This document shows positions 1-17,187 of a stretch of DNA of 17,187 bases, piece after piece (the stretch's first letter is position 1; every line of letters starts with the position of its first letter). The stretch lies in the NCBI GenBank assembly GCA_041477815.1, contig JBGOUV010000108.1, positions 1 through 17,187 of the forward strand, given 5' to 3'. The translations under genes were made by a program, and so were the position numbers. A model generated the notes under the pieces. It was not told where the DNA came from. It saw only the letters and a program-made list of their open reading frames with translations, and searched no databases. Source of the stretch: Terriglobia bacterium. Its GTDB lineage: Bacteria; Acidobacteriota; Terriglobia; Bryobacterales; JACQDG01.

Positions 1-236
1 CCGGGCGAGTTGGGCATCGGTGTCCATGCCCACAGTAATAACACATTAAGGTGGTAGATGTAAATGTTATTTATTTACGCTGCCTAATGCAAGATCTTGT
101 AGAAGCTGGCACCCTAAGCGACAAGTCCGCATTAATAAGGCAGATCAGCGAAGAGGATCAAGACAGAGTCTTCAGGAATCGAGGTAGCCAATGGCTGGAT
201 ATGCAGACGCGCAACTAGCCAAGCGATCCAAAGCGC

Positions 237-806
237 GTGAAATCGCTGCTTGAGATAGCAGACGGTGCAGGTGGGTTTCGCCAATTGGCTGGTGGCTCGT
301 ACGGAATCCATCTGAAGGCCGTCGTGGAGGCTTTCAAGGATGCCGCCCGTCTGGAGTTATTGGGTCCAGTGTATGTGATGAGGGAAGAGGGGCGGGTTCG
401 GGAGGTGCCAAAGATGGCCTTCAGAATTGAGATCACAGATGAGTTCAGGCTCGACGGCCTCGCAACCGAAATCTATCGCGACCTGATTCGATACGGACTG
501 TTTATGCGCGATGCACGCGGAAAGAGCGTCCGCGGCGCGATGGTGCCGCGGTTATACCTCCGTCGACTTTTGTTGCCTTATTGCGTGCTTGCCCTGTCGA
601 AGCGCGACAGCGTCATGATGTCCTGCAAGTGGTTCTGCGATCTTTTGTTGCATCCGGACACCTTTATGGACGCTTGGCGGAAGCACAGGCGGCCTGTGCT
701 CGCAGTGAGCCCCGAACAAGAGGAGTTGAACTTTGTGGAGGGTGATCAACAGCACGTAGAAGTCGGGTTTGATCCGGCTTACGACGACCTTCATGACGAG
801 GACTGA
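237..806 (+). CDS. Hypothetical protein (gene A of a two-gene cassette), with no recognisable domain and an acidic C-terminal tail (DPAYDDLHDED). The start is ambiguous. The ORF opens with GTG at 237 and no SD. An in-frame ATG at 414 (MAFRIEITDEF...) follows a strong GGGAGG SD at 7-nt spacing and would give a ~130-aa product.
   Basis: Open frame of 189 codons in a lower-GC (~55%) stretch. The stop is 17 nt before the ATG of the next + strand ORF, so co-transcription is likely. The SD/ATG at 414 was read directly. Confidence 0.45.
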   Translation: MKSLLEIADGAGGFRQLAGGSYGIHLKAVVEAFKDAARLELLGPVYVMREEGRVREVPKMAFRIEITDEFRLDGLATEIYRDLIRYGLFMRDARGKSVRGAMVPRLYLRRLLLPYCVLALSKRDSVMMSCKWFCDLLLHPDTFMDAWRKHRRPVLAVSPEQEELNFVEGDQQHVEVGFDPAYDDLHDED

Positions 807-823
807 CGCATTGGAGCAGCGCA

Positions 824-1927
824 ATGTTGAATAAGAGACTGGAAGACGCAGTCGACCTACCACGAGTCGTGCGCAGCCCCGAAAGGTTGGTGGTTGATGA
901 CACCGCCATCATAGCTGCGGTGGGGTTCGAAGAACGAACAATGGCCCTGGCGGCTATGCTTGGCCAGGTAGATTGTGTCCTTGGTCTGCTGGTCTATAAG
1001 GATTGGGACAAAGACAATCGAGTGGACAACCTCCTAGAGGCATATGCCGCGATCGGCATTGCGCCAACCGCCAGGAAGCCCCTCGACTACGACCGTTTCA
1101 ATCCCGATGGGTTCGGCGATACTCTGAAGGATTGGTTGAAAGAGACCGGTCGCCAGCGGGTTCTAGTGGACATCTCCACGATGTCACGGCTTGCCGTAAT
1201 GGTCGTGCTCGATGTCTGTCGGGAGTTGGAAAAGGACGTCACGATCTTCTATGCTGAGGCCGCTGAGTACGGTCCGTCTCAAGAAGAATATGAACGTGCG
1301 AAGGCTGGAGTCTACCCAAGACCGAGCATTCAGGTTTACAGTGGCGTGGGAGGCGTTGTCCGGTCCCGACGTCTGTCCAGCGTCGCCCTTCAGGGAGAAC
1401 CGATAGCTGTTATAGCGTTCATGTCAATGAATGAGGTGTTGACTCAGGCGCTAATAAACTGCATCTCTCCGAGCCGCCTATTTCTTGTCAACGGGCGCCC
1501 GCCGCTCCACTTCTGGCGAGAGCAAGCGACGGCTTGGATCCATGACGAACTGCGACGGGAATGGCCAGAGAGAGACAATCCGTGCGCCGCAACGAAGGAG
1601 GGGCTGGCCTTGCCGGAGCGCGTCACATCTACGCTAGACTACACCGAAACAGTCAGCGTGCTGCTTGATTTATATTGGACCAGTGCTGCTGAGTACCGGG
1701 TTGTTCTGGCGCCTACGGGCAGCAAGATGCAGAGCGTGGGTTGTTTCATTGCAAAAGGAATCCACACCGACATTCACGTCGAATATCCGACCCCCGAGAG
1801 CTTTTTACCCACGTACAGCAAGGGCATCGGGGGCCGCTGGATAGTTGATTTCGGCGTGCTCGATGCACTACTGAGAGGCTTACGGACCAAGATCATAGCG
1901 GAGCGCTTGATGGTACTGCGGACATGA
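824..1927 (+). CDS. Hypothetical 367-aa protein built from two tandem Rossmann-like modules. Each module resembles a CARF/SAVED-type sensor domain. Module 1 carries VLVDISTMSRLAV and module 2 carries VVLAPTGSKMQSVGCFIAKG. The second compares to the CARF signature D-x-T-G-G-T-K-x-M-S.
   Basis: ATG at 824 after a weak GGAG. The halves align at residues ~24-180 and ~190-345, each with a hydrophobic beta-strand (AIIAAVGFEERT / IAVIAFMSMNEV) followed by a [ST]-x-[GM]-S-[KR] loop. GC is atypical compared with the flanking core genes. The domain assignment is inferred from recalled motifs and was not searched. Confidence 0.6.
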   Translation: MLNKRLEDAVDLPRVVRSPERLVVDDTAIIAAVGFEERTMALAAMLGQVDCVLGLLVYKDWDKDNRVDNLLEAYAAIGIAPTARKPLDYDRFNPDGFGDTLKDWLKETGRQRVLVDISTMSRLAVMVVLDVCRELEKDVTIFYAEAAEYGPSQEEYERAKAGVYPRPSIQVYSGVGGVVRSRRLSSVALQGEPIAVIAFMSMNEVLTQALINCISPSRLFLVNGRPPLHFWREQATAWIHDELRREWPERDNPCAATKEGLALPERVTSTLDYTETVSVLLDLYWTSAAEYRVVLAPTGSKMQSVGCFIAKGIHTDIHVEYPTPESFLPTYSKGIGGRWIVDFGVLDALLRGLRTKIIAERLMVLRT

Positions 1928-2141
1928 AATATTGGGAGGATGGGAGTGGAGCCGTTGCCATTCCTGTTCAACCGAGCCCCGAAGGCCACTTGGTCGCGCA
2001 GTCGGCGTAACTGGCCGTGCCCGGCACCTTTGATCCCTGGCCATAACAGCCTTTCTCACCACCCTCGACGAAAGGCAGTTCAGGTCCACGCAGGCGGGTA
2101 CCAACCCCGCCTAGCCCGTGGCAAGAGTGCCTTGGGAGTCA

Positions 2142-2163
2142 CGTGGTGCAAATTTGCACCACG
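2142..2163. promoter_or_regulatory. Perfect 22-nt palindrome cgtggtgcaaatttgcaccacg. It could be a protein-binding site or a stem-loop in the convergent gap between the 367-aa gene and csrA.
   Basis: Read directly from the sequence. The arms are fully self-complementary and the core is GCAAATTTGC. Confidence 0.45.
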
Positions 2164-2186
2164 GCAAGTTGTTGATTCTGCGGGGT

Positions 2187-2216
2187 CCGGCAAATTTGCC
2201 AGGTCTTTATTTCTGC
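2187..2216 (+). terminator. Second GCAAATTTGC palindrome (ccggcaaatttgccagg) followed by the T-rich tract tctttatttct. It is a candidate intrinsic terminator for the + strand cassette and shares its core with the upstream palindrome.
   Basis: ggcaaatttgcc is a perfect 12-nt palindrome. A T-rich run follows immediately on the + strand. Its centre lies 42 bp from the centre of the first palindrome. Confidence 0.3.
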
Positions 2217-2248
2217 CACGGGCTGCTGGGACAGGCCAGAGGCCTTTC

Positions 2249-2482
2249 CTACAAATGCAACGCCTTGCGCAAGGCCGCCGCCGCCGCCCGGACCTGGGGA
2301 GCCTTCGGGTCTCCGACCACGGATCTCCGATTCAATTGGGAGATTTCCGTCCGATAGATCCCCACCTCGCGGGGAGCGTTCACTCCAATCTTGACCTGGT
2401 TGCGGCCGATTTCCAGGATCCGGACCTCGACCGAATCGCCGATCGTAAAGGACTCCCCCTCGTTGCGCCGGAACACCAGCAT
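2249..2482 (-). CDS. csrA: Carbon storage regulator CsrA (77 aa)
   Basis: The product MLVFRRNEGESFTIGDSVEVRILEIGRNQVKIGVNAPREVGIYRTEI matches the CsrA consensus, including GxxVxIGVxAP.EV.I.R.EI. The ATG at 2482 overlaps the fliW stop as ATGA. The tool's longer ORF (to 2629) has an Arg-rich N-extension with no homology and is taken to be non-coding. Confidence 0.85.
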   Translation of the reverse strand: MLVFRRNEGESFTIGDSVEVRILEIGRNQVKIGVNAPREVGIYRTEISQLNRRSVVGDPKAPQVRAAAAALRKALHL

Positions 2483-2895
2483 CAGAACACTTCCGCGGCG
2501 GTCGAGTACGAGCTGTCGGCTTGAATGACCTGCTTGGCGATCCACGTTTCGATGTTGACGATGATCGGCGCCAGCAGGTTGGCGGTGGCCGGTTGGGCGC
2601 CGTTGCCCAGGTTGAGGACCACCAGGCACAGAGCGTTGCCTCCCAGAGCCGGGTCCGAGGCGAAGCGCAGGAGCTTCCGATCCTCTTCGCCCACCTGGAT
2701 CTGGTAGTCCGGTCGAATGCTCCGCACCGACATCACCGGCAGGCAGATCTTGGGCTCTCCGAGCGAGGTCAGAAACACCATGGGGAGCAGCTCCTCATCC
2801 TGCAGCAGGACGAATTGATTCAGACCCTCGAATCCGGGAAGCCCTTCCGGAAAATCGAGCACTCCTCGGGGCAGCGGTTCCGCCTCTCTCATCAC
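2482..2895 (-). CDS. fliW: Flagellar assembly factor FliW (CsrA antagonist), 137 aa
   Basis: FPEGLPGFEGLNQFVLLQDEE matches the FliW signature (F..GipGFE.l..F.L...e). Size and position immediately upstream of csrA fit the conserved fliW-csrA pair. Tandem ATG codons at 2895 and 2892 follow AGGTG. Confidence 0.8.
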   Translation of the reverse strand: MMREAEPLPRGVLDFPEGLPGFEGLNQFVLLQDEELLPMVFLTSLGEPKICLPVMSVRSIRPDYQIQVGEEDRKLLRFASDPALGGNALCLVVLNLGNGAQPATANLLAPIIVNIETWIAKQVIQADSSYSTAAEVF

Positions 2896-2915
2896 CTATG
2901 GTATCGGCAGGGCGG

Positions 2916-4406
2916 TCAAGGGGATACAGGGTGGCGAAGGAACTCCAGGACTTCGATGACATGGGTAGGCGGGTCCCCGGGGCCGACCAGGCTCATTACG
3001 GCGCGGTCCAGGGTAGAGTACGGCACGAAGAGATGACGCTCCACCCGGTAGTCCCGGGTCAGGCGCCCGACCAGGTCCGGCAGGCCCGTCCCATAGCGGG
3101 TGTGGTGGACGTACCAGACCCGCGGGGGCCGATCGTGGCCGATTCGATCGAGGGCCTCCTCCCGGGCGGTATCGTCCGCCACGATCCTGACGTAGGGGAT
3201 ATTAGGCCCATGCACCGAATAGCCGGCGCTGGTCGAGAAGCGATCTACCAGGATATAGGCCGTGTCGCTCCCGGTATGCTCGTGAACCGTGCGGCTGATG
3301 GCCTCGAAGTTCACCAGGTAACCCTTGTTCAGGAAATCCTGTTTGCGGTAGTAGCTGCCGGCGCCGGCGGCCGCAACCAGGAGCAACCCGGCATAGGTAA
3401 GGGCCCCTAGGGGGCGGCGGATCTCCACGCCTCGCAGCAGGAACAGGTAGTAGAAAGGCAGTAGAAACAGGAGACGCGCCCCCACGAAGGCAAAGCTGAC
3501 CCAACTGGCGGCGATGAAGTATCCGACCGCGGCCAGCAGCAGAAATAACACGGGGGGATGAAGGCATTGGCGCCACGCGTTCCCGAGCGCCGCCCCGATG
3601 GCCGGCAGCAGGAGCAAGGCCACCACGGCCGCCCAGAGCGGGAGGGTCTCACCGAACTGGAACGCCACGAACGCATAGCCCAGCTTGAAGACGTTCTCCA
3701 CGGCCCAGTTACCGGCCACGCGGTAGGGATTCGTCGCCGCTACCAGGCCGGCGGTCTGGACCAGGGTGGCGATCCAGGGCAGGTAACCGAGGGTAATCCA
3801 CCCGAGGGTTCCCAGACTGCGCCACCGGTGGCGCCAGAGGGCCAGCGCCGTGGCGCTCGCCACCACCGCCAGACCCGGCAGATAGTGCGTGTAGAGCAGA
3901 ACCGTGGCCGCGGCGACGTAGCCGATCTGGAAGCGTCGCTTGCCGGGGTCGCGCAGCCAGTCCTGGGCCATCCGGATCGCCACCACCGCCACCAACAACT
4001 GCAGCGTGTAGGAGCGGGCCATGCGAGCGTACAGCAGCAGGCAGGGCGAGGTCACCCAGAGGATCAGGAACAGGGCCCGCCGTTCCCAGCGCAGATGTCG
4101 CAGCCAGAGGCGGTCGAACAGGACCGTGGCCGCCAGGGCCAGCAGCACCGACAGCGCCCGCGCGCGGAGCAGCCGGTTGCCCGGGAGCGGCAGCTTCCAC
4201 CACGCGCTGGTAAGGAAGTAGTAGAGCGGCGGATGCACATCCATTTGCACGGCGCGGACCATTTGCGCCGGCGGCCGGCCGGCCGTGTGCAGGGTAAAGC
4301 GCTCGTCGTCCCACAGCTGCAGCAGGTCCAGGCGGGGGGCTAGCAGCAGCGTCTGCGCGGCCAGGGCCAGCCAGAGAAGATGTCGTCTGATGAGATCCAT
4401 CCCCAT
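2916..4406 (-). CDS. Glycosyltransferase family 39 / ArnT-PMT-like membrane glycosyltransferase (496 aa) with a C-terminal soluble domain
   Basis: Multi-pass hydrophobic N-terminal ~320 aa carrying the DE...HPPLYYFL motif set typical of PMT/ArnT-type transferases (WDDERF...VHPPLYYFLTSAW). The stop is 20 nt upstream of fliW on the same strand. Confidence 0.75.
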   Translation of the reverse strand: MGMDLIRRHLLWLALAAQTLLLAPRLDLLQLWDDERFTLHTAGRPPAQMVRAVQMDVHPPLYYFLTSAWWKLPLPGNRLLRARALSVLLALAATVLFDRLWLRHLRWERRALFLILWVTSPCLLLYARMARSYTLQLLVAVVAIRMAQDWLRDPGKRRFQIGYVAAATVLLYTHYLPGLAVVASATALALWRHRWRSLGTLGWITLGYLPWIATLVQTAGLVAATNPYRVAGNWAVENVFKLGYAFVAFQFGETLPLWAAVVALLLLPAIGAALGNAWRQCLHPPVLFLLLAAVGYFIAASWVSFAFVGARLLFLLPFYYLFLLRGVEIRRPLGALTYAGLLLVAAAGAGSYYRKQDFLNKGYLVNFEAISRTVHEHTGSDTAYILVDRFSTSAGYSVHGPNIPYVRIVADDTAREEALDRIGHDRPPRVWYVHHTRYGTGLPDLVGRLTRDYRVERHLFVPYSTLDRAVMSLVGPGDPPTHVIEVLEFLRHPVSP

Positions 4407-4669
4407 GCGAACGAAGGGTGCTGTGCGGTTTTCTGGGCCTGGCCGCTGCCGCGTTCGGGGCGGAAGGCGTCGAACGGGGGCGAGTGGCCATTATCGCCCA
4501 TCGCGGGGCCCCCAACACGGCGCCCGAGCCTTCGTCGATCGACTCCCCCGGCAGGATACCGAGGCGCGCTGCCGGGAGGCGGTGGAGTGGGGCGCGCCGA
4601 AGGCATCCAGACCGGCTATCCCGACAAGGGGGCGCCGGCGCCGAGGACCACCGAACCGCCACCGCGCCC

Positions 4670-5873
4670 CTACGGTGACGGCTCGGCGCCGGCATTCTGC
4701 CGGCTCAACCGCGCCTCCAGCAGCAGGATCGCCAGCAGCAGGTAGACAATCGCCACGCCCCACGCGGGCACCCATACCGCCCACTCGATCCCCCACAGAT
4801 GCGCCAGCAGGCCCACCGACCAGGGCGCCAGCATTCCCCCGATCAGGGATAGCGAAAAGAAACCGTTGTAGAACCCCGGATGATAGTAGGGAAACTTTTC
4901 CCCCACGATGCCGATGATCAGCGGATAGAGCGCCCCTAATCCGCCGCCCAGGCAGATGGTTCCCACGGCCGCCCCTCCCTTGCCGGCCGCCTCCAGCAGC
5001 ACGACGCACCCGAACAGCGCCAGCCCTGTCCCTGCCGAGGCCAGACGAATCGGACGCCCCAGTCCGGGCGCCCGCGGCCCCAGCAGCTTCCCCAGCGTGA
5101 GGGCGGTCCAGTAGAGCACCAGCCCGAACAGGGCCCACTCCCGGTTCACGCCCAGCTTACGAATCCAGTACATCGCGATCCATCCGCCCGCCGCCCACTC
5201 CGAGCCGGACTCGAAGAACAGAGCCAAGGTCAGCAGCACCGCTACCGGCGACCGCGTGGTTCCCGGGGCCAGTCGCAGCGGCATGGCCTGCAGGGCCGGC
5301 TCGCCCAGCGCCCCCTGCCGCCAATACAGCACCGCCAGCAGCACCGGCAGTACCGCCGCCACCCTTAAAATGGTCGGCCGCGCATGGAACCATAACAGCA
5401 ACGTGTACGAAACCGCTCCGCAACCGAAGAAAGCCACCGCCAGACTCAGGATGGTCGACGCCATCGGCGCCGTCAGAGCGTCGAACATCAGCCAGGAAAC
5501 CCCGGAGGTGAGCATGCCGGTGGCAAATCCGAGCACCAGCAGCGGCAGCAGGAGCCAAAGCGGAGAAAAGATCCCGGTCACCGTCAGCAGGCTAGCCGCC
5601 GTCAGCCCGCACGCCATCACCAGGATCCCCCGCAGCCCCAGCTTCCCCAACATCCGCCGCGACACCATCGCCGCCGCAAAAATGCCCAGGTTGAACGCCA
5701 GAAAATAGTTTCCCGCCGTGGCCATGTCGAAGTGAAAGTAGTTCATCCATACCGGCAGCGACGCCCCCAACAGAGCCATCAGCGCGCCCAGCAGAAAGAA
5801 CCCTCCCATCGCCGACCGCACCAGTGCCGGCCTCGGCCCGGGCCGAGACAGGAAGATATTTCCGGATTCCATG
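4670..5873 (-). CDS. MFS transporter (~400 aa, 12 predicted TM). The start is set at the ATG at 5873 (MESGNIFLS) with an AGGAAAG SD. The longer ORF to 5956 adds an Arg-rich, non-protein-like extension.
   Basis: Continuous hydrophobic helices with the G-rich motifs of MFS proteins. The SD and ATG were read directly. The stop is TAG at 4670-4672. Confidence 0.75.
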
Positions 5874-5976
5874 CGCTTTCCTGATTCTACCGCCCGAGAT
5901 CGCAAGCCTCTCGCCACCAGCGCAATAGCTCGGTGTCGATCTCCGGCGGCGTTCATGGTACCTTACCTTCTGCGCC

Positions 5977-6948
5977 ATGACCCGCCGCGTCCTGTTGCTG
6001 TTCCCCTGGGTGGCCTTCGGGCAGTCGCCCTCCGTGGTCTCGGTCCAGAAGATCTGGGACCAGGGGCCCCACAACGCCTTCACCGACCTGCTCCGCTTCC
6101 GCGACGAGTGGTTCTGCGCGTTCCGCGAATCGGAGGCCCACGTCGGGGGCAACGGCGGCCTGCGGGTCCTGGTGTCCGCGGACGGCGACCACTGGAAGTC
6201 CGCCGCCCTCGTTACCGAGCCCGGCGTCGATTTGCGCGACCCCAAGCTCTCCATCACCCCCGACGGCCGCTTGATGATCGTAGCCGGCGGCTCTATTTAC
6301 GTCGGGCCCGCCGGAAGCCTGTCCTACCAGGGCCGCCAATCGCGGGTCGCGTTCTCGCGCGATGGCCGCCGCTGGACCTCCCCCCGGAAGATCCTGGCCC
6401 CCGGCGACTGGCTCTGGCGCGTCACCTGGCACCAACACCGCGCCTACGGCGTGTCCTACCTGGACACGAGCACGGCACCCCGCTCCGGCGCCCTCTACAC
6501 CTCCCGAGACGGCCTGCACTATACCCGCGTAGCCGACCTCGAGGTCCCCGGCGTGTCCGAGGTCACCATTCGCTTCCTCCCGGACCACACCATGGTCGCT
6601 CTGGCCCGCCGCGAGATCGATCCCCGCCACGGCTGGATCGGCACGAGCCCTCCCCCCTATACGCAGTGGACCTGGACCGAGATCCCCCACCGCCTGGGCG
6701 GCCCCAATTTCCTCGTCTTGCCGGACGGCTCCCTGCTTGCCGCCGGCCGCTCGCATGCGCCCCCCGGCCCCACCACCGTGGTGGCCCGCATGACTACCAA
6801 GTCCTACGAGCCGGTCCTCACCCTGCCCTCCGGAGGCGATACCTCTTACCCCGGCCTGGTCTTCCGCGACGGCCTGCTCTGGATGAGCTATTACTCCTCG
6901 CACGAGGGCAAGGCTTCGATCTATCTGGCCAAGATCCGCCTGCCTTGA
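5977..6948 (+). CDS. Secreted BNR/Asp-box repeat protein, sialidase-like glycoside hydrolase (323 aa)
   Basis: N-terminal signal peptide MTRRVLLLFPWVAFGQ. There are at least three Asp-box S-x-D-x-x-x-[WY] repeats (SADGDHWK, SRDGRRWT, SRDGLHYT). It is divergent from the MFS gene and shares a ~100-nt promoter region with it. Confidence 0.7.
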   Translation: MTRRVLLLFPWVAFGQSPSVVSVQKIWDQGPHNAFTDLLRFRDEWFCAFRESEAHVGGNGGLRVLVSADGDHWKSAALVTEPGVDLRDPKLSITPDGRLMIVAGGSIYVGPAGSLSYQGRQSRVAFSRDGRRWTSPRKILAPGDWLWRVTWHQHRAYGVSYLDTSTAPRSGALYTSRDGLHYTRVADLEVPGVSEVTIRFLPDHTMVALARREIDPRHGWIGTSPPPYTQWTWTEIPHRLGGPNFLVLPDGSLLAAGRSHAPPGPTTVVARMTTKSYEPVLTLPSGGDTSYPGLVFRDGLLWMSYYSSHEGKASIYLAKIRLP

Positions 6949-6997
6949 CCAATCTGACCTCCCGCGCTACGCTGGAATTGGAAGCGAGGAGGGAGTC

Positions 6998-7276
6998 TTG
7001 CCAACCGCCGTTGACATCGGAACCCTGATCACGCGGACTCGCGACGTGCGCGGGGGACGGCCGCGGATCGCCGGGACCGGCGTCACCGTAAGACGGATCG
7101 TCACCTGGTACAAGCAAGGACTGACCCCGGAACAAATCGCCGATGAAGTAGAACTATCGTTAGCGCAAGTACACGCCGCTTTAGCCTATTACCACGCCAA
7201 CCGCGACGAGATCGAGGCCGACCTGGCGGAAGAAGAGGCGGAAGTCAAGCGCTTGCTGAGCCGCCCCGAGCTTTGA
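6998..7276 (+). CDS. DUF433 family protein, the antitoxin-like partner of DUF5615 (92 aa), with a TTG start after GAGGAGGGA
   Basis: GGRPRIAGTGVTVRRIV...GLTPEQIADEV.LSLAQVHAALAYY matches the DUF433 consensus (G.P.I.GTRI.V..I....G.s.eeI...yp.Lt...i.aALaYA). A strong SD sits 4 nt before the TTG. Confidence 0.8.
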   Translation: MPTAVDIGTLITRTRDVRGGRPRIAGTGVTVRRIVTWYKQGLTPEQIADEVELSLAQVHAALAYYHANRDEIEADLAEEEAEVKRLLSRPEL

Positions 7277-7629
7277 GCTACATCCGACTCTACATCGACG
7301 AGGACTCTATGAGCCGTGCGCTCGTCCGAGTTCTGCGGGCTCGCAATGTGGACGTGATCACCGCTCGGGAGGCCGGGATGGTGGAGCGCCGAGACGAGGA
7401 GCACCTGGAGGCCGCCACCGCCGGAGGTCGGGTCTTACTCAGCTCGAATGTGGCCGATTTCTACAGAATCCACACCGCATGGCTGCAAGCAGGCAGATCC
7501 CACGCGGGCCTGATCCTGGCGCCTCAGCAACGATACTCGGTGGGCGAAAAGGCGCGCCAACTCTTGAAAGTGCTGGCCGAGAAGTCTGCCGAGGAGATCG
7601 TGGATCAGGCGTGGTTTCTCAGCCCCTGA
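7273..7629 (+). CDS. DUF5615 family protein (PIN-like, toxin-like partner of DUF433), 118 aa. The TTG start overlaps the DUF433 stop (TTGA).
   Basis: IRLYIDEDS...LRARNVDVITAREAG....DEEHLEAATAGGRVLLSSNVADF fits the DUF5615 pattern (LlDEnl....l..L...G.dv........g..D.e.l..A...gRvlvT.D.DF). The 4-nt overlap with the upstream gene is typical of TA pairs. Confidence 0.8.
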   Translation: MSYIRLYIDEDSMSRALVRVLRARNVDVITAREAGMVERRDEEHLEAATAGGRVLLSSNVADFYRIHTAWLQAGRSHAGLILAPQQRYSVGEKARQLLKVLAEKSAEEIVDQAWFLSP

Positions 7630-8195
7630 CTAGCCTTGGCCGAGGTGCTAGACTTCTTGCCTGGCGACCTTCCAGACCGAATCATATCCTCCGCCAAGTC
7701 TCGAACCAACTCCAGAACGCGCCGGCAATCGGAGCTTCTGAGGTTTGCCAACTGCTCCGGATCATGTGCTCCCATATTGCCGGTGAGCCGTGATGCGTTG
7801 GCAGCGTGATAGGACAGATCCGAAATGAGCCTCGCGCGGTGAGCAGCGTCGATTTTTTCCTTGAGACTGCCCCCAGTCATACCTGCGGTCTTCAAGAGTC
7901 CTTCGGTGAAGACGCGGGCCAGAATGAACGTCGCCGAGTGTACATCCACCTCAAAACATCGCACGGCATCATTGAGCACTCCCCTTAGACTCTTGGGCAG
8001 CCGCCCAGGAATCTTGAACTCGATCTTCCGAAGGCTCACATTAGTGACTTCCCCATCGGAGATCGTGAGCCGGAGAATCGTCCCACACTTGTCGCACTGA
8101 ATAGTGTCGTCGTACTCTCTTTTGCCAATGAGTGTCGTCGTGCCCTTGCAGCTCACACATCGAAAGGTCGGCACATTCTTCACTGCCAGAAACAA
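7605..8195 (-). CDS. Zinc-ribbon / DUF4145 domain protein (196 aa) in the lowest-GC patch of the window (~52%). The start is uncertain (TTG at 8195 or GTG at 8183/8174, none with an SD).
   Basis: N-terminal C-x2-C...C-x2-C (FRCVSCKG...QCDKCG) is followed by a helical domain matching my recollection of DUF4145 (ATFILARVFTEGLLK...KIDAAH...RLTGNMGAHD...DCRRVLELVRDLAEDM, compare A..lcR..lE..l....i..L...GN..aH). The call rests on recalled motifs. Confidence 0.55.
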   Translation of the reverse strand: MFLAVKNVPTFRCVSCKGTTTLIGKREYDDTIQCDKCGTILRLTISDGEVTNVSLRKIEFKIPGRLPKSLRGVLNDAVRCFEVDVHSATFILARVFTEGLLKTAGMTGGSLKEKIDAAHRARLISDLSYHAANASRLTGNMGAHDPEQLANLRSSDCRRVLELVRDLAEDMIRSGRSPGKKSSTSAKASQGLRNHA

Positions 8196-8278
8196 ACAGC
8201 ATTGTAGGATGCCAACCCCTGCGACGGCAACCTAAAGGGCGCTCCTCCATCGTTTGTTCTTGACAGGTCGCACCCCCT

Positions 8279-8297
8279 CGTGTCACACTGTGACACG
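8279..8297. promoter_or_regulatory. 19-bp perfect palindrome cgtgtcaca-c-tgtgacacg that ends at, and overlaps, the GTG start of the antitoxin gene. A TTGACA lies at 8260-8265. This is a candidate autoregulatory operator.
   Basis: Read directly from the sequence, with 9-bp perfect arms and a 1-nt spacer. Type II TA operons are classically autorepressed through palindromes at their promoters. Confidence 0.5.
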
Positions 8298-8524
8298 TGA
8301 AGCGCGCCTCGGTCCGAGATCTTCATCTGAAAACCAGCTCTATCGTCAGCGAAGTCACCACAGGCCAGACCTTTGTCATTGAAAAGAGGGGCGTCCCGGT
8401 CGCGGAACTGCGTCCCTTGCAAGGTTTGCCGTCCACCCGCCCGATGCCCAACCGCGAGCGCCTGATTACAAGGCTTCCCAAGGTCCCCGACACCGGCAGA
8501 ATCCTCGAAGAGGATCGCCCGTGA
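8297..8524 (+). CDS. Type II antitoxin of the Phd/YefM (prevent-host-death) family, 75 aa, GTG start
   Basis: KRASVRDLHLKTSSIVSEVTTGQTFVIEKRGVPVAELRP fits the Phd/YefM N-terminal pattern (s..elr.n...i...v..g..v.It.rG.pvavlvp). The stop overlaps the GTG of the downstream PIN gene (GTGA). Confidence 0.75.
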   Translation: MKRASVRDLHLKTSSIVSEVTTGQTFVIEKRGVPVAELRPLQGLPSTRPMPNRERLITRLPKVPDTGRILEEDRP

Positions 8525-8955
8525 GGCTCTACTTCGACTCTGCGTACGTGGCCAAGTGCTACTTGAATGAGCCGGAAGGCAAGGCAGTACGGACCATCGC
8601 CCGGAGTGCCGCGGGTCTGTTCTCCTCGGCGCTCTCGATCGCCGAACTTGCTTGTGTCTTTCTTCGGCACGTGCGCGAGGGTAAAATGACCGGCATGCAG
8701 GCTGACCGTTGCCGTTCCTTCCTGCTCGAAGATGTGCAAGCCGGGACGCTGGTGCTCTTCCCCGTTTCGGAACATCTTCTGTATCGCGTAGAGTCTCTCT
8801 GCAGAACTCTTCCTTCCCAGACGTATCTGCGAGCCGGCGACGCCATCCACTTGGTATCCGCCAGAGAAGCCGGCTTCACCCAAGTATGGTCGAACGACCG
8901 CCACCTGCTGGCGGCGGCTCGTTACTTCGGACTCGAAGGCAAGTCGCTCCCATGA
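8521..8955 (+). CDS. vapC: PIN-domain toxin VapC (144 aa)
   Basis: Conserved acidic PIN positions (LYFDSAYV, LNEPEG, AGDAIHL, WSNDRHL). It is translationally coupled to the upstream antitoxin. Its TGA overlaps the ATG of the next gene (ATGA at 8952-8955). Confidence 0.85.
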   Translation: MRLYFDSAYVAKCYLNEPEGKAVRTIARSAAGLFSSALSIAELACVFLRHVREGKMTGMQADRCRSFLLEDVQAGTLVLFPVSEHLLYRVESLCRTLPSQTYLRAGDAIHLVSAREAGFTQVWSNDRHLLAAARYFGLEGKSLP

Positions 8956-10115
8956 CCCCTCCGATGACTCGCCGCGACTGTCTCCGCTCGCTGGCCGCGT
9001 GGCTGGCCGCCTCTCCCCTGGCCGCCCAGCTCGTCTCCCGCAGCCGGCACGAGCGCATTCCCGGCCTCTCGGAGTTGACCACCACCTTCGAGTTCGAGCC
9101 CCTGGCCCAGGCCAAGATGCTGCGCACGGCGTTCGACTTTCTCTCCCTGGGCGTCGATGCGGAATTCACCCTGCGCCGTAATTCCCAGGCCTTCGATTGG
9201 GTCACCCTGGTCCCGCGTCTGGGCGTGAAGGTGGCTTCCGTGGACCTCTCCACCGAGATCTTCGGCCAGAAGCTCAACTATCCGATCCTTATCGCCCCTA
9301 CCGCCGGGCATATCCAGTTCCATCCGGAAGGGGAGCTCGAAACCCATCGCGGCGCCACCCTGGCCAAGACTACCTACATCGTCAGCTCAGGCACCAGCTT
9401 TCCGATCGAGAAGGTCGCCGCCGCCGCGGCCGGACCGCTGTGGTTCCAGCTCTACGCCCGCGAGACCCCCGAGGAAAGCCGCGAGCGCGTCGAGAACGCC
9501 ATGGCCGCCGGCTGCCGCGCCGTCGCCTTCACGGTGGACACACAGTACTTCTCCCACCGCGAGCGGCTCCTCCACGACCGCAACCTCGCCGTCGCCACCG
9601 GCCGACAGCGGCAGCAGGCCGAACCGGCGCCCCTGATCTACGGCAACCGCGGCCAGAACCCCAACCTTACCTGGAAGTTTTTCACCGCCGTCAAAGCCTA
9701 CACCAAGGTCCCCCTACTGGTGAAAGGCATCCTCACCGCCGAGGACGCCCGCCTGGCCGTCGAGAACGGCGCCGACGGCATCGTGGTCTCGAATCACGGC
9801 GGGCGCTACCTCGACTACGCCCCCGCCACCATCGAGGTGCTCCCCGAGATCGTGGACGCCGCAGGGGGCCGCGTCCCGGTGCTGCTCGACAGCGGCGTCC
9901 GTCGCGGCACGGATGTCCTGAAAGCCCTGGCCCTGGGCGCCAAGGTGGTCTGCTGCGGCCGCGCCCCGCTCTGGGGACTCGGCGCGTTCGGCGCTCCCGG
10001 CGTGGCGCGCGTCCTCGACATCCTTAAGACGGAGCTTACCTTGGCCATGGCCCAGACGGGCCGCCCCAACCTCGCCTCGCTCGACCGCACCGCGGTCGCC
10101 ACCGACTTCCCATGA
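8952..10115 (+). CDS. FMN-dependent alpha-hydroxy-acid dehydrogenase/oxidase (L-lactate dehydrogenase / glycolate oxidase family) with an N-terminal twin-arginine (Tat) signal, 387 aa
   Basis: MTRRDCLRSLAAWLAASPLAAQ (RR motif followed by a hydrophobic stretch). Family motifs present are TLRRN, PILIAP, TVDTQ, VKGIL and SNHGGRYLD. The long ORF from 8709 is an in-frame run-in through vapC. The ATG at 8952 overlaps the vapC stop. Confidence 0.8.
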   Translation: MTPPMTRRDCLRSLAAWLAASPLAAQLVSRSRHERIPGLSELTTTFEFEPLAQAKMLRTAFDFLSLGVDAEFTLRRNSQAFDWVTLVPRLGVKVASVDLSTEIFGQKLNYPILIAPTAGHIQFHPEGELETHRGATLAKTTYIVSSGTSFPIEKVAAAAAGPLWFQLYARETPEESRERVENAMAAGCRAVAFTVDTQYFSHRERLLHDRNLAVATGRQRQQAEPAPLIYGNRGQNPNLTWKFFTAVKAYTKVPLLVKGILTAEDARLAVENGADGIVVSNHGGRYLDYAPATIEVLPEIVDAAGGRVPVLLDSGVRRGTDVLKALALGAKVVCCGRAPLWGLGAFGAPGVARVLDILKTELTLAMAQTGRPNLASLDRTAVATDFP

Positions 10116-11020
10116 CTCTTCCGCCCCTCAGCGAGCTGGTCAACGTTCTCGAAGTGGAGGACGCCGCCCGTGGGGTGCTCAGCCGCGCCGTCTACGACCG
10201 CATCGCGCAGGGGGAACGCGGGCGCGAGGCGTTTGACCGCATCACCTTCCGTCCCCGCATGCTGGTCGACGTCTCTCGCCTGGACCTGTCGCTCGATCTG
10301 TTCGGCCAGAAGCTCCACGCCCCGATTCTGGTGGCCCCCATGGCCCGCCACCGCCGCGTCCACGCCGAGGGCGAAGCCGCCACGGGGAGGGGCGCGGAGG
10401 CCGCCAAGACCGTGCTGGTCGTGAGCCGCGACCCCAGCGTCCCGTTTGACCAGGTCGCCTCGCGTGCCACCGCGCCACTCTGGGCGCAGGTTCCTCCCGA
10501 TCCCACCGCAGCCTCGCGCCTGGTGGCCGCCGGGGCCAAAGCCCTGGTGGTCAACGCCGGCCCGGACCTCGACTGGGACACCCTGGGCCGCCTCCGCAAG
10601 GCTGCCGGCTCAGTCCCAGTACTACTGAAGGGCGTCCTGAGCCCCGATCAGGCCGTCAGCGCCATCGAAAAGGGCGCGCAAGGTCTCATCGTCTCCAGTC
10701 ACGGCGGCAAGCTGGTCCCCAGCCTGCCTGCCACGCTCGACGTCCTGCCGCGCATTACGGAAGCTGTCCAGGGCCGCGTACCGGTTCTGGTCGACGGCGG
10801 CTTCCGCCGCGGTACCGACATTCTCAAAGCCCTCGCCCTGGGCGCCAAGGCCGTACTGGTTGGCCGCCCCGTCCTCTACGGGCTCGCCGCGTATGGCCCC
10901 GACGGCGTCCGCGCCGTCCTCGAAATGCTGCAGTCCGAGCTGGCCCTGGCCATGGGTCTGAACGGCCGGCCGAACCTGGCCGCGGTGGACCGTGCCGTGG
11001 TCAAGGTCCACCGCCGCTGA
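10112..11020 (+). CDS. Second, shorter and degenerate FMN-dependent alpha-hydroxy-acid dehydrogenase paralog (302 aa, cytoplasmic)
   Basis: Canonical N-terminus (FRPRMLVDVSRLDLSLDLFGQKLHAPILVAPMA), VLLKGVL and SSHGGK. It lacks the TVD loop segment of paralog 1 and has K in place of the substrate-binding R after HGG. Its ATG overlaps the stop of paralog 1 (ATGA at 10112-10115). Confidence 0.8.
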   Translation: MTLPPLSELVNVLEVEDAARGVLSRAVYDRIAQGERGREAFDRITFRPRMLVDVSRLDLSLDLFGQKLHAPILVAPMARHRRVHAEGEAATGRGAEAAKTVLVVSRDPSVPFDQVASRATAPLWAQVPPDPTAASRLVAAGAKALVVNAGPDLDWDTLGRLRKAAGSVPVLLKGVLSPDQAVSAIEKGAQGLIVSSHGGKLVPSLPATLDVLPRITEAVQGRVPVLVDGGFRRGTDILKALALGAKAVLVGRPVLYGLAAYGPDGVRAVLEMLQSELALAMGLNGRPNLAAVDRAVVKVHRR

Positions 11021-11026
11021 GTTGCG

Positions 11027-12154
11027 ATGCCGCACATTGCCGTAATCGGAGCGGGTGCTTGGGGGGGCTGGTCGGCGCTGCACCTGCGGCGATCCGGCGC
11101 CCAGGTAACGCTGCTGGACGCCTGGGGTCCCGGCAACGCGCGGGCCAGCTCCGGCGGCGAGACCCGCATCATCCGGGCCATTTACCCCGATCGCGTCTAC
11201 GTCGAAATGACCGTGCGCTCGTTCCAGCTCTGGGAGGAAAACGGCAAGCGCTGGAATCGAAATCTGCTGCGGCGGACGGGCTTTCTCCGCCTGGTTTCCA
11301 AAGACGACCCGCTGAACCGGTCGGCGGCCCCATTGCTGCGCGAAGCCGGAATCCCCCACGAGGAGCTCACTCCCGGCGAAGCCGCCCGCCGGTTCCCGCA
11401 AATCAACTTCCAGGGTATCGACCGGATCTTCCACGAAAAGACCGCCGGATACCTGTTTGCCCGGCGAGGGTGTGAAGCCGTGCTCGCGGGTTTCGTGGGC
11501 GAGGGCGGGACCTACCGGCAAGTGGCCGCGACGCCCGGCCCCTTGCACGGCGGCCAGATGCAGGGGCTGGCGCTTTCCGATGGATCCACCCTGGTGGCTG
11601 ATCAGTACCTGTTCGCCTGCGGCCCCTGGCTGGGCCGCCTGTTTCCGGAGGTCATCGGGAGCCGGATCAGCCCGCACCGCAAGGAAGTTTATTTCTTCGG
11701 TGTGCCGGCCGGCGACGGGTCCTTCCGCGAAGATCGCTTCCCCTGCTGGGGCGACAGCGTCGAGCACTACTATGGATGCCCGGATATCGAGTGGCGCGGG
11801 TTCAAGATCGGCGAAGACACGCGCACCGTGCCGTTCGATCCCAACTCCGGAGACCGGACGCCCACCCCCGAGGCCCTGCGGACTGTCCGCCAATTCGTCG
11901 CCTTTCGTTTTCCCGCCCTAAAGGGGGCGCCGCTGGTCGAAGCACGGGTGTGCCAGTACGAGAATACTCCGGATAGGCACTTGATCCTGGACCGGCATCC
12001 CGGAGCCGGGAATGCCTGGCTGGCGGGGGGCGGCTCGGGTCACGGCTACAAGCTGGGAGCGGCGGTGGGCGAGCGGGTGGCCCAAATGGTCCTGGGCAAG
12101 CGCGGCGTCGATCCTTTCTTCGCGCTCGCCCGACCGGCGCTGAAGGGGCTATAA
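11027..12154 (+). CDS. FAD-dependent oxidoreductase of the sarcosine-oxidase (MSOX/MTOX) / DAO family, 375 aa
   Basis: N-terminal Rossmann motif IAVIGAGAWGGWSALHL...GETRIIRAIY and C-terminal GGGSGHGYK. It starts 7 nt after the preceding gene. Confidence 0.85.
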   Translation: MPHIAVIGAGAWGGWSALHLRRSGAQVTLLDAWGPGNARASSGGETRIIRAIYPDRVYVEMTVRSFQLWEENGKRWNRNLLRRTGFLRLVSKDDPLNRSAAPLLREAGIPHEELTPGEAARRFPQINFQGIDRIFHEKTAGYLFARRGCEAVLAGFVGEGGTYRQVAATPGPLHGGQMQGLALSDGSTLVADQYLFACGPWLGRLFPEVIGSRISPHRKEVYFFGVPAGDGSFREDRFPCWGDSVEHYYGCPDIEWRGFKIGEDTRTVPFDPNSGDRTPTPEALRTVRQFVAFRFPALKGAPLVEARVCQYENTPDRHLILDRHPGAGNAWLAGGGSGHGYKLGAAVGERVAQMVLGKRGVDPFFALARPALKGL

Positions 12155-12193
12155 TCCAGAAGGGTTCCGGGTCGGGCAAGTGAAGGAGGGGGA

Positions 12194-13273
12194 ATGAGCC
12201 GCCGCTTTCTCGCGTCAGTCTGGAGCGACGTAGCGCGCGTACTCTGGCGTGCCGCGCCATGTCTTTGGCGTCACAGATCACGCGCCCTGGTAATCGCCGT
12301 CTCTTTGCTGGCGCCGGCGCCGGTCGCGGGCCAAACCGCCGCATGGACTCCACCCCTTACCGCGGACGGCCAGCCGGACCTGCAGGGAGTCTGGGTGAGC
12401 AACAGCGCGACGCCATTGGAACGGCCGAGCGGACTGGAAGGAAAAGCGTCTCTGACGGACGCGGAAGTGGCGGTGCTGAAACAGCGGGCGGAGCGGCTCT
12501 TCAAGGACGGGGCTAGTGCCTACGCCGGCGGAGATAATGTTTTCCTGGCCGCCTTGGCCGATCTCAAGCGCTACGAGGGCGTTTCGACCAGCGATTCCCT
12601 GGATATGATTGAGAGAGAGTTCAGCAACAGAACGTCTCTGATTGTAGATCCGCCCGACGGGAAGGTCCCTCCCTTGACGCCCGCCGCGCAGCAGAGGCAG
12701 GCCGCGGCTGCCGTGCCGCGCCCTCCCGCGGGACCGGAAGACCTCAGCAACGCGAACCGGTGCATCACGTTCGGCGTCCCCCGGCTGGGCGGTAACTTCG
12801 GCGCCGGCCCCTATAGTTACTACCAGATTCTGCAAAATCGCGATTACGTGGTGCTGGTCATGGAGGTGATCCACGAAGCCCGCCTGATTCCGTTGGACGG
12901 CCGCCCGCATCTGCCACCGGGCATTCGCCAGTGGAACGGGGACTCGCGAGGCCGCTGGGAGGGGAAGACCCTGGTGGTCGATACCACTAACTTCTCCCCG
13001 CGGAGCAACTTCATGGGATCCGCCGAAAACCTGCATTTAGTGGAGCGCTTCACCCGGGTCGCCCCGGACACGGTGAACTACGAGATTACGCTGGACGACC
13101 CGACTACCTGGACCAAACCGTGGACGGCCCTGGTTCCCCTGCGGCGAACCTCGGAGGACATTTATGAGTTCGCCTGCCACGAAGGGAATCCTCTCGTGAT
13201 GCAGGGCATGCTGGGTGCGGCCCGCGCGGACGAGCAGGCCGCCCAGGAAGCGGTGGCGAAGCCTGCCAAGTAA
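12194..13273 (+). CDS. Secreted hypothetical protein (359 aa) of no family I recognise
   Basis: Strong SD GAAGGAGGGGG 5 nt before the ATG. A signal peptide (RHRSRALVIAVSLLAPAPVAGQ) follows a long n-region, and the coding periodicity is clean. It is flanked downstream by a relic of the FAD-oxidoreductase gene. Confidence 0.65.
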   Translation: MSRRFLASVWSDVARVLWRAAPCLWRHRSRALVIAVSLLAPAPVAGQTAAWTPPLTADGQPDLQGVWVSNSATPLERPSGLEGKASLTDAEVAVLKQRAERLFKDGASAYAGGDNVFLAALADLKRYEGVSTSDSLDMIEREFSNRTSLIVDPPDGKVPPLTPAAQQRQAAAAVPRPPAGPEDLSNANRCITFGVPRLGGNFGAGPYSYYQILQNRDYVVLVMEVIHEARLIPLDGRPHLPPGIRQWNGDSRGRWEGKTLVVDTTNFSPRSNFMGSAENLHLVERFTRVAPDTVNYEITLDDPTTWTKPWTALVPLRRTSEDIYEFACHEGNPLVMQGMLGAARADEQAAQEAVAKPAK

Positions 13274-13291
13274 ATCGACGTCTCCCCCACC

Positions 13292-13393
13292 AGAAGCTCC
13301 CGCGATTTCCAGCGTAGGGACCGGATCTTCCACGCAAGGACCGCCGGATGCTTGTTGGCCCGGCGAGGGTGTAAAGCTGTACCGGCAGGTTGC
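13292..13393 (+). pseudogene. Decayed ~100-nt relic of the FAD-oxidoreductase gene. It corresponds to 11395..11527, has a ~33-nt internal deletion, and is ~86% identical over the 76-nt ungapped core.
   Basis: Aligned by eye. Perfect shared runs are gaccggatcttccacg (11420-11435 = 13318-13333), gaccgccggat and gcccggcgagggtgt. The relic still translates in frame to FQRRDRIFHARTAGCLLARRGC against FQGIDRIFHEKTAGYLFARRGC. Confidence 0.6.
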
Positions 13394-13670
13394 CTCTACT
13401 CGCGCTGATACACCGGAACCTCGCAACCCACGGGCAGCCGCACCCGCCCGATCTCGAAGTAGGGCAGCCGGTGCTCCGCCGGCGCCTGCGCCACTTGGGG
13501 ATCCCGCTGATCCAGCGCTCTGGACACGTTCGGAACCTGGGGCTCTTGCCATCCGCGGGGGAGCCAGGTGGCCCTGGATCCAAACCGCATTGGCCCCCGG
13601 AGGCCGGGGATCCACAGGAGCAGCTTGACCCGCACTCCAGCAATTGTACGCGCTACACTATGAGCGCGCC

Positions 13671-14498
13671 ATGAGAGTCGTTGTTTGTTTCCTGACCTCC
13701 CTCGCCGCCTTCGCCGGCGACGCCTCCTTCACCATCGCCGGACTCCAGATGATGCCCGAGCCCTGGAACAAGCAGGCGAACTTCGCCAAGCTGGAGCGCT
13801 ACGCCCGCCAGGCCGCCGCCCAGGGCGCCCAGGTGGTGCTCACTCCCGAAGGATTCCTCGAAGGCTACGTGGGCAACCGCGGCCGCACCAAAGACCTCAC
13901 CTGGGAGAAATACGTCGCCGCCGGCGAGCGCCTGGAGGGGCCGCTGCTGACCCGCGTCCGCGACCTCGCCCGGGAGCTGCAGATCTACCTGCTGGTGGGC
14001 TTTGCCGAGCTGCGTGACGACCGCATGTACAACTCGGCGGTGATCTTCTCCCCCAGCGGCGCCGTGCTCACCCGCTATTCCAAGACCCATACCGCCGACG
14101 ATGAGCCCCTCAACACCAAGGGCACGGCTTTCCCGGTGGTCTCGACGCCCTTGGGCCGCTGGGGCACGCTGATCTGCATGGACCGCCAGCTTCCGGAGAC
14201 CTCCCGCCTCCTGGCGCTCCAAGGCGCCCAGGTCATCCTGGTCCCAGCCTATGGGATGTACGGTGAGACTAATGACATCCTGATGCGCGTCCGCGCCTAT
14301 GAGAACGGCGTCTACGTAGCCTTCGTCCACCCCAACCGCTGTCTCTTCATCGACCCCAGCGGCAAGATCCTGGCCCAGAACCAGGGCGACGGCGATCAGA
14401 TCGTAACCACCACCATCCGGCTCGATAACAACCGTCTCGGCAATGGCCCCATCCGGCACCGCCGGCCGGAGCTCTATGGGGACGTCGCGAAACACTAA
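13671..14498 (+). CDS. Secreted carbon-nitrogen hydrolase (nitrilase superfamily, E-K-C triad), ~275 aa. The ATG at 13671 (MRVVVCFLTSLAAFAG signal peptide) is preferred over the TTG at 13644.
   Basis: Catalytic-triad contexts VVLTPEGF (E), TRYSKTHT (K) and TLICMDRQ (C). An N-terminal signal peptide is present. Confidence 0.85.
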   Translation: MRVVVCFLTSLAAFAGDASFTIAGLQMMPEPWNKQANFAKLERYARQAAAQGAQVVLTPEGFLEGYVGNRGRTKDLTWEKYVAAGERLEGPLLTRVRDLARELQIYLLVGFAELRDDRMYNSAVIFSPSGAVLTRYSKTHTADDEPLNTKGTAFPVVSTPLGRWGTLICMDRQLPETSRLLALQGAQVILVPAYGMYGETNDILMRVRAYENGVYVAFVHPNRCLFIDPSGKILAQNQGDGDQIVTTTIRLDNNRLGNGPIRHRRPELYGDVAKH

Positions 14499-14521
14499 TT
14501 GGCGCGAGGAGTCGCCTGGCT

Positions 14522-16495
14522 GTGATATTCAACCTCGAAGTATTGATGCTCGCCGCGGCCGCCGCGGTCGTTGTCGCGGTCCTTCTCCTCAACTCCATCT
14601 ACAGTATCGGTCCCACCGAGGTGGGACTGGTCCGCAAGCGTTTCGGAGCCAACCTGCCCGGCGATAACCCGCTGGCGTTTCGCGGGGAGGCGGGCTACCA
14701 GGCGGAAATGCTCATGCCCGGCCTGCGCTTCAAACTGTGCCTGGTTTTTGCCGTCACCAAGCATCCCTGGGTACAGGTGCCCGCCGGACAGATCGGCGTG
14801 GTCATCGCTCAAGTCGGCCAGGCGCTGCCCATTGGCGCCAAGTCGGCGGTGTACAAGCCGGAGTTCGGAAATTTCACGGACCTGAAAGTCTTCGTCGAGA
14901 AGGGCGGACAGAAGGGTGTACAGCGGCCGGTCTTGTCGCCCGGCACCATGGCTCCCATCCATCCCGCCGCTTTCCTGGTCATCACCCAGCCGGAGGTTTT
15001 CGGCGTTCCCGTTTCCTCCGACCTGAGAACACTAGCTCAAAAGAAGCGCCAGCTCACCTACGAGGCCTTCGGACTGGGGGAAAAGCAACTCCAGGTAACC
15101 CGTATCTCTCCGCACCCCTCCGAGGCCGGCAGAGTAGTGGATATGATAGGCATCGTCACCACCCTGGAGGGCGAGCCTTTGCCCGGCGGCGACATTGCCA
15201 GCCGGCTCGGCAGCTTCGCCGACATCGACGCGCTGGAGGGGCGAGCCGGCGCGGACACGGCCACCGACGCCAGACTCATCGAGACCATACTGGGCAACCA
15301 AAACGACAAGCACCGCGCCTACCAGGACTTTCAGAAGTTCCTGGAGCTCGGCGGCAAGATCGGGCTGCAGCACGATCCCTTGCTGTACGGCGCCTACAAC
15401 CTCAACCCCTTCCTGGTGCGGGTCGAGGAGGTGCCCATGCTGGTGGTCGAGCAGGGCCAGGTGGCGGTCGTCAAGGCCTACTCCGGTCTCCCGACGCAAG
15501 ATACGTCAGGCGCCGAGTTCAAATTCGGCAGCCTGGTGCGGCCCGGCCATCGCGGTGTGTGGCAGGAACCGCTGCGCACGGGCAAATATCCCATTAACCC
15601 GCGCTGCTACCAGGCCGTAATCGTACCCACTTTCATCATTACGCTCAACTGGGCGGACGTCGTCTCCCAGGCTCACAATCTGGATGCGCAGCTCAAGCAG
15701 GTGGAGGCCAAGAGCAGCGAAGGCTTCCACTTCGCCATCGATCTGCAGGTGCAGATTCACATTCCGGACACCCAGGCTCCGTATGTCATCTCCATGGTCG
15801 GAAGCGTGGCCAACCTGGTGAACGAGGTCCTGCAGGCGGCCGTCGGCAACCATTTCCGCAACAAGCTGCAGAGCATGCCGGCGGTAAAATTCATTGCCAG
15901 CCGCGAGATGGTGCAGCAAGGCGCGTTCGAGTACGTCAAGGAGGAGCTGGCCAAATACCGGGTGGAGACGCGAGGTGTGTATATCCAGGCGGTGGTGCTG
16001 CCGGAGCAGTTGGTGCAAGTCCTGACGCAACGGGAGATCGCCAATCAAGAAATAGAAACCTACAAGATGCAGAAGGCCGCGCAGGACCAGCGCACCGAAA
16101 CCGAGAAGGCCAAGGGCACGGCCGACATGCAGGCGGATCTCGCCAAGTCGCAGGTGGGAGTGGAGATCCAAAACAACCGCACCGCCGCCAGAAAGATGGA
16201 AGCCCAGGGCGAGGCGACATTTATCGAGGAGACCGGCGCGGCGCAGGGCGCGCAGGTCCGCTCCGTGGGACTGGCCCGAGCCGAGGCCTACGCCCGCCAG
16301 GTGGCGGCTCTGGGGGCCAACGCCACCGCGCTGGTGAACGCGATCGAAGCGCTCTCGAAAAGCAACGTTCCCTTCATGCCCAACACGCTGGTCATGGGCG
16401 GCGCCGAGGGCGGCACGGTGGGAGGCGTCCTGGCGCTGTTGATGCGGCAGCTCGAGGCGGGGCTGCCCCAGAAGCCGCTGCCGCCCGGTCCTTAG
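14522..16495 (+). CDS. Flotillin/SPFH (band-7) family membrane protein (YqiK-like, 657 aa)
   Basis: An N-terminal TM segment is followed by an SPFH opening EVGLVRKRFG. A long Ala/Glu/Gln-rich coiled-coil flotillin region follows (AAQDQRTETEKAKGTADMQADLAKSQVGVEIQ...). GTG at 14522 sits after GAGGAG, with an alternative ATG at 14546. Confidence 0.8.
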   Translation: MIFNLEVLMLAAAAAVVVAVLLLNSIYSIGPTEVGLVRKRFGANLPGDNPLAFRGEAGYQAEMLMPGLRFKLCLVFAVTKHPWVQVPAGQIGVVIAQVGQALPIGAKSAVYKPEFGNFTDLKVFVEKGGQKGVQRPVLSPGTMAPIHPAAFLVITQPEVFGVPVSSDLRTLAQKKRQLTYEAFGLGEKQLQVTRISPHPSEAGRVVDMIGIVTTLEGEPLPGGDIASRLGSFADIDALEGRAGADTATDARLIETILGNQNDKHRAYQDFQKFLELGGKIGLQHDPLLYGAYNLNPFLVRVEEVPMLVVEQGQVAVVKAYSGLPTQDTSGAEFKFGSLVRPGHRGVWQEPLRTGKYPINPRCYQAVIVPTFIITLNWADVVSQAHNLDAQLKQVEAKSSEGFHFAIDLQVQIHIPDTQAPYVISMVGSVANLVNEVLQAAVGNHFRNKLQSMPAVKFIASREMVQQGAFEYVKEELAKYRVETRGVYIQAVVLPEQLVQVLTQREIANQEIETYKMQKAAQDQRTETEKAKGTADMQADLAKSQVGVEIQNNRTAARKMEAQGEATFIEETGAAQGAQVRSVGLARAEAYARQVAALGANATALVNAIEALSKSNVPFMPNTLVMGGAEGGTVGGVLALLMRQLEAGLPQKPLPPGP

Positions 16496-16815
16496 CTGCA
16501 AAAACTCGGCGCTTCGCGACGGCCTGGCGGGGCGGCCCCCCGGGGCCGCTTCCCCAGAGGGCGCCCCCATGACCACCCGTTGCCAGCCACTCGTTTCTCA
16601 CCGCAGCGCGCTGCTATCGGCGCGAGTGTGTGGCCGTGTATCCCGGGCCCTTCCCGGAGCACCGCGGAGACCGCTTTCCCACCCCGTCTCCTCTCTGCCG
16701 GGCCCGCTCCAGCGGCTGCACCGGGGCGGGGGAACGTCCCAAACCGGCTCGTCCCACTACCAAGAGGCACTGAAAACGCTTCGAAAAACCCAAACACTCG
16801 GACGGGGGATTTAGT

Positions 16816-17085
16816 TCAACCTGGATTCTGTCGCGGCTTACGCGCGACAGGAATCCTTAATTTGTTAGATAGGCGCACCACCTTCGTCATGCTCAGCACC
16901 GCACGCAGCGCCTGATTCACGGCGGCATCAGTGGGAAAGGCCTCGGCCACCTCTGGGTCGAGGAGCACGAGGTTGGTCCCGGCCCGGTACTGCGCGGCGT
17001 ACTTGCCGCGAACTCCTCCCTTCATGGACGCGAAGTCGTACTCGGGGAGCATATAGTCTACGGGCTTGCGGTTAGGCTTCTTCAT
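16816..17085 (-). CDS. brnA: BrnA-like ribbon-helix-helix antitoxin (89 aa)
   Basis: EYDFASMKGGVRGKYAA...NLVLLDPEVAEAFPTDAAVNQALRAVL matches the BrnA pattern (D.s.ak.g.f......tlRLD.dVle.fk.....YQtriNavLR). ATG at 17085 follows a GGAGG SD and overlaps the 3' end of the upstream toxin gene. The tool's ORF start at 17121 lies inside the toxin gene. Confidence 0.7.
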   Translation of the reverse strand: MKKPNRKPVDYMLPEYDFASMKGGVRGKYAAQYRAGTNLVLLDPEVAEAFPTDAAVNQALRAVLSMTKVVRLSNKLRIPVARKPRQNPG

Positions 17086-17187
17086 AGAACCTCCGTTCCT
17101 GACTGGTTGCGCGTCTGGCACTGATGATCCGAATCAGGTTGTCATCCGCGGTATGGACGACCACCAGGATGCGGTCGCGGCTGGACA
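17072..17187 (-). CDS. brnT: BrnT-like (DUF497) toxin; only the C-terminal 37 codons are in the window (5'-truncated by the window edge)
   Basis: The reverse-strand translation ...RDRILVVVHTADDNLIRIISARRATSQERRFYEEA* matches the BrnT C-terminus (IRIISARRAT..ER..YEE). The toxin-then-antitoxin order with overlap is canonical for brnTA. Confidence 0.6.
   Translation of the reverse strand, partial: SSRDRILVVVHTADDNLIRIISARRATSQERRFYEEA

What the first reader, a model, noticed from the sequence alone, without database searches (positions are those of the whole stretch)
1..2250. Low-GC two-gene cassette of unknown function at the window edge, a candidate novel sensor-type system
Genes A (237..806) and B (824..1927) have no recognisable function. 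They are tightly linked with a 17-nt gap. They sit in a ~55% GC block preceded by an A+T-rich leader (1..236, ~45% GC), while everything from csrA onward is ~68% GC. The cassette converges on the fliW-csrA operon and is followed by its own palindromic elements. Composition and gene content both argue for a horizontally acquired accessory module. Gene B looks like a ligand sensor (see the next finding), but neither gene contains an obvious enzymatic effector. That combination resembles minimal signalling-type anti-phage or regulatory systems that are not yet catalogued. The cassette may continue to the left of the window.
Basis: partly seen in the sequence, partly recalled or inferred. Interest (0 to 1): 0.75.

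Follow-up and report, generated by a model that had tools for sequence, protein, structure and literature searches.

The report
Broken remnant of kinase–CARF defence operon
The supposed two-gene cassette is the decayed tail end of a widespread but untested three-gene system (DNA methylase, a large kinase/ATPase, and a nucleotide-sensor protein). Only the sensor gene is intact here, so this copy is a poor example of a family already in defence-gene catalogues.

Summary
Both ORFs exist and the block is GC-poor (55.6% against 65.5% for the rest). 'Gene A' (237..806), however, is not a gene. Window 84..806 is the last ~240 codons of a ~900-aa protein made of a Ser/Thr kinase, an ORC/Cdc6-like AAA+ ATPase and a C-terminal domain ('K'). 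It is cut at position ~85 by unrelated DNA and interrupted by an in-frame TAG at 216-218.

In 36 genome loci from about ten phyla, B follows K, often with a 4-nt overlap. K in turn follows an SPPY-motif amino-methyltransferase (M). The order is M-K-B, and defence genes lie close to it in several loci. PADLOC already holds a fused 'CARF6--CARF_STK_AAA' model, so the family is catalogued. I found no experimental study of it.

My verdict is a degraded member of a known, uncharacterised kind, of modest interest.

The parts
1..85 (.). Unrelated AT-rich (45.8% GC) segment at the contig end. It forms the junction that truncates the K gene and is probably the end of a repeated or mobile element.
   Evidence: Window 3..85 is 90% identical to metagenome contig L043 110..192. 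L043 then diverges exactly where homology to the K gene begins. There is no similarity to K in any frame. No tRNA or Rfam hit was found in L043.
84..806 (+). 3' remnant (about 240 codons, frame 3) of the K gene. It corresponds to residues ~662-899 of the ~900-aa Ser/Thr-kinase + ORC/Cdc6-like AAA+ protein, that is, only its C-terminal, possibly winged-helix, domain.
216..218 (+). In-frame TAG nonsense codon inside the conserved K remnant.
   Evidence: The window reads AAC TAG CCA where L001 reads AAC CAA CCA (Gln). The 44 codons upstream of it are still homologous.
237..806 (+). 'Gene A' of the finding. It is the longest ORF downstream of the nonsense codon and not an independent gene.
   Evidence: No Pfam, NCBIfam or PADLOC hit. 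NCBI calls only a 130-aa ORF here.
824..1927 (+). Gene B: an intact 367-aa tandem-CARF sensor protein with no fused effector. A GGAG Shine-Dalgarno sequence lies at 813-816.
1928..2248 (.). Spacer between B and csrA (59.8% GC). It holds a 22-bp perfect palindrome (2142-2163) and a second GCAAATTTGC (2190-2199). It is not shown to belong to the cassette.
   Evidence: Homology to L001 ends at 1928. No terminator-like site and no Rfam family was found here.
2249..2895 (-). Host flank: csrA (2249..2482) and fliW (2482..2895), convergent with B.
   Evidence: Pfam CsrA E 3.8e-19 and FliW E 2.6e-28.

Best explanation
Window 1..2250 holds the decayed 3' end of a horizontally acquired three-gene operon, M-K-B.
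- M is an SPPY-motif amino-methyltransferase.
- K is a ~900-aa fusion of a Ser/Thr protein kinase, an ORC/Cdc6-like AAA+ ATPase and a C-terminal, probably winged-helix, domain.
- B is a monomeric tandem-CARF protein.

In this contig K has lost everything upstream of residue ~662 at a junction with unrelated DNA (position ~85). It also carries a nonsense codon (216-218). M is not on the contig. Only B is intact. 'Gene A' is a pseudogene fragment. This copy can have neither kinase nor ATPase activity.

Inferred mechanism for intact systems:
- M marks host DNA.
- K is the motor and effector. Its AAA+/winged-helix part engages DNA or oligomerises, and its kinase phosphorylates host or phage targets, by analogy with kinase-based defences.
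- B is the allosteric sensor. It binds a nucleotide-derived ligand in the pocket between its two CARF halves and switches K on or off. CARF works this way on the AAA+ domain of RtcR and on the effectors of type III CRISPR systems.
- The ligand and its source are unknown, because no cyclase is encoded nearby.

Shown: the identity of the fragments, the CARF fold, the synteny, the motif conservation and the truncation. Inferred: the defence role, the regulatory direction from B to K, and the ligand.
For: Truncation and pseudogene:
- Frame 3 of 84..806 aligns to the C-terminus of the L001 K protein, with TAG in place of Gln.
- blastn homology runs 84..1928.
- Positions 1..85 match the unrelated contig L043 up to the same boundary.

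Synteny:
- In 36 genome loci, B was found in 34, K in 32 and M in 30. The usual order is M-K-B.
- 13 loci have a 4-nt K/B overlap.
- The same arrangement appears.

K domains:
- Pfam Pkinase and PF24389 ORC-CDC6-like.
- PADLOC PDLC01925 'CARF6--CARF_STK_AAA' at E 5e-22. B matches positions 891-1003 of the same model.
- At least 95% conservation of GxG, AxK, HGDLHxGN and DFG, of Walker A GxRGCGKT, and of Walker B DD in 29 full-length K proteins.

B as a sensor:
- The fold searches.
- Fusions of the B module to HisKA-HATPase_c, Metallophos and TIR.

Defence context:
- GmrSD/NsnA-like, MmeI/PglX-like, McrBC, DISARM DrmMI and type I/IIG RM genes lie next to the operon.
- A SIR2 gene is inserted between M and K in L024.

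Acquisition:
- 55.6% GC against 65.5% for the rest.
- The nearest relative, at 77% nt identity, lies in a MAG assigned to a different lineage.
Against: - No phage-challenge or biochemical data exist for any member that I could find.
- No ligand-producing enzyme is linked to the system.
- A thymidylate synthase (ThyX or ThyA) sits next to B in 13 of 31 loci. This could point to a nucleotide-metabolism role rather than a defence role.
- The neighbour census is heterogeneous, and many neighbours are housekeeping genes.
- The nonsense codon and the junction rest on a single assembly and could not be checked against reads.
- dN/dS of the K remnant is as low as that of B (0.15 against 0.12). The decay is therefore recent, or the fragment is still constrained.
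Confidence: 0.75

Rival explanations
1. A (or a 51..806 product, if the TAG is an error or is read through) plus B is a functional minimal two-gene module. In this reading a stand-alone K C-terminal domain works with the CARF protein and the kinase and ATPase are dispensable.
For: A second, independent locus (L033, Verrucomicrobiae) has M followed by a 293-aa ORF that covers only K residues ~633-864, then B. The window fragment keeps all 35 invariant residues of the C-terminal-domain alignment. Its dN/dS is 0.15.
Against: - The TAG lies inside the conserved region, and 44 homologous codons are stranded upstream of it.
- The 5' boundary is a junction with foreign DNA, not a start codon with a ribosome-binding site.
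- 29 of 32 K genes are full length (over 800 aa), with conserved catalytic motifs.
- The many short 'MIQL...' proteins in the database come from contig-edge gene calls.
- Low dN/dS is expected for a recently broken gene.
Confidence: 0.08
2. The truncation and the stop codon are assembly or sequencing artefacts at a contig end. In this reading the real genome carries an intact M-K-B operon.
For: The break sits 85 nt from the contig end. The terminal 85 nt recur in another metagenomic contig, so they may be a repeat, and repeats commonly break or mis-join assemblies. This is a MAG-type contig with a single record.
Against: The element and K share only a few bases at the junction, far less than an assembler's k-mer. 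The TAG differs from the homologous CAA at two positions, so it is not a single miscall. L006 and L033 show that broken K genes occur naturally.
Confidence: 0.1
3. The M-K-B family is not an anti-phage system. In this reading it is a nucleotide-pool or DNA-metabolism signalling module: B senses a (deoxy)nucleotide metabolite and K relays the signal by phosphorylation, in functional connection with thymidylate synthesis.
For: Two non-homologous thymidylate synthases flank B. ThyX lies directly downstream on the same strand in 10 loci, and ThyA lies convergent in 3 loci. No cyclase is linked. A B module is fused to a histidine kinase, which is a typical regulatory architecture.
Against: - The obligate partner is a DNA-type amino-methyltransferase with the SPPY motif.
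- Effector-type genes (SIR2, DUF262/GmrSD-like) are inserted inside the operon in some loci.
- TIR fusions of the B module exist.
- Restriction, BREX-like or McrBC neighbours, integrases and transposases occur nearby.
- The taxonomic distribution is patchy and the GC content is foreign.
Confidence: 0.12
4. One reading: a complete, uncatalogued two-gene sensor system with no enzymatic effector.
For: A and B give no Pfam or NCBIfam match above threshold.
Against: A is a gene fragment. The partner protein carries kinase and ATPase domains. PADLOC already holds models for both parts.
Confidence: 0.02

Closest known systems
CARF6 clade of the CARF superfamily, as held in PADLOC-DB v2.0.0 (models 'CARF6--CARF_CARF_CARF' and 'CARF6--CARF_STK_AAA'). 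From memory, these derive from the CARF/SAVED census of Makarova et al., NAR 2020, which I could not open.
   Same: B matches 13 CARF6/CARF3 models; the best is PDLC01917 at E 2.9e-10. Full-length K homologues match the STK-AAA part of PDLC01925 (E 5e-22), and B matches its C-terminal CARF part. The fused model has the same order as the K-B gene pair.
   Different: Here the two parts are separate genes. In this window the STK-AAA part is reduced to its last ~240 codons. The clade is a bioinformatic family, and I found no tested function for it.
Can1 (TTHB144, PDB 6SCE), the cA4-activated CRISPR ancillary nuclease with two CARF domains in one chain. Also Card1/Can2, Csa3, Csm6 and Cam1.
   Different: Sequence identity is only 10-14%. 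B has no nuclease, HEPN, HTH or membrane effector domain. No cas genes or Cas10 appeared among the commonest neighbour families. Ligand binding is untested.
Type 2 BREX / Pgl (PglW kinase, PglX methyltransferase, PglY ORC/Cdc6-type ATPase, PglZ phosphatase); domain descriptions in PMC12839542.
   Same: Both combine a DNA methyltransferase, a Ser/Thr kinase and an ORC/Cdc6/STAND-type AAA+ ATPase. M matches a PglX model weakly (E 4.6e-7).
   Different: No PglZ, BrxA or BrxB. M is a small (~390 aa) SPPY enzyme and not a PglX-size protein. Kinase and ATPase are fused in one protein, and a CARF protein is added. There is no significant PADLOC match to PglW or PglY.
Kinase-based defences PD-T4-6 (a single-gene Ser/Thr kinase) and the MADS component mad6.
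   Same: The kinase domain of full-length K matches PD-T4-6 models (E down to 4e-13) and mad6 (E 2e-11).
   Different: The similarity is confined to the ~170-residue kinase core. PD-T4-6 has no AAA+, CARF or methylase partner. The window copy has no kinase domain at all.
RtcR (CARF domain + sigma-54 AAA+ ATPase + HTH). This is an analogy from my own knowledge and was not tested here.
   Same: It gives a non-CRISPR precedent for a CARF sensor that gates an AAA+ ATPase.
   Different: RtcR is a single transcription-factor polypeptide with one CARF domain. It has no kinase and no methylase, and no homology to it was shown here.

Membership tests
CARF superfamily (gene B) | Rossmann-like CARF fold | tested here: met
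CARF superfamily (gene B) | Profile match to curated CARF models | tested here: met
   PADLOC CARF6 PDLC01917 E 2.9e-10, PDLC01915 E 7.5e-8, CARF3 PDLC01847 E 1.9e-5. Pfam PF19810 HFX_2341_N is only sub-threshold, at 20.3 bits against a cutoff of 30.
CARF superfamily (gene B) | Two CARF units forming one ligand pocket (a homodimer or an intramolecular pseudo-dimer) | tested here: inconclusive
   There are two Rossmann-like halves (about 22-145 and 194-345), and 231 residues superpose on two-CARF Can1. The conserved loops after beta-1 and beta-4 of each half are GFE.R / D.S.MS and FMS.N / P.GSK. The pocket geometry was not inspected.
CARF superfamily (gene B) | Binds a cyclic oligonucleotide or related ligand | not testable with these tools
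   This needs binding assays with purified protein.
Type III CRISPR or CBASS signalling module | A linked signal synthase (Cas10 or CD-NTase) and an effector domain fused to the sensor | tested here: not met
   B has no extra domain. No cas or Cdn family is among the 25 commonest PADLOC or Pfam families in 112 neighbour ORFs from 31 loci. Only the top 25 families are visible, so rare cases are not excluded.
M-K-B three-gene system (CARF6-STK-AAA type) | Full-length K with kinase catalytic motifs and Walker A/B | tested here: not met
   The window keeps only K residues ~662-899 and has an in-frame TAG. The motifs lie at residues 34-187 and 328-504 of K.
M-K-B three-gene system (CARF6-STK-AAA type) | SPPY amino-methyltransferase immediately upstream of K | not testable with these tools
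   The contig ends 85 nt beyond the break. M is present in 30 of 34 related loci.
M-K-B three-gene system (CARF6-STK-AAA type) | Intact B directly downstream of K | tested here: met
   B is 367 aa and aligns over 100% of its length with 367-aa homologues at up to 80% identity. Every invariant column is retained. It lies 17 nt after the K stop codon.
BREX type 2 / Pgl | PglZ phosphatase together with PglW, PglX and PglY | tested here: not met
   K homologues give no PglW, PglY or PglZ match. M matches PglX only at E 4.6e-7. No PglZ appears in the conserved gene set.
PD-T4-6 / MADS | The kinase protein of that system (PD-T4-6), or the eight-gene mad set | tested here: not met
   Only the kinase core of full-length K homologues matches. 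The window sequence itself has no kinase domain.

The most novel reading that the evidence does not exclude
M-K-B, often with a thymidylate synthase next to it, is an unrecognised methylation-linked, kinase-executing immune system of soil bacteria. In this reading a cyclase-less tandem CARF senses a non-canonical ligand, for example a phage-induced nucleotide or dUMP/dTMP-related metabolite. The recurrent 'K C-terminal domain + B' remnants (this window and L033) would be a still-functional minimal sensor module and not debris.
Probability: 0.1. Interest if true: 0.7.

Novelty: new member of a known kind. Interest (0 to 1): 0.3.

Why it matters
For this window it matters little. The locus is a broken copy, and its correct annotation is 'pseudogene fragment + orphan CARF gene'.

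The family behind it is more interesting. It is a compact operon that joins a DNA methylase, an active-site-conserved Ser/Thr kinase fused to an ORC/Cdc6-like ATPase, and a CARF sensor with no linked signal synthase. It is spread over about ten phyla, including an archaeon, and appears experimentally untouched. Working out what a CARF domain senses outside CRISPR and CBASS, and how it gates a kinase, would extend the known logic of nucleotide-signalling immunity. A cultured carrier of the full operon (Bradyrhizobium sp. Oc8, locus L022) makes that testable.

Tried and rejected
- Pfam, NCBIfam and PADLOC on 'A' and on ORF 51..218 gave nothing.
- NCBIfam on B gave nothing.
- A profile search of B against PDB sequences gave only noise, with the best E at 0.055 to a designed protein.
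- An exact look-up of B's contig found nothing on record. Cluster look-up gave no names or accessions, so the host taxon was not established.
- The word-index search with 'A' returned only short proteins (331 aa or less). I first considered these as stand-alone genes, then rejected most as contig-edge calls that begin at the first conserved Met ('MIQL'). L040 is an isolated internal fragment without B.
- Whole-window repeat search found no second copy of 1..85. A viral-contig scan for it was empty. tRNA and Rfam scans of L043 and of window 1..2700 were empty.
- The promoter and terminator scan of 1..2700 found nothing above shuffled expectation.
- The fold search of the K C-terminal domain gave only weak winged-helix hits on a mediocre model.
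- Literature: 'CARF6', 'HFX_2341', ORC-CDC6 + kinase + CARF, and several kinase/methylase/CARF term combinations gave no description of this operon. The CARF census paper (PMC7498327) is not held. The BREX-related systems of PMC12839542 are centred on DUF499 and are different.
- The idea that PADLOC 'mad2' hits among neighbours were the thymidylate synthases was tested and rejected.
Full report
**Observation**

The block is GC-poor. 84..1927 is 55.6% GC, and 2249..17187 averages 65.5%. The measured values are 48.7% and 65.5%, and a second low-GC patch lies at 7600-8400. csrA (2249..2482) and fliW (2482..2895) lie on the minus strand and converge on B. The spacer holds a perfect 22-bp palindrome (2142-2163) whose core, GCAAATTTGC, recurs at 2190-2199. 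The window is an entire 17,187-bp NCBI contig, so nothing lies to the left of position 1.

**Gene A is a fragment of a larger gene**

Homologues of B on long contigs are preceded by a 900-925-aa protein. In these three loci its stop codon overlaps B's start by 4 nt. The protein carries Pfam Pkinase and PF24389 ORC-CDC6-like.

- Frame 3 of window 84..806 aligns end to end with the last ~240 residues of that protein from locus L001.
- At the DNA level, window 84..1928 matches L001 9288..11126 at 77% identity. The match stops exactly at B's stop codon.
- Inside the aligned region the window has TAG (216-218) where L001 has CAA. ORF 51..218 and ORF 237..806 are two pieces of one reading frame.
- Left of position ~85 the similarity to K ends. 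Instead, window 3..85 is 90% identical to an unrelated 1.8-kb metagenomic contig (L043), which diverges at the same boundary.

I read 1..85 as the end of a repeated or mobile element whose insertion or recombination removed the 5' two-thirds of K. That would also explain why the assembly stops there. This reading is an inference, because no transposase is visible. NCBI's own gene call inside 'A' is only 130 aa. dN/dS against L001 is 0.15 for the remnant and 0.12 for B, so the damage is recent relative to their divergence.

**Gene B**

B is intact. It aligns over its full length with 367-aa homologues at up to 80% identity, and it keeps all 55 invariant columns of an 82-sequence alignment.

- Pfam gives only a sub-threshold HFX_2341_N match, and NCBIfam gives nothing.
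- PADLOC-DB gives 13 CARF matches. The best is 'CARF6--CARF_CARF_CARF' at E 2.9e-10 for the N half, and other CARF6 models cover the C half.
- The AlphaFold2 model is confident, with pLDDT 90.4 and pTM 0.92.
- Foldseek gives probability 1.0 to the CARF domains of Cam1, Csa3 and Csm6.

B is therefore a monomeric tandem-CARF protein with no effector domain. A profile of the family finds 1011 representatives at E <= 1e-3 among 1.84 billion proteins, most of them 340-380 aa. The few longer ones fuse the B module to HisKA+HATPase_c, to a calcineurin-like phosphoesterase, or to TIR. That is the pattern expected of a sensor input domain.

**The system**

A scan of one genome per species returned 36 loci. 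They come from Acidobacteriota, which is the majority, and from Gemmatimonadota, Planctomycetota, Desulfobacterota, Nitrospirota, Verrucomicrobiota, Bacteroidota, Burkholderiales, Bradyrhizobium and the archaeon Methanoperedens.

- Clustering all ORFs gave three conserved families: B in 34 loci, K in 32 and a ~390-aa methyltransferase M in 30. The usual order is M-K-B on one strand, and 13 loci have a 4-nt K/B overlap.
- M matches N6_N4_Mtase and type II MTase models. All 28 full-length copies carry an SPPY motif IV.
- In 29 full-length K proteins the kinase motifs (GxG, AxK, HGDLHxGN, DFG) and the AAA+ motifs (Walker A GxRGCGKT, Walker B DD) are at least 95% conserved.
- K matches PADLOC PDLC01925 'CARF6--CARF_STK_AAA' at E 5e-22, and B matches the C-terminal part of the same model. 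A fused version of the pair is therefore already catalogued.
- K's kinase core also resembles PD-T4-6 and mad6.

**Context of the homologous loci**

Defence genes lie close to the operon in several loci:
- A GmrSD_N/NsnA-like gene between M and K in L001.
- An SNF2 helicase plus an MmeI/PglX-like enzyme in L002.
- McrBC in L042.
- DISARM DrmMI, type I and type IIG RM, and PD-Lambda-4 among the other neighbours.
- A ParA-like ATPase plus a SIR2 (ThsA-like) gene between M and K in L024.

No Cas10 or CD-NTase appeared among the commonest neighbour families.

One association was unexpected. A thymidylate synthase lies next to B in 13 of 31 loci. ThyX sits directly downstream in 10 loci, and the non-homologous ThyA sits convergent in 3. 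Broken K genes also occur elsewhere. K is split in L006, and it is reduced to a 293-aa C-terminal ORF in L033.

**Mechanism**

Shown:
- The window copy lacks the kinase, the ATPase and, on this contig, the methylase.
- Only the sensor gene is whole.

Inferred for intact systems (confidence about 0.5):
- M marks self DNA.
- K is the executing enzyme. It has an AAA+/winged-helix DNA-engaging or oligomerising motor and a kinase output.
- B binds a nucleotide-type ligand and gates K allosterically. The translational coupling, the existing fusion and the other output fusions of the B module all point this way.
- The ligand and its source are unknown.

The rival readings are scored separately. They are a functional minimal C-terminal-domain + B module, an assembly artefact, and a metabolic rather than defensive role linked to thymidylate synthesis.

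**Comparison and novelty**

By fold and profile, B is a member of the CARF superfamily and of PADLOC's CARF6 clade. It is not a CRISPR or CBASS signalling module, because neither a synthase nor a fused effector is present. It is not Pgl/BREX type 2 (no PglZ, and no PglW or PglY homology), nor is it PD-T4-6 or MADS.

I found no paper describing or testing the M-K-B operon in the held library. The CARF census that presumably named CARF6 could not be opened, so I attribute the name to it from memory only.

**Verdict**

This is a degraded new member of a catalogued but uncharacterised kind. The 'two-gene, effector-less, uncatalogued' reading does not. I score interest at 0.3. The family would deserve more, but this copy is a remnant.

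Noticed in passing
window 2142-2163 and 2190-2199: A perfect 22-bp palindrome, CGTGGTGCAAATTTGCACCACG, and a second copy of its core GCAAATTTGC 42 nt downstream. They lie between the convergent B and csrA genes. They look like paired operator sites, but no gene starts nearby. Two or more matches arose in 9 of 200 shuffles.
   Followed up: partly
window 7600-8400 (ORF 7605-8195, minus strand): A second low-GC patch (55.8%) containing a 196-aa DUF4145 protein. It may be another acquired gene.
   Followed up: partly
window 8709-10115 and 10112-11020: Two adjacent FMN-dependent dehydrogenase paralogues with overlapping stop and start codons. An internal 124-nt direct repeat lies at 9822-9945 and 10727-10850 (74% identity).
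   Followed up: partly
window 11408-11492 and 13307-13391: An 85-nt direct repeat at 84% identity, 1.9 kb apart. Its nature is unknown.
   Followed up: no
L007 9108-10166, L009 9054-10010, L010, L015-L017, L019, L020, L022, L024 (ThyX); L011 9080-9871, L014 6066-6854, L032 10133-10924 (ThyA): A thymidylate synthase sits next to the B homologue in 13 of 31 loci. Two non-homologous enzyme families (ThyX and ThyA) are involved, which suggests a functional link or a shared insertion hotspot. No thy gene follows B in the window.
   Followed up: partly
L024 2954-4841; L001 4984-6715: Extra genes are inserted between M and K. L024 has a ParA-like ATPase plus a SIR2 (ThsA-like, E 2e-20) gene. L001 has a DUF262/GmrSD_N (NsnA-like, E 2e-38) gene plus a 196-aa ORF. 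They look like swappable auxiliary effectors.
   Followed up: partly
P0136, P0185, P0147, P0150 (representatives): The B (tandem-CARF) module occurs fused to a histidine kinase (HisKA+HATPase_c), a calcineurin-like phosphoesterase, a TIR domain, and an unassigned ~380-aa extension.
   Followed up: partly
L033 7154-8035; L006 2523-5273: Other naturally broken K genes. A Verrucomicrobiae MAG keeps only the C-terminal domain, as a 293-aa ORF between M and B. A Bryobacteraceae MAG has K split into 688-aa and 212-aa pieces.
   Followed up: partly
L043 110-192 (metagenome contig OCZT010148741.1): The terminal 85 nt of the window recur at 90% identity upstream of what looks like a c-type cytochrome ORF (CSGCH motif). 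The element they belong to was not identified.
   Followed up: partly
L004 / L001 (PLYC01000021.1): The closest full operon (77% nt identity to the window) sits on a 245-kb contig binned as 'Candidatus Doudnabacteria'. That is an unlikely host for a contig of this size and content, so the bin assignment may be wrong.
   Followed up: no

What the first reader, a model, noticed from the sequence alone, without database searches (positions are those of the whole stretch)
824..1927. Gene B is an internal tandem duplication of a CARF/SAVED-like Rossmann module with no effector domain
Residues ~24-180 and ~190-345 align with each other. Each starts with a hydrophobic beta-strand (AIIAAVGFEERTMALAAML / IAVIAFMSMNEVLTQALI) and ends with R-V-[LV]-[VL]-x-x-[ST]-x-x-S-[KR] and a trailing ...I..Y.E (RVLVDISTMSRLAVMVVLDVCRELEKDVTIFYAE against RVVLAPTGSKMQSVGCFIAKGIHTDIHVEYPT). 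The second copy (LAPTGSKMQSV) resembles the CARF ligand-binding signature D-x-T-G-G-T-K-x-M-S. Two fused CARF-like units in one chain is the architecture of SAVED domains (CBASS Cap4-type) and of Can1/Card1 sensors. Here, however, no nuclease, TIR, HEPN or other effector is attached, and the protein is only 367 aa. If correct, this is a standalone cyclic-(oligo)nucleotide sensor whose output must work through the small partner protein A or in trans. That arrangement is, to my knowledge, undescribed.
Basis: inference. Interest (0 to 1): 0.7.

Follow-up and report, generated by a model that had tools for sequence, protein, structure and literature searches.

The report
Orphaned tandem-CARF sensor subunit gene
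Gene B encodes a protein built from two fused CARF-type nucleotide-sensor domains; the family is already catalogued (CARF6) but untested, it normally partners a large kinase-ATPase and a DNA methylase in a probable anti-phage system, and that system is broken in this window.

Summary
The ORF at 824-1927 is real and encodes 367 aa. Its two halves show no significant similarity as single sequences, and only marginal similarity as profiles (P 0.018).

PADLOC 'CARF6--CARF_CARF_CARF' profiles match the family end to end. An effector-less multi-CARF protein is therefore already catalogued, though uncharacterised.

'Small protein A' is not a partner protein. It is the last 238 codons of a ~900-aa Ser/Thr-kinase plus ORC/Cdc6-like AAA+ gene. 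It is cut at window base 84 and carries an in-frame TAG at 216-218.

Across about 35 loci from many phyla the conserved operon is DNA methyltransferase, kinase-AAA+, tandem CARF. About 10 loci add a ThyX-like gene. The operon often sits in defence islands, and no nucleotide cyclase recurs beside it. Some relatives fuse the B unit to TIR, histidine-kinase or metallophosphoesterase domains.

Best reading: B is the regulatory or sensor subunit of an uncharacterised methylation-linked defence module, orphaned here. It is a new member of a known kind, of moderate interest.

The parts
824..1927 (+). Gene B, 367 aa: tandem CARF-like protein (CARF6-type), intact
881..1363 (+). N-terminal CARF-like module (residues ~20-180)
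   Evidence: DSSP of the model shows b1 27-32, b2 52-58, b3 84-89, b4 112-116, b5 138-144. PADLOC CARF6 positions 14-139, plus weak single-CARF models of CARF3/CARF4. Pfam HFX_2341_N E 8e-4, below the cut-off.
1169..1189 (+). CARF signature after strand 4 of module 1: D116-I-S-T-M-S-R122
   Evidence: Read. Matches [DN]X[ST]XXX[RK] as defined in PMC4012209. D116, M120 and S121 are invariant and S118 nearly so.
1391..1858 (+). C-terminal CARF-like module (residues ~190-345)
   Evidence: DSSP shows b1' 194-199, b2' 218-225, b4' 292-296, b5' 321-323. C halves map to positions ~160-305 of CARF6 profiles. C halves of relatives also hit single-CARF models (CasR, CARF3) at E ~1e-3.
1709..1732 (+). Loop after strand 4 of module 2: A296-P-T-G-S-K-M-Q303, a CARF-like motif one residue short and lacking D/N
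   Evidence: Read. P297, G299, K301 and Q303 are invariant in the family.
813..816 (+). GGAG ribosome-binding site, 7 nt before the ATG of B
   Evidence: Read.
84..806 (+). Pseudogene remnant of gene A: the last 238 codons of a ~900-aa Ser/Thr kinase + ORC/Cdc6-like AAA+ protein
216..218 (+). In-frame TAG nonsense codon in the A remnant, where the closest relative L001 has Gln
   Evidence: (N*PSDPK) against NQPSDPK in L001.
1..83 (.). Sequence at the contig start that is not homologous to gene A (breakpoint at ~84); AT-rich with stops in the A frame
   Evidence: The origin is unknown: an exact-match scan of metagenome contigs found nothing.

Best explanation
Gene B encodes a CARF6-type protein made of two CARF (CRISPR-associated Rossmann fold) modules fused in one chain. 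They form a Can1/SAVED-like pseudo-dimer. The most conserved loops lie where CARF and SAVED proteins hold their nucleotide ligand.

The family is not a free-standing sensor. It is the third gene of a conserved, translationally coupled operon:
- C, an N6/N4-type DNA methyltransferase.
- A, a ~900-aa protein with an N-terminal Ser/Thr-kinase core, an ORC/Cdc6-like AAA+ ATPase and a conserved, probably winged-helix C-terminal region.
- B, the tandem CARF.
- Sometimes D, a ThyX-like enzyme.

Most likely mechanism (inferred, not shown): the methylase marks self DNA, and the AAA+/winged-helix protein engages unmodified DNA. B binds A and acts as an allosteric switch. It senses a nucleotide-like signal and gates the output. 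That output is the kinase of A or, in relatives, a TIR, metallophosphoesterase or histidine-kinase domain fused to B.

In this window the module is defunct. The methylase is absent, and A is reduced to a 5'-truncated fragment with a nonsense codon. Only B is intact.
For: Shown:
- Confident two-module fold.
- CARF6 profiles match window B (E 2.9e-10) and distant relatives end to end (E 1e-16 and 3e-13).
- The exact CARF signature follows strand 4 of module 1.
- An A homologue lies immediately upstream of B in every locus with room for it, 34 of the 36 loci that contain B. In called genes A and B overlap by 4 bp or 1 bp.
- The methylase clusters in 32 loci and ThyX in 11.
- A and B hit colinear parts (37-625 and 890-1005) of the 1187-position profile CARF6--CARF_STK_AAA. 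This implies that fused forms exist.
- The kinase and Walker motifs of A are conserved.
- B units occur fused to HisKA+HATPase_c, Metallophos and TIR_2, each downstream of an A homologue.
- Neighbours include Type I RM, DISARM, Hma, PD-Lambda-4 and NsnA genes. One copy is on a Bradyrhizobium plasmid next to a restriction endonuclease. Another lies beside prophage head genes.
- Distribution is patchy across about ten bacterial lineages plus one archaeon, Ca. Methanoperedens.
- Decay in the window.

Inferred: ligand sensing, the A-B complex, the defence role and the direction of signalling.
Against: - No ligand or ligand-producing enzyme is identified. No cyclase, Cas10 or CD-NTase recurs in the neighbourhoods.
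- Conservation in B is much broader than two ligand loops. Examples are RPSIQVY..RLSSVAMQGQP, WREEATAWIH and H-x-D-I-H-x-E-Y-P. This could mean catalysis or large protein interfaces rather than sensing.
- The second module lacks the canonical D/N, and its basic residue is shifted.
- No nuclease is evident in the core operon.
- The ThyX association has no precedent I know of in defence systems.
- No experiment exists for any member.
Confidence: 0.6

Rival explanations
1. B is an enzyme built on a tandem CARF scaffold rather than a sensor. For example it could be a ring-nuclease-like phosphodiesterase or a metal-dependent hydrolase, acting on a nucleotide or on nucleic acid as the effector of the operon.
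For: - There are many invariant polar or charged residues at the C-terminal ends of strands: E36, R38, D116, E145, N203, R232, E233, H240, D316, H318, E320, K301.
- The H314-x-D316-x-H318-x-E320 motif looks like a metal site.
- CARF-only and SAVED-only proteins that cleave cyclic oligoadenylates appear among the structural hits: Sis0455, Sso2081 and a viral SAVED ring nuclease 9r8s.
- The core operon otherwise lacks an obvious nuclease.
Against: - The best structural matches are sensor CARFs, and hydrolase folds score lower.
- Relatives acquire separate effector domains (TIR, Metallophos, HK) fused to B. That is the pattern of a sensor module, not of an effector.
- No catalytic family profile matches.
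Confidence: 0.2
2. B is a ligand-free structural adaptor. The CARF-like pseudo-dimer only docks onto the conserved C-terminal region of A, or is a substrate of its kinase, and recruits outputs.
For: - Strict A-B adjacency with overlapping stop and start codons, and fused forms implied by the profile.
- Both the C-terminal region of A and the surface of B are highly conserved.
- The conserved loops are rich in Ser/Thr (DISTMSK, RLSSV, TSTLDY, PTGSK), so they could be phospho-acceptors.
- No signal-generating enzyme is linked.
- The RtcR CARF domain is reported to bind the proteins RtcA/RtcB (abstract of PMC9650030, listed).
Against: - The exact nucleotide-pocket signature is retained, with its basic residue, and the strand-1 and strand-4 loops are invariant in both modules. 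This is most simply explained by a small phosphate-bearing ligand.
Confidence: 0.15
3. One reading: B is a stand-alone cyclic-(oligo)nucleotide receptor of a CBASS or type III CRISPR pathway. It signals through the small protein A or in trans.
For: - The CARF/SAVED-like fold and motif.
- B is intact here although its operon partners are gone. In this genome only a function in trans could remain.
Against: - 'Protein A' is a truncated, nonsense-bearing fragment of a 900-aa gene.
- The family is tied to the kinase-AAA+ gene and the methylase, not to cyclases or cas genes.
- There is no Pfam SAVED or CARF hit above threshold.
Confidence: 0.05

Closest known systems
CARF6 group of the CARF superfamily, as represented by PADLOC-DB profiles 'CARF6--CARF_CARF_CARF' (e.g. 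PDLC01917) and 'CARF6--CARF_STK_AAA' (PDLC01925). From memory, these derive from the Makarova et al. 2020 CARF/SAVED classification, a paper I could not open.
   Same: - Profile matches over both halves: window B E 2.9e-10, relatives end to end E 1e-16.
- A ~300-370-aa multi-CARF protein without an effector.
- A link to a Ser/Thr kinase + AAA+ protein.
   Different: - Window B matches strongly only through its N half. The family is a divergent, longer (~370 aa) branch.
- Nothing in CARF6 has been tested experimentally, so this gives a name but not a function.
Can1 (T. thermophilus TTHB155, PDB 6SCE), a cA4-activated DNA nuclease of type III CRISPR
   Same: - Two non-identical CARF domains in one chain form a pseudo-dimer that encloses the ligand (10.1101/784280).
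- In Can1 too the two CARFs share almost no sequence.
   Different: - Can1 has a nuclease-like and a PD-D/ExK nuclease domain and sits beside CRISPR loci.
- B has neither. Its two modules are directly adjacent, and it is linked to a methylase and a kinase-ATPase.
SAVED domains of CBASS and type III effectors (Cap4, Cap5, TIR-SAVED, CalpL, SAVED-CHAT)
   Same: - A fusion of two CARF-like units acts as a single-chain receptor.
- Effectors vary (TIR, nuclease, protease). This parallels the B::TIR, B::Metallophos and B::HK relatives.
   Different: - No Pfam SAVED match.
- No CD-NTase or Cas10 partner.
Methylation-linked kinase/ATPase defence systems: BREX type 2 / Pgl (PglX methylase, PglW kinase, ORC/Cdc6-clade BrxC/BrxD ATPases; PMC12839542) and MADS (mad2 methylase, mad6 kinase, mad8 ATPase; 10.1101/2023.03.30.534895)
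   Same: - The same component types: DNA methylase + Ser/Thr kinase + ORC/Cdc6-like AAA+ ATPase.
- Weak profile hits of A to mad6 and of C to mad2.
- Defence-island context.
   Different: - No PglZ, BrxA/B/L or the other mad genes.
- Kinase and ATPase are fused in one protein.
- A tandem-CARF subunit is not a listed component of either system.

Membership tests
CARF superfamily | Rossmann-like core with parallel strands, closest in structure to known CARF domains | tested here: met
   [not shown]
CARF superfamily | [DN]X[ST]XXX[RK] signature just after strand 4, and a polar (S/T) residue at the end of strand 1 (PMC4012209) | tested here: met
   Module 1 has D116-I-S-T-M-S-R122, an exact match. 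Module 2 has invariant S201 after strand 1', but A-P-T-G-S-K after strand 4' (no D/N, Lys one position early). So the feature is fully met in one module and partly in the other.
CARF superfamily | Dimer or pseudo-dimer forming one composite ligand pocket | tested here: inconclusive
   228 residues align rigidly to the Can1 two-CARF unit (rmsd 3.1), and 215 to the two-CARF Csm6. This implies the same mutual orientation.
CARF superfamily | Binding of a cyclic oligoadenylate or other nucleotide ligand | not testable with these tools
   Needs biochemistry.
CARF superfamily | Genomic association with type III CRISPR-Cas (Cas10) | tested here: not met
   Only the methylase, A and ThyX recur around B in 36 loci. 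No PADLOC family occurs in more than 3 of 138 neighbouring ORFs.
CARF6 group (PADLOC-DB profiles) | Significant match to CARF6--CARF_CARF_CARF profiles over the whole protein | tested here: met
   Window B: PDLC01917 E 2.9e-10 on residues 25-157, and weak C-half hits at E ~0.01. Family members L027 and L033 match residues 25-345 and 7-329 to profile positions 16-305 and 8-298 of 308, at E 1e-16 and 3e-13.
CARF6 group (PADLOC-DB profiles) | Association or fusion with a Ser/Thr kinase + AAA ATPase (profile CARF6--CARF_STK_AAA) | tested here: met
   A homologues hit positions 37-625 and B hits 890-1005 of PDLC01925. A is adjacent to B in 34 of 36 loci. In the window itself A is only a remnant.
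SAVED (Pfam PF18145) | Two fused CARF-like units in one chain | tested here: met
SAVED (Pfam PF18145) | Sequence-profile match to the SAVED family | tested here: not met
   [not shown]
SAVED (Pfam PF18145) | Operon partner CD-NTase (CBASS) or Cas10 | tested here: not met
BREX / Pgl / MADS-type methylation-linked defence | Signature components (PglZ with BrxC for BREX; mad6-8 for MADS) | tested here: not met
   The operon is C-A-B(-D) only. A gives only domain-level hits to mad6 and weak hits to mad8. No PglZ recurs in the neighbourhood.

The most novel reading that the evidence does not exclude
The tandem-CARF protein is the ligand-gated switch of a previously uncharacterised three-gene immune system (methylase + kinase/ORC-Cdc6-like ATPase + CARF6). 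This system would use CARF-type sensing without CRISPR or CBASS. It would respond to a signal that is not a Cas10 or CD-NTase product, for example a phage-derived or damage-derived nucleotide, or a product of its own ATPase/kinase. It would drive protein phosphorylation or, in relatives, TIR, phosphoesterase or His-kinase outputs.
Probability: 0.3. Interest if true: 0.7.

Novelty: new member of a known kind. Interest (0 to 1): 0.4.

Why it matters
If the family works as proposed, CARF-type nucleotide sensing would extend beyond CRISPR and CBASS into a restriction-modification/BREX-like setting with a kinase output. The family is widespread in soil Acidobacteriota and scattered across many phyla: 1014 clusters at 50% identity reach E<=1e-3.

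Intact operons are candidates for testing, but no cultured copy was confirmed intact. Bradyrhizobium sp. Oc8 (L021) has single long A and B ORFs. In the B. quebecense plasmid pBq66S1MBc copy, A is frameshifted. No binding, phage-challenge or methylation experiment has yet been done on any member.

For this window the practical message is more modest. The gene is a correctly recognised tandem CARF, but it is an orphan in a decayed locus. It is not a new stand-alone signalling architecture.

Tried and rejected
- Single-sequence self-alignment and BLASTP of the two halves: not significant.
- hhalign with close homologues: E 0.34.
- Direct and profile sequence searches of PDB: only chance-level hits.
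- NCBIfam: no hit.
- Pfam: only a sub-threshold HFX_2341_N match.
- Foldseek against afdb50: the library was not available.
- The Makarova 2020 CARF classification paper could not be opened by DOI or PMC id. Full-text searches for 'CARF6', and for combinations of CARF, kinase and methyltransferase, found nothing relevant.
- tblastn for methylase or ThyX remnants in the window: none.
- Exact-match scan of metagenome contigs for the junction sequence at window 30-79, to identify what truncated A: no match.
- Phage genomes: no homologue of B.
- dN/dS of B (0.12) and of the A remnant (0.15) against L001: synonymous sites are too saturated to date the decay.
- Rejected idea: that the short A is a genuine small partner. 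Short A-like proteins on long contigs turned out to be pieces of frameshifted, nonsense-bearing or deleted A genes.

Full report
**The observation**

Window 824-1927 (+) is an intact ORF of 367 codons with a GGAG site 7 nt upstream.

As single sequences the two halves do not align better than chance:
- Smith-Waterman scores 30, against 28.7 +/- 4.6 for shuffles, and 362 of 1000 shuffles score at least as high.
- The best BLASTP E-value is 0.32.

Profile against profile is also weak. With 60 close homologues the result is not significant (E 0.34). With 112 diverse cluster representatives it becomes marginal (P 0.018 over 145 columns).

The repeat is established by structure rather than sequence. 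An AlphaFold2 model built on the 60-sequence alignment is confident (pLDDT 90, pTM 0.92). It consists of two consecutive beta-alpha Rossmann-like modules whose elements correspond one to one.

**What the fold is**

- Card1 (12.3)
- Csa3 (12.1)
- a two-CARF Csm6 (11.8, 215 residues)
- Can2, Csx1-type proteins and Cam1

A single CARF domain is only about 120-150 residues. The 228-residue rigid alignment to Can1 therefore means the two modules are packed as in the Can1 pseudo-dimer, which encloses cA4 at its interface (10.1101/784280). In Can1 as well, the two CARFs superimpose well 'although few residues are conserved'. The lack of internal sequence similarity in B is therefore not an argument against duplication.

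The CARF signature [DN]X[ST]XXX[RK] after strand 4 (PMC4012209) is matched exactly by D116-I-S-T-M-S-R122 in module 1. Module 2 has an invariant Ser after strand 1' and A-P-T-G-S-K after strand 4'.

**Family assignment**

Pfam gives only a sub-threshold hit to HFX_2341_N. NCBIfam and sequence searches of PDB give nothing useful.

PADLOC-DB contains profiles named CARF6--CARF_CARF_CARF:
- Window B matches PDLC01917 at E 2.9e-10 through its N half.
- More distant family members match it end to end, at E 1e-16 and 3e-13.
- When halves are scanned separately, N halves fall on profile positions ~10-140 and C halves on ~160-305. Some C halves also hit single-CARF models.

An effector-less multi-CARF protein of this kind is therefore already catalogued. 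From memory, these profiles come from the 2020 CARF/SAVED classification by Makarova and colleagues, which I could not open. I found no experimental work on the group.

The family is large. It has 318 hits at 90% clustering among the candidates scored. At 50% identity, 1014 clusters reach E<=1e-3. Where a source names these proteins, the name is 'hypothetical protein'.

**Gene A is not a small partner**

In the closest relatives the gene upstream of B encodes 899-925 aa, with a protein-kinase domain and Pfam ORC-CDC6-like (PF24389). In these called genes it overlaps B by 4 bp.

The window is homologous to that gene only from base 84, which corresponds to residue 662 of 899. It has an in-frame TAG at 216-218 where the closest relative L001 has Gln. 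Bases 1-83 are unrelated and lie at the end of the contig. The origin of that segment is unknown.

The window holds no trace of the methylase or the ThyX gene. G+C is 54-56% in bases 1-2000, against 62-71% in the metabolic genes that fill the rest of the window. The locus is thus the decayed edge of a horizontally acquired module. B itself keeps all 55 invariant family positions.

**The system**

I examined 36 genome loci plus metagenome contigs. They come mainly from Acidobacteriota. Others are from Gemmatimonadota, Burkholderiales, Bradyrhizobium, Desulfobacterales, Planctomycetota, Brocadiaceae, Nitrospirota, Verrucomicrobiota, Bacteroidota and the archaeon Ca. Methanoperedens.

Gene content around B:
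- An A homologue precedes B wherever there is room, in 34 of the 36 loci that contain B.
- Clustering of neighbours finds only two further recurrent families.
- The first is a ~370-430-aa DNA methyltransferase in 32 loci, usually just upstream of A. It has an FxGxG motif followed by SPPY, and hits Pfam N6_N4_Mtase and PADLOC MTase_II.
- The second is a ThyX-like protein directly after B in 11 loci, with the RHR...S motif intact.

A and B hit colinear segments (37-625 and 890-1005) of the 1187-position PADLOC profile CARF6--CARF_STK_AAA. This indicates that fused kinase-AAA-CARF proteins exist and that A and B act together.

**Variable outputs and context**

Among the best 150 representatives, a few carry extra C-terminal domains after a complete B unit:
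- HisKA + HATPase_c (P0255)
- a calcineurin-like phosphoesterase (P0306)
- TIR (P0268)
- an unassigned 380-aa region (P0270)

P0255 lies in a methylase, kinase-AAA+, B::HK operon. The TIR and phosphoesterase forms also follow A homologues. A constant sensor-like unit with swappable effector domains is the hallmark of CARF and SAVED receptors.

Flanking genes in several loci belong to known defence systems: Type I RM, DISARM, Hma, PD-Lambda-4, NsnA, PbeA and GmrSD. One copy is on a Bradyrhizobium quebecense plasmid beside a restriction endonuclease and thyX. Another abuts prophage head genes. No PADLOC family occurs in more than 3 of 138 neighbouring ORFs, so no cyclase is a conserved partner. 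No phage genome encodes a homologue.

**Mechanism**

Shown:
- The fold and the CARF motif.
- The obligatory A-B linkage, with translational coupling in called genes.
- The methylase linkage.
- Intact kinase and ATPase motifs.
- Effector fusions to B.
- Defence-island context.

Inferred:
- The methylase marks self DNA.
- The AAA+/winged-helix protein engages foreign DNA.
- B binds A and gates the output on binding a nucleotide-like ligand.

The ligand is unknown. The absence of a linked cyclase argues against classical cOA or CBASS signalling.

Conservation in B is unusually broad, including an H-x-D-x-H-x-E strand. This leaves room for a catalytic role or for large protein interfaces.

The closest characterised analogues at the system level are BREX type 2/Pgl and MADS. 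They combine a methylase, a Ser/Thr kinase and ORC/Cdc6-clade ATPases (PMC12839542; 10.1101/2023.03.30.534895). Their signature components are absent here, so this is not a member of either.

**Verdict**

The statistical basis was weak, the 'small partner' is a pseudogene fragment, and the architecture is not undescribed.

The window copy is an orphan in a decayed locus. The family as a whole is an uncharacterised, widespread candidate defence module and is worth experimental testing.

- Novelty: new member of a known kind.
- Interest: 0.4.

Noticed in passing
window 1-83 and 216-218: Homology to the kinase-AAA+ gene stops abruptly at base 84. Bases 1-83, at the contig end, are unrelated and AT-rich. 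An in-frame TAG replaces the Gln codon found in the closest relative L001. What truncated the gene (insertion element, deletion or assembly break) is unknown.
   Followed up: partly
L005, L032, L039, L045, L046/L047, L048: Gene A is repeatedly disrupted while B usually stays intact. There are in-frame stops (L005, L045) and frameshifts (L046/L047 at residue ~739, the same in two samples; Bradyrhizobium plasmid L039 at ~240). L032 has a deletion to the last ~233 residues. L048 has a lone C-terminal piece beside a patatin gene. This could reflect the cost or toxicity of A, or in some MAGs assembly errors.
   Followed up: partly
L002, L008, L009, L014-L016, L018, L019, L021, L023, L039 (just downstream of B): A ThyX-like flavin-dependent thymidylate synthase gene, with its RHR...S motif intact, follows B in 11 loci (one of them on the opposite strand). 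I know of no precedent for ThyX in a defence operon, and its role is unexplained.
   Followed up: partly
P0255, P0306, P0268, P0270 (loci L040-L044): Complete B units are fused to histidine-kinase, metallophosphoesterase or TIR domains, or to an unassigned 380-aa region. The histidine-kinase, TIR and metallophosphoesterase forms lie downstream of an A homologue; the context of P0270 was not examined.
   Followed up: partly
window 1-2000 versus 2001-17187: G+C is 54-56% in the A-remnant/B region and 62-71% in the rest of the window (MFS transporter, two FMN-dependent dehydrogenases, DAO oxidoreductase, CN hydrolase, SPFH protein). This is consistent with foreign origin of the module.
   Followed up: no
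window 2114-2223: A perfect 22-bp palindrome CGTGGTGCAAATTTGCACCACG lies at 2142-2163, and a 12-bp palindrome GGCAAATTTGCC at 2189-2200. They are bracketed by GCCCGTGGCA (2114-2123) and its complement TGCCACGGGC (2214-2223). This may be an operator or a small repeat element downstream of B.
   Followed up: no
L001/L003 3789-6715 and 7042-7305; L046 7835-10732: In the sub-clade closest to the window, the methylase is followed by a GmrSD_N (DUF262) gene and a ~200-aa gene with a weak HEPN-like hit. L001 also has an 87-aa remnant of a second methylase directly upstream of A. In L046 the module lies next to Mu-like prophage head genes.
   Followed up: no
window 2916-4406 (-), 5871-7028 (+) / 5953-6903 (-), 12194-13273 (+), 1940-2524 (+): Long ORFs without any Pfam hit. 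The 1940-2524 ORF also has no PADLOC or NCBIfam hit. In this high-GC sequence some may not be genes.
   Followed up: no
window 8709-11020: Two adjacent FMN-dependent dehydrogenase ORFs (468 and 302 aa) overlap by 4 bp. The second matches mainly the C-terminal half of the Pfam model. This may be a tandem duplicate or a split gene.
   Followed up: no

Follow-up and report, generated by a model that had tools for sequence, protein, structure and literature searches.

How did an internal piece of a gene for a FAD-dependent amine oxidase (DAO) come to lie, in degraded form, behind a neighbouring gene 1.9 kb away, and does it have a role there? The question arises at a locus of an uncultured soil acidobacterium (Terriglobia bacterium, assembly GCA_041477815.1, contig JBGOUV010000108.1), of which a stretch of 17,187 nucleotides, hereafter called the window, was analyzed. 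DAO is followed here by a gene for a putative secreted protein (SEC) and by a carbon-nitrogen hydrolase gene, and the DAO-like remnant, referred to below as the relic, is situated between the latter two (Table 1). A previous interpretation made from the letters of the window alone (the sequence-only reading) had seen in it an internal piece of the adjacent DAO gene that had decayed, and a trace of duplication or insertion; both descriptions held. The explanation preferred here, with moderate confidence, is that the relic is a non-functional, neutrally decaying DAO remnant with which a composite, lineage-specific 388-nt insertion begins on its left side. The new element is the comparison with relatives, which revealed that this segment is absent from three loci with the same gene order.

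Table 1. Features of the window discussed in the text.
Feature	Position	Strand	Description
DAO	11027..12154	+	Intact parent gene, 375-aa FAD-dependent amine oxidase; Pfam DAO PF01266 full-length, E 2.9e-39
DAO segment present in relic	11352..11532	+	Codons 109-169 of 375; three collinear blocks, offsets 1931, 1899, 1867
SEC	12194..13273	+	359-aa putative secreted protein; uncharacterised family, expanded in Acidobacteriota
388-nt segment	13281..13668	.	Window-specific relative to the closest relatives; 2-nt boundary ambiguity (CG at both ends)
DAO relic	13283..13399	+	Blocks 13283-13299, 13303-13379, 13380-13399; a net 32 nt missing at each of two points compared with DAO
Piece B	13400..13668	-	269 nt; open in one minus-strand frame throughout, coding-like composition
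orf79	13396-13635	-	Mechanical ORF, 79 aa; stop codon within relic
Hydrolase	13671..14498	+	Carbon-nitrogen hydrolase; Pfam CN_hydrolase, E 2.9e-47

The parent gene and the extent of the relic

Profile and PDB comparisons showed the DAO protein to be similar to monomeric sarcosine oxidase and N-methyltryptophan oxidase. Its top NCBIfam matches were N-methyl-L-tryptophan oxidase and soxA_mon, each under its cut-off, and its top PDB matches were sarcosine oxidases (E 2e-39). The orthologues at the related loci L081 and L102 have the same length and an amino acid identity of 93-94%.

When positions 13274-13420 were compared with the window by blastn, a relic core (13307-13391) aligned without gaps to 11408-11492 of DAO with 71 of 85 positions identical (E 7e-22); the runner-up had an E-value of about 1. 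A repeat finder returned the same pair as an 85-nt direct repeat of 84%, the second longest direct repeat of the window, and a tblastn search with the DAO protein matched residues 127-155 to 13304-13390 (69% identity, E = 1.7e-7). Two shorter blocks flank the core. The left block, TCCCCCACCAGAAGCTC, lies beyond one net 32-nt loss and agrees with 11352-11368 at 15 of 17 positions, and the right block, TACCGGCAGGTTGCCTCTAC, lies past the other 32-nt gap and agrees with 11513-11532 at 16 of 20; for either block, the observed match level was attained in none of 1000 shuffles. In total, the relic measures 117 nt. In the masked window, tblastn with DAO as the protein query recovered the known stretch only, the remaining matches being low-complexity noise, and a loose-gap local alignment that extended the relic into piece B was long but spurious and was discarded.

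These data bear on several statements of the sequence-only reading. An identity of approximately 86% over a 76-nt ungapped core was reproduced (65/76, 86%), as were perfect runs of 16, 15, and 11 nt. The match is real, but it had been placed at 13292..13393, beginning 19 nt after the SEC stop codon, whereas it actually spans 13283-13399 and begins 10 nt after that codon. The deletion of about 33 nt comprises 32 nt and hence shifts the frame. Likewise, the in-frame translation FQRRDRIFHARTAGCLLARRGC is correct but carries no weight, because frame-breaking net losses of this size flank the core on each side. The expectation that the match would be better than chance was borne out by the blastn and shuffling statistics. 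The window has a G+C content of 64%, and a fortuitous likeness in GC-rich DNA might be considered, as might an assembly chimera, but both are extremely unlikely given the E-value, the shuffling result for the flanking blocks, and the fact that a collapsed or mis-joined repeat does not give 84% identity with indels.

Substitution pattern, donor, and age

Of 114 aligned positions, 18 differ between the relic and DAO, and these differences are split 7/4/7 over the three codon positions, compared to 17/13/50 and 18/15/73 between the DAO orthologues. The dN of the relic is 0.16 versus 0.03-0.04 for the orthologues, and its dN/dS, calculated from the small sample of 114 sites, ranges from 0.6 to 1.3 and thus is about 1. 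The even spread of the differences over codon positions, together with this ratio, indicates that the relic is decaying neutrally, and its substitutions show no sign of past purifying selection. The relic fits a pseudogene fragment in its homology to a parent gene, its disabling lesions, its relaxed selection, and the lack of conservation in relatives.

Ten sites set L102 alone or L081 alone apart from the other two orthologues; at these sites the relic agrees with the two that are alike, and the resident DAO gene lineage is supported as its probable donor. The relic's own branch has a Jukes-Cantor (JC) length of about 0.17, against a neutral distance to L102 of about 0.11-0.15 per lineage (dS/2). 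The copy therefore has roughly the age of the split from L102 and may even be older; if it is, the segment would have been lost in the relatives.

Comparison with related loci

Three related loci (L083, L084, and L102) share with the window the order FMN dehydrogenase, DAO, SEC, and CN-hydrolase at 90-93% DNA identity, and in all of them positions 13281-13668 are missing and SEC adjoins the hydrolase. They have one common junction (...GCCAGTAGGTCAACG|CCATGAGAG...), which is covered by a single relative lineage only; the window reads ...GCCAAGTAAATCGACG[388 nt]CCATGAGAG... at this site. Position 13280 is the last that aligns with the relatives, the relic starts 2 nt inside the left edge of the segment, and the L083 and L102 alignments pick up again at window position 13667 with 92-93% identity. 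The hydrolase starts 397 nt after the SEC stop codon in the window and 9 nt after the corresponding position in the relatives. A more distant SEC homologue (L085) is followed by a short spacer (TCGGCGCGCC..ATG) that resembles the window without the segment. L085, L086, L105, and the P0125 and P0127 contigs were tried as outgroups for the junction; their downstream genes differ, and the indel therefore was not polarised by them. The segment ends have only a 2-nt CG in common and no microhomology is evident at the DAO breakpoints, but the age of the event makes such traces unreliable to read.

The relatives also bear on the proposal that a second DAO paralogue, functional at one time, was interrupted by insertion of SEC and that its downstream half persists as the relic. 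DAO-like sequence does occur on either side of SEC, and SEC homologues are found in varied genomic contexts. However, the relatives possess DAO, SEC, and hydrolase without any relic; the relic continues into non-DAO DNA instead of DAO codons 170 onward; the upstream DAO is complete and hence is not the other half; and substitutions without a trace of purifying selection argue against a long-lived paralogue. This scenario is highly improbable.

SEC had no match in Pfam, NCBIfam, or PDB, and an exact look-up of the window protein gave no record, but more than 540 relatives were found in genome contigs. Its orthologues in L081, L083, and L102 have about 90% DNA identity, and in the L083/L102 lineage SEC itself is decaying. 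In other Acidobacteriota, 80 SEC loci, all of them paralogue-level or distant, lacked both DAO and the hydrolase in their vicinity, and neither SEC nor DAO was found near the hydrolase among hydrolase loci of 83% DNA identity or less. The DAO-SEC-hydrolase arrangement thus appears to be young and confined to close relatives, in agreement with the earlier suggestion that the three genes became neighbours recently. The view of this spot as recombination-active is likewise consistent with the SEC flanks, which are rich in indels. Separately, a second extra stretch of 60 nt was observed in the signal-peptide region of SEC; a local template for it was sought, and none was found.

Piece B

The remainder of the segment, piece B, has a G+C content by codon position of 0.76/0.49/0.84, resembling real genes in the window, and a codon-usage score of +0.20 per codon (sense mean 0.36, antisense mean 0.04). 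Searches of the window and of the retrieved loci with blastn (7-nt words), tblastx, and nhmmer detected nothing that matched its DNA, including no similarity of 13400-13668 to the DAO and SEC stretch 11533-13282. Neither Pfam nor NCBIfam yielded a match, a word-based protein search gave no candidates, and no homologue was found upstream of the other hydrolase loci. When 1.8 billion representatives were searched exhaustively with HMMER, two TPR-repeat proteins were retrieved (E about 5e-6), in which the same 34-46 residues scored against several repeats with 33-41% identity, so that this match is a weak lead. Based on its composition and the TPR-like match, piece B resembles the interior of some other gene, inversely oriented, and the segment may accordingly be read as two gene fragments.

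This composition of the segment bears on another rival, namely that 11352-13282, which comprises SEC and the 3' two-thirds of DAO, was duplicated in tandem as a unit of 1931 nt and that deletions then removed nearly all of the second copy. The direct orientation of the relic and its several small deletions agree with this scenario, and so does the left junction, which has the form of an end-of-unit/start-of-unit join: position 13283 corresponds to gene position 11352 and directly follows the sequence shared with the relatives. When the two copies of a tandem duplication recombine and the duplication collapses, the original sequence is restored exactly, which would account for the clean, insert-free allele of the relatives. 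A tandem duplication predicts, however, that the 269 nt of piece B are about 84% identical to DAO codons 170-375 or to SEC, and blastn, tblastx, and nhmmer found no such match; an additional, unrelated insertion would be needed. Segmental duplication followed by deletion, as had been suggested, thus fits the left junction but not the 269 nt that share nothing with DAO or SEC, and is unlikely as the origin of the segment.

Tests for mobility and function

No convincing terminal inverted repeats were found at the segment ends; a single 10-nt inverted pair (9/10 complementary) that brackets piece B was matched by chance pairs in the scan. Further copies of the segment were found neither in the window nor in the fetched loci, and the ORFs scanned, a subset of all ORFs, contained no transposase, integrase, or reverse-transcriptase domain. 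A MITE or insertion sequence was rejected on the grounds that the segment has no inverted repeats at its ends, no other copies in the window or the retrieved loci, and no transposase domain in the scanned ORFs. A structured or regulatory RNA was also rejected, as the segment matched no Rfam family at E-values up to 1 and its fold z-scores (+0.68 and -0.09) indicated no structure in excess of chance. No promoter-like or terminator-like sites were found within the segment.

A functional relic, acting either as a minus-strand antisense RNA against the DAO mRNA or as a new promoter or leader of the hydrolase, is very unlikely. In its favor, a minus-strand ORF of coding-like composition ends within the relic, the hydrolase has been uncoupled from SEC by 397 nt, and 117 nt would be 84% complementary to the DAO message. 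Against it stand the absence from the closest relatives, the lack of an Rfam family, excess structure, or a promoter-like site, and the neutral substitutions plus deletions. In the antisense version, a transcript would start beside the hydrolase promoter region, cover orf79, and run into the relic; that it serves as a lineage-specific trans-antisense regulator linking transcription of the hydrolase region to DAO expression is a most improbable, speculative idea.

Origin of the segment

According to the preferred explanation, a 388-nt composite segment entered the short SEC-hydrolase spacer in the window lineage and joined two unrelated gene fragments, a DAO piece in direct and 269 nt in inverse orientation. 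A single illegitimate event just past the SEC stop codon, such as the repair of a break or a stalled replication fork, may have copied or captured ectopic DNA as 'filler' or by template switching, and since then the DAO piece would have gained about 16% substitutions and the two net 32-nt losses. For the inserted DNA, 117 nt match DAO 1.9 kb away, and for the other 269 nt the searches found no source. Beyond what the alignments show directly, we infer that the segment was gained here rather than deleted from the relatives, that one event created it, and that it is without function.

With the opposite polarity, the segment would be ancestral, a scar left when a rearrangement first united SEC and the hydrolase, with piece B as the remains of a former divergent neighbour of the hydrolase, and would have been deleted later in the L083/L102 lineage. 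The youth of the gene order, which is restricted to close relatives, is in line with this possibility, as are an age of the relic at least equal to that of the split, the decay of SEC in the L083/L102 lineage, and the well-known deletional bias of bacteria (PMC2817411). On the other hand, such a deletion would have to begin within 2 nt of the left edge of the relic and also leave the normal 9-nt spacer before the hydrolase ATG, L085 has a comparable short spacer, and upstream of the other hydrolase loci a homologue of piece B was not found. An ancestral segment is unlikely.

Comparison with known systems

Like intergenic pseudogene fragments of bacteria, the relic is a truncated, frame-broken, neutral copy in non-coding DNA. 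Most described remnants are genes that died in place or failed horizontal transfers, whereas the relic copies part of the interior of a gene at an ectopic site, and its parent survives intact at a distance of 1.9 kb. In Salmonella and E. coli, the join points of tandem duplications have a direct orientation, a kb-scale distance, and an end-of-unit/start-of-unit junction. The relic resembles them in its orientation, its distance, and the type of its left junction, but the rest of the unit is absent and 269 nt of unrelated DNA are found instead. For such junctions, a detection tool is described in a 2026 preprint (doi 10.64898/2026.05.22.727201). Truncated, frame-broken, and neutral gene copies that shrink by deletions are described in surveys of prokaryotic pseudogenes and of deletional bias (PMC522871, PMC2817411, PMC3164680).

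Templated or filler insertions are similar to the 388-nt segment in being short and in combining, in mixed orientation, pieces that were copied partly from close by and partly from other places; complex insertions of the MMBIR/FoSTeS type are reported mostly from eukaryotes (e.g. PMC5120786, PMC7954356). The event in the window differs in being old, about 16% diverged, and junction microhomology is past reading. The template and variable repeats of diversity-generating retroelements (DGRs) share with the relic and its parent the presence of two copies of about 100 nt with approximately 85% identity, one genic and one non-coding nearby. In the window, however, the repeat is located mid-gene and not at the 3' end, and a DGR-like repeat pair was rejected because the relic has indels and substitutions of all kinds that are not restricted to adenines of one copy.

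Implications

The relic looks like an ordinary pseudogene scar left by a past DNA-copying accident and not like a working element, and its biological importance is small; it is a further pseudogene scar in an uncultured acidobacterium. For annotation, ORFs overlapping 13281-13668 should not be called genes without more evidence. The segment serves as a dated marker: approximately 0.4 kb of patchwork DNA would have been gained past SEC near the split, at a dS of about 0.25, and SEC and the hydrolase, before that closely spaced and probably co-transcribed, came to lie 397 nt apart. A catalogue of many such composite insertions could reveal the pathways of illegitimate recombination that operate in the Acidobacteriota.

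Gene neighbourhood and extent of the relic

Every gene around the relic, a decayed partial copy of the amine oxidase gene DAO, lies on the forward strand of the window, which has a G + C content of 64%. Intergenic distances in this region are 7–40 nt, the sole exception being the 397-nt spacer between SEC, encoding a putative secreted protein, and the hydrolase gene. Monomeric sarcosine oxidases were the top PDB matches of the DAO protein. Upstream, the two paralogous FMN-dependent dehydrogenase genes overlap by 4 nt and share a 124-nt stretch (9822–9945 and 10727–10850) with 74% identity; in the first, the FMN_dh domain is preceded by about 130 residues, and the second, with 302 aa, is below the 350-position length of the Pfam model.

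Coordinates of features in the window
Feature	Position	Strand	Remarks
Large ORFs	237–806, 1940–2524, 2916–4406, 5977–6948		no Pfam match
DUF5615 ORF	7273–7629	+	convergent with next, ~25-nt overlap
DUF4145 ORF	7605–8195	-	
FMN-dependent dehydrogenase, first of tandem paralogue pair	8709–10115	+	
FMN-dependent dehydrogenase, second of pair	10112–11020	+	
DAO, FAD-dependent amine oxidase, 375 aa	11027–12154	+	Pfam DAO over full length
SEC, 359 aa	12194–13273	+	no match in Pfam, NCBIfam or PDB
Window-specific segment	13281–13668		388 nt
Relic	13283–13399		gene 11352–11532 (codons 109–169)
Relic block 1	13283–13299		gene 11352–11368, 15/17 identical, offset 1931
Relic block 2	13303–13379		offset 1899
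Relic block 3	13380–13399		gene 11513–11532, 16/20 identical, offset 1867
Piece B, remainder of segment	13400–13668		
79-codon ORF in open frame of piece B	13396–13635	-	
Carbon-nitrogen hydrolase	13671 (ATG)–14498	+	
SPFH-domain protein	14522–16495	+	

A sequence-only reading had noticed a copy of the middle of DAO downstream of SEC, and this homology proved to be real. The repeat finder reported an 85-nt direct repeat within the window (11408–11492 and 13307–13391; 84% identity), blastn aligned the relic core to DAO without gaps at 71 of 85 identical positions (E = 7e-22) with all other matches in the window at E ~1 or worse, and the DAO protein matched the translated stretch with 69% identity (E = 1.7e-7). 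The match picks up again in block 3 past a gap of 32 nt, the deletion that had been recognized earlier but sized at about 33 nt; at the protein level this block reads GEGVKLYRQVAST versus GEGGTYRQVAAT, with the frame shifted. Local alignment revealed block 1 beyond another net loss of 32 nt, and the score of either flanking block was reached by none of 1000 shuffles of each flank. The three collinear blocks thus define a relic that spans more than the repeat first described. In each of the two gaps the net loss is exactly 32 nt, although the first is not one clean deletion, 39 nt of the gene being replaced by 7 nt; the equal size is probably a coincidence.

The junction in close relatives

A protein with 93% identity to DAO (P0001) is encoded on contig L081, which carries the FMN dehydrogenase, DAO and SEC at 91% DNA identity and stops within SEC. 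The 139 C-terminal residues of SEC, used as a query, retrieved P0121 (90% identity), and on its contigs, L083 (JGI) and L084 (ENA), SEC directly adjoins the hydrolase gene. A metagenome scan with the hydrolase yielded L102, where FMN dehydrogenase, DAO, SEC and hydrolase share one contig at 90–92% identity and the SEC–hydrolase junction equals that of L083 and L084. The sequence-only reading had suggested comparing the locus in related strains; L102 has the same gene order, and the segment with the relic is absent. The junction is ...GCCAGTAGGTCAACG|CCATGAGAG... in all three contigs and ...GCCAAGTAAATCGACG[13281-13668]CCATGAGAG... in the window, the intervening 388 nt being specific to the latter. 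Their boundary is placed to within 2 nt on either side because CG occurs at both segment ends, and the relic starts 2 nt inside the left edge.

In the distant SEC homologues L085 (83%), L086 (78%) and L105 (79%), similarity to the window is gone by 13278–13280 or earlier and the genes downstream of SEC differ from those of the window, hydrolase homologues at 83% identity or less have other genes upstream, and neither DAO nor the hydrolase was found near SEC at any of the 80 loci on genome contigs. Only a narrow clade thus has the order DAO–SEC–hydrolase.

SEC is intact in the window, unlike the copies in L083 (1–993) and L084 (1–913), apparently broken by a frameshift so that the gene caller makes two genes, and in L102 (1930–2680), where about 350 nt equivalent to window positions 12323–12674 are missing. 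Compared with L081, the window has, within 12155–12320, about 20 nt more in the DAO–SEC spacer and about 60 nt extra in the signal-peptide coding region, followed by 12 further nt; the 60-nt stretch is present in L102 too, and a search for a local template found none. A 12-nt in-frame extra stretch at the C-terminus (13243–13254) distinguishes the window from L083.

Despite the lack of database matches, SEC is a member of a large family, uncharacterised and putatively secreted, that numbers more than 540 relatives in genomes of Acidobacteriota. No SEC relative falls outside this phylum (Bryobacterales, Vicinamibacterales, Terriglobia), which places the source of the window in it as well. Copies often lie several side by side (e.g., L043, L055, L069 and L075 among loci L001–L080). 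In L085 (region 1464–1835), an SEC homologue of 83% DNA identity precedes 180 non-coding nt and an ORF whose sequence by itself looks like a ParB-type N-terminal domain, and family members thus occur in widely differing genomic contexts.

Decay, age and polarity

The relic differs from DAO at 18 of 114 aligned positions, distributed 7/4/7 across codon positions versus 17/13/50 and 18/15/73 in the orthologue comparisons. Its dN is 0.16, compared with 0.03–0.04 among orthologues, and dN/dS, a check also suggested earlier, is 0.6–1.3, varying with where the core is cut. The relic is neutrally decaying. Its 22-codon in-frame reading is indeed open, but since both 32-nt losses break the frame this has no significance. 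The proposal that SEC had been inserted into a second DAO paralogue is contradicted by this neutral substitution pattern and by the loci of the relatives.

Over the 114 positions, the relic is identical to the window gene at 96, to L081 at 93 and to L102 at 91. Among the 14 sites at which the three orthologous DAO genes disagree, it agrees with two of them at 10, lacks a window-only change at one and is unlike all at three; it carries no window-only state. The donor thus fits the resident DAO lineage, with nearly all change on the relic's own branch. The Jukes–Cantor length of this branch (~0.17) matches or slightly exceeds dS/2 (0.11–0.15), dS of the window being 0.22–0.30 to the L102 lineage and 0.31 to L081. 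By these distances the copy is about as old as the split between the window and its relatives, and the clock alone is compatible with either side. Insertion in the window's lineage appears favoured, because the break in the relatives falls at the edge of the relic, because they keep a normal 9-nt spacer, and because the short spacer of L085 (TCGGCGCGCC..ATG) resembles the window minus the segment. The segment may instead have been lost in the relatives; an ancestral scar is considered unlikely.

Composite structure and origin of the segment

Piece B showed no similarity to DAO, SEC, the rest of the window or the loci then retrieved (blastn, tblastx, nhmmer). One minus-strand frame is open over its entire length, and the 79-codon ORF in it resembles real genes in its GC content by codon position (0.76/0.49/0.84) and has a codon-usage score of +0.20 per codon (sense average 0.36, antisense average 0.04); its stop codon lies inside block 3 and was made by relic-specific substitutions. 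The ORF had no match in Pfam or NCBIfam, a word-based protein search with piece B found nothing, and an exhaustive HMMER search with the ORF retrieved only two large TPR-repeat proteins, a STAND NTPase and a protein kinase (E ~5e-6), through weak, repeated matches of a single 34–46-residue stretch at 33–41% identity. Piece B is read as an inverted internal fragment of some other gene, its source probably elsewhere in a genome outside the collections searched, and the TPR matches may hint at the type of parent gene.

The segment had no Rfam match, it showed no gain in folding energy over shuffled sequences (z = +0.68 and -0.09), and no promoter-like or terminator-like sites were seen inside it. 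Inverted repeats were not seen at its ends; one 10-nt inverted pair (9/10) brackets piece B. There was no second copy of the segment in the window or the loci then retrieved, and the ORFs scanned contained no transposase, integrase or reverse-transcriptase domains.

The segmental duplication proposed by the sequence-only reading, here a tandem duplication of 11352–13282, would yield the left junction as seen, yet DAO- or SEC-derived DNA would then be expected at piece B and is not there, which leaves it distinctly unlikely. A single composite illegitimate insertion followed by neutral decay requires the fewest extra events and is given an even chance. In this model, part of the DAO interior and a fragment of a different gene, the latter inverted, would have been joined in one event, and the product would then have decayed neutrally; serial template switching could account for the join, as could the capture of DNA during break repair. 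The probability left over from these two models and the ancestral scar is divided among minor rivals.

The finding is real and was well described from the start, and the type of object is ordinary. To it are added the true extent of the relic, its site within a 388-nt indel missing in close relatives, the composite nature of this indel and the rejection of an insertion into a second DAO paralogue.
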